A stretch of DNA of 64,000 bases from Sphingobacteriaceae bacterium (lineage in GTDB: Bacteria > Bacteroidota > Bacteroidia > B-17B0 > Aurantibacillaceae): NCBI GenBank assembly GCA_016709575.1, contig JADJMM010000012.1:28077-92076 (forward strand), in the 5' to 3' direction. A model generated the notes under the pieces. It ran no database searches. It was not told the origin of the DNA and was given only the letters and a program-made list of their open reading frames with translations. This document shows positions 1 to 64,000 of this stretch, one piece after another. The position numbers and the translations under genes were made by a program. Position 1 is the stretch's first letter; the number at the start of each line of letters is the position of its first letter.

Positions 1-41
1 GAAATAATTACGACGAGTTTTTTAATAACCCAAAATAATTT

Positions 42-1085
42 ATGTCAGACAGGAGGGTAGCCGTAATTATTTTAAATTTTAATGGGAAAGCATTTTAGAA
101 AAATTCCTGCCTTCGGTTACCAAGTGTTCTGCTAATCACAATATTTTGTTGCAGATAATAATTCAAGTGACGATTCTGTTACATTTTTAAAATCGAATTC
201 CCTTCAGTTCAAATCATTCAAAAATTCCAGCAACAGTGGGTTTGCGTAAGGTTATAACGATGCTTTAAAAAAAGTGACTGCGGAATATTATGTCTTATTA
301 AATTCAGATGTTGAGGTTTCTGAAAGTTGGATTGAGCATGTGATATCATTAATGGATTCCAATCCTAATATTGCTGCTTGTCAACCCAAAATTTTAGATT
401 ATAATAACCGCACAAAATTTGAATACGCAGGAGCTGCAGGTGGTTATATTGATAAATACGGTTATCCGTTTTGTCGCGGACGAGTATTTAATAGTTTAGA
501 AGAGGATAAGAATCAATACAACACCAGTACAGAAGTGTTTTGGGCGACGGGTGCATGTATGTTTGTCCGCTCTAAAGCTTTTTTGGAAGTGGGTGGTTTT
601 GATGGCGATTACTTTGCACATATGGAAGAAATTGATTTGTGCTGGCGCTTGAAAAATATTGGTTACAAAATTTATGTAGAACCCAAGAGTGTTGTTTGTC
701 ATGTTGGTGGTGGTACATTAAATAAATTAAGTTCGCGTAAAACATTTTAAATTTCAGAAATAATTTAACTACGCTTACAAAAAATCATCCTTCCGGATTT
801 TTATTCTTTAAAATTATTTTCCGGATGAAATTGGATGGTATTGCGGCATTTAAATTTTTGTTAGACGGTCAGCCCAAACATTTTTTTGCTGTTATCCGAG
901 CGCATTTTGCGTTTTATAGTTGGTTGCCTAAAACTCTTGCAAAGCGTAAGCAAGCTAAACAACATCCTAAATTTAAATTCTCGATGGGGAAAGCGTATAA
1001 TGGAAATGTAGTTTTAGAACATTTTATCCGTAAGAAAAAATTTTTTTCGGAACTAAACCAATCTTCTTTTTTGGATTTAGCTTAG
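42..1085 (+). pseudogene. Glycosyltransferase family 2, interrupted by three frameshifts and an in-frame TAA at 247-249
   Basis: ATG at 42 gives MSDRRVAVIILNFNGK. ORF 274-750 carries YYVLLNSDVEV, WATGACMFVR and DYFAHMEEIDLCWR, typical of GT2. The C-terminus continues in ORF 825-1085. Frame breaks lie in T runs at 93-96, 144-147 and 745-748. Confidence 0.7.
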
Positions 1086-1129
1086 TAAAGCAATTGTAAT
1101 GATAGCGTTTATCAGAATTAACTCGTTTC

Positions 1130-2529
1130 CTATCTGATATTCTCCCAAAATAAACTTAAATTATTAGCGAGCAAATAAGTGACAACCGGCGCTACTAAAC
1201 AAATTATTGGTACGAGTTTGTCGTTCAAGTTTACTTTGGTGAATAACCCTAAAGCAAATAAACCTAACAGTGGACCGTAAGTATAACCCGCCAACATTAA
1301 AATTGTATCGATAATTGCTTTTTGATTTAGAGCATGGAATACCAGAATCACCAACCACAATAACACAGCAAATAAAATGTGAATAGTAGTGCGGCGTTTA
1401 CGTTTTTGTTCTTCGTTTAATGTTTCGTTACGGTCGTATTCTAAAATATCAATATAAAGAAGTGGTAAGGGTAGTTAAAACACTATCCGCACTCGAGAAA
1501 GTGGCCGCGGTTAAACCTATAATAAAAACTAATCCCGCAAAAACACCCAAATGATTTAAAGCAAGATTCGGGAAGACTTTGTCACTCATCACTTTTCCTA
1601 AATCATTTACCGGAATTGCTATTCCGCTTTGATTGTAATAAATGTAAAGTAGCGCGCCAAGTGATAAGAAGATGATAGTTACTATCACCATAATAACACT
1701 AAACCAGAAAATATTTTTTTGAGCTTCGCCTAAACTTTTGCAGCTTAAATTTTTCTGCATCATGTTTTGATCGAGACCGGTCATGGCCACAGCAATAAAA
1801 ATCCCACCTAAAAATTCTTTGAAGAAGAAATTTGATTTTTTCCAATCCCAGAAAAATGTTTCAGTGTATTCTGAACTTGTCACTTTACTAACGGCTTCGG
1901 TAAAAGAAATATCTAATTTGCTAATGATAGCTACAACTGATAAAACAACACCTAAAACCAAAAACAGTGATTGAAAAGTATCCGTCCAAACTAAAGTTTT
2001 AATCCCACCTCTGTAAGTGTATAATAACATTAATCCCAAAATAACAGAAACACTTACCCAAAACGGCACGTGAACTGTTTCAAACTGATCGAAGACAAAT
2101 AATTGAATAACTCCCGCTACCAAATATAGTCGTCCGGCCGCCCCTAAAATGCGAGAGATAATAAAAAACATGGCGCCTGTTTTTTGGGTGTTCTTCCCAA
2201 AGCGACTTTTTAAATATTCGTAGATGGAAGTTAAATTGAGTTTGTAGTAAATGGGGAGTAAGATGTGTGAAATGATGAAATACCCTACAAAATAACCAAT
2301 CACCAATTGTAGATAGGAGAAATGCGCCGTTCCCACTTTCCCGGGTACAGAAATATAAGTAACACCACTCAACGAATCGCCAATCATCCCAAATGCAACA
2401 GCGTACCAAGGCGAGGCTTTATTCCCTAAAAAATAAGATTCGGCTGTGCTTTTGCGCGAAGTGTACCAGGCGATGCCCATTAAAAGCAAAGTAAACAGCA
2501 ATGAAACTTATGATAAGTACTGGCGACAT
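1130..2529 (-). CDS. Sodium:solute symporter family transporter (frameshifted in this assembly)
   Basis: ORF 1449-2501 is polytopic with SSF-like motifs (YFLGNK, SGVTYISVPG, YEYLKSRFG). The C-terminal TM segments are in ORF 1130-1366. ATG at 2527-2529 (MSPVLIISF) is one base out of frame with the main ORF. Confidence 0.75.
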
Positions 2530-2669
2530 TTTGAATTAAGAATTATGAATTAAAAATGAAGAATTATAAGCTTGGTTTATTTGTTAAATAAAGTATTTCT
2601 TCACACTCCGAATCTCATAATTGTTAATAGTTTGCCTCTTTGGCTATTCAATCAGAAGGGCTAAAGCAG

Positions 2670-2677
2670 TAAATTTG
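2670..2677 (+). promoter_or_regulatory. Candidate Bacteroidota -7 box TAAATTTG upstream of recR
   Basis: Exact TAnnTTTG match ending 6 nt before the recR ATG at 2683. Confidence 0.35.
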
Positions 2678-2682
2678 CCATA

Positions 2683-3297
2683 ATGCAATTCAGCTCCAAA
2701 GTAATAGAACAAGCCGTTGATACTTTTGCCCAATTACCGGGTGTTGGTAAAAAAACAGCTTTGCGTTATGTGTTGCATTTAATTAAGCAAGATGATACCG
2801 AACAATTAGCTCAAATCATAAAGCAATTAAAAACGGATTTAAAGTTTTGTGATAAGTGCCATAATATTTCCGAAAGCACTTCCTGTGAAATTTGTACTAA
2901 CCCGGTTCGTGACCAAACTTTACTTTGTGTTGTGCAAGATTACAGAGATGTAATGGCCATTGAAAATACTGGTTTATATAAAGGCTTGTATCACGTTTTA
3001 GGCGGATTAATTTCTCCAATGGAAGGAGTGGGGCCGGGACATTTAAATATTGAAACCTTAAATACCAGAATGGCTGAAGGTGTTATTAAAGAAGTTATTC
3101 TGGCTTTGAATGCAACTATGGAAGGGGAAACCACTTCGTTTTATATTTACCGCAAATTAGCACCACACAATGTTAATTTATCAGCAATTGCCCGCGGTAT
3201 TGCTGTTGGAGATGAATTAGAATACGCCGATGAAGCTACACTTGGTCGTTCTATTACCAACCGTCAACCTTTCTCTGCTTTCTTTACAGTGAAGTAG
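2683..3297 (+). CDS. recR: Recombination protein RecR
   Basis: 204 aa with an HhH motif (LPGVGKKTALR), a C4 zinc finger (CDKCHN...CEIC) and a Toprim region (LCVVQDYRDVMAIE, VILALNATMEGETT). Confidence 0.95.
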   Translation: MQFSSKVIEQAVDTFAQLPGVGKKTALRYVLHLIKQDDTEQLAQIIKQLKTDLKFCDKCHNISESTSCEICTNPVRDQTLLCVVQDYRDVMAIENTGLYKGLYHVLGGLISPMEGVGPGHLNIETLNTRMAEGVIKEVILALNATMEGETTSFYIYRKLAPHNVNLSAIARGIAVGDELEYADEATLGRSITNRQPFSAFFTVK

Positions 3298-3303
3298 TTT
3301 TAA

Positions 3304-3438
3304 CTACATATATCCACCCATATTGGTTTTGATTTTCTTTTTACGGCGACCACCGCAATCTTTACGGTACGCGCAATCTGTTGCTATAATTCCGAACAAG
3401 ATAAAAAAGATGGCAAAAAGCTTGGCTGATTTTTTCAT
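3304..3438 (-). CDS. Small hypothetical membrane or lipoprotein-like peptide (44 aa)
   Basis: Manual translation gives MKKSAKLFAIFFILFGIIATDCAYRKDCGGRRKKKIKTNMGGYM, with a hydrophobic N-terminus followed by Cys. It is below the ORF-track size cut-off and I recognise no homology. Confidence 0.25.
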   Translation of the reverse strand: MKKSAKLFAIFFILFGIIATDCAYRKDCGGRRKKKIKTNMGGYM

Positions 3439-3561
3439 AGTATTAAAGATACATAATTTATTATAATCACAAAATTGTAACGCTTAAGCTATATAAAGGA
3501 TACAGCTGTTAAAATTCCTGAAAAGGCCTGAATACACACTTAATTTTTGTAATTTTAGTTC

Positions 3562-4836
3562 GTGCGTAAATCACTTTTTATATTCTTTTCTGTATTGTTT
3601 TTAGGACTTCAAAACTTAAAGGCAAGTTACATTCTAATACCAATGGATGAAACCCAGAAAAATCATTTGAAAGCTTATGGCATTGCATATTGGGCTTTAA
3701 AGGGTGAATTAGAAATTCAATGGCTTTTAAATTACCGTGGTGGAAGTTTTATGATTCCGAATGCGAAACCGGTGAGTAACGAATGTTTAATACGTGGTGT
3801 TAGCTACGAAATTATTTCGGACGCACAATCCAATGCAATTCTTGCCGACATCGCGAATCCTTCCGTAAATCAAGATGCAATTAAACTAGAAAAAGCACCA
3901 CGTGTTGCTGTGTATTCCCCAAAAACAAAACAACCCTGGGATGATGCCGTTACTTTAGTGTTAACGTATGCTGAGATTCCTTATGATTTAATTTATGATG
4001 AAGAATTACTCAACGGAAAATTGTCTGAATACGATTGGTTGCATTTGCATCACGAAGATTTTACTGGACAATACGGACGTTTTTATGCGCAGTTCAAACA
4101 TCACGCTTGGTATCAGGCAGAAGTTAAGGAGAATGAAACTGTAGCTAAGAAATTTGGGTTTTCTAAAGTATCTCAACTAAAATTAGCGGTTGCAAAAAAA
4201 ATAAATGAATACGTTTTTGGTGGTGGATTTTTATTCGCCATGTGTAGTGCTACCGACAGTTATGATATTGCTTTAGCAGCCGAAGGAATTGATATTTGTG
4301 CCGAAATGTATGACCACGATGCAGCCGACCCGAATATGAATACCAAAATTGATTTCTCGAAAGGTTATGCTTTTGAAAAATATAAATTAACGCCAAATCC
4401 TTTAGAGTACGAATTTTCAAGCATCGATACGTATCATACCCGTCAGCAACAATATGGTATGACTAAAGAGAATGATGTATTTACTTTGTTTGATTTCTCA
4501 GCGAAGTGGGATCCTGTTCCAACTATGTTGAATCAAAATCACGAATCAACAGTAAAAGCTTTTTGGGGACAAACTGTCGCCTTCAATAAAAATTACGTAA
4601 AGAAAAATGTTTTAGTATTGGGAGAATCAAAAGCATTTAATGAAGCGCGTTACATTCATGGAGAGCACGGTAAAGGTACTTGGACATTTTATGGTGGTCA
4701 TGATCCAGAAGATTATTTGCATAGAGTAGAGGATCCTCCAACAGATTTAAGTTTACATCCAAATTCACCGGGTTACAGATTAATCTTAAACAACATTCTT
4801 TTTCCTGCAGCGAAAAAGAAAAAGCAGAAGACTTAG
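3562..4836 (+). CDS. Conserved Bacteroidota secreted protein of unknown function
   Basis: Intact 424-aa ORF with a GTG start, an N-terminal signal peptide (MRKSLFIFFSVLFLGLQNLKA) and a lysine-rich tail. The AVYSP...WDDAVTLVL...YDWLHLHHEDF region suggests a glutamine-amidotransferase-like fold, but that is inference only. Confidence 0.6.
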   Translation: MRKSLFIFFSVLFLGLQNLKASYILIPMDETQKNHLKAYGIAYWALKGELEIQWLLNYRGGSFMIPNAKPVSNECLIRGVSYEIISDAQSNAILADIANPSVNQDAIKLEKAPRVAVYSPKTKQPWDDAVTLVLTYAEIPYDLIYDEELLNGKLSEYDWLHLHHEDFTGQYGRFYAQFKHHAWYQAEVKENETVAKKFGFSKVSQLKLAVAKKINEYVFGGGFLFAMCSATDSYDIALAAEGIDICAEMYDHDAADPNMNTKIDFSKGYAFEKYKLTPNPLEYEFSSIDTYHTRQQQYGMTKENDVFTLFDFSAKWDPVPTMLNQNHESTVKAFWGQTVAFNKNYVKKNVLVLGESKAFNEARYIHGEHGKGTWTFYGGHDPEDYLHRVEDPPTDLSLHPNSPGYRLILNNILFPAAKKKKQKT

Positions 4837-4860
4837 TGAAGTTTTATTGATTAACGATTT

Positions 4861-4918
4861 CACGCTAAGCAACGGTTTGATTGGAAGACCGTGTCTGCCA
4901 AACTGTTTGCCTAGCGTG
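4861..4918. terminator. Long imperfect hairpin between convergent genes (possible bidirectional terminator or repeat element)
   Basis: The arms CACGCTAAGCAACGGTTTG (4861-4879) and CAAACTGTTTGCCTAGCGTG (4899-4918) pair over 19 positions with one mismatch, one bulge and one G-U. The loop is 19 nt. Confidence 0.4.
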
Positions 4919-4934
4919 TGTTAACTGCAGATAA

Positions 4935-6361
4935 TTACTCTACAATAATTTTCCTAATTGCTTTTTGTCCTTTGTTGTCTAAGGAAACAAAATACAAGCC
5001 AGTTTTTAAGTTTAAATTAATACCAGTTGATTTCTCTTTTATTGTTTCGCTAAACACTAATTCACCAAGTAAATTATGAACTGATAAGTCACAACTGCCT
5101 GTAATTTCAGCCACTTTAATTGTTATTTGTCCATTTGATGGATTAGGGGATATTAAAAAGGAATTTGCGAAATTAGTTTCATTTATGTCCGTAGTTATAA
5201 GTTGATACTTAAATATAGTGCCATTTGCTGCGCCTATCGGTCCGCCACTTGTAGTCATACCATATAAATCACCTCCATTTAAATAAAGTGACCCTGTAGG
5301 AAAACCGCCTGTGCCACCTGTGAAGTTCCAAAGTTTAGTATAAGTTCCACTAGGAGTTATATTAAAAATAGTTCCTGAGTTTGATGAGCCGCCAGTTCTT
5401 GTCATACCGTAAAGTAATGTTCCATTAAAAATTAGTGAGCCTTTTGGATTACTACCATTTATGATACCAGTAAAATCATTTAGTTTAACATAACCAGTTC
5501 CATTAGGAAGTATTTTAAAAACAACACCGCTACCTGAAGAGCCGCCATTTTCTGTCATTCCATATAAATACGTTCCATCAAACGTTAATGACCCAAGCGG
5601 ATTAGCACCATTCAATGCACCATTAAAATTAAGCAATGTGCTAAACCCTGTACCATCGGGCAATATTTTAAATATAATACCTTTGTTACTTAAACCACCA
5701 CTATTCGTCATTCCATATAAATGTGTTCCATCAGTACAAAGAGAGCCTTTTAATCCAAGGCCAATACTTGTATTAAAGCCATATAAATTTGTATATCCAG
5801 TTCCATCAGGTTTTATTTTAAAAATATCACCTTGACCCCAAGCGCCACCCAAGGAAGTTATTCCGTAAAGAAATGTTCCATCATAAATAAGAGTACCTTT
5901 TGGTGTACTTCCATTTAAGGTGCCAGTAAAATCTTTCAGTTTAACGTAACCAGTTCCATCAGTTTTTATTTTAAATAAAGTCCCTAAATCGCTTGTACCA
6001 CCAGTTGAAGTCATGCCATATAAATAAGTTCCGTCATATGTAAATGATCCTTCTGGTCGACTACCATTGACAGCTCCTGTAAAATTCATTAATACTGAAT
6101 AGTTTGTTCCATCAGGCAGTACTTTATAAATAACGCCTAATCCCGAAACTCCACCACCATTTGTCATGCCATAAAGGTATGTTCCGTCCGATATTACGTT
6201 TTGGTCAGTTTGCGGTGTGCCGCCAGAATAAGAACCATTAAATCCTGTAAAATAGGTTATAACAGAGTGCTGAGCCTTAAGGTTATTGTCGTAGCAATAA
6301 AGACATAGTAATATTAAAGTTATAAATGTTTTTATTGTTGTTTTTGGATTTACTTTTTCAT
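4935..6361 (-). CDS. Tandem-repeat (GloVer-type) secreted protein with a T9SS C-terminal sorting domain
   Basis: About seven repeats of roughly 47 aa (GG..G.IFKI.PDGTGY..L..F.G..NG..P.GSL..DGT.LYGMT). The C-terminal tail is ISPNPSNGQITIKV...LYFVSL...KIIVE. The signal peptide (KKVNPKTTIKTFITLILLCLY) is in frame upstream, but the ATG at 6359-6361 is offset by one base in an A run. Confidence 0.75.
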
Positions 6362-6635
6362 AATTATATTAATGGTTCGTTTATTTTTGTCAATTTTAGT
6401 CTAAATATTAATGCTTTTCAATACTCAGTTTAGAGTATTTTGTCAGAAATAAACTTAGTTATCTGGTGACAAATACTGTCTGTCGGCTATTTTTGGATTG
6501 CTTGCAGCTAACTTTTTTATACAAGATACTTTTTAGCGCCTATCCGACTATCTTTGGTGAGACCTGCGCTACTCGATAGAGGATTATTAAAATAGTCATC
6601 ATTTGATTATTGCGCCAAGTTGCAGCAGACAAAGA

Positions 6636-7748
6636 TTAATTAGGAGCGATGGCGTCCGGAGAAATTTCGGGTGTTTTTACTTTTTTGGTGTAGGCACCAA
6701 GATGTGTTGTTATTCCAATAACACTGGAGGTTCCGGTAATGTTATACTTTGTATAAGCATAACTCAAAGCAAAACGGTTTATCTTAAATCCAAATCCAAA
6801 ACTTAAACCACTCGCAGTACGTTTATCAGGTAACATCATTTCTTTGTGTAAACGCCAGTTGTAACCTACACGTAGGTTAAAATTTTTGGTAAGAATAATT
6901 TCAGTGGCAAAGGTCATGTGTCGCCCTAATTTATCCCCACCTTTTTTTACGTTGTCGCTAAATTTTTGCCATTTGGTTTTTTCTTTAGGAGTTTCACCAA
7001 ATAAATTAGAAGTCTCTGTTTCGTTTAAAGGACTTGTATAAGTTAAATCCCATTTAGTTAAATTATCGTACACAAATATTAAACGGAAGGGAGCTTTTTT
7101 TACTTTGTAGCTAATACCTAATTGTGTTGTTACAGGTAATTTTGTTGTGTCGTTATTTTTATCGTAGGGTTTCCAAATCACACCAACATTTTTCACAACA
7201 GCTGATGCGATGAAGCCGCTTTTATGTACCCAGGTTAATCCAAGATCCACAGCATTTCCAACTGAGTTGTAAATGTCATAATGCGAGTAAATGGTTTTTA
7301 ATGTAACACCGTAACTAAAACTAGTGTCTTTTAATCGTCGGGCTATAGATAGGTTAAGTGAATAATCTGCAGCTTTAAAGTTCCCTTCTTTTATATCGTA
7401 CTCATCGCGTTTATCAAATTTTCCGTAATCAAAAAACTGAATCCCCCCTGCAACTGTTCCAATATTTTTAAAATGATGGGCATAGGCTACATTCCCAAAA
7501 TTCATATCAGCAATATAATTGCAATAGTTTAGGGCCACTTGCTTAACGCATTTTTCGTTTAAGAGGGCAGGGTTGCTGTAATAAAGGTTTATATCATCAC
7601 CCCAAATACTCATTGAATTGCCTCCAAGAGCTGCAGCACGGGCAGGCATGGGTATTTCTAAAAAACGGTAAGTAGTTGGTCCACCTACCTGAGATTGGAG
7701 GTTAAGACCTAATACTGAAATGAAAAATATGCCTAATAGTTTCTTCAA
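6636..7748 (-). CDS. T9SS-associated outer-membrane beta-barrel, PorQ-like
   Basis: 370 aa with a signal peptide, then GGPTTYRFLEIPMPARAAALGGNSMSIWGDDINLYYSNPALLN followed by alternating beta-strand sequence. The family assignment is from memory of the PorQ motif and has not been searched. Confidence 0.5.
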   Translation of the reverse strand: MKKLLGIFFISVLGLNLQSQVGGPTTYRFLEIPMPARAAALGGNSMSIWGDDINLYYSNPALLNEKCVKQVALNYCNYIADMNFGNVAYAHHFKNIGTVAGGIQFFDYGKFDKRDEYDIKEGNFKAADYSLNLSIARRLKDTSFSYGVTLKTIYSHYDIYNSVGNAVDLGLTWVHKSGFIASAVVKNVGVIWKPYDKNNDTTKLPVTTQLGISYKVKKAPFRLIFVYDNLTKWDLTYTSPLNETETSNLFGETPKEKTKWQKFSDNVKKGGDKLGRHMTFATEIILTKNFNLRVGYNWRLHKEMMLPDKRTASGLSFGFGFKINRFALSYAYTKYNITGTSSVIGITTHLGAYTKKVKTPEISPDAIAPN

Positions 7749-7815
7749 CTGTACAATAAACGTATAAAAATAGGGTTTATTATGTGAAAAAGGGATTTAT
7801 TTTAAGGCCAGTTTC

Positions 7816-8734
7816 TTATTGTTTTACTACCTTTTTAGTGCTACCATCCACTTTAAAGAAATAAACTCCGTTAGAAAGTGCTGAAATATTTACGTTCTCA
7901 TTTTCTTTTGAAAGTTCTCTAGTAATTACCACTTCCCCTAAGGTATTATAAACAAATAAGGTGCTGTTTGTATTTGTAATACGATTAATGTGAACTAAAT
8001 CATTGGCCGGATTAGGATAAATTCGAATTGAATTATTTTTTGTGACTGAATTTACACCGGTTGCTAATTTCTCGCCCGTTAACAAAACATTATCCACTAA
8101 CCAAGAATCAGTAGAAGAACTTGAACGGCCCGTCATACGAATACTAACTGATGTTACACTTCCTGGGAAAACAATTTCGCAATAGCTATAGCCTTCTGTA
8201 GTTTGTAAACCGCTATTGGTGGGAGCAAAAGTAGATTCACTTTGTGGTTGATAATAAACTTTAGCCTTTCCTGTTGCAGTATAAGGCCACCAGCTATTAT
8301 TAGCAACTGCACCACGTATACGCAAACGGTTGTAATACGGACCACCATTAAAACTAACCGGTTAAAACGTAATCTAAATTATCAGGACCACCACCAGTAC
8401 TTGCTAAATTCATAGCTGCTAAACTAAAACGTGCTCGGATGCTATCGTAACCCGCAGGAATTGTTATAGTAGAAAAAGTTAATACAATTCCCGAACTCTG
8501 AGTTGTGCTTTCCCAAGAATTGGATCCGCCAATACCGGTAGGACTATTAGAAGGAGATGAAGCAGTAGGACTCATGCCCATTGTATTATAAACTACAGGA
8601 CCCGTAAATGCCCAGTTAGGATTGTATAATGAAAGGGTATCGAAATTTTGCATCGCTAAAGTGTCAATCATTATTTGAGATTGAGAAATATTGAAAGCGA
8701 ATATGGAGATAATAGAAAGTAAAAGTTTTTTCAT
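7816..8734 (-). CDS. Secreted protein with a T9SS C-terminal sorting domain (frameshifted)
   Basis: The N-terminal ORF 8354-8734 has a signal peptide (MKKLLLSIISIFAFNISQSQ). The C-terminal ORF 7816-8325 ends IRIYPNPANDLVHI...GVYFFKV...KVVKQ. Confidence 0.7.
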
Positions 8735-8846
8735 GCGATTAAATTTGGTTTGAATAAATGTAATGAAAAAAGCACAGTCTTCAAAATTCCAGAACTAAAG
8801 CCTATTGTTTCTGTTATAACGGAACATATCTTGAAGGTTTATGACC

Positions 8847-9547
8847 CTAATGAAATCCGTAGCCAAGTGAACCTAGTAATGATAAACCTGTTTGATTAAA
8901 ACCTTTAATGGTTTCACTTTGTTTTGATGATTTGAAACTTTGCCATTTCGGATTTGTTACGTCAAATTCACAATCCAGAATTACCGAAAACGTAATTTTT
9001 TAATAGCCAATCTGGGTTGTATTGCAATTTTAGGAGAGAAGAACGGGTTAACTTGTTTTCCTAACTCAGCGGTTTTAGATTTTGTGAATCCCGTATTAAA
9101 ACCAATAAAAAAACCGAGACTTAATCTTTGTTTTGGACCCTTCAGCGCTTTTCCCCAACCTAAATTATAGGCAAATCCGTTAAGTTTTGTGCTAACCGTA
9201 TCTTTAATTTTTATTGGTTGGGGCAGAATAAAGTTAAAGTACATTATAATAGCAAAGTTACTTCTGGTATTAACCGCATAATTATGTCCTGAAAATCCGA
9301 ATCCAATGAAATTAACAGGAGCTTCAAAATTTAGGCTATCAAAAGTGTTTAGTTGCTTGTAAAAATTTTTGGCAAACACTTTTTGTCCGTAAACAATATC
9401 AAAGCTAATGATTGAACGGAAATCTTCTTCTTTTTTCTCTTTAGGTAGTTCTACTTCTTCTTTTCCCTTCTTTATTTTAATTTTTTCAACTTGCGTAAAT
9501 GCGGTAGCGCTCCATAAAAAAATAAATATGAGTAAGGTATTTTTCAA
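8847..9547 (-). CDS. Hypothetical outer-membrane beta-barrel protein (frameshifted near 8985)
   Basis: Signal peptide MKNTLLIFIFLWSATAFTQ, then alternating strands. The shifted continuation VILDCEFDVTNPKWQSF...LGSLGYGFH ends in an aromatic-rich beta-barrel-like terminus. Confidence 0.45.
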
Positions 9548-9592
9548 AACTATACCTGAATAACGTGATTTATAGAAAAGGTTACAGAAATA

Positions 9593-10589
9593 CTACTTCT
9601 GTTGAAACACATTCGTCTCCACCCATCCTTTGCCCCAGTCTTCGAGTTCTTCTTTGGTCCAAAGTTCAGGATAGAATACACGTTTTTGGAAACGTGGAGG
9701 TAAGTATTTTTGCCAATTAGTTCCACCGGTTGCAGCAATGTCTTCTGTATTTGCTTGTAAATAACGAACGGCAGATTTATAATGCACCAAAGGCCAATTG
9801 ATGTTTACATTCACGTCTAATTGTTTCAACGCATTAATTAAGTTTTCGTTTTTCTGATCAGCTTCTGGTAACGATTTATATTTTGCCCATAAATTAGTTG
9901 CTTTGTGTTCGTTTGCTAAAGCAATAAACTTAGCACCATATTTTTTCTCGAATTGTTTTAATGTTAATGTCTTTTACCCGTTGATAATTCAGTTGCACCT
10001 TGTTCCAATAAATATTTTGGAAACATCTCTTCAATACTTGCATTTTTCCAATATAATTTGCTCTTACATCTTTATCAACTAAATTAATAAAGTCAGTAGA
10101 ACAAATTTCAATCATACGATACTGAGCACTTTGAAATCCACTAGCCGGTAACAAAGCCATTCTGTAACGTAAAAATTGTTCTTTCTCCATTCCGTTAATC
10201 ATAATCTCGAAAGATTTTGTCAACGCTTCAAAATAACGGTTGATACGAACTACACGCTCAGCAAAAAACTTAATGTCTATTTTTTCTTTCCAACCTAATA
10301 ATTGTCCGTTTGGTAAAATATCCGGACCGTTATTTGAGATTTGATTGTATTCGTGTAAACATAATTTAAAATACAGCTCAGTAATTTGATGATACATGAT
10401 GAAAATAACTTCATCAGGAAAATCAGTTTTTGGGTTTTGTAAAGTCAATAAAGTATCAACTTGTGTATAATCCCAATAAGTTAAATAATTTGATAATAAT
10501 AAACCATCTAAATACCCGTCAAGGTCTTGACCCATCTGTGCATATTTCTCTTCGAGAAGTTTTATTTTTTGTTCAATTTTTGCGTCCAT
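9593..10589 (-). CDS. Tryptophan 2,3-dioxygenase family protein (two frameshifts in A runs)
   Basis: YWDYTQVDTLLTLQ, DEVIFIMYHQITELYFKL and LPASGFQSAQYRMIE resemble TDO. The C-terminal part runs through three frames (NASIEEMFPKYLLEQGATELSTGK, then KTLTLKQFEKKYG...WPLVHYKSAVRYL). The first ATG is at 10587-10589. Confidence 0.6.
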
Positions 10590-10594
10590 AGTTA

Positions 10595-11831
10595 TCAATT
10601 TATTTGGTGAAGATAAGTAAAGCTTAAATTCGTTGTGTGACTTCCGTCATTTTTATTTTTCAGTAAGGTATTATACAGATTTTCAACATCGTTTACCAGT
10701 CGTTTATACGAAAACTGTGCTAAAACTTGCTGTTGTCCGTTTTTTGCTTTGGCAGAAAGTGTTTCGAAATTATTGATGGCGTTTAAAATTTGTGAGATAA
10801 ATTCTTCAGGTTTGTCTTTGTCGCAAAGGAAACCACAATCTTTATGTAGAATGTCAGCCGTGCCTCCAACGTTGGTGCTCACAATAAATTTTCCGGCGGC
10901 TTGTGCTTCAATTAAACTTACAGGCGTACCTTCGTTTTTAGAGCTTAGGGCTACTAAATCTAATCCGGCTAAAGCCCAATCTACATTTTTAATCCAGGAT
11001 GTAAAACAAAACAGTTTTGAGGTGGAAGCTTCGTTAGTAAATGGTATTTTTTTGAAATTATATAATTCTCTAATTGCATTCTTGTTTCGCCATCACCAAT
11101 AATAAATGCACGTATTTTTTTGTTGGAATGTGTTGCTGCATTTTCAACAGCATCAATAAATAATTCGTGATTTTTAACAGGGGCAAGGCGACCAATAATG
11201 CCAATGGCTAATTCATCATCCTGTAAATTGTATTTAGCGCGGAATTCTTTTCGTTTTTGATCAATATTTTGTGTGAAGCGTTCTAAATCAAAACCTAAAT
11301 TAACTACGTGGGTTTGTTGCGGCGTACAAATTTTAAAAGTTTCGGTTAATTCTTTTTTCTGAATATCACTAATAGCAATAATAGCATCTGTTCGTTTTGC
11401 TAAATACCGTTCAATCCCTTTGAAAAATGCAGTTTTTAAAGCGCCAAAATAAGAATGAAAAACATGTCCATGAAAAGTGTGAACAATAACCGGTACTTTA
11501 CAATGAATAGCTGCTAATCGTCCAACTGCTCCTGCTTTTGAGCGTGCGTGTGCACGATATCCGGCTTGTATTCTTTTATAATTTGTTTAATCCGTTTGTA
11601 TGCAGCATAATCACTTTTAAACCCGATACTGCGTTGTAATTCTTCTATTAAAATTGGCTTTAAACCTAAGTTATCGGTAATGTGTAATGAACTTTCTTCG
11701 CCTTCTTCTTCTTTTCCGCCAATCAACATTGTTTCGTAGTCGGACGATAAATATTTTGTTAGGTAAGCCACATTATAAGTGATACCACCCAAATTAAAAC
11801 GATTAATTATACGTAGAACTTTTTTTGCCAT
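10595..11831 (-). CDS. Glycosyltransferase family 1 (GT4-type), frameshifted
   Basis: N-terminus MAKKVLRIINRFNLGGITYNV...PDIVHTHA. The middle section, by manual translation, reads KAGAVGRLAAIHCKVPVIVHTFHGH...IIGRLAPVKNHELFIDAV. The C-terminus reads SSKNEGTPVSLIEAQAAGKFIVSTNVGGTADIL, which contains the GT1 E-x7-E region. Confidence 0.75.
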
Positions 11832-13666
11832 TACTTAATAAACTCTCTAAAGTTCGTAAACCAATTCTGAAAAACAATCAGCGCCCAAACTTTTGCAGGA
11901 GCATCACCCGGATTATCGCTATATAACTTTTGTTTCAATTTGTGTATTGTGTCGTAATTAAAAATAGCTTCTTCTTTAATCCTTTTTTCATTCAGCCAAT
12001 TTTTTTCAATATCGGTTTTTAATTCTGTCTTTAACCATTTCCAAAGAGGCAATTCAAAACCTTTTTCTTCCTGCTAAAAATTTCTTTTGGCAATAAATCT
12101 TTAAAGCTCTCTTTTAAAATTAGTTTTTGTCCTTGATTCGATATTTTTTTATTCTCAGCTAAATTCATAGCGAATTCAACAACTCTGTAATCTAAAAAGG
12201 GATTCCGTATTTCTAAACCGTGTTGCATGCTCATCCGGTCGGCTTTCACTAACATATCATCCGCTAAAACAATTTTTAAGTCGGCGTAATTAACAGGATT
12301 AAAGTTCTTCTGAGTGAAAGCTTCTGAAAATAAATCATTAAACGAATGATTGCTTTTTGAAAGTAGTAAATCATTCACTTCTTTTTCATTGCTAATACAA
12401 GCCCAATTGATGTAGCGATCTTCAGCTTTTAAATTAACTGATTTAGAAAAACGTTTCAACTGACGAACTTTATTTGAGAAACTTTTATTTCGGGAATCAG
12501 GCAATAAACTTAACACCGGACTCATCATTGGCGACAAAGCTTTGGAAGAAAACTTACGGCTCAGTAATTCGGCTTTATGTTTATTGTAGCCCATGAACAA
12601 TTCATCAGCACCATCGCCGGATAGAGCAACTTTAACATGTTTTTTTGTGTATTTACTCAATACGTAAACATTAAAAGCAGAAGAATCAGCAAAGGGTTCA
12701 TCGATACTTTTTAAAAATGGATTTATGTTCTCGAGTAAGTCAGTATCTTTTAATTTGAAGCTGTGATGTGAGGAATTAATATGTTTCGCTACTAATTCAG
12801 CGTATTCTGTTTCGTCAAAAAAGGGTTCATCAGCAAAACCAATACTAAAGGTGTGAATGTCGTTATGATGTTTTTTTGCTAATGCTGAAATGATAGATGA
12901 ATCTAAGCCACCACTTAAAAAGCAACCAACGGGTACATCAGCGTTTAAACGTAATTTCACTGCATCAGAAAGTAGATCTTTAATTGATTCTTCCTTTTTG
13001 TGGTGTGGAATAGTGTACCAAGTTTTGATACTTACTTTTTTTTCTTTTACGGAAATATATTCACCCGGTAATAAACGAAATACATTTTTGAAAATGGTTT
13101 CTTTCCCGGTACTGTAATTTAATCTTAAATAAGTATGAAGTGCATTATGATTTAATTCTTGCGCGCCGGTTAACGATAATAAAGCTTTTAATTCAGAAGC
13201 AAAAGCAAATTTATCTTCATTCTGAAAATAATAAAGAGGTTTTACGCCGTATCTATCTCTAACAACACTTAACTCATCAGTTTTTGAATTATAGAAAGAA
13301 AATGCAAAAAAACCATTGAGTTTTATTGAGACAGTTTGTTTTTTCTTTGTCAAATAATTTAAATAACACTTCAACATCGCCTGTAGTTTTTAAATCGCCA
13401 ACTTCTTTTTGCAAATCTTTATAGTTAAATAACTCTCCATTAAAAACTAAAGCTTTTTCTTGTGCTGAGTCTAGGAATGGCTGATTGCTGTTTGGACTTA
13501 AATCCAAAATACTTAACCGAGCATGAAAAAGTGTGCAATTTTTGAATGCGTGATGGCTTTGAAAGTCAGGCCCACGGTGTTTAAGTGCCTCTGTAACCTT
13601 ATTGTTTTCGGTTGTTGGAGGTGCGCCTGAGTTTTTGAAAAAGTATATACCCGCAATGCCACACAT
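11831..13666 (-). CDS. Asparagine synthase (glutamine-hydrolysing), AsnB family, frameshifted twice
   Basis: MCGIAGIY is the Ntn amidotransferase start. SGGLDSS is the PP-loop in the middle ORF. Three ORFs are collinear (13289-13666, 12031-13377, 11831-12052). The stop overlaps the GT1 start as TAATG. Confidence 0.85.
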
Positions 13667-13722
13667 AGTTTGTAAAAATATGATTTTTACTCTTAAAATT
13701 TAATTATCTTTAAAGCCTAATT

Positions 13723-16700
13723 ATGTTTAAAAATCTGCTCCTAAACATATTGCTTTTTCTTACCTCGGGATTGCTTCTCTCGCAATCGCATCGTTTTAAG
13801 CATATTACCAGTGAGGACGGACTTTCTACCAACTTTGTAAGTTCCATTTTAAAGGATGACAAAGGTTTTATGTGGTTTGGAACACAAGATGGTTTGTGTC
13901 GTTATGATGGTTATCAGTTTAAAGTTTTTAAAAACACTAACGAGAATAAGAGCTCCTTATCATCTTCAGATATAACAAGAATTTATCAGCATAACGATGG
14001 TATGTTGTATATCGGTACACGTAATTCCGGACTAAACATTTATAATCCTTACAAAGATTCATTTGAAAGAATAAAATTAAATGTAGATAAAGACGGTTCT
14101 AATGAATTGAAGGTGAATTGTTTTTTAGATCTTGATAATACAACTGTTTTAATTGGTACTGATAAAGGCATTGTTTCGTTTAATTCAAAAACTAAAGAGA
14201 GTAAAGGTGTTGGATTAACCGGAAAGAAACTTGAAGTTGTTTTTTTATTCAAGTACCAATCTCAGATTATTGTGGCTACCGAGGGTTGGGGATTATGGCA
14301 GCTGACCAATAATAATCAACTAAAGAAAATAAATCTCTTACTCCCGCCGAGTTTAAAAATTGATCCCACAGAAATTGAAACCATTAATTCGATAACTGAA
14401 GTTGATGGTAAATTATTTTTGGCTAGTCATGGTGGCGGTGTTTTAAAAGTAAACCCGGGTAATTTCGCTGTTGAGAAAGTGTTTAGATTTGATGATGACA
14501 CTAATAATATCAATTTTATTGAGGATGTAAAAGTTATTGATAATAAACTATTGGCTATTACACGTGGCGGTGGAATTGTGTTGGATTTGAGAACAGAGAA
14601 GCATAATCTTTTTTCGAAGGAGGAAACCAATAAGCACAGCATAAATGATAATTATTTAACCACTATTTTTATTGATGAGCAAAAGAACATTTGGTTAGGT
14701 ACTTTTTCGGGTGGGGTTAACGTTTCGTTTTCGCAGACTCAAAAATTTCCTAATCTTCCAAAGGAAATTTCAGAACAATTTCAACGCACCTTTTCGGCTT
14801 ACGACGATGGAACTGATTTATGGATTGGCGGTGAGAAATCATTAAAAACACTTAACCCTGCGACTAATGTTGTTAAAGATTTAAGTAGTGTTATTGGTGA
14901 GAATTATATTTTATCGATGACAGGGGATAAGCAAGGAAATATTTGGATTGGAACCTGGGGCGTGGGCGTTTTTAAATACAATAAAACTACAGGAACAAAA
15001 GAAGAGTTTTTATCGAGTGAATTTGGCGGAACTGTTTTATCGTTATGCTTAGATAAAAATCAAAAATTATGGATTGGCTCTTATGGCGATGGTTTATTTG
15101 TGTTGGATACAAGAACCAATGAAGTAAAGAATTATAATGTTGCAGACGGAATAAGCAGTGATAAAATAACAGCTATTTATAACGACAAGAACGGAAATAT
15201 TTGGCTGGGAACTGATGGTGGTGGCGCTTGTTTAATTAAAGGAGGAAATATTGGCAAAAAGAATCTATTGTAAAGTATACACTATCAGATTCTGCAAATT
15301 CTATAGGTTCAAATATTGTTTATTCGGTTTTGGAGGATAATAATTCGAGAATGTGGTTTGCTACGAGTAACGGATTAAGTAAATATGATTTAGCTGCTAA
15401 AAAATTCACAAACTATACTGAGAAGGATGGTTTATCAAACAATTTCGTGTCATCAGTTTTATCTGATAGTTTAAATAATATTTGGATGAGTACGAATAAA
15501 GGAATTTCTAAATTCAATCCAAATATTGAAAACATAAGTGGTTCAGCTTTTAAAAACTACGATCAAAAGGATGGGTTGTTAAACAATGAACATAGTCAGG
15601 GTGCATACGGAAAATTAAGGAATGGTAGTTTATTATTTGGTGGTGTAATGGGTGTTAACATTTTTAATCCCAGTGCAATTAAAGAGAACAGCCATTTCCC
15701 ACCAGCATATATTGTTAGTTATAAGCGCGCCGGTAAAAACATAGAAACAGATACAGCTATTACTTATAAAAAATATTTAAACCTCAGTTGGAGAAAACTT
15801 TTCCAGTTTGAGTTAGCGGCTCTTGATTATAATTCGCCTTCTGAAAATAAATATATGTACAAATTGGAAGGGTATGATAATGATTGGTCATCTCCAACTA
15901 ACGTGCGTTACGTTTCTTATACAGAATTACCTGGTGGCGATTACGTGTTTAAAGTTAAGGCAGCCAATGATGATGGGATTTGGAATGAAACTCCAAATTA
16001 CATTTATATTACTGTAGTACCACCATTTTGGAAAACAGTTTGGTTTTACATTATAGTTTCTGTTTTAGGTTTCGGTGGCATTATTGTGTTTATTCAAATG
16101 CGCACACGCGCTGTTAAAACGTGAAAACAAAATATTAGAAAATAAAGTAGCAGAGCGTACAAAGGAATTAGCTGAGAAGAACACAGATATTACGAGTAGT
16201 ATTGAATACGCAAAACGTATTCAGGAAGTAATTCTCCCTGCAAAAGATCAAATTTTCAGTAAGTTTAATAACGCCTTCATTTTATACAAACCAAAGGATA
16301 TTGTAAGTGGCGATTTTTATTGGTACGGAAACAAAAACGGATTTAAAATATTTGCTGTAGTAGATTGTACCGGTCATGGTGTGCCTGGCGCCTTTATGAG
16401 TATGATAGGTCATAATATTTTTGAATCAGGTGGTAATTGAAAATGGTGTGACTGAACCCTGGTAAAATATTAAATGGTCTGCATAAAGGTGTTCAAACAG
16501 CTTTAAAGCAAGGGCAAAATCAGGTGAATACCAATGATGGAATGGACGTCTCTATGATATCTGTTAATGAGGCGACGGGGGAAGTGCTTTGGGCAGGAGC
16601 TTTCAGGCCGGTTGTGATTGTAAGAGCCGATGGAACTCTCGATAAGGTAGACGGTAATAAATCTTCGGTTGGCGGGGCTCAAACCAGTGTTGACAGGACA

Positions 16701-16946
16701 TTTACAACCCATACACTTGATTTAAAGAAACAAGATACAATTTACTTATATTCAGATGGATACGCTGACCAATTTGGTGGCGAGAAGGGTAAGAAATACA
16801 TGGTAAAACGCTTTAATGATCTTTTATGTGCCATCCATGTTTATAGCTTAAATGAGCAGCAAAATGAGTTGGAGAAGGCCTTTGAAGACTGGCGCGGAAA
16901 CCATGAGCAGATTGATGATGTTTTGGTTGTAGGGATTCGTTTTTAA
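13723..16946 (+). CDS. Periplasmic beta-propeller sensor (Reg_prop/Y_Y_Y) fused through a TM helix to a PP2C/SpoIIE-type phosphatase; SiaA-like; at least four frameshifts
   Basis: Reg_prop repeats (DGLSTNFVSSILKDDKGFMWFGTQDGLCRYDG and others). Y_Y_Y region (YMYKLEGYDNDWSSPTNVRYVSYTELPGGDYVFKVKA). TM helix WFYIIVSVLGFGGIIVFI. PP2C motifs (SGDFYWY, VVDCTGHGVPGAFMSM, DGMDVSMI, YLYSDGYADQFGG, DDVLVVGIRF). The pieces lie in collinear ORFs. Confidence 0.8.
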
Positions 16947-16972
16947 ATAAAATAGTATTATATTTGCTTATC

Positions 16973-17821
16973 ATGAAAAAAATTAAAATTTTATCGATTC
17001 TGTTAATCGCTTCATCATTTGTTTTTGTTTATTCGTGTAAGAAAAACACTAAAGAAGTTGATACAGAAACTCAATCGGTTGTTGATAATGCAATTTGCGA
17101 ACAGGAGTTTATGCAAATTCAACCAACCACAAACAACCTAGCTATTAAAACTAAAGGAACAAGTGCGCAGCGTTTAGCTGGTGTTACAGGTGGATGTGAT
17201 TCGTTAACTTATTTAAGTGGAGATACTACCGCTGCAGGATTTACTAATACAAACCCTCCAACTTTCGAATACAATTACGGTATTTGTTCTTTAGCTAATA
17301 CAGATGGAGTTATTCGTACAGGTAAATTATGGATTCGTTTCTTAGGTCGTCCTAAAACTGCAGGTTCAAAAACAATAATTAAACTATTAAATTATAAAGT
17401 AAATGGTTCTATCACTTATTCTTGTGATAGTATTGTTGTAACAAGTGGTTCAAATGCTACAGCTGCAGTTAGAGATTTTACAGTTCAGATTATTGGTGGT
17501 GTTTGTACAGGAAATGGTTGGACAGTTAAATATAGCTCAACGAAATATATTTCAATAAATACTAATAGCACTACTGCATTAAGTGATGATGTTGTAACTG
17601 TATCAGGAACTGCAAACGGAACTAACCGTGATGGCAGAGATTTTGATGTTGTAATAACAGGCATTACAAAACCTGCAAATTGTAAACATATTACAACAGG
17701 TAAAGTTGATGTTACACCAAAAGATTTCTCTACAAGAACTGTTGATTTTGGATCAGGTACTTGTGATGATGACGCAACTTTTACAGTAAACGGACAAACA
17801 ATAGCATTTAAACTGAAATAA
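16973..17821 (+). CDS. Cys-rich lipoprotein of unknown function
   Basis: MKKIKILSILLIASSFVFVYSC is a lipobox-like signal with Cys. The mature part is Thr/Gly/Asn-rich with about ten Cys. It lies 26 nt after the phosphatase stop and 7 nt before the next gene. Confidence 0.6.
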   Translation: MKKIKILSILLIASSFVFVYSCKKNTKEVDTETQSVVDNAICEQEFMQIQPTTNNLAIKTKGTSAQRLAGVTGGCDSLTYLSGDTTAAGFTNTNPPTFEYNYGICSLANTDGVIRTGKLWIRFLGRPKTAGSKTIIKLLNYKVNGSITYSCDSIVVTSGSNATAAVRDFTVQIIGGVCTGNGWTVKYSSTKYISINTNSTTALSDDVVTVSGTANGTNRDGRDFDVVITGITKPANCKHITTGKVDVTPKDFSTRTVDFGSGTCDDDATFTVNGQTIAFKLK

Positions 17822-17828
17822 ATTTCTG

Positions 17829-18404
17829 ATGCCGGTAGTTTCTTCAAGTATAATGGTTGACGCGTTCAGTATCTACGATAAGATGGAGAGGAATAATATT
17901 CTTCTTTCTTTTAAAGGAGATATTACTTCTGAACTGTTAACGTCTATTCTCCAGATAATGGAAAATAAGATGGATAACATGCAGGAAGAACCAAAGATGA
18001 AGAAGAAAGTTTACAATGTATTAGTAGAATGTTTACAAAACTTATATCACCACATGGATGATGTTGCCGATGCAACAGGTGATATTAACCGCTCAGCGAT
18101 TTTTATGATTGGTAAAGCTAATAACGCTTACACAATCACTACAGGAAACTATATTTTAAGCGAAAACGTAAACGGACTTAAAGGTCGTTTAGATGAAGTT
18201 AACGCACTTACTAAAGAAGAATTAAAAGAATATTACAAAAAGGTACTTAATAACGGCGAAATGTCGCTAAAAGGCGGAGGTGGTTTAGGGATGATAGATA
18301 TAGCCCGAAAAACTGGCGAAAAATTAGAGTATAATTTTTTGGAAATTGACAATAAAGTTTCTTTCTTTACACTAAATATTAAGATTAATCAATTACCATT
18401 ATAA
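17829..18404 (+). CDS. SiaB-like (GHKL-fold, anti-sigma-kinase-like) protein
   Basis: 191 aa. The N-terminus ILLSFKGDITSELLTSILQIMENKM and the C-terminal G-rich lid KGGGGLGMIDIARKTGEKLEY are typical of small HATPase-type switch kinases. An alternative start lies at 17853. The family call is from memory. Confidence 0.55.
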   Translation: MPVVSSSIMVDAFSIYDKMERNNILLSFKGDITSELLTSILQIMENKMDNMQEEPKMKKKVYNVLVECLQNLYHHMDDVADATGDINRSAIFMIGKANNAYTITTGNYILSENVNGLKGRLDEVNALTKEELKEYYKKVLNNGEMSLKGGGGLGMIDIARKTGEKLEYNFLEIDNKVSFFTLNIKINQLPL

Positions 18405-18445
18405 TAAGTAACACAACAAGTTCAAGAACATAAAATAAACAAACT

Positions 18446-18826
18446 ATGGAAAAATACTCAATTGACGGCACTCCAAAAACTCCAACAATCAGTTTCGATT
18501 TAGGTAGCGGTTTATTAGAAATTAAAGGACGTTCAATCCCTGAAAACTCTATCGAGTTTTACAAACCATTAGTTGATGCTTTAGATAAGTATGCAGGATC
18601 TCCTAAATCTGCAACTAACGTTAATATTCAACTTGAATATTTTAATACTAGTTCATCTAAATGTATTTTGGATGTATTTAAGAAATTAGAAAACATCAAT
18701 AAAAACGGAAGCGCAGTTATTATCAACTGGCATTACGAAGAAGATGATGAAGATATGTTAGAGGCTGGTGAAGATTACCAAGCTATCATTAACGTGCCAT
18801 TTAAAATGGTTCAGGTTAGCGAATAA
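18446..18826 (+). CDS. DUF1987 / SiaC-like regulatory phosphoprotein
   Basis: 126 aa with TPKTPTISFDLGSGLLEIKGRSIPENSIEFYKPLVDAL, LEYFNTSSSKCILDVFKKLE and INWHYEEDDEDMLEAGEDY, which is the DUF1987 signature as I recall it. Confidence 0.7.
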   Translation: MEKYSIDGTPKTPTISFDLGSGLLEIKGRSIPENSIEFYKPLVDALDKYAGSPKSATNVNIQLEYFNTSSSKCILDVFKKLENINKNGSAVIINWHYEEDDEDMLEAGEDYQAIINVPFKMVQVSE

Positions 18827-18909
18827 TATCCTAACCTTATAATATTGCTGAAAGTGTTACATTTTCGGGGTTTTTTATTAAACACAGTCTCGAATCGGGC
18901 TTTTTTCTG

Positions 18910-18917
18910 TAAATTTG
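18910..18917 (+). promoter_or_regulatory. Candidate -7 box TAAATTTG upstream of fbaB
   Basis: Exact TAnnTTTG match 22 nt before the ATG at 18940. Confidence 0.35.
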
Positions 18918-18939
18918 CCCTCTCATTAAAAAACAAATT

Positions 18940-19995
18940 ATGCCGGTAAATGTTAAGGAATTATTAGGCGCACAGGCCGATACTTTATTGAATCATACTT
19001 GTAAAACAATTTCAAAAGATCAAATCCACTTACCTGGTGCTGATTTTGTTGAACGAATTTTTCAACAAACTAATCGCAACCCGCAAGTGTTACGCAGTTT
19101 GCAACAACTTTACGGTACTGGCCGTTTAGCTAATACAGGTTACATGAGCATCCTACCAGTTGATCAAGGTATCGAACACAGTGCAGGTGCATCATTCGCT
19201 CCAAACCCAATTTATTTCGATAGCGAAAACATAGTTAAATTAGCTATTGAAGGCGGTTGTAACGCTGTTGCTTCTACTTATGGTGTTCTTGGTTCAGTAG
19301 CGCGTAAATACGCTCACAAAATTCCTTTTATCGTAAAAATTAATCATAACGAATTTTTATCGTACCCAAATAAATTTGACCAAATTATGTTTGGTTCTGT
19401 TGAAGACGCTTGGAACATGGGCGCAGTTGCAGTTGGTGCTACCATTTATTTTGGTTCTCCTGAATCAGGCCGACAAATTGTTGAGGTTGCTCAAGCATTT
19501 GACCGTGCACACGAATTAGGAATGGCAACTGTTTTATGGTGCTATACCCGTAACAACGCATTTAAAAAAGACGGTGTTGATTATCACACTGCAGTGGATT
19601 TATCTTCACAAGCCAATCATTTAGGTGTAACTATTCAAGCCGATATCATTAAACAAAAAATGTCAGACAAGAACGGTGGTTACACTGCTTTAAATCATGG
19701 TAAGACTCACGCAAAAGTTTATTCTGAATTAACTTCAGAAAATCCAATTGACTTATGTCGTTACCAAGTTGCTAATTGTTACATGGGCCGTATGGGTTTA
19801 ATTAATAGTGGTGGCGAAAGTAAAGGCGCAACAGATTTAGCTGAAGCAGTTACAACAGCCGTAATTAATAAGCGTGGTGGTGGACAAGGATTAATTTCAG
19901 GACGTAAAGCGTTTCAGAAACCATTAAAAGAAGGAGTTTCATTACTGAATTCTATTCAGGATGTTTATTTAGATAAATCAATTACCATTGCATAA
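18940..19995 (+). CDS. fbaB: Class I fructose-bisphosphate aldolase (FbaB/DhnA type)
   Basis: The 351-aa product is collinear with E. coli FbaB as I recall it ([47 protein letters not shown], ends DKSITIA). Confidence 0.9.
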
Positions 19996-20032
19996 GGAAT
20001 TACAAGAAACTATAAATACGAAACCGGAAAAC

Positions 20033-20878
20033 ATGGGTTGGTTTAAAAGATTAAAAGAAGGAATTACAACAAGTACTAAGGAGAAAAAAGAAACTCCAGA
20101 AGGCTTGTGGTATAAATGTCCGTCTTGTAAAAAAATTCACACAGCGCAAGATCATCAAGCTAACAAATACGTTTGTATTGATTGCGGAAATCATCAGCGT
20201 TTAGGAAGCAAAGAGTATTTCGAAGTATTATTTGATAATAACCAGTTTACCGAATTACACGAAAATTTAGTAAGTGGCGACCCATTAGAATTTACTGATA
20301 CAAAAAAATATACTGATCGTTTAGTTGATTCAATAAAAAAATCGGGATTGAATGATGCATTACGCAGTGCTTACGGAAAAGTAAACGGTGAAGATTTAGT
20401 TATCTGTTGTATGGACTTCAGTTTTATTGGTGGAAGTATGGGAAGTGTAGTTGGAGAAAAAATCGCACGTTCTATTGATTTCTGTATTAAAACAAAAGCA
20501 CCTTTATTGATTATTTCAAAATCGGGTGGTGCGCGTATGATGGAAGCTGCTTTCTCGTTAATGCAAATGGCAAAAACATCAGCAAAGCTTTCTCAATTAG
20601 CACAACATAAGATTCCTTATATCTCTTTATTAACTGATCCTACCACAGGTGGTGTAACAGCAAGTTATGCAATGTTAGGTGATTTAAATATTGCAGAACC
20701 AGAATCATTAATTGGTTTCGCCGGACCACGTGTTGTAAAAGAAACTATTGGTAAAGATTTACCAAAAGGATTTCAAACAGCTGAGTTCGTACTAGAGCAC
20801 GGTTTCCTTGATAAGATTATCCCAAGAACAGAATTAAAAGATAAGTTAGGAAACATCTTGAAGATGTTGAAAAACTAA
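20033..20878 (+). CDS. accD: Acetyl-CoA carboxylase carboxyltransferase beta subunit
   Basis: MGWFKRLK start, Zn ribbon CPSCKK...CIDCGNH, and carboxyltransferase motifs ([24 protein letters not shown]). The ORF-track start at 19988 is a TTG inside the fbaB end. Confidence 0.9.
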
Positions 20879-20885
20879 GAAATAA

Positions 20886-20916
20886 AAAAGCCTGAGAAAA
20901 TTTCTCAGGCTTTTTC
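20886..20916. terminator. Rho-independent, bidirectional terminator hairpin
   Basis: GCCTGAGA-aaatt-TCTCAGGC (20890-20910) is flanked by an A run on the left and a T run on the right, between convergent accD and a T9SS cargo gene. Confidence 0.7.
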
Positions 20917-20933
20917 TTTTTGGTTTATTCTGA

Positions 20934-23900
20934 TTAATCTATAATTAATTTCTTCGTACAAGTCGAATTCTCTTTAGTAATCTTCACTAAATAAACTCCC
21001 GCCTTTAAGGTTGAGGTATCAAAAGTTAAAGTGTCTTTTGTTTTTGTAAATGGTAATTCAAAAGTTCTTCCTAACATATCCGTAACAGTTACAATTGTGT
21101 TCTCAGTATCTTGCATGCTGATTTGAAATTTATCATGTGCAGGGTTAGGGTAAAGGCGAACACTGTTAGTTAATTCATTTTCTTTTAGGCCAGTGTACAT
21201 ATATTGTTTGGTAGTGAAGCTGTATTCAAATCTTCTTCCAAAATCGGCATTAAAGGTTTTAATAACTGTTCCTTGTGCGTTCTTTAATCTTACATATCCG
21301 GCACCTTGTGCTGTACTGGCCCACCATTGGAGTCCGTCTTCACCGGTATCTTCAAATATTAATTTATAACAACCACTTAATATGTAATTGTCATTATAAA
21401 CAGTATTAGGTCCGGTTAAAACGCTCGCACCGGGAACTGCATTTCCATTGTCATCAAATAATTTATGAATTAGTGTTTTGTATGTTACCATCAAATATAT
21501 TGTTCGTTTTTACTTCAATGGTTAATGAGTCAGTTAAAATATCAGGTAATGTAAAGCCTGAAGAGTATTTGTTGTTATAAGAATAGTTATCCGTAGTATT
21601 ATTTGCTTTCTTTAACTCTACATTAAATTTATTATTACTTGGTAATACTCCGTTAGTCCATAAATTACCAATTGGCAAAGAAATAGAAACTGTATCCATA
21701 AAAGCTAAGTTTCCTGTCCATGTATAAGTTTCTTTTGCTGAATTGTTATTCATCCAATAATCAATATTCAAACTTGTTATAGATGTTGAGCCTGTGTTTT
21801 GTACAGTAATAATTGGTTTAGCACACATCGGGTTCTCGCGAGAATAAAACTTTGTTACTCGGTTTATTTACATCAACAATACTTGCATCCAGACTAAAGT
21901 TAGGAGAACCATAACTTATTAATTGATGCGCTGCTATATATCGGTAATCACCACCACTAACCGGAGGATTAGAACAATTATAATCTAATGTTACTGTTGA
22001 GCCTGGAGTAATGTATGGCGTAACGTTATATTCTTTTAATAATGAATATTCACCCGGACACCAACCTTGCCTGTCGTAAACCCAAGTGCCACCTTGTGCA
22101 GTTATAGGATTAGTTGCACAACGGCGTGTAATTTGCCAGCTGAATTCATTAGCACCTCCGTTAATATTGAAGTAATGATCAATTAAACCACCATTCTGAT
22201 CAAATTCTCCTTCAGCACCGTGACCTGTTATTGTTGAACGCATTTTAAAGGCATTGGCTAAACTATTTGTCGCCACACTTTGTATTGGAAATCTTGTATC
22301 GTTAGTAATACTTCCAATAGATGAACCGCCCCAACGTGCGCCCCCTTGCCATAATTGATTACATTCTAAAACTGTGCGTGGTGGTGTACCAACAATAAAT
22401 AAAAAGTCGATATCCATTTGTTCTTGCCACTCACCGCCAAGCGTCATTAAGAAACGTTTCTTACCTTTTAATAATGGAGCGTAATCACTCACATCAAAAT
22501 ACCAGGTCTTACCGTTCATTCCAAAATCTAAACCAATACCATAAGGTGTTACAAACGACATTAACTCAATATAAAAAGGATGACGTCGGTTGTAATTTAA
22601 ATTTGTGATAGTGATTGTGTTCTGAGCAACAGCAGCAATGGTTCCTGTTAATATTCCTGTATCACCATTGTAAACATTTAAAGGTGATGTATTATATAAA
22701 TTATTGGATGTAGAAACTAAAGTGACAACATCATTTGCCATTGGTGTAACAGTTGCGTTAGAAGTGATAGAGAATTGCTGAATAGTATTAGGACTTCTTC
22801 CTATTGAATCTTTAACAACAACAGTATTGGTTGTAATAGAATAAACGCCACGTAAAAACGTAACATTTGGTTTTACGTTTGTTTCGTTAAACATTCGGGT
22901 GAGTTTATTACCTCTGTCGAAACTCCAGAGAATACTTGTTCCGGTTGAGGTAACACTTTTTTGTATCATTCACAATTAATCCTGTGCCTTCATCCATTTT
23001 GTAATAAGCAACTAAATCAGAATAGAATGGGTGAGAAGGAGTAACAGGAACATTCATTATCGCTTTTACATCTGCTAAAACAAATTCTCTGTTCCAAATA
23101 GTTAATTCATTTATTTTTCCTTTATAATTATTATTGAGTGAAGCGTCCTTTCCTAAAATCATGTTCATGATAGAAATTGGCTTTATTTTACCACCTGCAA
23201 TCAACCACAAAGTACCATTTAAATAAACTCTCATCCAACCTGAACTTACATTTTTTGTAAAGGTCCAGTGATTCCATTGTCCACCTTGATTCGCTGCAGT
23301 AGAAACTTTGTTAGCACGATCAAATCCTCCTGCGCTAAAACCACAATCAAAATAAACGCTGTTATCACTCCATGGTAAATGAATATTTAAAGCACGGTCG
23401 TTTGGATTTGTAGCATAAGCATACATTACAGAAGTATTTGCCGGCATTAAGTTTTTATTTCCATAAGCCCAAAACGAAATGGTTAATGAATTATTTATTG
23501 CGCTTAAAAAAGTAGAATTAATATTAATGTGACCATTCGATTCAAAATCTACGGCGTAATTGTTGTTTGTGTATAAAGCGTTCACCGAAGTTGTACTTAC
23601 ACCATTAAAAATGATTGGGGTGCTTGGACTAGAATTAGTAAATGAGCAATCAATAAGTATGTTATCAGTTCCGTTCCAAGTAAAAGGTGTATGAAATTGA
23701 ATTCTGTTATTGCCATTTACAAAACTATAATTTGCATTATACACATTTGTGAATCCTGTCAGAACTACTGTTGATGCATTAAGAGCAGTTAATGTTGTGT
23801 TTTGAATACTTAGATTAAAGAAATTGGTATTGCCACCGGCATTCGCAACATCTAATAATAAACCATCAATATTTCCAGCTGTAAATCCCGCACTGGTTAA

Positions 23901-24419
23901 TTCAGCAGCGGTATATAACAATTGTGAGCGTCCCGATTTTTCGTTGGCTTTTAAATAATTAGGAACAGAGGAAGTGCCTGTTCCAACTGTGTATTGTGTT
24001 TCTGAAGTAATTGAATTTAATGTAACTGTAGTTTGCGCGTAATTATAATAATCGTAAGGCTGAAGAGTAGTGTAAGGAAAAACAGTTCCTGTGAAATTAG
24101 AGATGATATGACTTGGAGCTGTTAAGTTCTCAATTTCCATTCTGCTTGAATCGGCGATGTAGGTGTTACAAGAATAATCCCACTCACCACAACCTAAATT
24201 ACGTTGCGATGAAGTAGATACTAATCCGTTTTTACAACGCATGTTATAGCGCATGATAATTTTTTCATACGTTAAACTATTACTTGGAAACTGAATGGCA
24301 GTATCACGGGTGGTGCTTCCGTATTTAAATGTTTTTACAACAATTGTATCGCCGGTAACTTGAGAAATGGCACTAAAACTTAAAAGAGCTAACAAACAAA
24401 CGAGTATTTTTTTCATCAC
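20934..24419 (-). CDS. Large T9SS cargo protein of about 1160 aa, PNGase F-related with a LamG-like domain; three frameshifts
   Basis: Four collinear ORFs. The first has a signal peptide (MMKKILVCLLALLSFSAISQ) and GCGEWDYSCNTY. A LamG-like section reads LTISFWAYGNK...WNHWTF...MRVYLNG. GGTWVYDRQGWCPGE resembles the PNGase F C-terminal domain (from memory). The tail is VRLYPNPAHDKFQI...GVYLVKI...KLIID. Confidence 0.6.
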
Positions 24420-24599
24420 TTATAATTAATTTAATTCAAATATAACTAAATCGATTTAACATTGGGAGACTTTTTATCAAGAATGGCCCTAAAACCAGCC
24501 TATTTTAGCTCCAAAATTGTAATGCAACCAACGATTTGTCTTAAACAGTATGAAAACTTATCTGTAACCTTTTCTTTTTTGAGATATTATATATGCAAG

Positions 24600-25445
24600 A
24601 TGAAACACCTGGCACTAATAATTGTTTGTTTAAGTTTTTATGCAAATGCGCAGGAAAATATTTCGGGTGTTTTCAATAATGAGGCACCCAATCCATGCGG
24701 TTCGGAGAATAATAACTTAATTATAAATAAGCATCCTGTTCCACAAGCCTACAATCGCGAAGCAGACTTAATGTGGGAAAAACGTGTATGGCGTGAATTG
24801 GATTTGCGTGAGAAAATAAATCACACTTTATATTTCCCAATCGAATATCAACCCTGTAAAATTTCTTTGTTCCAAATAATGACTAAACACATTTTGACCG
24901 GAGATATTATTGCTTTTGCTGATGAGAGTTTTTATAGTCCTTTATCATTAACAGAAGTAAGAAAGAAACTCGTGCAAAAGGAAGAACAAGAACAAGTTAT
25001 TTACGATTCATTAGGTAATGAAATTCCGGTAATGGTAACAGGTTATGATTCTGTTTCTCTTTTTTCTAAAGTTATAAAAGTTCGGATGGTTGAGGATTGG
25101 TATATGAACTCCGGTCGCTCAGGTTTAGAAGTGCGTATTGTTGGAATGGCATTTTACGAATACGTAGAAGAAAAAGAAGCGTTCAAAGAATTGTTTTGGG
25201 TGTATTTCCCCGCTGTAAAACCATTCCTGGCAAAGTATAGATCATTTAATCAGAAAAACAATATAGACCGCAGTAGTTTTGATGATGTATTTACAAGGCG
25301 ACAATTTGGAAGTTATATTGTAAAAGAAAGTAATGTGTACGACCGTTATGTGTTTGATTATGCTAAAGGTGTTGATGCTTTATTGGAATCAGATAGAATT
25401 AAGAACGATATTTTTAAATGGGAACATGATTTGTGGCATTATTAG
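24600..25445 (+). CDS. GldN/PorN-like protein (stand-alone)
   Basis: MKHLALIIVCLSFYANAQ is a signal peptide at the internal ATG (codon 47 of ORF 24462). READLMWEKRVWRELDLREKINHTLYFP and VRMVEDWYMNSGRSGLEVRIVGMA match GldN family motifs as I recall them. Confidence 0.5.
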   Translation: MKHLALIIVCLSFYANAQENISGVFNNEAPNPCGSENNNLIINKHPVPQAYNREADLMWEKRVWRELDLREKINHTLYFPIEYQPCKISLFQIMTKHILTGDIIAFADESFYSPLSLTEVRKKLVQKEEQEQVIYDSLGNEIPVMVTGYDSVSLFSKVIKVRMVEDWYMNSGRSGLEVRIVGMAFYEYVEEKEAFKELFWVYFPAVKPFLAKYRSFNQKNNIDRSSFDDVFTRRQFGSYIVKESNVYDRYVFDYAKGVDALLESDRIKNDIFKWEHDLWHY

Positions 25446-25451
25446 AACGGT

Positions 25452-25595
25452 TAAAGGGTAAAGGTAGAAGGTGAAAAGTGAAAGGAATTTTCAACACGGG
25501 GGTGCAGAGTTTTAGAGTTGAATGGAGTCGGGTAGTTTAGGTTTAATTTGAAATAACTCTGTCTGCTTTTTCTCTCTGTAACTCTGTGTTGAAAT
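25452..25595. repeat. Composite intergenic element: purine-rich GGTRAA tract plus an imperfect inverted repeat
   Basis: TAAAGGGTAAAGGTAGAAGGTGAAAAGTGAAAGG is followed by TTTCAACAC..AGAGTT (25489-25511), which pairs with AACTCTGTGTTGAAA (25581-25595). TAACTCTGT occurs twice (25555, 25580). Confidence 0.45.
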
Positions 25596-25603
25596 AACAA
25601 AAA

Positions 25604-25834
25604 CTATTTAAGAGCTTTCATCTGCAAAAACATTTCGTTGAAACGTTTTCTTGTATCTTCAATAAATTCGGGAGTAATCATTTTCTTTAAATTCTCTACA
25701 CCTTTAACATCGGCGTTATCAAATTTAAAAGATTGTTCCATCGGACCCGCTTCAAATTTCACAATAAACTTATCGTTCATTTGAAAAATGCTAATAGTGA
25801 TAGAAGGGTGGGGAATCGTATCTATGATTCTCAT
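25604..25834 (-). CDS. Hypothetical protein (76 aa)
   Basis: Intact ORF abutting the upstream 161-aa ORF (25834/25835). No motif recognised. Confidence 0.5.
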   Translation of the reverse strand: MRIIDTIPHPSITISIFQMNDKFIVKFEAGPMEQSFKFDNADVKGVENLKKMITPEFIEDTRKRFNEMFLQMKALK

Positions 25835-26320
25835 TTACTTTAATTTTTTAGGATCTTTATTTCCGGAAGTATAATCAGGATCTTTTTGAAATGCTTTTTT
25901 AAAGTTGAGCATACTTTTTATTACTCCCATCGGACTAACAGCTCTGTCGCCATCAGCTCTGACAACGCTTTGTATAGCGTGTGCCATCATTACAAAATGC
26001 TTTTTACCTGCGCGGTGTAATGCCGCTTCTGCTTTATCATCACCATTAATAATATTAGCTGCAGCAGCCCAATCAAAAGCTTTACGATCAATTAAAAATT
26101 TAAAGGCACTGGAATCTTCCCAAATTGCATTTACAAAAGCAGCTAATTCAAAGTGCTTCCCGTCAATCAAATATTTGAAAGCGAATTTATCATCACGTAT
26201 AGCATCGATAACGGCAATCAATTCACGATAATTATTTTCGATCAGCCAATTTGAACCCGGTGCATCGTTTAATACATGGCGGGTAAACATATCAATAGAA
26301 TGTTCGCTATAATGTTTCAT
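25835..26320 (-). CDS. Hypothetical protein (161 aa) with internal repeats
   Basis: Intact ORF with a repeated motif (AFKYLIDGKHFELAAFVNAI / AFKFLIDRKAFDWAAAANII). Confidence 0.5.
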   Translation of the reverse strand: MKHYSEHSIDMFTRHVLNDAPGSNWLIENNYRELIAVIDAIRDDKFAFKYLIDGKHFELAAFVNAIWEDSSAFKFLIDRKAFDWAAAANIINGDDKAEAALHRAGKKHFVMMAHAIQSVVRADGDRAVSPMGVIKSMLNFKKAFQKDPDYTSGNKDPKKLK

Positions 26321-26376
26321 ATTGTAAAGGTACGAAGAGTAAAAACAAAAGACAAGAGCTGGTAAGTCGTGAGGTC

Positions 26377-26440
26377 ATGCTGATGAAATCAGCATCTTTA
26401 AAGAACGTGAATCCATAAAAGATACTGACTTCGTCAGTAT
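26377..26440. repeat. Two similar perfect 8-bp hairpins; the right one is a likely terminator of the TonB-dependent receptor gene
   Basis: ATGCTGAT-gaa-ATCAGCAT (26377-26395) and ATACTGAC-ttc-GTCAGTAT (26422-26440). On the minus-strand transcript the second is followed by CTTTTAT. Confidence 0.5.
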
Positions 26441-26448
26441 GACGGCCT

Positions 26449-28948
26449 TTAAAACCTTACTTGTAATTTAACGTTAACCATTCTATTGGTTAAATAATTT
26501 GGCACGGCGTATTGTCGGCCTGTTACATCTTTTATCCAGGTATAAGAAACAGTATTATTCACACCTAATAAATTCAACACTTCCATGTTTAACCAAATAT
26601 ATTTAACATGGTTCATGAAATTTTTTGTTTTGAATTCTCTGTTCTCTTTTAAAATATTAAATGCAAAACCAATATCTACTCTTCGGTAAGAAGGCATTCT
26701 GAAAACTTGCTGGTAACGTAAATGTGTAGGTGGACCAAACGGTAAACCACTTCCAAAAATAATATTCAAATTCATTTTTAAACCCGGATATTTTGGTAAG
26801 TAATCCTGAAAAAACATACTGTAAGTTACCAATTGGTCGGTTGGTCTTGGAATAAAACCGGGATCAATTTTTGTGCTGTCAGTTTTTACTTGATCAAAGG
26901 TGTAGCCTTTAATAATTTCTTCTTTGTCTTTATTGTAATATTTATAATGAATATTGTCACTCGAGTATTCGTACGTTCTTAATAATCCCAATGAAGCCCA
27001 ACTCTCAACACCTTTTACAAATTCACCATTCACTCTGAAATCAATTCCTGTAGCGTAACCACGTGCGTTGTTATTAGCGAAATAACGTACGCGCACATTA
27101 TCAATTTCATATTGAATCAAATTATTCAGTTGCTTGAAATAAGCTGCTACAACAAATTTAAATGGTCTTCTCCAGGCTGTAAAGTTGTAATCGCTACTTA
27201 ATACGCAGTGAATAGATTGCTGCGCTTTTATATTTTTGTTTAGAACGCCATCAATACCTCTCATCTCACGGTAAAATGGTGGTTGATAATAAAACCCACC
27301 TGATAATTTAAAAACAAAATCACGTTTCCAATTAGGTTTGAAAGCTAAGGTTAAACGCGGTGATGCGACAAACTGATTGTTGAAGGTCCAATAATTCCGC
27401 GGACACCTCCTGTTAAAGTTAGAGTAGAAGAATCACTTAGTGTTTTGTTATATACATACTCCACATATTCCATAATACGACTGGAGTTTAAATTAATTTT
27501 AGCTTTGTAAACATCACTTAAATTAATTTCGGTTGGGCTATACGGATTTACAAAACCTGCCGAATCTACCATTCGCCATTCACTTAGTTTATCATTAATG
27601 TTTTCGTTTTGGAATCTTAAACCCCACAACAATTGTCTGTTCTTTTTAAATATTTTGTACCCTTATGTTCAACACTATAAACCTGCGCTTCTAATTTATT
27701 TCTTCCGTTATTTAAAAAAGTTCCAATACCGCGGTTAAACGCAACCTGACCGAAATTATCTTTTCCAAAATCTGCTTCCAATTGATCAATGTAATACTGA
27801 CCTTGCACCGTATACAATTCTTCTTCTTTAGTTGTATAACCTGAAGCAATAAATTTCAGTTTGGTAGTTTTATTAGGAAGATATGTTGTAGACACTCCCG
27901 TCATAAAAGTATTATACTGCATTACTTCTTGTCCGTCGAAAAACACTTTAAAGCTCACCGCATTATTTACAGTACCGAATGTGGTTTCGCGATTGGTTGG
28001 AATTACTAAATATTTGTTGTTGGCTAAATTTGCTAAAACTTCAACCGTTAATTTTGGATTCACGTTAAAGGTGATAAAGGCTTGGGCGTCGTAAAAACGT
28101 GGCTGGTATTCACCTTTTGTATCAATACTTTTTAAAATGTAAGCGTTGCTTCTATAACGTGAGCCCACCGACCAGGCTACTAATCTGTTTTTTGAAATCC
28201 CTTCTAAACTTAAACTTCCTCCTAATAAACTGGCTGAAGCAGTTCCGCCAAATTTGGTAGGCTTGCGGTATGTTATATCTAAAACAGAAGACATCTTATC
28301 ACCATACTTAGCTTCAAATCCTCCTGCAGAAAAATTAATATTACTCACCATATCAGGATTCGCGAAACTTAAACCTTCTTGTTGTACGCTACGGACTAAA
28401 AATGGACGGTACACTTCAATATCATTCACGTAAACAAGGTTCTCATCAAAATTACCGCCACGAACTGAATAGCTGCTGCTTAATTCGTTATTGCTGGTAA
28501 CACCCATTTGTGTTTTAATTAAATCTTCAATACTTCCTCCGGCGGTTGGTAATTGAAAAAATAATTTAGGGTCGATGCGCGTCATTTCAATAGTTCGGTT
28601 TTCACCAACAATATCAACGGCCGTCATTTCGTTTTTAAATTGCACAACTGGAGAATAGTTTAAAGTTTCGCCAGGTTTTAAATTTACTTTATGATTAATT
28701 TGTTTGAAGTTGATGTTGTAGAAGGCGACAGTGATTTCTTTATTGGCCGGAACTTCAATAGAGTAATTCCCTTTAGAATCAGAAATAGTGCTGAGTTTAG
28801 CATCTTCCAAAACCGCAATAGTAATATTTTCGATAGGTTCGCCATCATTGGTTTTAACAATCCCGCTTATAGTCGCATTTTGGCTATAGCCGGATAGGCA
28901 AAGCCAGGTAAAGAGGATTAAAAAGATATGCTTTTGAGGGCTAAACAC
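26449..28948 (-). CDS. TonB-dependent receptor with an N-terminal carboxypeptidase-regulatory-like domain; two frameshifts
   Basis: Signal peptide, then ATISGIVKTNDGEPIENITIAV...DSKGNYSIEV (CarbopepD_reg). A plug-like region reads SYSVRGGNFDENLVYVNDIEVYRP. The C-terminal barrel ends VKLQVRF. Three collinear ORFs. Confidence 0.8.
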
Positions 28949-29045
28949 AGATTTTTATGGATAACGAAAATAAGGAGATATTATTATTAAAACTAAAGGT
29001 TTTAAACGAAAAAACACTCAAAAAGACCTTACTCGAGTAACAAGA

Positions 29046-29410
29046 TTATTCATCATAGAGAGAAGTCAATCTATTTCTTAATAATTCGTTTTGTTCCAAT
29101 TTATCTATCTGATTTAAGGCAATATGGTTAATAATATAGTTTAAATCTCTTTCTGCATCAATTAAAAAATATCCCTTTGAAATTTCTTTTTTTTCATGTC
29201 TTATAGCATCTGAACTACATCATAAAAACAGTAGATTGGATAAAAAGCCATAATTTATATCTAACTGATAAGGAAAAATAGTATCTAAAGTTTCATCAAT
29301 GTCAAAATCTTCCTTATTTTTATTCGGATCTTTCATCCAAATAGAAAATTTAGATAGTTCTTTTTCTAATAAAGTATATATTTCTTTTTCATTAGCATTA
29401 GCCGTACGGG
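29046..29410 (-). pseudogene. AT-rich gene remnant with no start codon and one internal frameshift
   Basis: The minus-strand reading ...NANEKEIYTLLEKELSKFSIWMKDPNKNKEDFDIDE... opens directly out of the tRNA-like fragment with no Met. It shifts frame near 29215 and ends ...RNRLTSLYDE with its stop at 29046-29048. Confidence 0.35.
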
Positions 29411-29422
29411 AATCGAACCCCT
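29398..29422 (-). other. tRNA 3'-end fragment (T arm plus acceptor 3' strand) with no cloverleaf upstream; possible att-site remnant
   Basis: The reverse complement reads AGGGG-TTCGATT-CCCGT-ACGGCTA-A. The T stem has one mismatch. The adjacent sequence does not fold into anticodon or D arms. Confidence 0.45.
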
Positions 29423-29490
29423 AGGATTTACTATAATTCTCAGAAAGTAGTCAGTAATATGTTTAGTTTTTTCTTTAGCTTTGTTTTATT

Positions 29491-31390
29491 ATAGAAATCA
29501 AGCAAGATATCCGTCAATTATTAAAAAAGTACTGGGGACACAACGAGTTCAGGCCCATGCAGGAGGATATTATCCTTTCGGTACTGGATAAAAAGGATAC
29601 TATTGCGCTTTTACCAACAGGAGGCGGAAAATCCTTTGTTTTCAATTGCCGGGTTTAGTTTTAGGTGGAACAACTCTTGTTGTTTCTCCTTTAATTGCGT
29701 TGATGAACGACCAGGTTCAGAATTAAAAAAGAAGGGTATTTCGGCGGTGGCTATTAGCTCAGCCATGAATTATAAAGAAATTGAAATTGCTTTAAATAAT
29801 GCTGCTTACGGTCATGTTCAATTTTTATATGTCTCGCCTGAGCGTTTAGAGAATGAAGATTTTAGAAAACAATTAAGTTACTTACCCATAACATTAATTG
29901 CAGTTGATGAAGCGCATTGTATTTCTCATTGGGGATATGATTTTCGTCCAAGTTATTTGCGTATTGCAGAGGTAAAACAATATTTTAAAGATTTGCCTTT
30001 AATTGCAGTAACGGCAAGTGCCACAAAAGAAGTTGTTGAAGATATTAGCAAGAAACTCGATTTAAAGAAACCGAATATTTTCCGACAATCCTTTGGCAGA
30101 AGTAATTTACGATATGTAGTGCAGCTGGAAGAAGATAAAATTGGACGACTTCTGAAAATCATCAATAACATTGGCGGTTCAGGGGTTGTTTATGTAAAAA
30201 ACAGAAAACGCACCGAACAAATTGCAGCAACCTTAAACCGATTAAAGATAAGTGCAGATTTTTATCATGCGGGAATAAAAAATTCTCTCCGTGCCGAAAA
30301 GCAAGAGAAATGGTTAAATAATAAATTCCAAGTAATGGTAGCAACCAACGCTTTTGGGATGGGAATTGATAAGCCCGATGTGCGTTTTGTTGTTAATATG
30401 GATTTACCAGATAGTCTGGAATCATATTTCCAGGAAGCGGGTAGGGCTGGTCGTGATGGAAAACCGGCTTATGCTGTTTTATTATTCACTAAAAAAGATG
30501 AAGCACAATTATTAGAAACGGTTGAATATGCTTTTCCTGAATTAAAAATGATCCAGAATTGTTACAACGCCATTTGTAATTATTATCAAATCGCTATGAA
30601 TTCCGGACAAGGTTTAAGTTTTGAATTTGATTTGGATGAAGTATCAAAGTTGTATAATCTGCACCCAGTTTTGTTATTTAACAGTATAAAATTCCTCGAA
30701 AAAGAAAGTTACCTCTCGTTTTTAGATGCCGGTTACGAACCTGCAAAGTGCATGATTACAATGGGAAAAGAAGATGTTTATGCTTTTGAAGTGAAATATC
30801 CTAAATATGAACTCTTACTTAAAACATTAGTGAGAAGTTACGGAGGGATTTTTGAGCATTATGCTTTCATCAATGAAAAAGATATCGCGTATCGAATTAA
30901 AAACACAATTCAATACGTAAACGAACAATTAGAATTTTTAACGAAGCAAGAAGTTATCTCTTACGTAAAACCAACAGAATTACCGAAAATAATTTTGTTA
31001 CAGGATAGAATTAATTCAAAACATATTGAATTAAACCTGAGTAATTACAAATATTTAAAAGCGCGTTACATCGAAAAAACCGGACAAGTAATTGAATACG
31101 CCAATCAAACTACAATTTGTCGACAAGTATTTTTATTGAATTACTTTAACGAGTTCAGCGGAAAGAAATGTGGGTATTGTGATGTGTGTATCGCTCAAAA
31201 ACATAATCCTGATACAAGCAATATTGAAAAAGAAATTCTGAAACATCTCAAAAAAGAAACCCTTCATATCGACCAACTCAAAGAAAAGTTGGTAAAATTT
31301 AACGATGAGCAATGGACCGCCGTTTTAAATGTGCTAATTGATAACGGAAAGGTGAAAATGAATGAACAGCGCCATTTAACTATTGTTTAA
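29491..31390 (+). CDS. recQ: RecQ-family ATP-dependent DNA helicase; two frameshifts and no canonical start codon
   Basis: By manual translation: IEIKQDIRQLLKKYWGHNEFRPMQEDIILSVLDKKDTIALLPTGGGKS, then VVSPLIALMNDQVQN. The main ORF has DEAHCISHWGYDFRPSY, VTASAT and QEAGRAGRDG. The open frame begins ATT ATA just after a TAG. Confidence 0.85.
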
Positions 31391-31471
31391 AATAGCCTTC
31401 TCTTGGTATTAACACTATTTTTCTATCTTTGGGCAAATAAATCAATAATTCAAAACTAAAAAATAAACATT

Positions 31472-32326
31472 ATGCTTTTAAACAAGATCAAAACATTAAC
31501 AGGAGCTCTTGCTATTGCTGCAATGACTACCACTTCGGTAAACGCTCAGTTAAAAACTCCGGCTCCTAGTCCGTTACAAACATTAAAGCAAGCTTTTGCT
31601 TTATCAGATATTACTATTGAGTATTCTCGTCCAAGTGCTAAAGGACGTGTGGTTTATGGTGATGTAGTTCCTTTTGGTACAGTTTGGCGTACAGGTGCTA
31701 ACTCTTCAACTAAAATTACATTTGGTGAAGATGTTAAAGTAGAAGGTGCAGAATTAAAAGCAGGTACTTATGCGCTTTATTCTATTCCAAATAAAGATAG
31801 TTGGGATTTAATGTTTTATAAAGACTTAACCTTAGGTGGTGATGTTTCTAATTATAAGGCAGAAAATGAAGTTTTAAAGATTAAAGTAAAACCAAGTGCT
31901 TTAACTGAAAAAGTTGAAACGTTTGCTATTAATGTAGCTGATATTACTGCTAATTCTGCTTCAATTGAGTTAGTGTGGGAAAAAACACGCGTTGCTTTTA
32001 AAGTAACTGCTGAAATCGACAGCAAAATAATGAAGACAATTGAAAACACAATTGTTAAAGATAACCGTCCGTATTTCCAAGCAGCATCTTATTATTATGA
32101 AAATGATAAGGATTTGAAATTAGCAGGAGAGTGGGTTGATAAAGCTATTGCAAACAATCCAAAAGCATATTGGGTAGTATTGTTAAAAGCAAAAATCCAA
32201 TACAAGGCAAAAGATTTAAAAGGTGCATCAGCAACTGCTGAACAAGCTAAAGCATTAGCAGCGGCAGATAAAGATGATGCTTATGTAAAGAATGCAGAAA
32301 AAATTATTGCGGATTGTAAAAAATAA
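31472..32326 (+). CDS. DUF2911 domain protein with a C-terminal TPR-like region
   Basis: Signal peptide, then ITIEYSRPSAKGRVVYGDVVPFGTVWRTGANSSTKITF and GTYALYSIPNKDSWDLMFYKD, as in DUF2911. Confidence 0.7.
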   Translation: MLLNKIKTLTGALAIAAMTTTSVNAQLKTPAPSPLQTLKQAFALSDITIEYSRPSAKGRVVYGDVVPFGTVWRTGANSSTKITFGEDVKVEGAELKAGTYALYSIPNKDSWDLMFYKDLTLGGDVSNYKAENEVLKIKVKPSALTEKVETFAINVADITANSASIELVWEKTRVAFKVTAEIDSKIMKTIENTIVKDNRPYFQAASYYYENDKDLKLAGEWVDKAIANNPKAYWVVLLKAKIQYKAKDLKGASATAEQAKALAAADKDDAYVKNAEKIIADCKK

Positions 32327-32342
32327 TCTGAGTTTAATTTCT

Positions 32343-32372
32343 AAAAATCCCGCCCGAAAAGCGGGATTTTTT
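32343..32372. terminator. Bidirectional rho-independent terminator
   Basis: AAAAATCCCGC-ccgaaaa-GCGGGATTTTT between convergent genes. Confidence 0.75.
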
Positions 32373-34067
32373 ATTTTGCTTCAGTTTTGTTGTTGATGAA
32401 AAGCTGAATCACAAAAGAAATTCCCATTACCAAAACACAACCAATTACGTTTAACCATAAAAAGGCGGTTAAGTCAGTTATCCAGGCGTAAACAATAAAT
32501 CTTTCCGCAATCAATGCAGCGTAAAATACAGCAACACCTTGTATCCGCTTCATGTAAAATGCAACGAGAAAAATCCCAAGAATGGTCCCATAAAAAAGAG
32601 AACCTAAAATATTAACAGCTTCAATTAAATTCCCCAATTTGCTGGCATAGATGGCAACTACCACACAAAAAATTCCCCATACTACTGTAGCAATACGGGA
32701 GGCTCCAAGGTATAATGATTCACTACCGTTAGCGTTAAAAATGCGTTTATAAAAATCAACCACAGTAGTTGAAGCCAAAGAATTTAATCCGCTTGCAGTT
32801 GATCCCATGGCGGCTAAAAAAATAATAGCGATTAATATACCAACAATACCTACTGGTAATTGTTGCGTTACAAAGGTCAGGAAAATGTAATTGGTGTCGT
32901 TGGTATCCGCTTTTGGATTATTTTTTTCCATTAGCTTCACCACATCTTTTCGGATAGCCAATGTTTTTTCATCGGCTTCTTTAACTTTTATTCCTGCGGC
33001 ATCAATAGCCTGGTCATTATCGCTATGAATAGCATCTACTAACAGGTTTAACTGTTGTTGTTTTTCTTTATGCGCAATTGCATAATCTTTTGTGAGCTGA
33101 TTGTATTCCGCTTTGTAAGTGCTGTTTTCAATTCGATTGGTTTCAACTTTATTAAAGAAAACAGGAACATCATTAAATTGATAAAATGTAAAAACCAAAA
33201 CGCCAATCAATAAAATAAAAACTGCATCGGTATTTTTACTAGACCATTCATTACTAAACCTAAACGACTTTGAGTAATAGAGCTACCGGTTAAATAACGT
33301 CCTACTTGTGATTGATCAGTTCCAAAATAAGATAACTGTAAGAAGAAACCGCCAATAATTCCCGACCAGATATTGTATTTGTTGTTTAAATCAAAACCTG
33401 TATCAATGGCATTTAGTTTTCCCATTTTGCCGCTTATGGCAAGTGCATCGCCAAACGAAACGTGTTCAGGTAATAAATGAACTACCATAAAGGCAGCAAG
33501 AAACAAGCCGGCAAAGATGATACTCATTTGTAAAAACTGCGTGTACGAAACGGCTTTTGTTCCACCATAAACCGTATATGTAATTACCAGAAATCCGTTA
33601 GCAATAATAGTGTATATAATATCAATGTTTAATATCGTTGATAAAATGATTGCCGGGGCATAAATGGTAATCCCTGTTGATAGTCCGCGTTGCAATAAGA
33701 ATAAAAAAGCAGTGAGCGAGCGCGTTTTATTATCGAATCGTTTTTCTAAATACTCGTAAGCAGTATAAACATTAAGTTTATGAAAGATGGGAATGAAAGT
33801 AATGCAAAGCACCACCATGGCCAGAGGTAAACCAAAATAAAATTGTACAAATCGTAAGCCATCACTGTATCCTTGACCGGGCGCAGATAAAAAAGTAATG
33901 GCGCTGGCTTGGGTGGCCATTACTGATAAACCAACATGATACCAGGGCAATTGTTTATCGGCTAATAAATACCCTTCGATGTTTTTTGCACCACGACTTT
34001 TCCATACACCATAAATGATGATGAATAAAAGTGTGAAACCTAAAACAAGCCAATCGATTAAACTCAT
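32371..34067 (-). CDS. Sodium:solute symporter family transporter (one frameshift near 33210-33240)
   Basis: The N-terminal ORF 33207-34067 has YLLADKQLPWY, SAPGQGY and YEYLEKRF. The C-terminal ORF 32371-33210 supplies further TM helices and a charged insert. Confidence 0.8.
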
Positions 34068-34186
34068 TTATAATATTGTGTGAAGAAATATAATGAAACT
34101 ATAATGACAACTAAAGTGCCAATAACCAGCAAATAAACATTCTTCCAGGTTTTTAATATTGGAGGTTTTTCTTCCGTATCTGTCAT
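34064..34186 (-). CDS. 40-aa single-pass membrane peptide, translationally coupled to the symporter
   Basis: Manual translation gives MTDTEEKPPILKTWKNVYLLVIGTLVVIIVSLYFFTQYYK. Its stop overlaps the symporter start as ATGA, and its start lies 1 nt after the upstream gene's stop. Confidence 0.45.
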   Translation of the reverse strand: MTDTEEKPPILKTWKNVYLLVIGTLVVIIVSLYFFTQYYK

Positions 34187-34187
34187 T

Positions 34188-36682
34188 TTATTTATTTTGA
34201 GGTAAACTCAATAAGTTAACAAATAAACGATAGGCACCAGGAATACCCGCAGGCAATTCTCTGAAAAAAGCTAAGCCCGTATAAACGAAATTACCTTTAC
34301 CATATTTTCCAATGATTAAACTACCATCGCTAGATTTTTCATTGGCATCATTCATCATAAAAACAGTTTCGTATTGTTTATCTAACTCCGATGCAAAATA
34401 AATGCCACGTTCCTGAATCCAGTTTTCAAAATCTTTATTGGTGATTTTGTTTGGGGAATTGAGTGCAATGTGTTTATCGTTAATAAACTTAACCTCTGCT
34501 TTTTCATCCGTAACTCTATCGCGTGAAATAGTGAATGGGTAAGGACCAATTTTCGCCTTTACAGGACCTATTCGATTATTGGTATTGTATTGCACTACAA
34601 GATTACCTCCGTTTTTAACGTAATCCATTAGTTTGTTGTAATGAACTTGTAATCTTTCGTTGGTATTATAAGCTCTTACACCGGTTACAATGGCGCTGTA
34701 TTTAGATAAATTTTCATTGGTTAAAAGTTCATCAGTTAGCAAATTCACATTGTAGCCAATTTGTTTAAGACAAGCGACAACATCATCACCGGCACCCGCA
34801 ATGTAACCAATGTTGATTTCTGTTTTCTTCAAATCAACATAAATTAAACCCGCTTTAGCCTCGCTTAAAATAAACTGATACGGTATATGATCATATTCAA
34901 TACGCTTAATGCTTTTCGAATACGTTTGATTATTGATGGTCACCGCAGCTGAAAGAAAACCGTTACTTGCATTTTTTGTCGCAGAAACAGTCGCTTCAAT
35001 AATAGCTTCATCACCTTTGTTGCTCAATTTAAATTCAGACTGATTAGTAGAAATTATCCAGCCGTCAGAACCTTTTAACTCAAGTTTACCATTAATGTTA
35101 TTCGAATTAGCTTTAATTACGAATGAAATAGTTTTTGGTTTGTTATCAGTAAACACAAAAACTTTTTCCGTAATATTTACGGTTACAGGTGGCAAAGTTT
35201 CAAATGGTCTGTAAATTTCTCCTTTAACTGGATCGGTGTATTTATGCATTAAATTTCTCTCAACGTTAAAGGTTAAATCTTCAATGCTAATATTAAATAC
35301 AATTTTTTTATCCGATTCATTTTCTGGTTTACCAATCAGGTCTGTGTTTTTAACTGTGTATAAACCTGTACTGTGTTCTTCGTTTAACCAATAAGGACTA
35401 GAATAGGCGAGAGCTTCAGAAAGTTTTTCTCTTCGTTTAAATGAATAAAGTTCGTTTGGTTTTAAAATTAGTTGAGTTATTGTATCGCTCTGATTGAAAT
35501 AAGAAATCTTATTTAGTTTAACACTGTTCTTATTTCTGTTCACAAGTTGAACGGTAAAAGTTATTTCCTGTCCCGGAATGCCAATGTATTCAGGTGAAAA
35601 TGTTTCTATCCATAAACCTGAACACGCCAATAAAAGTATTTCGGTTTCTTTTAATTTTTGTTTTTTCCAATAGGCAATTTCGGAGTTGCTTTCTTGTAAG
35701 GATAAAATTTGCTTGTAAATAGTAACAATTGAAGAAACACTCGCTTCAGGATTTTGCGGATTAAATTTTTGTATTGCTTCGTTAATCAAACTTTCAATTT
35801 TCTCTAAACCCTTAAAACGTAACCAACTTGTTTGAATGCCTTCCAATAAATCAGATTTAGCACTATCACCTTTTAGTACTTTAAAATACTCGATATTGCT
35901 TCCGCGTTGTTTAGCTGAACCAAAGCCTTGGCTTTTGTGACATGAGCGACTTTCTGCAGCAATCTCACCATAACTTTTTCCTAATAATGGATTATATACA
36001 CCGACATCTATTTTTAATTGATCTGAAGCAGTTGTATTAGTAGTTCCAAAGTTAAAGGTGTTCCAAAATATACGTTTGGCTTGCCAGGTTTGTACATGTT
36101 TCAATTGTTCTGGAAAACGTTTAGGGTCGGCGGCCGCATCAAAGCTTCAACAGCAAGGATAGCAGACGCGGTATGATGACCGTGCCCACCTTCACCTGTT
36201 GTTGGAAAGCGGCAAATAATCACATCCGGTCTAAAATGACGAATGGTTAAAACTACATCTGATAAAATGCTGTCTTTATTCCAGAATGAAAAAGTTTCTT
36301 CAGGAGTTTTAGAGTATCCAAAATCATTCGCGCGGGTAAAAAATTGTTCAGCGCCATCAACACGTCGCGCCGCCAATAATTCTTGTGTTCTGATTAGTCC
36401 TAATAATTCACTTTCTTCTTTACCAATTAAATTTTGTCCGCCATCTCCACGGGTGAGTGATAAATAACCTGTTCTTAGTTTTTTTTCGTTGGCTAAATAA
36501 CCTAATAATCTTGTGTTTTCATCATCAGGATGTGCGGCAATATACAATACACTACCAACGGTATTCAGTTTTTTTAGTCCCTGAATAATTTCAGCGGAAT
36601 TTAAAGTGTTGTTTTGTGATGAAATCGTATTTGTGAAAAATAGAAAAACGGTCAGTATGGCTATTATTGAAGGAAGTTTCAT
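34188..36682 (-). CDS. PIG-L (LmbE-like) family deacetylase with a large C-terminal extension (one frameshift near 36104)
   Basis: YIAAHPDDENTRLLGYL, LTRGDGGQN and GHGHHTASAILAVEA are in ORF 36101-36730. The sequence continues as ...KHVQTWQAKRIFWNTFNFG in the 638-aa ORF. The probable start is MKLPSIIAILTVF at 36682. Confidence 0.75.
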
Positions 36683-36903
36683 GATTTTAACAAGATTTTG
36701 GAAATTGGAATCAACGAATGAATGTCTCATAGGAAACGGATGTGGTCTTAATTTTTATATTTTACTGTTGTTTCAGATGATTGTTTAGCAATTCATAAGT
36801 TGGATTGAAAGTAAAATTAAGCAATAAAGTGAAACATGCAATCCAATCATTTTAACTGTGTTTATTTCATCTATATTGTTAATATTTGGCATATTATTTC
36901 AGT

Positions 36904-36911
36904 AACTTTGT
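36904..36911 (+). promoter_or_regulatory. Candidate -7 box TAACTTTG (a second box, TACCTTTG, lies at 36914-36921)
   Basis: TAnnTTTG matches 14-24 nt upstream of the ATG at 36935, in a divergent intergenic region. Confidence 0.3.
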
Positions 36912-36934
36912 ATTACCTTTGTTATTATTAATAC

Positions 36935-37690
36935 ATGAAGAAAATTACCCACATAATTGCAATTGTTTTAACAGCAGGTTTTGCGTTTGGACAAAATGTA
37001 ACAGATGCAAAAGGTTTGAAACAAGGTTACTGGAAAAAACCTTCGGGTGAAGCCGGTAAATTTATTTTTGAAGGTTTGTTTAAAGACGATAAACCGCAGG
37101 GTGTTTTTAAATATTATTATCCTTTTGATACTGTAAAAGCTATCATGGATTTTAAGAAGGATGGCGCTTATGCTTATGCTAAATTATTTCATCCTACAGG
37201 AAAAATAATGGCAAAAGGAAAATACATTGGTGAAATAAAGGATTCTGTTTGGATTTATTATGATGAAAGCGGGGTAATGGTATCGAAAGATAATTACGTA
37301 AACGGAAAGAAAAACGGAAAGAGTTTTGTGTATTTACCTGATGGAAAAATTGCAGAAGAACGCAATTTTAAAATGGATGTTCAGGATGGTCCGTTTAAAC
37401 AATATTTCGATGGGAAGTTAATTAAAGGTGAAGGAACATACGTTAACGGAAAGTTAGAAGGAAAGAATACGTATTATTATCCAACAGGCATTGCAGCGGC
37501 AAGTGGTTATTATAAAAACGGATTGAAAAGCGGTGCTTGGATTTACAAAGAGAAAGACGGAAAAATAAAAGAAAAAGAATTGTACATCGATGGAAAATTA
37601 GCAGATAAGAAAGCGACAGAAGAATTTTTCTCAAAAAATAAAGTTCAGGATTCTACACCAAAAAAGCCTGAGCCTAAGAAAAAATCATAA
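36935..37690 (+). CDS. MORN-variant repeat protein (YwqK-like), secreted
   Basis: Signal peptide plus repeated G.K.G.W..Y...G units (GLKQGYWKK, DDKPQGVFKYYYP, NGKKNGKSFVYLPDG, NGKLEGKNTYYYPTG, NGLKSGAWIYKEKDG). Confidence 0.65.
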   Translation: MKKITHIIAIVLTAGFAFGQNVTDAKGLKQGYWKKPSGEAGKFIFEGLFKDDKPQGVFKYYYPFDTVKAIMDFKKDGAYAYAKLFHPTGKIMAKGKYIGEIKDSVWIYYDESGVMVSKDNYVNGKKNGKSFVYLPDGKIAEERNFKMDVQDGPFKQYFDGKLIKGEGTYVNGKLEGKNTYYYPTGIAAASGYYKNGLKSGAWIYKEKDGKIKEKELYIDGKLADKKATEEFFSKNKVQDSTPKKPEPKKKS

Positions 37691-37729
37691 TTCACAAAAT
37701 TACAACCTCACCAATTCACGAACTGTTTA

Positions 37730-38832
37730 ATGAGCAAGAAGGGGAAAGTATTAGTAGCAATGAGTGGCGGCATAGATAGCTCTGTGGCTGCTATGATGCT
37801 TCATGAAGAAGGATACGAAGTGGTTGGTATAACCATGAAAACATGGGATTATGTTACATCAGGCAGCAGCAAACGCGAAACTGGTTGTTGTAGTTTAGAT
37901 AGTATTAACGATGCGCGTGCCATTGCTGTGAATTTTGGTTTCCCACATTATATTTTAGATATCAGAAGTGAATTTGGCGATCACATCATCAATAATTTTG
38001 TTGAAGAATATTTAGCAGGAAGAACACCGAATCCTTGTGTGTTATGTAATACTCACATTAAATGGGATGCTTTATTGAAACGTGCTGATATGTTAGATTG
38101 CGAATTTATCGCAACAGGACATTACGCTCGTTTACGTGATGAAGGCAATCGTAAAGTTGTGTTTAAAGGTGTTGATGAAAATAAAGATCAAACGTATGTG
38201 TTGTGGGGCTTATCGCAAGAAAGTTTAAAGCGGACACATTTTCCATTGGGAGGATTTAAAAAACCGGATATAAAACAAATGGCAAAAGACGCAGGTTTTA
38301 TTGATCTCGCTAACAAAAGTGAGAGTTATGATATCTGTTTTGTGCCTAATAACGATTACCGTTCATTCCTAAAACATCGTCTGCCTGACCTAGAAGCGAA
38401 AGTTGAAGGCGGCGATTATTTATACAAAGGAAAAAAAGTAGGGACGCACCGCGGTTATCCGTTTTATACAATCGGACAAAGAAAAGGTTTGGATATTGCG
38501 ATGGGTGATCCTGTTTTTGTGAAAGAAATTATTCCTGAAACTAATACTGTTGTATTAGGAGATAAAGAAGATTTAGAAGAACAACAATTAATGGTACGTG
38601 ATTTTAATTTAATTAAATACGAAAGTTTACCAGAAGATTTCGTTGGTCTGACTAAAATCCGTTATAAAGATGCAGGAACTTTAGCAACCATCAATACTAT
38701 TGATAAAAAACTCGACGTTATTTTTCATAAGCCTGTAACAGGTGTAGCACCCGGACAAAGTGCTGTTATTTACGAGGGAAATGATTTAGTAGGTGGGGAT
38801 TTATTGATAGAAAAGCTGTTATACTTTCTTAA
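37730..38832 (+). CDS. mnmA: tRNA 2-thiouridine(34) synthase MnmA (C-terminal frameshift in a G run near 38795)
   Basis: VLVAMSGGIDSSVAA is the PP-loop. NPCVLCN, GHYAR and DQTYVLW are also present. One extra G would restore ...VGGGFIDRKAVILS with a stop at 38830-38832. Confidence 0.9.
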
Positions 38833-39960
38833 TTCAATACTACAATTTTCTGTTTTGTGCTTTTTCCATTCAGAAAATAAATTCCATTTTCCAATCCTGA
38901 AATTGTTTCTGAAAAATTATTTTTATCAGATAAATAAATTATTTTTATTTCTTGTCCGAGTTGATTGCTTATAATTATAGATTCATTTTCTTTTCCTCTT
39001 ACTGTAAACGAACCGTTATTTGGATTTGGATATATTGTTATGTTATTTTCATCTTTAGCTTCGGTAATTCCGGTTGATAGCGTTTTGTATTTCATGAAAA
39101 TGGTAAACACACCACCTGATTTTTTATGGTAGTATAAAACATTCTTATTGGTAGTTAAGGTTGGAGCTTCAGGTGTATTGTTGAGGGAAGTTATCATAGT
39201 AGTAGGTGTACTGAAAGCAGATAAAGTATTACTTCTCACCGAAACACAAACTTCGGTTTGTGGAACTCCCACTCAAAGCTCTCGAAAAATATAATTCTAA
39301 ACCATCAGGCGTAACAAAGGGCGCATAAACAATATAATTGGTATCGTTCACATTGGCGAAAATAGTATTTGTATTAGGAAGATAATTAAATGTAGAATCA
39401 TTTACTTTTTGTGCCACGCCCATTCGAGAGCTACAAGGCATTCCAAAAGCACATGAATTAAAATAAGCGTTACAGTAATATAAATAATCACCTTCATAAC
39501 TTATGGCTGCATCCATAATCAAATAACCCGGCGCATTAATATTAAAATTTCCATACACGCGACCGAAATTACTGGGGCCAGTACTTCCAAATTTTACTCT
39601 ATGTAAATTATTAATGTTAGTTGGATATCCACGTAAAGAAACCCAGTAAAAATTATCGGCAGTATCTAAAGAAGCTACCGCATTTAAATAGGGGGTAACA
39701 GTTTCATTTACTACTGGCATTAATCCAACTAAATTAAAGGTGGAGTCATTCACTCTTCCTGCATAATACAAACTCGTAGTGCCTCCGCCGTTTAAGCTGT
39801 TAAAAAACAAAGCATTTCCATCAGGCGAAATATGTGGCTCCATGGCATCAACAGTATAACCGTTAATGGTGACTTTTATATCGTTCCCATAAGTAGGAGT
39901 AACTTGACTTTTAAGGTTAAAAGCTGAAATAAACAGTGTTAAGAAAAGTAAATATCTCAT
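38829..39960 (-). CDS. Secreted PD40/TolB-like repeat protein with a T9SS C-terminal sorting domain (one frameshift)
   Basis: Signal peptide MRYLLFLTLFISAFNLKSQ. HISPDGNALFFNS and FVTPDGLELYFSR are PD40-like. The tail is ITIYPNPNNGSFTV...GIYFLNG...KIVVLN. Confidence 0.65.
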
Positions 39961-40024
39961 TTTAGGTTAAATTTAGTGATTTGACTCGATATTTTCAATA
40001 AGGTTTAATGCTTAACTTTACAAA

Positions 40025-41173
40025 ATGACAGTATCACATCCTGAAGTTATAATAGCTTCTTCTCATATATCTCCGGCTCTAAAGCAAATTGCTAAGAAAG
40101 TTTTTAATGGCGAGCGCATTTCGTTTGATGAAGGCGTTACGCTTTATAAGGAAGGTTCTTTAAGTTTTTTAGGAACACTGGCAAATTTTGTAAGAGAGAA
40201 AAAAAGTGGTGATAAAGTTTTCTTCAATCGTAATTTTCACGTTGAGCCGACAAACGTTTGTGTTTACTCTTGTTCGTTCTGTTCGTATTCACGTTTAATT
40301 AAGAACAGAGAACAAGGCTGGGAATTGTCGGTTGAACAAATAATGGACATTATCAAAAAGTACGACGGAAAAGAAGTGACTGAAGTTCATATTACAGGAG
40401 GCGTTGTTCCAAAACAAGATTTAGCTTTCTACACAGACTTATTCAAAAAAATAAAAGCGCATCGTCCCGATTTACATATTAAAGCGTTGACGCCTGTTGA
40501 GTTTCATTATATTTTCAAAAAAGCAAAACTCACTTACGAGGAAGGATTGAAAGTAATGAAAGAAGCTGGCCTCGATAGTTTACCGGGTGGAGGAGCTGAA
40601 ATTTTTGATAAAGATATCCGTGATAAAATTGCAGGTGGAAAATGTAGTACCGAAGAATGGTTAAGCATTCACGAAATCTGGCACCAAATGGGCAACCAGT
40701 CGAACGCAACGATGTTATACGGGCATATTGAAACCTTTGAGCATAGAGTGGACCACATGGAGCGTCTGCGTCAATTACAAGACAAAACAAAAGGCTTTAA
40801 TGCTTTCATTCCTCTTAAATTTAGAAATAAAGAGAATGAGATGTCGGACGTGCCTGAAGTTTCTGTGATTGAAGATTTGCGTAATTATGCTATTGCCAGA
40901 ATTTATTTAGATAATTTTCCTCACATAAAAGCTTATTGGGCTATGATTGGCAGAAGTACTGCACAAATGGCTTTAAATTTTGGTGCTGATGATTTAGATG
41001 GTACAATTGATGACACCACTAAAATTTACAGTATGGCAGGTTCTGAAGAACAAAATCCCAAACTGAGTACCCAAGAACTCGTTGAACTCATCAAACAAGT
41101 TGGCAGAACCCCAATTGAGCGCGACACACTTTATGGTGTTGTAAAAGATTACTCAGAAGTAGTTTTTAGCTAG
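40025..41173 (+). CDS. Radical SAM enzyme of the CofH/MqnE/MqnC family; MqnE-like (aminofutalosine synthase) is most likely
   Basis: CxxxCxxC motif (NVCVYSCSFCSY) preceded by GERISFDEGVTLY...VFFNRNFHVEPTN. 382 aa and intact. The MqnE versus MqnC assignment is from memory of family signatures. Confidence 0.6.
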   Translation: MTVSHPEVIIASSHISPALKQIAKKVFNGERISFDEGVTLYKEGSLSFLGTLANFVREKKSGDKVFFNRNFHVEPTNVCVYSCSFCSYSRLIKNREQGWELSVEQIMDIIKKYDGKEVTEVHITGGVVPKQDLAFYTDLFKKIKAHRPDLHIKALTPVEFHYIFKKAKLTYEEGLKVMKEAGLDSLPGGGAEIFDKDIRDKIAGGKCSTEEWLSIHEIWHQMGNQSNATMLYGHIETFEHRVDHMERLRQLQDKTKGFNAFIPLKFRNKENEMSDVPEVSVIEDLRNYAIARIYLDNFPHIKAYWAMIGRSTAQMALNFGADDLDGTIDDTTKIYSMAGSEEQNPKLSTQELVELIKQVGRTPIERDTLYGVVKDYSEVVFS

Positions 41174-41181
41174 AAAATTCT

Positions 41182-41189
41182 TACTTTTG
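41182..41189 (+). promoter_or_regulatory. Candidate -7 box TACTTTTG
   Basis: TAnnTTTG match 17 nt upstream of the ATG at 41207. Confidence 0.3.
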
Positions 41190-41206
41190 TCGCCTTAAAT
41201 TATTTT

Positions 41207-42157
41207 ATGAGACAAATTTTATTCATTCTTATTTCTTTCGGATTTATTTCTGCAATCAACGCACAAGACGCTAAAAAAGATACTACGTATTGGAAAACTT
41301 CCGGTTTTTTCGGATTAAACCTTGCGCAAACTTCAGTTAGTAATTGGACCGGTGGAGGAAGTGATAACATTGCTTTTTCAGGTTTAATTAATATTGATGC
41401 TAACTATAAAAAAGCAAAAGTAGAGTGGGCTAACCGTTTTGATGGTCAATACGGAATTGTAAAAGTAGGTAGCTCTAAAATTTGGCAAAAAAACGTCGAT
41501 CAAATGTTTGCCATGAGTAAATATAGTTTGTATGCTTTTAAAAAATATTGGTTTTATACGTTGATGGCCGATTTCCGTTCTCAGTTTTCGGATGGCTATA
41601 AATATTCGGGTGATACTATGAAATGGGCTGTTTCTCGTTTTGGTTCTCCGGCTTATATTCAATTAGCTTTAGGTTTGGATTATAAACCGGTTGATTATTT
41701 TGTTGTGACCATTTCTCCTGTTGCAGGTAAAATCACTATGGTAACCGATCAGGTTTTAGCAAACGCCGGTGATTTTGGTGTTGAGAAAGCAGTTTATGAT
41801 ACAGCCGGAGTATTAATTACACCGGGACGTAAATTCCGTTATGAGTTTGGAGGAAGATTAACGGTGAAATTCAAAAAAGATTTAACGAAACAATTTAGTG
41901 TAGATACTTACGCCGATTTTTTCTCTAATTATATGAATGATCCACAAAATATAGATGTGGTTTGGAATACATTATTGACTTTAAAAATCACAAAGTATTT
42001 CACAGCAACCTTATCCACTAAATTTTTATACGATCACGACGTAACCATAAAATACGACTGGAACAACGACGGAAAATTCGACAACAAAAACGATATTTTC
42101 GGTCCACGCGCTCAGGTTATGAGTGTTTACGGTATTGGATTTGGGTATAAGTTTTAA
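41207..42157 (+). CDS. DUF3078-like outer-membrane beta-barrel protein
   Basis: Signal peptide, then WKTSGFFGLNLAQTSVSNWTGGGSDNIAFSG, alternating strands, and a C-terminal GFGYKF. Confidence 0.6.
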   Translation: MRQILFILISFGFISAINAQDAKKDTTYWKTSGFFGLNLAQTSVSNWTGGGSDNIAFSGLINIDANYKKAKVEWANRFDGQYGIVKVGSSKIWQKNVDQMFAMSKYSLYAFKKYWFYTLMADFRSQFSDGYKYSGDTMKWAVSRFGSPAYIQLALGLDYKPVDYFVVTISPVAGKITMVTDQVLANAGDFGVEKAVYDTAGVLITPGRKFRYEFGGRLTVKFKKDLTKQFSVDTYADFFSNYMNDPQNIDVVWNTLLTLKITKYFTATLSTKFLYDHDVTIKYDWNNDGKFDNKNDIFGPRAQVMSVYGIGFGYKF

Positions 42158-43086
42158 TCCAAACTCTCCAACCATCTACTCAAAAAACAATCGAAGACCT
42201 GATAATAACGGCCTTTTTCGTCGTGCGCGGCAAATACCATTTCTTTAACTAATAAAGCTTCTAAGGCGCGTTGGACGTTGGCAGGTGTGCCAATTTGATG
42301 TTGCATTAAAAATTGTTTGGCAGTAGGGTGGTGTACTTTTTCTTCTTTCGCAATTGCTTTTAATAAGAGCCATTGAACGGGCGATAAAAGATTACGGTAA
42401 ATGAAATAATTGCTTTCGTTTTCTTGTAGTATCAATCCGCATTCTTCATGTACGTGTTCAATGTCAACTTCCTTAATATTGTTTTCGAAAACGCGTTTAC
42501 AGAGGGATTGTGTGTAATAAGTATGACGGCGAGTCCATTCTAAAATAAAATCAGTGGCTTCATCCGTTATTGTGCGTTTGTGTTTTTCGAAATTCTCTTT
42601 TATAAAATTACTATAAATGGTTTCTTTAATCCCACCTAATTGCAATAAATCGAAATTGGTAAAAAAAGCTTGTTTACCATCACTAAAAAAATCATTCAGT
42701 AAATGTTCGTTACTACAACTAAAAATAAACGAAATGTTTTTTAATTTTTGTGTAGCCTGACGTAAAATTGAAATTGTATTTTTCTCCGGATAATTTACAA
42801 TTTGTTGAAATTCGTCAATGGCAATTAAAATTTTCACATCTTGTTTATCCAAAAAATCAAACAACGATAAAAGCACTTGTTCGTTTTGTCGCGGCAATGT
42901 AAAATCAAAATTCACAGAACTTTTATCTGGAAAAATCTGCAGAATAGATCTGTAAAAACATTTGGTAAACTCTTTTAAATTTTCGGTTGCGTGAATATCA
43001 GTATATAAGCATTTGAATTCTTTGTTTTGATTCAGCTTCTCGAATGTTTTATGAATTAAAATGGTTTTGCCTATTCGCGCTGCAAA
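42154..43086 (-). pseudogene. AAA-type ATPase (archaeal-ATPase/DUF234-like), 5'-truncated
   Basis: The open frame starts right after a TAA at 43087-43089 and reads FAARIGKTILIH (the tail of a Walker A) with no start codon. It continues through ...KILIAIDEFQQI (Walker B-like) and a winged-helix-like C-terminus. Confidence 0.55.
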
Positions 43087-43270
43087 TTATTGTTATAGTA
43101 TTATACTAGTTGTATAATTTGTACCTAAATCGAATTTTTAGCCAATTTATTAATCAAGACTTTACAAAATTGGGCTTGATTTTTTGTTATTGATTATCAA
43201 TTAATTACAATAATATTTACGAAATCTAAAATTTTCACACTTTTTTAGGTGATTTTCTTGTGTAATTCCC

Positions 43271-43300
43271 TTGTCGGGATAAATTATTTATCTATCTTTG
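43271..43300 (+). promoter_or_regulatory. Candidate promoter of the ribosomal protein cluster (-33 TTG at 43271, -7 TATCTTTG at 43293-43300)
   Basis: TTG, then a 19-nt spacer, then TAnnTTTG, about 67 nt upstream of rpsL. Confidence 0.4.
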
Positions 43301-43366
43301 CCCTCCCTAAAATAAGGGGCGAGTTAAATTTAAGAGTGAAATTTTAATAAATACAGAGGAGATAAA

Positions 43367-43771
43367 ATGCCTACAATATCACAATTAGTAAGAAAAGGTC
43401 GCAAAAAACCGACCAATAAGAGTAAATCGGCTGCATTAGACTCATGTCCACAGCGCCGTGGAGTTTGTACCCGTGTGTACACTACCACTCCTAAGAAACC
43501 AAACTCTGCAATGCGTAAGGTTGCAAAGGTGCGTTTAACCAATAAGCAAGAGATTATTGCTTATATCCCGGGTGAAGGTCACAACTTGCAAGAGCACAGT
43601 ATCGTGTTAGTGCGTGGTGGTCGTGTTAAAGATTTACCGGGTGTACGTTACCATATTGTTCGCGGAACTTTAGACACTGCAGGTGTTGAAGGACGTAAAC
43701 AACAACGTTCAAAATACGGTACTAAACGTCCTAAAGCCGGTGCTGTTGCAGCTGCCGCTAAAAAGAAATAA
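43367..43771 (+). CDS. rpsL: 30S ribosomal protein S12
   Basis: [12 protein letters not shown]...[11 protein letters not shown]...[14 protein letters not shown]. Confidence 0.97.
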
Positions 43772-43803
43772 TTATTAAAAAGTAATATTAGAATTCGTAG
43801 ATA

Positions 43804-44270
43804 ATGAGAAAGTCGAAAGCTAAAAAAAGAGTGTTGTTACCAGATCCAATCTTTAATGATGTATTGGTAACTCGTTTTTAAATAACTTAATGTATGATGG
43901 TAAAAAGAATACCGCTTCAAAAATATTTCATGAAGCTATTGGTATTGTTGCAACCCGTACAAATGAAGATGGTTTAGAAGTTTGGAAAAAAGCTTTAGCA
44001 AACGTTACTCCACAAGTGGAAGTACGTTCACGCCGTGTAGGTGGTGCTACATTCCAAATCCCTTCTGAAATTCGTCCTGACCGTAAAGTGTCAATGGGAA
44101 TTAAGTGGTTAATCCTTTATTCTCGTAAGCGTAACGAAAAATCAATGGCTCATAAATTAGCCGGAGAAATCGTTTCAGCTGCAAAAGAAGAAGGTGCTGC
44201 GTTCAAAAAGAAAGAAGATGTACACAAAATGGCAGAAGCTAACAAAGCATTCTCTCACTTTAGATTTTAA
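43804..44270 (+). CDS. rpsG: 30S ribosomal protein S7 (frameshift in the T run 43875-43879)
   Basis: [25 protein letters not shown] hits a stop. The sequence continues one base off as [16 protein letters not shown]...[10 protein letters not shown]. Confidence 0.93.
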
Positions 44271-44278
44271 TTAATAAC

Positions 44279-46391
44279 ATGAGCGACTTATTATATACAA
44301 GAAATATCGGGATTGCAGCCCACATCGATGCAGGTAAAACTACTTGTACCGAGCGTATTCTTTACTACACAGGTGTAAATCACAAAATTGGTGAGGTTCA
44401 CGATGGTGCTGCAACAATGGATTGGATGGTTCAGGAACAAGAGCGTGGTATCACAATTACCTCTGCAGCTACTACATGTTTCTGGAATTACCGTAACAAT
44501 AAATACAAAGTAAACATTATCGATACTCCGGGTCACGTTGACTTTACAGTTGAGGTGAACCGTTCATTACGTATTCTTGATGGTTTAGTATTCTTATTTT
44601 CTGCAGTTGACGGTGTTGAGCCTCAATCAGAAACTAACTGGCGTTTAGCTGATAATTATAACGTAACCCGTATCGGTTTCGTTAATAAGATGGACCGTCA
44701 AGGTGCTGACTTCTTAAACGTAGTTAAACAAACAAGAGAAATTTTAGGCGGTAATGCTGTTCTATTACAGTTTCCAATTGGTGCTGAAGAAACTTTTATC
44801 GGTGTTGTTGATTTAATTAATAACCGTGGTATGTTTGGAATGAAGCAGATAAAGGTATGACATTTACTGAAGTGCCTATTCCTGATGATATGAAGGATGA
44901 TGTTACTGAGTGGAGAGAGAAATTATTTGAATCAGTTGCTGAATTTGATGATAAAATCATGGAGAAGTTCTTTGACGCTCCTGAAACTATCACTGAACGC
45001 GAAGTTCTAGATGCTTTACGTAAAGCTTGTGTTGCGAATAAAATCGTTCCTATGGTTTGCGGATCTGCATTCAAAAACAAAGGAGTTCAAACTATGTTAG
45101 ACTTGGTAATGGAATTAATGCCATCACCATTAGATAAAAAAGAAACTATCGGTATCAACCCTGATACTGAAGAACAAGTTACCCGTCGTCCTGATCCAAA
45201 AGAACCATTTACAGCTTTAGCATTTAAAATCGCAACCGATCCTTTCGTAGGTCGTTTGTGTTTCTTCCGTGCTTATAGCGGACGTTTAGATGCAGGTTCT
45301 TATGTATTAAATACACGTAGCGGTAATAAAGAGCGTATTTCACGTATTTTCCAAATGCATGCTAACAAGCAAAACCGGTTGAGTTTATCGAAGCTGGTGA
45401 TATTGGAGCTGCAGTAGGATTTAAAGATATTAAAACAGGAGATACACTTTGTGACGAGAAACATCCAATTGTTCTTGAAGCAATGAATTTCCCTGAGCCA
45501 GTTATCGGAATCGCTATTGAGCCTAAAACTCAAGCTGACTTAGATAAATTAGGCGTAGCATTAAATAAATTAGCTGAAGAAGATCCTACTTTCCGCGTTA
45601 AAACGGATGAAGATTCTGGTCAAACTATCGTTTCCGGAATGGGCGAGCTTCACTTAGAAATTATCGTTGACCGTTTACGTCGCGAGTTTAAAGTAGAGGT
45701 TAACCAAGGTGCACCTCAGGTGTCTTATAAAGAGGCAGTTAAGGGTTCAGTAGATCATCGTGAAGTTTACAAAAAACAAACAGGTGGTCGCGGTAAATTC
45801 GCTGATATGAAAGTGACTTTAGGTCCGGTTGATGCTGATTATGACGTATCAAAAGGTGCTTTACAGTTCGTTAACGAGATTACAGGTGGTAACATTCCTC
45901 GTGAATTTATCCCTGCAGTTGAAAAAGGATTTAAAGCTTCATTAAACAATGGTGTTTTAGCAGGATATCCTTTAGTTGGATTAAAAGTTGTATTAACTGA
46001 CGGTTCTTACCATGCGGTTGACTCGGACGCATTATCTTTTGAGATTTGTGCACGTAACGCATTCCGTGAGGCATTAGGAAAATGTGATCCTGTGTTATTA
46101 GAGCCAATCATGAAAATAGAAGTTATCACTCCGGAACAAAACATGGGTGATGTTGTAGGTGACTTGAACCGTCGTCGCGGACAAATTGAAGGTATGGATA
46201 GCAAAGGAACTGCACAAGTTATCAAAGCTAAAGTACCTCTATCTGAGATGTTTGGATATGTTACTCAATTAAGAACTTTAACGTCAGGCCGTGCATCATC
46301 TACTATGGAATTCTCTCATTATAACGAGACTCCGGCAGGTATCGCAGCTGATGTAATTTCAAAAGCAAAAGGTAAAGCAGAAAAAGTTTAA
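44279..46391 (+). CDS. fusA: Elongation factor G (two frameshifts, near 44831 and at CC 45375-45376)
   Basis: [22 protein letters not shown] and NKMDR are in ORF 1. ORFs 2 and 3 are collinear ([11 protein letters not shown]...; [16 protein letters not shown]...GELHLEI...). Confidence 0.95.
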
Positions 46392-46415
46392 TTAATAAAG
46401 GTTTTTAGATATACA

Positions 46416-46721
46416 ATGAGCCAAAGAATAAGAATAAAACTAAAATCGTACGATTTCAACTTAGTTGACAAATCGGCTGAGAAAATCGTGAAAACTGTAA
46501 AAGCTACAGGTGCTGTTGTTAATGGTCCAATTCCATTACCTACTCACAAACGTATTTTCACTGTGTTAAATGCACCACACGTTAACAAAAAAGCGCGTGA
46601 TCAGTTCCAATTATGCTCTTACAAGCGTTTGTTAGACATCTACAGTTCATCATCAAAAACTGTTGACGCGTTAATGAAACTTGAATTGCCTAGCGGTGTT
46701 GAGGTTGAAATTAAAGTTTAA
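46416..46721 (+). CDS. rpsJ: 30S ribosomal protein S10
   Basis: IRIKLKSYD...GPIPLPT...[15 protein letters not shown]. Confidence 0.95.
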
Positions 46722-46787
46722 AAGAGTTGAGCGAATTAGTTTATAACTAGATAATTAAGTAAATAAAAACAATAAATAAAAAGTAAA

Positions 46788-47411
46788 ATGTCAGGATTAA
46801 TTGGTAAAAAAATAGGAATGACCAGCTTCTTCGATGCCAATGGCAAGTATGTGCCATGCACAGTTATTGAGGCGGGTCCTTGTGTTGTTACGCAAGTAAA
46901 AACCAATGAAAAAGACGGTTACACAGCATTACAATTGTCGTTCGATGAGAAGAAAGAAAAAAACACATCGGCTGCAATGAAAAAACACTTTGAATTGGCT
47001 AAAACCACTCCAAAGCGTAAAGTTGTTGAGTTCCGCCATTTTGAAGTTGAGAAAAATTTAGGAGATGTAATTACAGCAGACCTTTTCGTTGAAGGCGATT
47101 TCGTTGATGTAATTGGTACTTCAAAAGGTAAAGGTTTCCAAGGGGTTGTAAAACGTCACGGATTCAGTGGAGTAGGTCACGCTAATAAATCTCACGGTCA
47201 GCACGATCGTGAACGTGCTCCTGGTTCATTAGGCGCATCTTCAGATCCATCACGCGTATTAAAAGGTGTTCGTATGGGTGGAAGAATGGGTGGTAACCGT
47301 AAAAAAGTTCAGAACTTACAAATAGTAAAAGTAATGGCCGATAAGAATGTAATCTTAGTAAAAGGTTCTATTCCGGGTGCCAAAGGGTCTTACGTTTTAA
47401 TCGAGAAGTAA
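46788..47411 (+). CDS. rplC: 50S ribosomal protein L3
   Basis: [13 protein letters not shown]...[14 protein letters not shown]. Confidence 0.95.
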
Positions 47412-47413
47412 TC

Positions 47414-48043
47414 ATGCAAGTAGAAGTATTAAACATAAGTGGTAAAAAAACAGCTAAGAAAGTTGACTTAGCAGACGCTGTATTTGCAGCGGAGCCAAAC
47501 GACCACAGTATATATCTTGACATTAAAAGCTATTTAGCTAACCAGCGTCAAGGTACTCACAAGTCGAAAGAACGTGCTGAAATTGCGCGTACAACTAAGA
47601 AATTAAAAAACCAAAAAGGTACTGGTGGAGCTCGTGCGGGTTCAATGAAATCACCTGTATTTATTGGTGGCGGCCGTGCATTCGGTCCGCGCCCACGCGA
47701 TTACTCTTTTAAATTAAATAAAAAGGTAAAAGCTTTAGCGCGTATCTCTGCCTTATCATACAAACCAAAAGAAAATGCTATCACTGTGTTAGAAGATTTT
47801 TCATTCGACGCTCCAAAAACAAAGAGCTACACTGATTTAATGAAAAACTTAAACATGGATGGTAAAAAAACATTGTTAGTATTAGGTAACGCTAACAGTA
47901 ACGTGTATTTATCATCTCGCAACATTCAAAAAGCGAAAGTGGTGAACGCATCAGATTTAAATACTTATGATATTTTAAATGCAGACAATTTAATTTTATC
48001 AGAGAGCTCAGTTAAAGTAATTGAAACAATTTTAAATAAGTAA
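47414..48043 (+). CDS. rplD: 50S ribosomal protein L4
   Basis: Position after rplC, plus [13 protein letters not shown]...GGGRAFGP. Confidence 0.93.
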
Positions 48044-48044
48044 A

Positions 48045-48335
48045 ATGGGAATTTTAATTAAACCTATAATTACCGAAAAGATTACATCTCAATCTGAGAA
48101 GTTTAATCGCTATGGTTTTGTAGTAAGTAAGGAAGCCAATAAGTTGGAAATTAAATCGGCAATCGAAAAGATGTACGGTGTGAAAGTTGACTCTGTTAAC
48201 ACACAACAATACATTGGTAAAGTAAAAAGCCGTAATACAACTCGTGGTGTGGCTATTGGCCGCGTTAATCGCAGCAAAAAAGCTATTGTAACATTGAAAA
48301 AAGGTGAAGTAATAGATTTTTACGCAAGTATTTAA
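48045..48335 (+). CDS. rplW: 50S ribosomal protein L23
   Basis: IKPIITEK...EIKSAIEKMYGVKV, and operon position. Confidence 0.93.
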   Translation: MGILIKPIITEKITSQSEKFNRYGFVVSKEANKLEIKSAIEKMYGVKVDSVNTQQYIGKVKSRNTTRGVAIGRVNRSKKAIVTLKKGEVIDFYASI

Positions 48336-48354
48336 TTAGTAAAAAAGATTAGAA

Positions 48355-49185
48355 ATGGGATTAAAAAAGTATAGACCGTTAACGCCAAGTTTGAGATATA
48401 AATTATCTTCAGACAATAAGGATATTACAGTTGACAACCAACCGGAAAAAAGTTTAGTTACTTCAACTAACAAACGTTCTGGTGGTCGTAACAACTCAGG
48501 TAAAATGACTATGCGCTACATTGGTGGCGGTCATAAAAAACAATATCGTATTATCGATTTCAAACGCGATAAAGACGGAATTGAAGGAACAGTAAAAACT
48601 ATCGAATACGATCCAAATCGTACTGCACGTATCGCTCTAATCGTTTACAAAGACGGTGAGAAACGTTACATCGTAGCACCACAAGGATTAGAAGTTGGTA
48701 AAAAAATAATGTCAGGTACTAAAGCAACACCGGAAGTTGGTAACACTTTATTCTTATCTGATGTTCCATTAGGTACAATCATTCACAATGTTGAATTACG
48801 TCCCGGACAAGGTGCAGCTTTAGCTCGTAGCGCAGGTTCTTATGCTCAGTTAACTGCTCGTGAAGGTAAGTATGCAGTATTACGCATGCCTTCAGGTGAG
48901 GTTCGTATGATTTTAATTACTTGTAAAGCTACAGTTGGTGCAGTATCAAATCCTGACCACAACTTAGAAGTACACGGTAAAGCAGGTCGTAAACGTTGGT
49001 TAGGTGTACGTCCACGTACAAGGCCAGTTGCAATGAACCCGGTAGATCACCCTATGGGTGGTGGTGAAGGTCGTGCTTCAGGTGGTCACCCACGTTCTCG
49101 TAAAGGTTTACCTGCAAAAGGATTTAAAACCCGTTACAAAGCAAAAGCAAGTAACAAACACATTATCGAAAGAAGAAAAAAATAA
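48355..49185 (+). CDS. rplB: 50S ribosomal protein L2
   Basis: [15 protein letters not shown]...[15 protein letters not shown]...HPMGGGEGR. Confidence 0.96.
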
Positions 49186-49246
49186 TAATATAAACGTTTA
49201 ATGGTGGCGAGTTAGCCTCGACATTCAAAACTAAAAAAGAAAAGAA

Positions 49247-49543
49247 ATGGCAAGATCACTGAAAAAAGGACCCTTTATCGACCACAACTTGTGGGATAAA
49301 GTAGAAAAAATGAACGCCGGAAGTAAAAAATCGGTTATTAAAACTTGGGCACGTCGTTGTACTATTCCACCGGAATTCGTTGGACATACTTTTGCAGTAC
49401 ACAATGGTGCTAAGTTTATCCCGGTTTATGTAACTGAAAACATGGTTGGACATAAATTAGGTGAATTTGCTTTAACACGTGTGTTTAAAGGTCACGCGGG
49501 TCACAACAAAGGAGCTGCAGCAACACCGGCTAAAAAATCATAA
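49247..49543 (+). CDS. rpsS: 30S ribosomal protein S19
   Basis: ARSLKKGPF...[26 protein letters not shown]. Confidence 0.95.
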
Positions 49544-49572
49544 GAATTATATAAGTATTAAGATATATTACA

Positions 49573-49977
49573 ATGGGTAAAAGAAAAAGATTAGTAGCAG
49601 ACGCTCGCAAGGAAGCAAATAAGACAACTTATTTCGCCAAGTTGAACGATTGTCCTACATCTCCTCGTAAAATGAACCAAGTTGCAGACTTAGTTCGCGG
49701 CATGGATGTTTATAAAGCATTAAGCGTATTAAAATTTAATACTCGTGAAGCTTCAGGACGTTTAGAGAAATTATTGAAATCAGCTATCGCTAACTACGAA
49801 GCAAAAACAGGTGCTCGTCCTGATGACGATACTTTATTTGTAAAAACAATTGTGGTTGACAGTGCTTTTCAATTAAAGCGTTTACGTACTGCGCCTCAAG
49901 GCCGTGGTTACAGAATCAGTAAGCGTTCAAATCACGTTACTTTAATATTAGACACAAAAAAATTAGATAAAAAATAA
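49573..49977 (+). CDS. rplV: 50S ribosomal protein L22
   Basis: [14 protein letters not shown]...[23 protein letters not shown]. Confidence 0.94.
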
Positions 49978-49978
49978 G

Positions 49979-50707
49979 ATGGGACAAAAAGTTAATCCAA
50001 TAGGTTTTCGTTTAGGAATCGTTAAAGGCTGGGACTCTAACTGGTACGGTGGAAGAGACTATTCTGAGAAATTGGTTGAAGATGATAAAATCAGAACCTA
50101 TTTAAAAGCGCGTTTAGCAAAAGGAAGTATTTCTAAAATTGTTATTGAGCGTACTTTAAAATTAGTTACAGTAACTATCAATACAGCTCGTCCGGGTATC
50201 ATTATCGGAAAAGGCGGTAAAGAAGTTGATAAATTGAAAGAAGAGTTAAAGAAATTAACTAAGAAAGAAGTTCAAATCAACATATTCGAAATTAAACGTC
50301 CGGAAACTGATGCACGTATTGTTGCTGACAGTATTGCCCGTCAAATTGAAGGTCGTATTTCATTCCGTCGTGCAGCTAAAATGAGTATGGCTTCAACCAT
50401 GCGCATGGGTGCAGAAGGAATTAAGATAAAAGTATCAGGTCGTTTAGGTGGTGCTGAAATGGCACGTACTGAAGGCTACAAAGAGGGGCGTACACCGTTA
50501 CATACGCTTCGCGCTGATATTGATTACGCAGTAGCAGAAGCTCACACATCTTATGGCCGTATTGGTGTTAAGGTTTGGATTTGCAAAGGCGAAATTTTTG
50601 GTAAACGTGATTTATCACCAAACATTGGCTTAGCAAAAGAAAAGAAGGGTCCTGCAACACCAAAATTTGGTGGCGGTAAGAAAAAAGGTAAAAGAGAAGA
50701 TAAATAA
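49979..50707 (+). CDS. rpsC: 30S ribosomal protein S3
   Basis: [13 protein letters not shown]...KH domain...[12 protein letters not shown]. Confidence 0.96.
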
Positions 50708-50739
50708 TTGAGGTTTTAAAGAATTAAAGATTTTATAAG

Positions 50740-51169
50740 ATGTTACAACCGAAAAGAACGAAGTTCAGGAAATCGCAAAAAATGAAAATGAAAGGCAACG
50801 CCAAACGTGGCGATCAATTAGCCTTTGGTTTATTTGGTATTAAAGCACAAGAAGGTACTTGGGTTACAGCCCGTCAAATTGAAGCGGCCCGTATTGCCAT
50901 CACTCGTTTCATGAAACGTGAAGGTCAAGTTTGGATCCGCGTATTCCCCTGATAAACCAATTACTCGTAAACCGGCTGAGGTTCGTATGGGTAAAGGTAA
51001 AGGTGCTCCTGAATATTGGGTAGCTCCTGTAAAACCAGGACGTATTATTTTTGAAGCAGAAGGTGTTTCTATCGAAGTAGCAAAAGAAGCATTACGTCTT
51101 GCAGCACAAAAATTACCAATTGTTACAAAATTTGTAGTTAGAAAAGATTACAGAGCTAACGAAGCTTAA
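50740..51169 (+). CDS. rplP: 50S ribosomal protein L16 (frameshift in the C run 50946-50949)
   Basis: [11 protein letters not shown]...[11 protein letters not shown]...VWIRVFP, then [19 protein letters not shown] in the next frame. Confidence 0.94.
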
Positions 51170-51180
51170 TAAATTTTAAA

Positions 51181-51384
51181 ATGAAAAATAAAGACATCAT
51201 AGCATTATCAGATCAGGAATTGATCGATAAAGTAAAAGAAGAAAAAGCAGCTTTAGGTAAGTTAAAGTTGAATCATAATGTTTCTCCAATCGAGAATCCA
51301 ATTAAGATTCGCGACAACCGCAAAGTGGTTGCCCGTTTACAAACTGAAGCTACAAAACGTAAAAACGCAAAAGCAGCAAAATAA
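51181..51384 (+). CDS. rpmC: 50S ribosomal protein L29
   Basis: 67 aa, LSDQELIDKVKEEKAALGKLKLNH, and operon position. Confidence 0.9.
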   Translation: MKNKDIIALSDQELIDKVKEEKAALGKLKLNHNVSPIENPIKIRDNRKVVARLQTEATKRKNAKAAK

Positions 51385-51400
51385 TTAAGATACCATTACA

Positions 51401-51658
51401 ATGGAAGAAAGAAATTTAAGAAAAGAAAAAACAGGTGTAGTAACCAGCAACAAAATGAATAAATCAATTGTTGTAGCGGTTATGCGTAAAGTAAAACACC
51501 CGAAATACGGTAAGTTCGTAAACAAAACTTCGAAATTCGTTGCACACGACGAAAAAAACGAATGTAATATTGGCGACACCGTTACTATTATGGAAACACG
51601 TCCGTTAAGCAAAACAAAAAACTGGCGTTTAGTTTCAATTTTAGAAAGAGTTAAATAA
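51401..51658 (+). CDS. rpsQ: 30S ribosomal protein S17
   Basis: [19 protein letters not shown]...HPKYGK...HDE.N.C..GD.V.I.ETRPLSK.K.W. Confidence 0.94.
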
Positions 51659-51686
51659 TTTTTGGATCTGTTAATAAGAAAATAAA

Positions 51687-52055
51687 ATGATACAAAACGA
51701 ATCAAGATTAACTGTAGCTGATAATAGCGGTGCCAAAGAAGTGTTGGTAATTCGCGTATTAGGTGGTACACGCAAACGTTACGCTTCAATTGGCGATAAA
51801 GTTGTAGTTACAGTTAAACACGCAATGCCATCAGGCAACGTAAAAAAAGGAACAGTAAGTAAAACTGTAATTGTTAGAACCCGTAAAGAAATCCGTCGTA
51901 ATGATGGTTCTTATATCCGTTTTGATGATAATGCAGTAGTGTTATTAAGCGGCACTGACGAAATTCGTGGTACACGTATTTTCGGACCGGTTGCTCGTGA
52001 ATTACGCGATAAACAATTTATGAAAATTATTTCATTAGCACCAGAAGTGCTGTAA
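51687..52055 (+). CDS. rplN: 50S ribosomal protein L14
   Basis: [18 protein letters not shown]...IRFDDNA.VL...[13 protein letters not shown]. Confidence 0.96.
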
Positions 52056-52068
52056 TAAAAACGATATC

Positions 52069-52385
52069 ATGTCAAAGTTAAAATTAAAAAAAGGCGATAC
52101 AGTAAGAGTGATTTCCGGCGAGTCGAGAGGACAAGAAGGAAAAATCATTTCTATTGATACAAAAAATCTCGTGTATTGGTTGAAGGTGTTAATATGATTA
52201 GCAAACACACAAAACCAAATGCAACAAGCACTAACGGCGGTATTACTAAACAAGAAGGTTCAGTACACATTTCACACGTGATCTTTGTTGAAGGTGGAAA
52301 AACAGTTCGTATTGGTCGTACAATTGATGAAAAAACTAAAAACACAGTACGTATCTCTAAAAAAACTAAGGAGGTAATTAAATAA
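52069..52385 (+). CDS. rplX: 50S ribosomal protein L24 (frameshift in the A run 52161-52166)
   Basis: [32 protein letters not shown], then [16 protein letters not shown]... in ORF 52176-52385. Confidence 0.92.
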
Positions 52386-52942
52386 TGGCAACAAAAACGT
52401 ATCAACCGAGGTTAAAAACCAAATACAGCTCTGAGATTGCAAAAAATCTTATGACAAGCTTTAATTACTCAACTGTAATGCAAGTTCCAAAATTGGAAAA
52501 AATTTGTATCAATCAGGGTGTAGGCGATGCTGTATCCGATAAAAAAATGATTGAATCTGCAGTGAAAGAAATGACTACTATCACAGGTCAAAAAGCTGTC
52601 CCTACTTATTCATCAAAAGATATTTCAAACTTTAAATTACGTAAAGGCGTAGCAATTGGCGTTCGTGTAACATTACGCGGCGACAAAATGTACGAATTCC
52701 TTGATCGTTTGGTAGCTTCAGCTTTACCACGTATCCGTGATTTTAAAGGTATTAATGGTAAAGGTTTTGATGGCCATGGTAACTACACTTTAGGTATTAC
52801 TGAGCAAATCATTTTCCCTGAAATCGATATCGATAAAGTAAGCAAGATTAATGGTATGGATATTACGTTTGTAACATCTGCACCAACTGATAAAGAAGCA
52901 CAAGCATTATTAACTGAATTTGGATTACCGTTTAAAAAATAA
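52385..52942 (+). CDS. rplE: 50S ribosomal protein L5
   Basis: PRLKTKY...[14 protein letters not shown]...[16 protein letters not shown]. The start overlaps the rplX stop as TAATG. Confidence 0.95.
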
Positions 52943-52945
52943 GAA

Positions 52946-53215
52946 ATGGCAAAAGAATCAATGAAGGCCCGTGAGGTCAAACGTAAAAGATTAGCAGATA
53001 AGTACGCTGCAAAACGTGAAGAACTAAAAAAAGCAAATGACCAATTAGGTTTGCAAAAGTTACCACGCAACTCGTCTCCGGTAAGGGGTCGTAACCGTTG
53101 TAAGTTAACTGGCCGTCCTCGTGGTTACATGCGTCAGTTCGGTGTTAGTCGTGTTACTTTCCGCGAAATGGTGTTGTTTGGTTTAATCCCGGGCTTAACT
53201 AAATCTAGCTGGTAG
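52946..53215 (+). CDS. rpsN: 30S ribosomal protein S14
   Basis: [13 protein letters not shown]...[25 protein letters not shown]...PGLTKSSW. Confidence 0.94.
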
Positions 53216-53280
53216 TAAATAAAAAAGAGTATTAATGTATAATTATCCTGCAAGCGGGATAAGATATAAAAAATAAAAAA

Positions 53281-53679
53281 ATGACAGATTCAATTTCAGA
53301 TTACTTGACCCGCGTAAGAAACGCGATCACTGCAAACCACAGAGTGGTTGAAGTACCGGCATCTAACCTTAAAAAAGAAATCACAAAGATTCTTTTTGAT
53401 AAAGGTTATATCCTAAACTACAAGTTCGAAACGAACGAGAAAAAACATAACATAATTAAAATAGCATTAAAGTACCATCCGGTAACTAAATTATCGGCTA
53501 TCCGTTCTTTAGATCGCGTTTCTTCACCAGGTTTACGTACGTACGCAGGTGTTGCTAACATGCCTAGAGTATTAAACGGATTAGGTATTGCCATCATTTC
53601 AACTTCTAAAGGTGTTATGACCGATAAAGAAGCGAAATCACAAAATGTGGGTGGTGAAGTTTTATGTTATATTTCTTAA
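53281..53679 (+). CDS. rpsH: 30S ribosomal protein S8
   Basis: TDSISDYLTRVRNA...SSPGLR.Y...GIAIISTSKGVMTDKEA...GGEVLCY. Confidence 0.95.
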   Translation: MTDSISDYLTRVRNAITANHRVVEVPASNLKKEITKILFDKGYILNYKFETNEKKHNIIKIALKYHPVTKLSAIRSLDRVSSPGLRTYAGVANMPRVLNGLGIAIISTSKGVMTDKEAKSQNVGGEVLCYIS

Positions 53680-53702
53680 TTTAAATACGGAGGAAAGAAA
53701 AC

Positions 53703-54257
53703 ATGTCACGAATAGGAAAAGCACCAATAACAATACCTCAAGGAGTTGAAGTAAATATTGCCAATGGATTGGTAACTGTTAAAGGAAAAAAAGGAACATT
53801 AACTCAAAAAGTTGATGCAGATATTACTGTTGCAATTGCTGATGGTGTAATTACATTATCACGTCCAACAGACCATAAGCGTCACCGTTCATTACACGGT
53901 TTATACCGCGCTTTAATTGCTAATATGATTAAAGGTGTTAGCGATGGTTACAAAACTGAACAGGAATTAGTGGGTGTGGGTTACCGCGCTTCAAACAAAG
54001 GACAAATGTTAGAGTTATCGTTAGGTTACTCTCACAACATCAACTTTGAATTACCTGCAGAAATTAAAGTTACTACTGTTACTGAAAAAGGGGCAAACCC
54101 AAAAGTAATTTTAGAAAGCCACGATAAAGCACTTATCGGAATGGTAGCTGCAAAAATACGCTCGTTACGTAAACCTGAACCATACAAAGGAAAAGGTATT
54201 AAGTTCGCAGGTGAGATTTTACGTCGTAAGGCAGGTAAATCAGCAGCTAAAAAATAA
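53703..54257 (+). CDS. rplF: 50S ribosomal protein L6
   Basis: MSRIGKAPITIPQGVEV...VGVGYRA...EPYKGKGI. Confidence 0.95.
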   Translation: MSRIGKAPITIPQGVEVNIANGLVTVKGKKGTLTQKVDADITVAIADGVITLSRPTDHKRHRSLHGLYRALIANMIKGVSDGYKTEQELVGVGYRASNKGQMLELSLGYSHNINFELPAEIKVTTVTEKGANPKVILESHDKALIGMVAAKIRSLRKPEPYKGKGIKFAGEILRRKAGKSAAKK

Positions 54258-54265
54258 TTAAATTA

Positions 54266-54287
54266 AAATCCCGATAGCTATCGGGAC
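54266..54287. repeat. Palindromic element AAATCCCGATAGCTATCGGGAC in the rplF-rplR spacer, with an identical copy at 63572-63593
   Basis: The core is an 18-nt perfect palindrome TCCCGATAGCTATCGGGA (54269-54286). The same 22-mer occurs at 63572-63593. Confidence 0.8.
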
Positions 54288-54301
54288 TAAAAAATAGAAA
54301 A

Positions 54302-54658
54302 ATGGCATTAAGTAAAGAAGAAAGAAGACAACGAATTAAACACAGAATTCGCAAAACTGTAAAGGGAACTAATGAGTCTCCACGTTTGTGTGTTTACCGT
54401 AGTAATAACGAAATATACGCTCAGCTAATTGACGATAAAGCAGGAAAAACTTTATTATCTGCAGCTTCAAGCGATAAAGCATTTAAATCTACTAAAGCAA
54501 ACAAGTCTGAAATGGCGAAGTTGGTTGGTAAGCACATTGCAGAAAAAGCAATCACTGCAGGTATTAAAGCTGTAACGTTCGATCGTAACGGTTATTTATA
54601 TCACGGTCGTGTTAAATCATTAGCAGAAGGTGCTCGCGAAGGCGGACTTAAGTTTTAA
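54302..54658 (+). CDS. rplR: 50S ribosomal protein L18
   Basis: [11 protein letters not shown]...[17 protein letters not shown]...[23 protein letters not shown]. Confidence 0.95.
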
Positions 54659-54684
54659 TCAGTAATTAAAAAATTAGAAATAAA

Positions 54685-55203
54685 ATGTCAACAGAAGTTG
54701 TAAAAAAAGTAAAATCAAGCGAAATCGAACTAAAAGATAAGTTAGTTGCGATACAGCGTGTAACAAAAGTTACAAAGGGTGGTCGTCACTTTAGTTTTGC
54801 TGCTATAGTAGTTGTAGGTAACGAAAAAGGCGTAGTAGGTCAAGGCTTAGGTAAAGCTAACGAGGTTACTGATGCAATTACAAAAGGTATCGAAGATGCT
54901 AAAAAGAGTCTTGTAAAAGTGGCTATTCTTAACGGAACAGTTCCACACGCACAAGAAGGTAAATTTGGCGGTGCTCGCGTATTTTTAAAACCTGCTGCTC
55001 ATGGTACTGGTGTAATTGCCGGTGGTGCGATGCGTGCAGTATTAGAGAGCGTTGGTGTTACAGACGTATTAGCAAAATCAAAAGGTTCATCTAATCCTCA
55101 CAACGTGGTTAAAGCTACTTTGGATGCATTAATGAAAATGCGTGATGCTGTTACTGTAGCTCGTCAACGTGGTATTTCTTTAGATAGAGTGTTTAACGGT
55201 TAA
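54685..55203 (+). CDS. rpsE: 30S ribosomal protein S5
   Basis: [32 protein letters not shown]...GTGVIAGG. Confidence 0.95.
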
Positions 55204-55214
55204 TAATTGTTGTT

Positions 55215-55394
55215 ATGGCAAAAGTAAAAATCACATTAGTAAAAGGTAGAGCAAAACGTAGCCCTCGTCAAAGAGCAACTTTAGTAGCCCTAGGCTTTAG
55301 AAAAACTTATCAAAGTCTAACTAAGGAATTAAATCCTGCAGTTCAAGGACAAATTGATACAGTGGCGCACATGTTAAAAATCGAAAATATTTAA
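55215..55394 (+). CDS. rpmD: 50S ribosomal protein L30 (59 aa, below the ORF-track cut-off)
   Basis: Manual translation gives MAKVKITLVKGRAKRSPRQRATLVALGFRKTYQSLTKELNPAVQGQIDTVAHMLKIENI. The position is between rpsE and rplO. Confidence 0.88.
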   Translation: MAKVKITLVKGRAKRSPRQRATLVALGFRKTYQSLTKELNPAVQGQIDTVAHMLKIENI

Positions 55395-55398
55395 TATT

Positions 55399-55872
55399 AT
55401 GAAATTAAGTACAATTAAGCCTGCTAAAGGCGCAACAAAAAATAATTACCGTAGAGGTCGCGGACAAGGTTCTGGCGGTGGTGGAACAGCTACACGTGGT
55501 CACAAAGGAGCTAAGTCTCGTTCTGGTTATTCTTCTAAACGTGGTTTTGAAGGTGGACAGATGCCGTTACAACGTCGTATCCCTAAATTCGGTTTCAAAA
55601 ACATTAACCGTTTAAATTATAACGGAATCAATTTAGATTCAATTCAGAAATTGGTTGACAAAACTAAAGCAACAGAAATCACTACTGATCTTTTAATTCA
55701 AAATGGATTAGCAGGTAAAACTGACTTAGTTAAAATTTTAGGTCGTGGTGAATTAAAATCGAAAGTGAACATTCACGCACACGCTTTTACTGCAAATGCT
55801 AAAAAAGTAATTGAAGAAAAAGGTGGTTCAACAACCGAAATTAAATACAACAAAAAAAGTACTACTAAATAA
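55399..55872 (+). CDS. rplO: 50S ribosomal protein L15
   Basis: RGRGQGSGGGGTATRGHKG...EGGQMPLQRRIPK.GF. Confidence 0.94.
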   Translation: MKLSTIKPAKGATKNNYRRGRGQGSGGGGTATRGHKGAKSRSGYSSKRGFEGGQMPLQRRIPKFGFKNINRLNYNGINLDSIQKLVDKTKATEITTDLLIQNGLAGKTDLVKILGRGELKSKVNIHAHAFTANAKKVIEEKGGSTTEIKYNKKSTTK

Positions 55873-55919
55873 TAATCTGTTAGCCGTAAAAAACTAACAC
55901 TACTTGAATTAAAAAATAT

Positions 55920-57253
55920 ATGAAGCGTTTTATAGATACTCTTCAAAACATTTGGAAAATCGAAGAACTAAGAGCCAGAATTCTTTTGACTCTTGGATTG
56001 GTATTAATTTACCGTCTTGGTTCTTACGTTGTACTTCCTGGTGTGAACTCAGCCGCTTTAAATACAGCTAACGAGTCTGCTTCGCAAGATGGTATTATTG
56101 GTTTAATAAACATTTTTGCAGGTGGAGCTTTTTCTCGTGCTTCGGTATTTGGCTTAGGTATCATGCCTTACATTACAGCGTCCATCATTATTCAATTGTT
56201 AGGAATGGCAGTGCCGTATTTTCAAAAAATGCAGCGTGAAGGTGAGAGCGGAAGAAAGAAAATTAATCAATACACACGTTTCTTAACTATTGCTGTAACT
56301 GCAGTGCAATGTCCGGGTTATTTAGCTACGCAGGTATATAACGTACCAGGCGCAGTGGTTGATAACAGTTCATTCTGGTGGTTCCAATCCATCTTAATCT
56401 TAGTTACAGGAACTATGTTTGTAATGTGGTTAGGTGAGAGAATTACTGATAAAGGTATTGGTAACGGTATCTCTTTATTAATTATGATTGGAATTATCTC
56501 TCGTTTACCATTTGCTATCACTTCTGAATTTGGTTCTCGTTTACAAAGTTCTGGTGGTGGTTTAATCATGTTCTTATTAGAAATCGTTTTCTTACTATTT
56601 GTAATTATCGGTTCTATCATGTTAGTACAAGGTACACGTCGTATTCCTGTTCAGTTTGCCAAGAAAATCGTTGGTAATAAACAATACGGCGGTGTTCGTC
56701 AGTACATCCCATTAAAAGTGAATGCGGCAGGTGTAATGCCAATTATCTTCGCACAAGCTATCATGTTTATCCCAGCTGCAATTACAGGTTTCTCTGGTAA
56801 CTCAGCGGGTGTGTTTACTGAGCGTTATGGCTTTATCTACAACTTAACTTTTGCTATTTTAATTATATTATTTACGTATTTCTATACCGCCATCATGGTT
56901 AATCCAAACCAATTGGCTGATGATATGAAACGTAATGGTGGTTTTATTCCCGGTGTAAAACCAGGTAAGAAAACCTCAGAATTTATCGATCAGGTTATGT
57001 CACGCATTACTTTGCCGGGATCTATTTTCCTTGCAACTGTAGCTATCTTACCTGCAATCGCAATTCAGTTGGGTATTAATAGCGCTTTCGCTGATTTTAT
57101 GGCGGAACATCGTTGTTGATTTTAGTTGGTGTTGTATTAGATACCTTACAGCAAATTGAAACGTATTTATTAAACCGTCATTATGATGGATTAATGAAAT
57201 CGGGTCGCATTAAGGGGCGTGGCGCTAATGCCATGATGGTACAACAAGGTTAA
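55920..57253 (+). CDS. secY: Preprotein translocase subunit SecY (frameshift in the T run 57095-57098)
   Basis: A ten-TM pattern with [31 protein letters not shown] and [12 protein letters not shown]. The C-terminus [26 protein letters not shown]...VQQG is read in the shifted frame, with the stop at 57251-57253. Confidence 0.93.
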
Positions 57254-57256
57254 TAT

Positions 57257-57475
57257 ATGGCGAAACAAACAAACATAGAGATAGACGGAACTATTATTGA
57301 GGCACTAAGTAACGCTATGTTTAGGGTGGAGTTGGAAAACGGACACGTAGTTACAGCGCACATTTCGGGTAAAATGCGCATGCACTATATAAAGATATTA
57401 CCCGGTGATAAAGTAAGGTTAGAAATGAGCCCTTACGATTTAAGTAAAGCAAGGATTACATTTAGATACAAATAA
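57257..57475 (+). CDS. infA: Translation initiation factor IF-1
   Basis: 72 aa: [55 protein letters not shown]. Confidence 0.96.
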
Positions 57476-57491
57476 TTCAAGACCAAAAAAG

Positions 57492-57608
57492 ATGAAAGTA
57501 AGAGCATCCATAAAGAAAAGAAGCGTAGACTGTAAAATAGTTCGTCGTAACGGCAGATTGTACGTAATAAACAAGAAAAACCCAAAATTTAAACAAAGAC
57601 AAAAGTAA
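57492..57608 (+). CDS. rpmJ: 50S ribosomal protein L36 (38 aa, below the ORF-track cut-off)
   Basis: Manual translation gives [38 protein letters not shown]. Confidence 0.9.
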
Positions 57609-57644
57609 TTTTGTACCTTTGCAAACCTTTTTAAACAATAGAAA

Positions 57645-58022
57645 ATGGCACGTATAGCAGGTATTGATTTACCAAAAAACAAAAGAGGAGAAATAGGTTT
57701 AACCTATATTTTCGGTATCGGACGCAGCACTGCGCAGCGTATTTTAACCGAATCTGGTATCTCTTTAGATAAAAAAGTTAACGAGTGGACAGATGACGAG
57801 CAAAACGCCATCCGTAACTACATCAATACCCGTTTTAAGGTTGAAGGTGCACTTCGTTCTGAAGTTCAGTTAAACATTAAACGTTTAGTGGATATCGGAT
57901 CGTTCCGTGGTACTCGTCACCGTAACGGTTTACCGGTTCGTGGTCAACGTACCAAAACTAACGCGCGTACTCGTAAGGGTAAACGTAAGACAATTGCTAA
58001 CAAGAAAATGGCAGTTAAATAA
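57645..58022 (+). CDS. rpsM: 30S ribosomal protein S13
   Basis: [14 protein letters not shown]...LTYIFGIG...[23 protein letters not shown]. Confidence 0.96.
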
Positions 58023-58050
58023 TAAGTAATATTTAGTAAAAAGATATAAA

Positions 58051-58464
58051 ATGGCAAAACAACAAAGCACAACGCCCCTAACAGGAAAAGCAGCAGCCCG
58101 CAAACGTATGGTAAAAGTAGAAGCTGTAGGCGAAGCGCATATCAATGCTACCTTCAATAACATTATTATCTCGTTAACCAACATGGCGGGTCAAGTTATT
58201 TCTTGGTCAAGTGCAGGTAAAATGGGTTTCCGTGGTTCAAAAAAGAACACACCTTATGCAGCGCAATTAGCTGCAGGAGATAGCGGGAAAGTAGCTTTTG
58301 ATGCAGGTTTACGTAAAGTAAAAGTGTATATCAAAGGACCAGGAGCAGGACGTGAGTCAGCAATCCGTACACTTACAACAAATGGTATCGAAGTATCTGA
58401 AATTGTAGATATAACTCCGATTCCTCACAACGGTTGTCGTCCACCAAAACGTCGCCGCGTATAA
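58051..58464 (+). CDS. rpsK: 30S ribosomal protein S11
   Basis: [37 protein letters not shown]...GPG.GRE.AIR...[19 protein letters not shown]. Confidence 0.96.
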
Positions 58465-58561
58465 AAATTAAATTAAAAACAGCCAGCCCAGTTGGGTTTG
58501 GAGCTGCTAGCCGTAAGGGCTTTCAGCTTAAATAATAAAAACAAAAAAACAATTATTTAAA

Positions 58562-59167
58562 ATGGCAAGGTACACAGGTCCAAAATCAAAAATCGCCCGT
58601 AAATTCAAGGAGCCAATCTTCGGCCCGGATAAGGCGTTAGAAAAAAGAAACTACCCTCCGGGGCAGCATGGTAACGCTAAAAAGCGTGGTAAACAATCTG
58701 AATACGCAATTCAGTTAATGGAAAAGCAAAAAGCTAAGTACACTTACGGAATTTTAGAGCGTCAGTTTGCTAAAATTTTCGCAAAAGCAGCACGTTCACA
58801 TGGTATTACCGGTGAAGTGTTATTACAATTAATAGAAGCACGTATTGATAATGTTGTGTATCGTTTAGGTATTGCACCTAGCCGTCGTGCAGCACGTCAG
58901 TTAGTGTCTCACTCTCACATTACAGTTAACGGTACTGTTGTTAACGTAGCATCTTACACTTTAAAAGCTGGTGATGTTATCGCAGTTCGCGAAAAGTCTC
59001 AGTCGTTAGAGGCGATTGTAAATTGTGTAACAGGTTCAGTAAATAAATACCCTTGGTTAGATTTCGACAGAACTACAATGAGCGGAAAATTTATTAACCG
59101 CCCTGAGCGTTCTCAAATTCCTGAAAACATTAAGGAACAGTTGATCGTCGAGTTATACTCTAAATAA
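58562..59167 (+). CDS. rpsD: 30S ribosomal protein S4
   Basis: [15 protein letters not shown]...YGILERQF...S4 domain [24 protein letters not shown]. Confidence 0.96.
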
Positions 59168-59207
59168 TTTTTTGGAACTAATTTAATAACCTTAATATAT
59201 ATTATAA

Positions 59208-60200
59208 ATGGCAATCTTAAATTTCGTAAAGCCCGATAAAGTAATAATGATTAACTCTACAGAAACTGAGGGACAGTTTGAATTCCGTCCGTTAGAGCCT
59301 GGGTTTGGTATTACAATTGGAAACGCTTTACGCCGCATACTTTTATCTTCACTTGAAGGTTTCGCTGTAACAAGTTTACGCGTTGAAGGTGTTGATCACG
59401 AATTCTCAACTATTAAAGGTGTTGTTGAAGACGTTACTGAAATAATCTTAAACTTAAAGCAAGTTCGTTTTAAAAAGCAATTAGATAATCACGAAAATGA
59501 AAAAGTGGTAGTTCACTTTGCAGGTGCTGATAAATTTACAGCTGGTGATATCGCAAAATATGTAAACGGTTTTCAAGTATTGAATCCTGATTTAGTAATT
59601 TTCAATTGTGATCCTTCAGTTCGCATTAAAATGGAATTAACTATCGAAAAAGGTCGTGGTTATGTTCCAGCTGAAGAAAACAAAACTAACAGCGCACCAA
59701 ACGGAACTATTTTTATCGATTCAATTTACACTCCAATTAAGAATGTAAAATACACAATCGAAAACTACCGTGTTGAGCAAAAAACTGACTACGAACGTTT
59801 GATTTTAGATATCGTTTCTGATGGTTCTATCCACCCGAAAGAAGCATTAAAAGAAGCTGCTAAAATTTTAATTTTCCACTTCATGTTATTCTCTGATGAG
59901 AAAATTACATTAGATACTGAAGACAAGAAGAGCGAAGAAGAATTTGACGAAACATCATTACACATGCGTCAGTTATTAAAAACTAAGCTTGTGGATATGG
60001 ATCTTTCAGTTCGCGCTTTAAATTGCTTAAAAGCAGCTGACGTTGAAACTTTAGGTGAGCTTGTTGCATTCAACAAAAACGACCTATTAAAGTTCCGTAA
60101 CTTTGGTAAGAAATCATTAACTGAATTAGAAGACTTAGTTTCGGCTAAAGGTTTACAATTCGGAATGAACGTTCAAAAATATAAATTAGACAAGGACTAA
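59208..60200 (+). CDS. rpoA: DNA-directed RNA polymerase alpha subunit
   Basis: [29 protein letters not shown], and the C-terminal domain [22 protein letters not shown]...FGKKSL.E. Confidence 0.96.
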
Positions 60201-60206
60201 AAATTT

Positions 60207-60224
60207 GATTCAGGATTCTGAATC
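60207..60224. other. Perfect 7-bp hairpin in the rpoA-rplQ spacer
   Basis: GATTCAG-gatt-CTGAATC, 6 nt after the rpoA stop. No T run follows, so a terminator role is doubtful. Confidence 0.3.
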
Positions 60225-60239
60225 TTAAAGAATAATAAA

Positions 60240-60717
60240 ATGAGACACGGAGATAAAATAAATAACTTAGGCAGAACAAGCTCTCACCGTAAGGCTTTGT
60301 TAAGCAACATGGCTTGCTCTTTAATTGAGCACAAGCGTATATTTACAACGCTTGCAAAAGCAAAAGCATTACGTCTTTTTGTTGAGCCAATCATTACTAC
60401 AAGCAAGAACGATACTACGCACGCGCGTCGTATGGCTTTCGCTGATTTAAAAAGTAAAGATGCAGTATCAACATTATTCAAAGACATCGCTGTAAAGTTG
60501 GTGACCGTAAAGGTGGATACACTCGTATCATCAAAACCGAAACCGTCAAGGTGATGCTGCTGAAATGGCGTTAATTGAATTAGTTGATTACAACGAAATT
60601 TACACTAACGGTAAAGGTTCTGCTAAACCTGAAAAAGCAAAAACTACTCGTCGTAGTCGCGCTACTAAGAAAAAAGCAGACGGTGCTGATACCGCTGAAA
60701 CAAAAACAGAAGAGTAA
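60240..60717 (+). CDS. rplQ: 50S ribosomal protein L17 (two frameshifts in the A runs 60494-60496 and 60540-60542)
   Basis: [39 protein letters not shown], then [14 protein letters not shown], then [19 protein letters not shown]... in successive frames. The stop is at 60715-60717. Confidence 0.92.
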
Positions 60718-60734
60718 TCTTAAACTATATTATA

Positions 60735-60766
60735 AAAGCCCGGTCTCAAAAAGTCCGGGTTTTTTA
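60735..60766 (+). terminator. Rho-independent terminator at the end of the ribosomal protein cluster
   Basis: AAAGCCCGG-tctcaaaaagt-CCGGGTTTT, followed by a T-rich tract. Confidence 0.7.
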
Positions 60767-60791
60767 TGTTTTATTTTTGTAAATTTACTTT

Positions 60792-61500
60792 GTGAGCAAA
60801 ATTACAATAGCCATCGATGGATTCTCAAGTTGCAGGAAAAGCACTCTGGCTAAAGCACTCGCTCAAAAACTACATTACAGTTATATTGATACCGGTGCTA
60901 TGTACCGTTGTGTAACACTATACGCACTTCGTCATGGTTTTATTGATAAGAAACAAAACATCGAGGAGATGAAATTGATAACAGTTCTTCCCTTGATAAA
61001 TGTTGATTTCATTTTTGATACTCATAAAAAGGTTTCAGAAACCTATTTGAACGGAGAGAATGTTGAACTTGAAATCCGCAGCATGGAAGTTTCGAATAAC
61101 GTAAGTAAAATAAAGTGCTATACATGAAGTCCGCGAAAAAATGGTAGCACTACAACGCGAAATGGGGAAGAACGGAGCTGTAATTTTAGACGGCCGCGAT
61201 ATAGGAACCAACGTTTTTCCAAATGCTGAATTGAAAATTTTTATGACTGCCGATAATGATGTCCGCGCCAGAAGAAGAATGGATGAATACACAGCACACG
61301 GACAATACTTTTCTTTGGAAGAAGTAAAACTAAATTTAAATAAAAGAGATTACGCTGATTCACACCGAAAAGAAAATCCACTCACAAGAGCAAAAGACGC
61401 AATTGTGTTAGATAACACAGATTTAAATCCCGCGGAACAATTAGAGTTCGTTGTTAAACTAATTAACGACATGCAACTCACAAAAGATCCGGTTGAGTGA
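60792..61500 (+). CDS. cmk: Cytidylate kinase (GTG start; frameshift in the A run 61112-61114)
   Basis: ITIAIDGFSSCRKSTLAKALAQKL.Y.YIDTGAMYR.VTLYAL, then VREKMVALQREMGKNGAVILDGRDIGT.VFP.A..K.FMTA....RA.RR in ORF 61141-61500. Confidence 0.9.
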
Positions 61501-61571
61501 CTTCGGCTACGCTCAGTCACCGAGCACTATTAAGTTCAGATAAAGCGGTGGTTGAGCGGAGTCGAAACCAC
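61491..61571. repeat. Two GGTTGAG-initiated stem-loops between convergent cmk and the Kelch gene
   Basis: GGTTGAGTGAC..GTCAC (5-bp stem 61497-61501 / 61516-61520) and GTGGTT-gagcggagtcga-AACCAC (61548-61571). Confidence 0.45.
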
Positions 61572-61581
61572 TGATACAAAT

Positions 61582-63444
61582 CTACTCCACAACCATTTTC
61601 CCATTACCAACTTTCACACCTTTCTCCTCAACAAAATAATAGTAAATGCCTTTCGAAATTTCTACATCCAAATAAATTTCACCGTTAAGTTCTTTTTTTA
61701 TTACTTCTTGCCCGATCGAATTATAGAGAACAAATTTTCCTTCTTTTACGTTTGGACTCAAATAAAATACCCCGTTGTTCGGATTGGGATAAAGTCGTAT
61801 TGTTTTTGTCTCGACTACGTTCGACTTGACAGAGGTGCAAGGAGAAACTGAAACTGTAATTGGAGTTCTTTCATTGCAAGGACTTCCTTCAGCATAGAAA
61901 GTATAATTTCCTGTTGCTAATGAAGAAATGTTGTAAGAATTTCCTGTTCCTAAAGAAACTGTTGAAGTAGGGGAGCTGTACCACGTAACAGTACTCGAAC
62001 TTACCGTTGCTACGCTTAACAATGTTGAATCACCATTGCAAATATTCACAGAAAATGCATCTGTAATATTAAATGGCGCGCAGGTAATTTTATATTTCCA
62101 TAAATCATTTAAATTATTTAATCCTGTTACTGCAGGATATCCGAAACTTCCAAAAATAACCATATCACCATTCAAATCTTTCCAACCAATATTATAATAA
62201 CGTGCTCCCGGATTATTTGCAGGTGCACTTACACCTTGCGTTCCGTAAATTCCATTTTGATTTATTGCGTTTGCACCTTTCATCCAAGTCCATTCATCAG
62301 TACTCGGTGTGTATTTCCATAAATCATTTAAACGTCCAATACCAAAAGTTCCCGGGTAACCAATACCTCCGAACAACCATAAATTTCCCCAATTATCAAA
62401 AACAGGAAATGCGCTATATCTTCCACCGGGAATATTAGTTGACGAAGGCACACCAAGCGTTCCGTTGTTTGCTAATTGATTTCCTAAATTAGTTCCGCTC
62501 TCGTAAATCCACATGTTTGAAGTTTGATTATATCGCCACAAATCATTTAAATGTCCAAAGCCCACTGATGAATAACCGCCACCGCCAAACATCCACACAG
62601 CACCTGCAGGATCTTTCCATATTGAAGGAAATTCTCTTCCACCGGGTTCGTTAGATGGAACTGCCAGCCCCTTCGGACCGTAAGTCCCGGTTTGGTTAAT
62701 TATGTTAGTTCCTTTTATCCAAGTCCATTGATTTGTTGTTGTGTTGAAACGCCATACATCATTTAAATAACCATCTCCGCCTGTTGCTGGATAACCGTAA
62801 CCACCAATCAACCATAAATTATTACTGTTGTCACACCATGTTCCACCACCGTGGCGACCACCCGGAATATTTGCAGGAGCAGGAACAGCAATCGTTCCGT
62901 AAGTTCCATTTTGGTTAGCAAGATTAGAGCCACTCATCCAAGTCCATTCGTTTGTTGTTGGATTGTATTTCCATAAATCATTTAATCGTCCCCAAGTTCC
63001 AAAAGCATCGAAGCCATCACCACCAAACATCCAGAAATTTCCAAGATTATCTTGCCACCACATTTGAAATTCACGTGCGCCTGGTTCGTTAGTTGGAGAG
63101 GAAACACCAAGCGTTCCGTATAATCCAATTTGATCAACAACATTACTGCCACGAATCCAAGTCCATTCGTTTGTTGCGGGAGTATATTTCCATAAATCAT
63201 TTAACCAACCAAAAGCCGGAGTGGAAGCATAACCTTCACCACCAAATTGCCATAAATTTCCAGCGGCATCAGTCCAACAAGCAGCGCCATGTCTACCACC
63301 CGGATCATTTCCGGGAGCGCTTACACCCATTGTACCGTAAGTTGCTACAATACTTCCTGTACTGCTTCCACGAAGCCATGTCCAGTCTTGTGCGATGCTG
63401 CTAAATGATATTGTAATTAAAAGGGAGAGTATGATTTTTTTCAT
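61582..63444 (-). CDS. Six-bladed Kelch-type beta-propeller protein with an Ig-like domain and a T9SS C-terminal sorting domain
   Basis: Intact 620-aa ORF with a signal peptide. Six units of about 52 aa (LNDLWKY.P.TNEWTW..G.N...Q.G.YGT.GV....N.PG.R......D..GN.W.FGG). The tail is IRLYPNPNNGVFYL...GIYYYFV...KMVVE. Confidence 0.8.
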   Translation of the reverse strand: MKKIILSLLITISFSSIAQDWTWLRGSSTGSIVATYGTMGVSAPGNDPGGRHGAACWTDAAGNLWQFGGEGYASTPAFGWLNDLWKYTPATNEWTWIRGSNVVDQIGLYGTLGVSSPTNEPGAREFQMWWQDNLGNFWMFGGDGFDAFGTWGRLNDLWKYNPTTNEWTWMSGSNLANQNGTYGTIAVPAPANIPGGRHGGGTWCDNSNNLWLIGGYGYPATGGDGYLNDVWRFNTTTNQWTWIKGTNIINQTGTYGPKGLAVPSNEPGGREFPSIWKDPAGAVWMFGGGGYSSVGFGHLNDLWRYNQTSNMWIYESGTNLGNQLANNGTLGVPSSTNIPGGRYSAFPVFDNWGNLWLFGGIGYPGTFGIGRLNDLWKYTPSTDEWTWMKGANAINQNGIYGTQGVSAPANNPGARYYNIGWKDLNGDMVIFGSFGYPAVTGLNNLNDLWKYKITCAPFNITDAFSVNICNGDSTLLSVATVSSSTVTWYSSPTSTVSLGTGNSYNISSLATGNYTFYAEGSPCNERTPITVSVSPCTSVKSNVVETKTIRLYPNPNNGVFYLSPNVKEGKFVLYNSIGQEVIKKELNGEIYLDVEISKGIYYYFVEEKGVKVGNGKMVVE

Positions 63445-63545
63445 GCGTTATGGTTTTTGGTGTATTAAAGATAATAATTTTTTTTCTTAAAAGAGGATGT
63501 GGTTTGCGATGAGGGCTTGCCGCTGAATGTTAATTCTTTCATGTC

Positions 63546-63935
63546 ACTTTTTGCTTGACCAAAAAGTAACCAAATCCCGATAGCTATCGGGACAAGAAAA
63601 TTCGATACTGCGCACAAGGCTACCCGGCCGGCACGAATTTTCCAGCTTACCCACGTCTTATTTAAAAGGATTTCTTCTAGAGACGGGAATTCATGAATGC
63701 AGGACTCAGTGAATTGTGTAACGAAAGTCATTTGAAGTTAATCATCATCGGAGGATTGATTCCTGTTAGTGATAGCGGTAAAGTTGAGGAAGCGTTGGCT
63801 TTGCGCATTTGCTTCAACTTTAGCCGTGGTTTTGTGCCTGCCTCTTGCACAAAAATCACCTTCAGGAATCAAGAGCTTTTTGGATACTTTTTGGCGGACA
63901 AAAAGTATCGGACGGAAAAGGTTGCGATAGCAACC
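63546..63935. repeat. Hairpin-dense non-coding region with at least five palindromic elements
   Basis: ACTTTTT-gcttgacc-AAAAAGT (63546-63567). TCCCGATAGCTATCGGGA (63575-63592). GAAAATTCG...CGAATTTTC (63596-63642). GATACTTTTT-ggcggac-AAAAAGTATC (63883-63909). GGTTGC-gata-GCAACC (63920-63935). Confidence 0.75.
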
Positions 63936-64000
63936 GCAGTTGAAAACACTCTTCTTTAAATAAAATCATGTTTTGAAATTTAACCACCCCTGTCCGCTAA

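Follow-up and report, generated by a model that had tools for sequence, protein, structure and literature searches.

A putative SiaABC-type partner-switch operon with a propeller-type sensor and no diguanylate cyclase gene at its locus in a Sphingobacteriaceae bacterium

Within a 64-kb stretch of Sphingobacteriaceae DNA (the window), we identified four co-directional genes that probably form a functional operon for a Ser/Thr partner switch of the SiaABC type, in which the input has been replaced and the output would be encoded elsewhere. We assign this reading a probability of about 0.7. The operon represents a previously uncharacterised SiaABC variant that combines a sensor of the hybrid two-component (HTCS) type, an added lipoprotein, and a presumably unlinked output; our literature search found no biochemical work on any Bacteroidota SiaABC-like member.

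Table 1. Features of the operon and its borders (positions within the window)
Feature	Position	Strand	Remarks
asnB, frameshifted	12031-13666	minus	upstream of gene 1, divergent
Gene 1, sensor phosphatase	13723..16946	+	1074 aa once frames corrected
Gene 1, N-terminal hydrophobic segment (signal peptide or signal anchor)	13723..13782	+	aa 1-20; hydropathy scan
Gene 1, periplasmic sensor (Reg_prop beta-propeller repeats and Y_Y_Y)	13789..16031	+	Pfam, PDB sequence matches
Gene 1, Y_Y_Y domain	about 15825-15989	+	Pfam
Gene 1, single transmembrane helix	16032..16106	+	aa 771-795; hydropathy scan, only internal hydrophobic segment
Gene 1, cytoplasmic signalling helix and SiaA-like PP2C/SpoIIE domain	16111..16946	+	
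Gene 2, exported lipoprotein	16973..17821	+	282 aa; ATG start; signal peptide, lipobox Cys22
Gene 3, SiaB-family (GHKL-like) Ser/Thr protein kinase	17829..18404	+	191 aa; cytoplasmic
Gene 4, SiaC-family (DUF1987, STAS-like) phosphoprotein	18446..18826	+	126 aa
Terminator-like GC hairpin and T-run	18848..18876	+	closes operon after gene 4
Box TAAATTTG	18910..18917	+	Bacteroidota -7-type, ahead of fbaB
fbaB, DeoC/LacD-family aldolase	18940-19995		351 aa; downstream of gene 4

Results

Genes 3 and 4 encode a SiaB-like kinase and a SiaC-like phosphoprotein

As the earlier note had described, the four genes are separated by spacers of 26, 7, and 41 nt in the open reading frame (ORF) listing of the window, and asnB was located upstream and divergent, though frameshifted. 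Genes 2, 3, and 4 are intact ORFs. The product of gene 3 exceeds the cut-off of the NCBIfam SiaB-family kinase model NF038262 (166 vs 85 bits), which supports its initial assignment as a SiaB-like GHKL-type kinase, and also matches PF19788 (DUF6272) at 143 bits and the SiaB structure 6kko_A with an E value of 1.2e-14. Glu67 and Asn71, the equivalents of the catalytic Glu61 and the N-box Asn of SiaB, are invariant in 73 orthologues, as are three GGGG-box glycines, the fourth being present in 72/73. Assignment of gene 4 to DUF1987/SiaC likewise holds: the protein scores 147 bits against a cut-off of 24.5 bits for Pfam SiaC (PF09345), matches 6kko_C/6k4f (E 7e-19) with a gap-free alignment to Pseudomonas aeruginosa SiaC, and keeps the phospho-acceptor Thr68 within LEYFNTSSS. 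Thr68, together with Tyr65, Asn67, and Ser69, is invariant in 79 species. A hydropathy scan found no hydrophobic segments in either protein, and natural SiaB-SiaC fusions occur.

Gene 1 joins an HTCS-type sensor to a SiaA-like phosphatase domain

Frame-corrected gene 1 scores 121 bits for Reg_prop, 59.5 bits for Y_Y_Y, and 61.7 bits for SpoIIE in Pfam and contains two hydrophobic segments, which, along with a match to the SiaA structure 6k4e, agrees with the proposed arrangement of a Reg_prop/Y_Y_Y propeller, one transmembrane helix, and a PP2C/SpoIIE domain. In a PDB sequence search, the N-terminal 770 residues match the sensor domain of 4a2l/4a2m with an E value of 2e-88, which indicates that the input domain is indeed of the type used by Bacteroidota hybrid two-component systems; 3v9f (E 9e-66) and 3va6 (E 2e-38) are also matched. 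The 4a2l/4a2m structures were deposited as a two-component sensor histidine kinase/response regulator, which we take to be the Bacteroides HTCS BT4663. Like these HTCS proteins, gene 1 encodes a homologous periplasmic sensor followed by Y_Y_Y and a single transmembrane helix. Unlike them, it continues into a cytoplasmic PP2C domain, with no HisKA, HATPase_c, REC, or HTH_AraC domain, and a signal would enter Ser/Thr partner switching instead of a His-Asp phosphorelay. The propeller/Y_Y_Y fold of Bacteroides HTCS binds oligosaccharides. Among the annotated neighbours, which cover part of the neighbour clusters, we found no SusC/SusD or glycoside hydrolase gene, and thus no polysaccharide-utilisation locus; because of this, a glycan ligand would be only an analogy. 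The term 'glycan sensor' applies only to the domain family of gene 1.

The C-terminal 280 residues of gene 1 match the PP2C structure of SiaA (6k4e, E 2.5e-35), and SiaA is the only solved phosphatase that matches this catalytic domain at E<=1e-5. The motifs GDFY, DCxGHG, MD, DGxxD, and DD align with the active-site residues of SiaA in 6k4e, and the equivalent residues are invariant in 24 orthologues. Of the NCBIfam SiaA model NF038263, only profile positions 372-657 are matched (187 bits), and positions 1-371 are not.

Gene 2 encodes a lipoprotein with conserved cysteines

The longest ORF of gene 2 begins at a TTG codon at 16964. Besides lipobox Cys22, its product contains six conserved cysteines, which bears out its description as a Cys-rich lipoprotein, and nothing further is hydrophobic beyond the signal peptide and lipobox. 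No family match was found in Pfam or NCBIfam. Among 302 homologues, all source names that carry a taxon are Bacteroidota metagenome-assembled genomes. An AF2 model of the protein (pLDDT 76) is mainly beta and showed no fold match in the PDB at E<=0.001.

The operon resembles SiaABCD with a different input

Like SiaABCD of P. aeruginosa (PA0172-PA0169), the operon encodes a PP2C phosphatase that matches SiaA, a SiaB-family kinase, and a DUF1987/SiaC protein with Thr68 and Tyr65/Asn67/Ser69, in the order phosphatase, kinase, phosphoprotein on one strand. Unlike in SiaABCD, the input is a periplasmic propeller/Y_Y_Y sensor of roughly 750 residues, whereas SiaA has its own N-terminal sensor region; a lipoprotein gene lies between phosphatase and kinase; no siaD (GGDEF) gene is present at the locus; and the products of genes 1, 3, and 4 fall below the NCBIfam SiaA, SiaB, and SiaC equivalog cut-offs (187/700, 94/225, and 93/150, respectively).

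Based on these likenesses, we propose that gene 1 acts as a single-pass membrane phosphatase whose periplasmic propeller/Y_Y_Y region would detect a ligand outside the cytoplasm, probably in concert with the periplasmic gene 2 lipoprotein. The signal would pass through the transmembrane helix and the signalling helix to the SiaA-like PP2C domain, which would dephosphorylate the SiaC-like protein at Thr68, while the SiaB-like kinase would re-phosphorylate this residue. The unphosphorylated SiaC-like protein may then use its invariant phospho-loop/alpha2/alpha3 face to bind and modulate a target, which would be neither a diguanylate cyclase from a gene at this locus nor the product of any operon gene.

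The candidate output is unlikely to be a diguanylate cyclase

We examined the earlier claim that no GGDEF gene flanks the operon by searching six-frame translations with queries validated against Pfam GGDEF. No GGDEF domain was found in the 64-kb window or in 90 related loci (+/-10 kb, about 1.3 Mb), which upholds the claim as a local absence. Some environmental Bacteroidota encode GGDEF proteins, and a search of this span is compatible with a SiaD-like diguanylate cyclase elsewhere in the genome, activated by the unphosphorylated SiaC-like protein, so that the output would still be c-di-GMP. Tyr65, Asn67, Thr68, and Ser69, the phospho-loop residues inserted between the stalk helices of SiaD, are identical, which is consistent with such a partner. 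However, 10/14 SiaD-contact positions differ from P. aeruginosa SiaC, eight of them non-conservatively and with charge reversals at three (D29R, D79K, and R103D), and these substitutions do not vary across Bacteroidota. Together with the absence of GGDEF domains from the neighbourhoods, these changes lead us to regard a c-di-GMP output as unlikely. A 2005 census, which found no diguanylate cyclases in the four genomes of Bacteroidetes known at that time (PMC1183210), points in the same direction. Of the 14 positions that correspond to SiaC-SiaD contacts, 13 do not vary in Bacteroidota (P 1.5e-5). This favours the proposed switch but is no proof of a third partner because binding to the kinase and phosphatase alone may constrain this face.

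Partner switches with an enzyme rather than a sigma factor as output include HsbR-HsbA-HsbD of P. aeruginosa and BgrSTUWV-BgrR of Sinorhizobium meliloti, as cited in PMC8457831. The operon would resemble these systems in this respect, but their outputs are diguanylate cyclases, and none is encoded at the locus here.

Sigma factors and downstream enzymes are improbable outputs

The operon also resembles RsbU/RsbP-RsbV-RsbW and SpoIIE-SpoIIAA-SpoIIAB in combining a PP2C sensor with a small GHKL-type kinase and a small, STAS-like phosphoprotein, and it would share the logic by which the unphosphorylated phosphoprotein switches partners. By this precedent, the SiaB-like kinase could sequester a sigma factor that the unphosphorylated SiaC-like protein frees. 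The structures closest to SiaC are anti-sigma-factor antagonists (PMC7647112), the SiaB family, like RsbW, consists of small kinases of the GHKL type, and at least eight loci, including L089, have an ECF sigma gene three to four genes downstream. Unlike in the Rsb and SpoII systems, however, the operon contains no sigma gene, its phosphoprotein is a SiaC-family rather than a Pfam STAS protein, and its kinase is of the SiaB (DUF6272) family; no sigma-binding role is known for SiaB. The ECF sigma gene sits past fbaB and accD, beyond the terminator, and is missing from the window and most loci, which makes an anti-sigma switch quite improbable.

In 25 loci, gene 4 is followed by co-directional fbaB and accD; among them are the 5.6-Mb contig of a Sphingobacteriaceae assembly and two loci without genes 1 and 2 (L026 and L042). 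This could suggest that the class I aldolase, the acetyl-CoA carboxylase subunit, or both are controlled by the SiaC-like protein. We consider this very unlikely. A hairpin and T-run of varying stem sequence intervene in 25/25 of these loci (the window hairpin lacks 3 nt of the 5' arm that relatives have), and TAnnTTTG follows the terminator in 20/25, consistent with the earlier claim that fbaB has a box of its own. All 25 loci fall within a single clade (SiaC identity about 76% or higher); outside it, the pair lies next to an ABC transporter, a TPR/OmpA protein, or unrelated genes. The TAAATTTG box marks the next transcription unit and lies outside the module; the box motif alone is not enriched within the window (91 found vs 103 expected).

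The kinase-phosphoprotein pair is the invariant unit

In a survey of 80 species genomes, genes 3 and 4 occur as a pair in 80/82 evaluable loci, genes 2-3-4 together in 41/79, and all four genes in 27/61, mainly in closer relatives; no recurrent fifth gene was found within the operon. The expectation that the four genes are co-conserved stands for closer relatives. The SiaB/SiaC-like pair is thus the invariant unit, which genes 1 and 2 join mainly in closer relatives. The four-gene order also occurs on the 5.6-Mb contig, with 49% identity for gene 1.

The sub-modules are separated in some loci: L090 carries genes 1-2 without genes 3-4, L005, L006, and L011 carry genes 2-3-4 after a T9SS cargo gene without gene 1, genes 3-4 stand alone in most of the distant relatives, and sub-modules are apart in most Bacteroidales/Flavobacteriales loci. 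In several genomes, PP2C sensors with TPR, GAF, PAS, HAMP, or YfiR-like inputs adjoin the pair. These arrangements are compatible with two independent systems lying side by side, in which the propeller phosphatase has other substrates and another PP2C acts on the SiaC-like protein. Nevertheless, among the 32 gene-2-bearing loci with enough upstream sequence, gene 1 is present in 26, each time immediately upstream of gene 2 on the same strand with short gaps, and its catalytic domain matches SiaA alone among solved phosphatases, sharing DC(x)GHG. Moreover, several phosphatases per switch protein are normal in partner switching, as RsbU and RsbP both act on RsbV. We therefore give little credence to two separate systems and favour a single partner switch.

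Frameshifts in gene 1 are very probably sequence errors

The earlier note overlooked four frameshifts in gene 1. Its estimate of about 1070 residues and its domains hold after frame correction, but not as a single ORF, the gene being split in the window into 13723-15273, 15330-16124, 16075-16440, and 16524-16946. Relative to the intact orthologue in L001, the four 1-nt indels are a deletion within an A-run (~15261), an extra T (~16114), T5 in place of T4 (~16418), and CCC in place of CC (~16457). Two lie inside the PP2C part and a third at its 5' edge, such that the phosphatase would be dead in this strain if the breaks were real.

We conclude that these breaks very probably arose as errors of sequencing or assembly, because 1-nt breaks of this kind also occur in the essential genes fusA (three pieces), rplP, and secY, gene 1 is intact in the relatives L001, L002, and L004 (1074 aa, as in the stitched frames), and dN/dS for corrected gene 1 is 0.048 against L001 and L002, the two closest relatives. 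This value lies within the 0.013-0.08 found for all four genes against the same two relatives, which shows purifying selection on the whole operon. Despite its four frameshifts in the window as given, gene 1 is barely credible as a true pseudogene of a decaying module in view of these findings and of the short base runs that hold most of its indels. Similar 1-nt indels disrupt asnB, a GT4 glycosyltransferase gene, a Trp-dioxygenase gene, and a T9SS cargo gene.

Gene 1 probably encodes an intact sensor phosphatase, broken by assembly indels

The earlier note described gene 1, which encodes the sensor phosphatase, as a single ORF, but in the window it is broken into four pieces in alternating frames by four 1-nt indels. 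Three-frame translations place four frame changes within the gene, each of which corresponds to a 1-nt indel in an alignment with L001, one of the two closest related loci from other genomes (~90% nucleotide identity). After frame stitching, the product comprises 1074 aa, which is identical in length to the products of the intact genes in L001, the other closest locus L002, and the related locus L004. The other three genes are intact ORFs, and the spacers of 26, 7 and 41 nt previously noted within the operon are reproduced in the ORF coordinates.

Coordinates of the operon, its boundaries and other features discussed in the text
Feature	Position	Strand	Detail
Gene 1, piece 1	13723-15273	+	ORF list
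Gene 1, piece 2	15330-16124	+	ORF list
Gene 1, piece 3	16075-16440	+	ORF list
Gene 1, piece 4	16524-16946	+	ORF list
Gene 1, indel 1	~15261	+	A5 vs A6 in L001
Gene 1, indel 2	~16114	+	additional T vs L001
Gene 1, indel 3	~16418	+	T5 vs T4 in L001
Gene 1, indel 4	~16457	+	CCC vs CC in L001
Gene 2 (lipoprotein)	16973-17821	+	intact ORF, ATG start; longest ORF from TTG 16964
Gene 3 (SiaB-like kinase)	17829-18404	+	intact ORF
Gene 4 (SiaC-like phosphoprotein)	18446-18826	+	intact ORF
GC hairpin then T-run	18848-18876	+	22 nt past gene 4 stop codon
TAAATTTG	18910-18917	+	23 nt ahead of fbaB start
Frameshifted regions	44279-46391, ~50700-51200, ~57100, 9930-13666, 20934-24419		fusA, rplP, secY, asnB, GT4, Trp-dioxygenase, T9SS cargo
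T9SS cargo gene and GldN-family gene	20934-25445		GldN-family gene at 24462-25445
Extra PP2C sensor phosphatases in related loci	L015:1195-4877, L028:3-3716, L044:12063-13850, L070:2-4904, L086:3-4857

In the alignment with L001, 1-nt homopolymer indels also disrupt asnB, the GT4 glycosyltransferase gene, a tryptophan dioxygenase gene and a 1157-aa T9SS cargo gene. Furthermore, the essential gene fusA is present in the window as three ORF pieces, rplP is broken as well, as is secY at its 3' end, and the overall density is about one 1-nt homopolymer indel per kb. Relative to L001 and L002, frame-corrected gene 1 has a dN/dS of 0.048, and the same comparison yields 0.013-0.08 for genes 2, 3 and 4 and for fbaB, the DeoC/LacD-family aldolase gene 3' of gene 4. 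The indels in neighboring and essential genes, together with the low dN/dS of gene 1, suggest that the window is an indel-rich assembly, which calls for distrust of any pseudogene call within it. Based on these comparisons, we conclude that gene 1 should be functional in the organism, and we consider it extremely improbable that its frame changes mark a true pseudogene. The frameshifted cargo protein of ~1157 aa carries N-glycanase_C and Por_Secre_tail domains (T9SS), and its gene adjoins the GldN-family gene; both annotations are borrowed from L001 orthologues.

Gene 1 joins an HTCS-type periplasmic sensor to a SiaA-type phosphatase domain

The stitched protein matches the Pfam models Reg_prop (121 bits), Y_Y_Y (59.5 bits) and SpoIIE (61.7 bits), which agrees with the domains previously assigned to it from the sequence alone. 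Its first ~770 residues match the periplasmic sensor structures 4a2l (E 2e-88), 3v9f (E 9e-66) and 3va6 (E 2e-38), which were deposited as two-component sensor histidine kinase/response regulator and which we take to be hybrid two-component system (HTCS) proteins of Bacteroides. The final ~280 residues match the PP2C crystal structure of SiaA (6k4e, E 2.5e-35), whose active-site residues (PMC7647112) are aligned with the motifs GDFY, DC(T)GHG, MD, DGYAD and DD. These motif residues are invariant across 24 orthologues. Hydropathy reveals only two hydrophobic segments, of which the N-terminal one (aa 1-20) is a signal or anchor and the other (aa 771-795) a TM helix, which places the propeller in the periplasm and the PP2C domain in the cytoplasm.

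HTCS proteins share the Reg_prop propeller and Y_Y_Y sensor followed by a TM helix, but they carry HisKA, HATPase_c, REC and an AraC-type HTH on the cytoplasmic side, whereas SpoIIE is the only Pfam match in the cytoplasmic part of gene 1, with all four of those domains absent. Gene 1 does not pass the SiaA equivalog model NF038263 (187 bits against a cut-off of 700) because it matches profile positions 372-657 only. The architecture is common, as Reg_prop, Y_Y_Y and SpoIIE are found in nearly all of the best 120 of 4448 matches, which carry generic names such as 'SpoIIE family protein phosphatase' or 'ligand-binding sensor domain-containing protein/serine phosphatase RsbU'. The fusion suggests that a phosphatase of the PP2C type can be placed under the control of an HTCS-type periplasmic domain; alongside the hybrid two-component systems, this would give the sensor family a third signaling output in Bacteroidota.

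The glycan-sensor-type input that had been proposed for gene 1 holds at the level of the domain family, as the 4a2l match indicates. The module is flanked in the window by asnB, GT4, fbaB, accD and the T9SS cargo gene, and neither SusC/SusD nor a glycoside hydrolase was found among the part of the recurrent neighbor clusters that was annotated. A glycan as the ligand of gene 1 is only an analogy.

Genes 3 and 4 encode members of the SiaB and SiaC families

The SiaB-like and SiaC-like assignments were both upheld by family models. Gene 3 scores 166 bits against the SiaB-family kinase model NF038262 (cut-off 85) and 143 bits against PF19788/DUF6272, and it aligns over its full length to SiaB (6kko_A, E 1.2e-14). 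Its Glu67 and Asn71, which correspond to the catalytic Glu61 and the N-box Asn of SiaB, are invariant, and the GGGG box is kept in 72-73 of 73 orthologues. Gene 4 scores 147 bits against the SiaC model PF09345 (cut-off 24.5) and aligns without gaps to Pseudomonas aeruginosa SiaC (6kko_C, E 7e-19), a protein with a STAS-like fold (PMC7647112). The gapless alignment places the residue phosphorylated by SiaB, Thr68, within the LEYFNTSSS segment of gene 4, where it is invariant in 79 species. Neither gene passes its equivalog model (gene 3, 94 bits against 225 for NF038264; gene 4, 93 bits against 150 for NF038265), and, with the result for gene 1 added, the three proteins are family members rather than strict orthologues of SiaA, SiaB and SiaC. 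A SiaA-type PP2C domain, a SiaB-family kinase and a DUF1987 SiaC protein with Thr68 are all matched here, whereas the co-transcribed GGDEF diguanylate cyclase SiaD of P. aeruginosa SiaABCD has no counterpart at the locus.

Contacts between P. aeruginosa SiaC and the SiaD stalk involve 14 SiaC residues (PMC8457831), all of which map one-to-one onto gene 4. Four of them are identical (Tyr65, Asn67, Thr68 and Ser69), two have changed conservatively (M75L and E110D) and eight non-conservatively (Q10P, D29R, Y31I, I71S, D79K, R103D, L107A and D114I). Across 79 Bacteroidota species, 13 of the 14 contact positions are invariant, as compared with 49 of 126 over the whole protein (hypergeometric P 1.5e-5). 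The face that contacts SiaD is thus the most constrained part of the protein and differs in its chemistry, which fits a different, conserved partner. Part of this constraint could stem from kinase and phosphatase docking at that face.

Within a set of 4924 family representatives, some fuse the SiaC domain to SiaB (DUF6272), HEAT repeats (with two SiaC copies), TIR and SLT transglycosylase domains (database proteins P0252, P0329, P0285, P0249, P0259 and P0276). The HEAT, TIR and SLT fusions were rejected as a clue to the partner in the window lineage, as they are varied and none is relevant to it. Their variety fits the suggestion that DUF1987 proteins modulate varied partners (PMC8457831).

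The lipoprotein and conservation of the module

As predicted in the earlier note, gene 2 encodes a Cys-rich lipoprotein, with a signal peptide, a lipobox cysteine (Cys22) and six more conserved cysteines. It matches no model in Pfam or NCBIfam, and its 302 homologues come from Bacteroidota MAGs wherever the taxon is given. The AlphaFold model (pLDDT 76) comprises a single long helix followed by beta strands. A Foldseek search of the PDB returned nothing at E<=0.001, and resemblances to LptA (E 0.05), RPA1785 or LolB (E 0.3-1.7) were set aside as too weak (TM <=0.45 on the target).

Using a 13-sequence SiaC alignment as the query in a pattern scan that covered each GTDB species with one genome, we confirmed at least 593 SiaC-like relatives in species-representative genomes. 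The best 80 of these, with 65-98% SiaC identity and almost all from Bacteroidota MAGs, were combined with 8 loci from protein look-ups, and the four window proteins were mapped to their six-frame ORFs, with counts limited to loci with sufficient upstream sequence. The SiaB-like gene lies directly 5' of the SiaC-like gene in 80 of 82 loci, the order lipoprotein, kinase, SiaC-like is found in 41 of 79, and the complete four-gene arrangement is found in 27 of 61, with the propeller present in 26. The four-gene arrangement predominates in closer relatives (24/33 loci with SiaC score >220) and is rare in distant ones (3/28). A 5.6-Mb contig of a Sphingobacteriaceae assembly carries the four genes followed by fbaB and accD, with 49% identity in gene 1.

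The lipoprotein gene travels with either half of the module. Locus L090 (10001-14746) contains the propeller phosphatase and a homologue of gene 2 (28% identity, E 2e-35) with no kinase/SiaC pair; in L005 (4826-10381), L006 and L011, genes 2-3-4 follow a PKD/SprB T9SS cargo gene and the gene 1 phosphatase is missing. The lipoprotein is co-conserved and may be a co-sensor.

Gene 4 probably closes the transcription unit

A strong hairpin with a T-run occupies the spacer between the SiaC-like gene and fbaB in all 25 related loci in which fbaB is next, with stems that vary by lineage (CCCCGAAA/TTTCGGGG, CCCTGCC/GGCGGGG and CCTCCTGCA/TGCAGGGGG). The separate box that had been assigned to fbaB was borne out, as TAnnTTTG follows the hairpin in 20 of the 25. 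The conserved hairpin and box provide good comparative evidence that gene 4 ends its transcription unit and that fbaB and accD would be transcribed apart from it. Relative to close relatives (L001:10403), the window hairpin (18848-18868) is missing 3 nt (ACC) of its 5' arm, which shortens the stem; given the poor assembly quality, this loss may be a further error. Within the window, sigma-70 promoter matches were no more frequent than chance predicts (22 against 27 expected) and TAnnTTTG was not enriched (91 against 103 expected), so promoter calls are based on position and conservation in relatives. Rfam and tRNA scans of the window gave no matches.

No diguanylate cyclase or recurrent fifth gene was found beside the module

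The absence of a diguanylate cyclase beside the module, previously noted for the window, extends to the related loci searched. Using two queries confirmed by Pfam as GGDEF (171 and 175 bits) in phmmer searches of six-frame translations, we found nothing at E<=10 in the window or the 88 loci and nothing at E<=1e-3 in L089 and L090. Neighboring ORFs of all loci were also clustered and recurrent clusters annotated, which revealed no recurrent fifth gene within the operon and only lineage-specific neighbors. The gene immediately 3' of the SiaC-like gene is fbaB in 25 loci, a convergent ABC transporter gene (~1025 aa) in 15, a TPR/OmpA gene in 4, an RlmL-like methyltransferase gene in 1 and an unrelated gene in 37; on the 5' side of the two-gene form lies a gene for an RlmL-like methyltransferase or a PfkB kinase, or else a methyltransferase gene together with one for a ZIP transporter. 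The ABC transporter and both methyltransferase arrangements were rejected as a fifth gene, being lineage-specific and lacking a homologue in the window, as were fbaB and accD, which are lineage-specific neighbors with homologues in the window. The PfkB kinase has no window homologue.

The ABC transporter gene adjoins the pair of SiaB-like and SiaC-like genes in 26 loci from Bacteroidales, Flavobacteriales, Salinivirgaceae and Vicingaceae (among them L051-L053, L060, L063, L069, L071-L075, L079 and L082-L085), usually convergently, about 50-600 nt 3' of the SiaC-like gene on the opposite strand. Its product contains ABC_tran, ABC2_membrane and a 250-residue N-terminal domain with no assignment, and the next genes encode a secreted protein of 142 aa and a lipoprotein of 299 aa. 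This adjacency may represent ancestral synteny or a functional link.

Further PP2C sensors are encoded near the pair, with TPR, GAF (four domains), PAS, HAMP, or YfiR/HmsC-like periplasmic plus PAS inputs, and L070 and L086 contain a second SiaB-like gene. The extra sensors suggest that several inputs may converge on one SiaC switch.

A proposed partner switch with a target encoded elsewhere

We propose, with a probability of roughly 0.7, that the module is a SiaABC-type partner switch with an output target encoded apart from the locus. The periplasmic HTCS-like portion of gene 1, probably assisted by the gene 2 lipoprotein, would sense an extracytoplasmic ligand and thereby set PP2C activity; phosphatase domain and SiaB-like kinase would then oppose one another in setting the phosphorylation state of Thr68, and the unphosphorylated SiaC-like protein would act on an unlinked target rather than a locally encoded cyclase. 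The SiaABC core is already known and automated annotation already gives names to the parts of the module; what is new is the sensor fusion with its accessory lipoprotein and the missing canonical output at the locus. For SiaC, these DUF families and partner switching in Bacteroidetes, the literature library searched yielded only the Pseudomonas work, with DUF1987 mentioned in one paper and DUF6272 in none.

More tentatively, and with the odds somewhat against it, the pair may be a phylum-wide Bacteroidota phospho-switch in which interchangeable PP2C sensors feed a conserved non-c-di-GMP effector through an invariant acidic alpha2/alpha3 face. The pair has at least 593 matches in species-representative genomes, with a SiaC that is 65-98% identical across orders; the PP2C input here would be the HTCS-type periplasmic propeller with its dedicated lipoprotein. 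If so, extracytoplasmic, possibly glycan, sensing in Bacteroidota would also be wired into Ser/Thr partner switching, independently of the HTCS and ECF-sigma/anti-sigma routes already known. SiaABC has so far been understood only as the controller of one Pseudomonas diguanylate cyclase, yet hundreds of species in the Bacteroidota conserve the kinase/phosphoprotein core, and the loci searched contain no cyclase. The identity of the target would reveal roles of the DUF1987/SiaC switch outside c-di-GMP control.

Some environmental Bacteroidota do encode GGDEF proteins, which favors a SiaD-like cyclase located distally as the output, an alternative that we regard as unlikely. A 2005 census that covered the four Bacteroidetes genomes known at the time detected no diguanylate cyclases (PMC1183210). 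A classical anti-sigma output is quite unlikely, as RsbUVW and SpoIIE-AA-AB systems encode their cognate sigma factor and anti-sigma kinase in the operon and use an antagonist with a Pfam STAS domain, whereas no sigma factor is found in the operon or window neighborhood and gene 4 matches SiaC, not STAS. Regulation of FbaB/AccD by the SiaC-like protein is very unlikely; the two genes are neighbors of the module that appear to be transcribed apart from it. It is equally unlikely that genes 1-2 and 3-4 are independent sub-modules; the halves occur separately in loci such as L090 and together in most closer relatives.

In several loci from Bacteroidales, a gene for a 116-aa STAS-domain protein of the classical anti-sigma antagonist type (L062:2059-2409, with equivalents in L063 and L069) lies a few genes 5' of the pair, close to rnz and guaA, which suggests that these genomes may run both kinds of partner switch.
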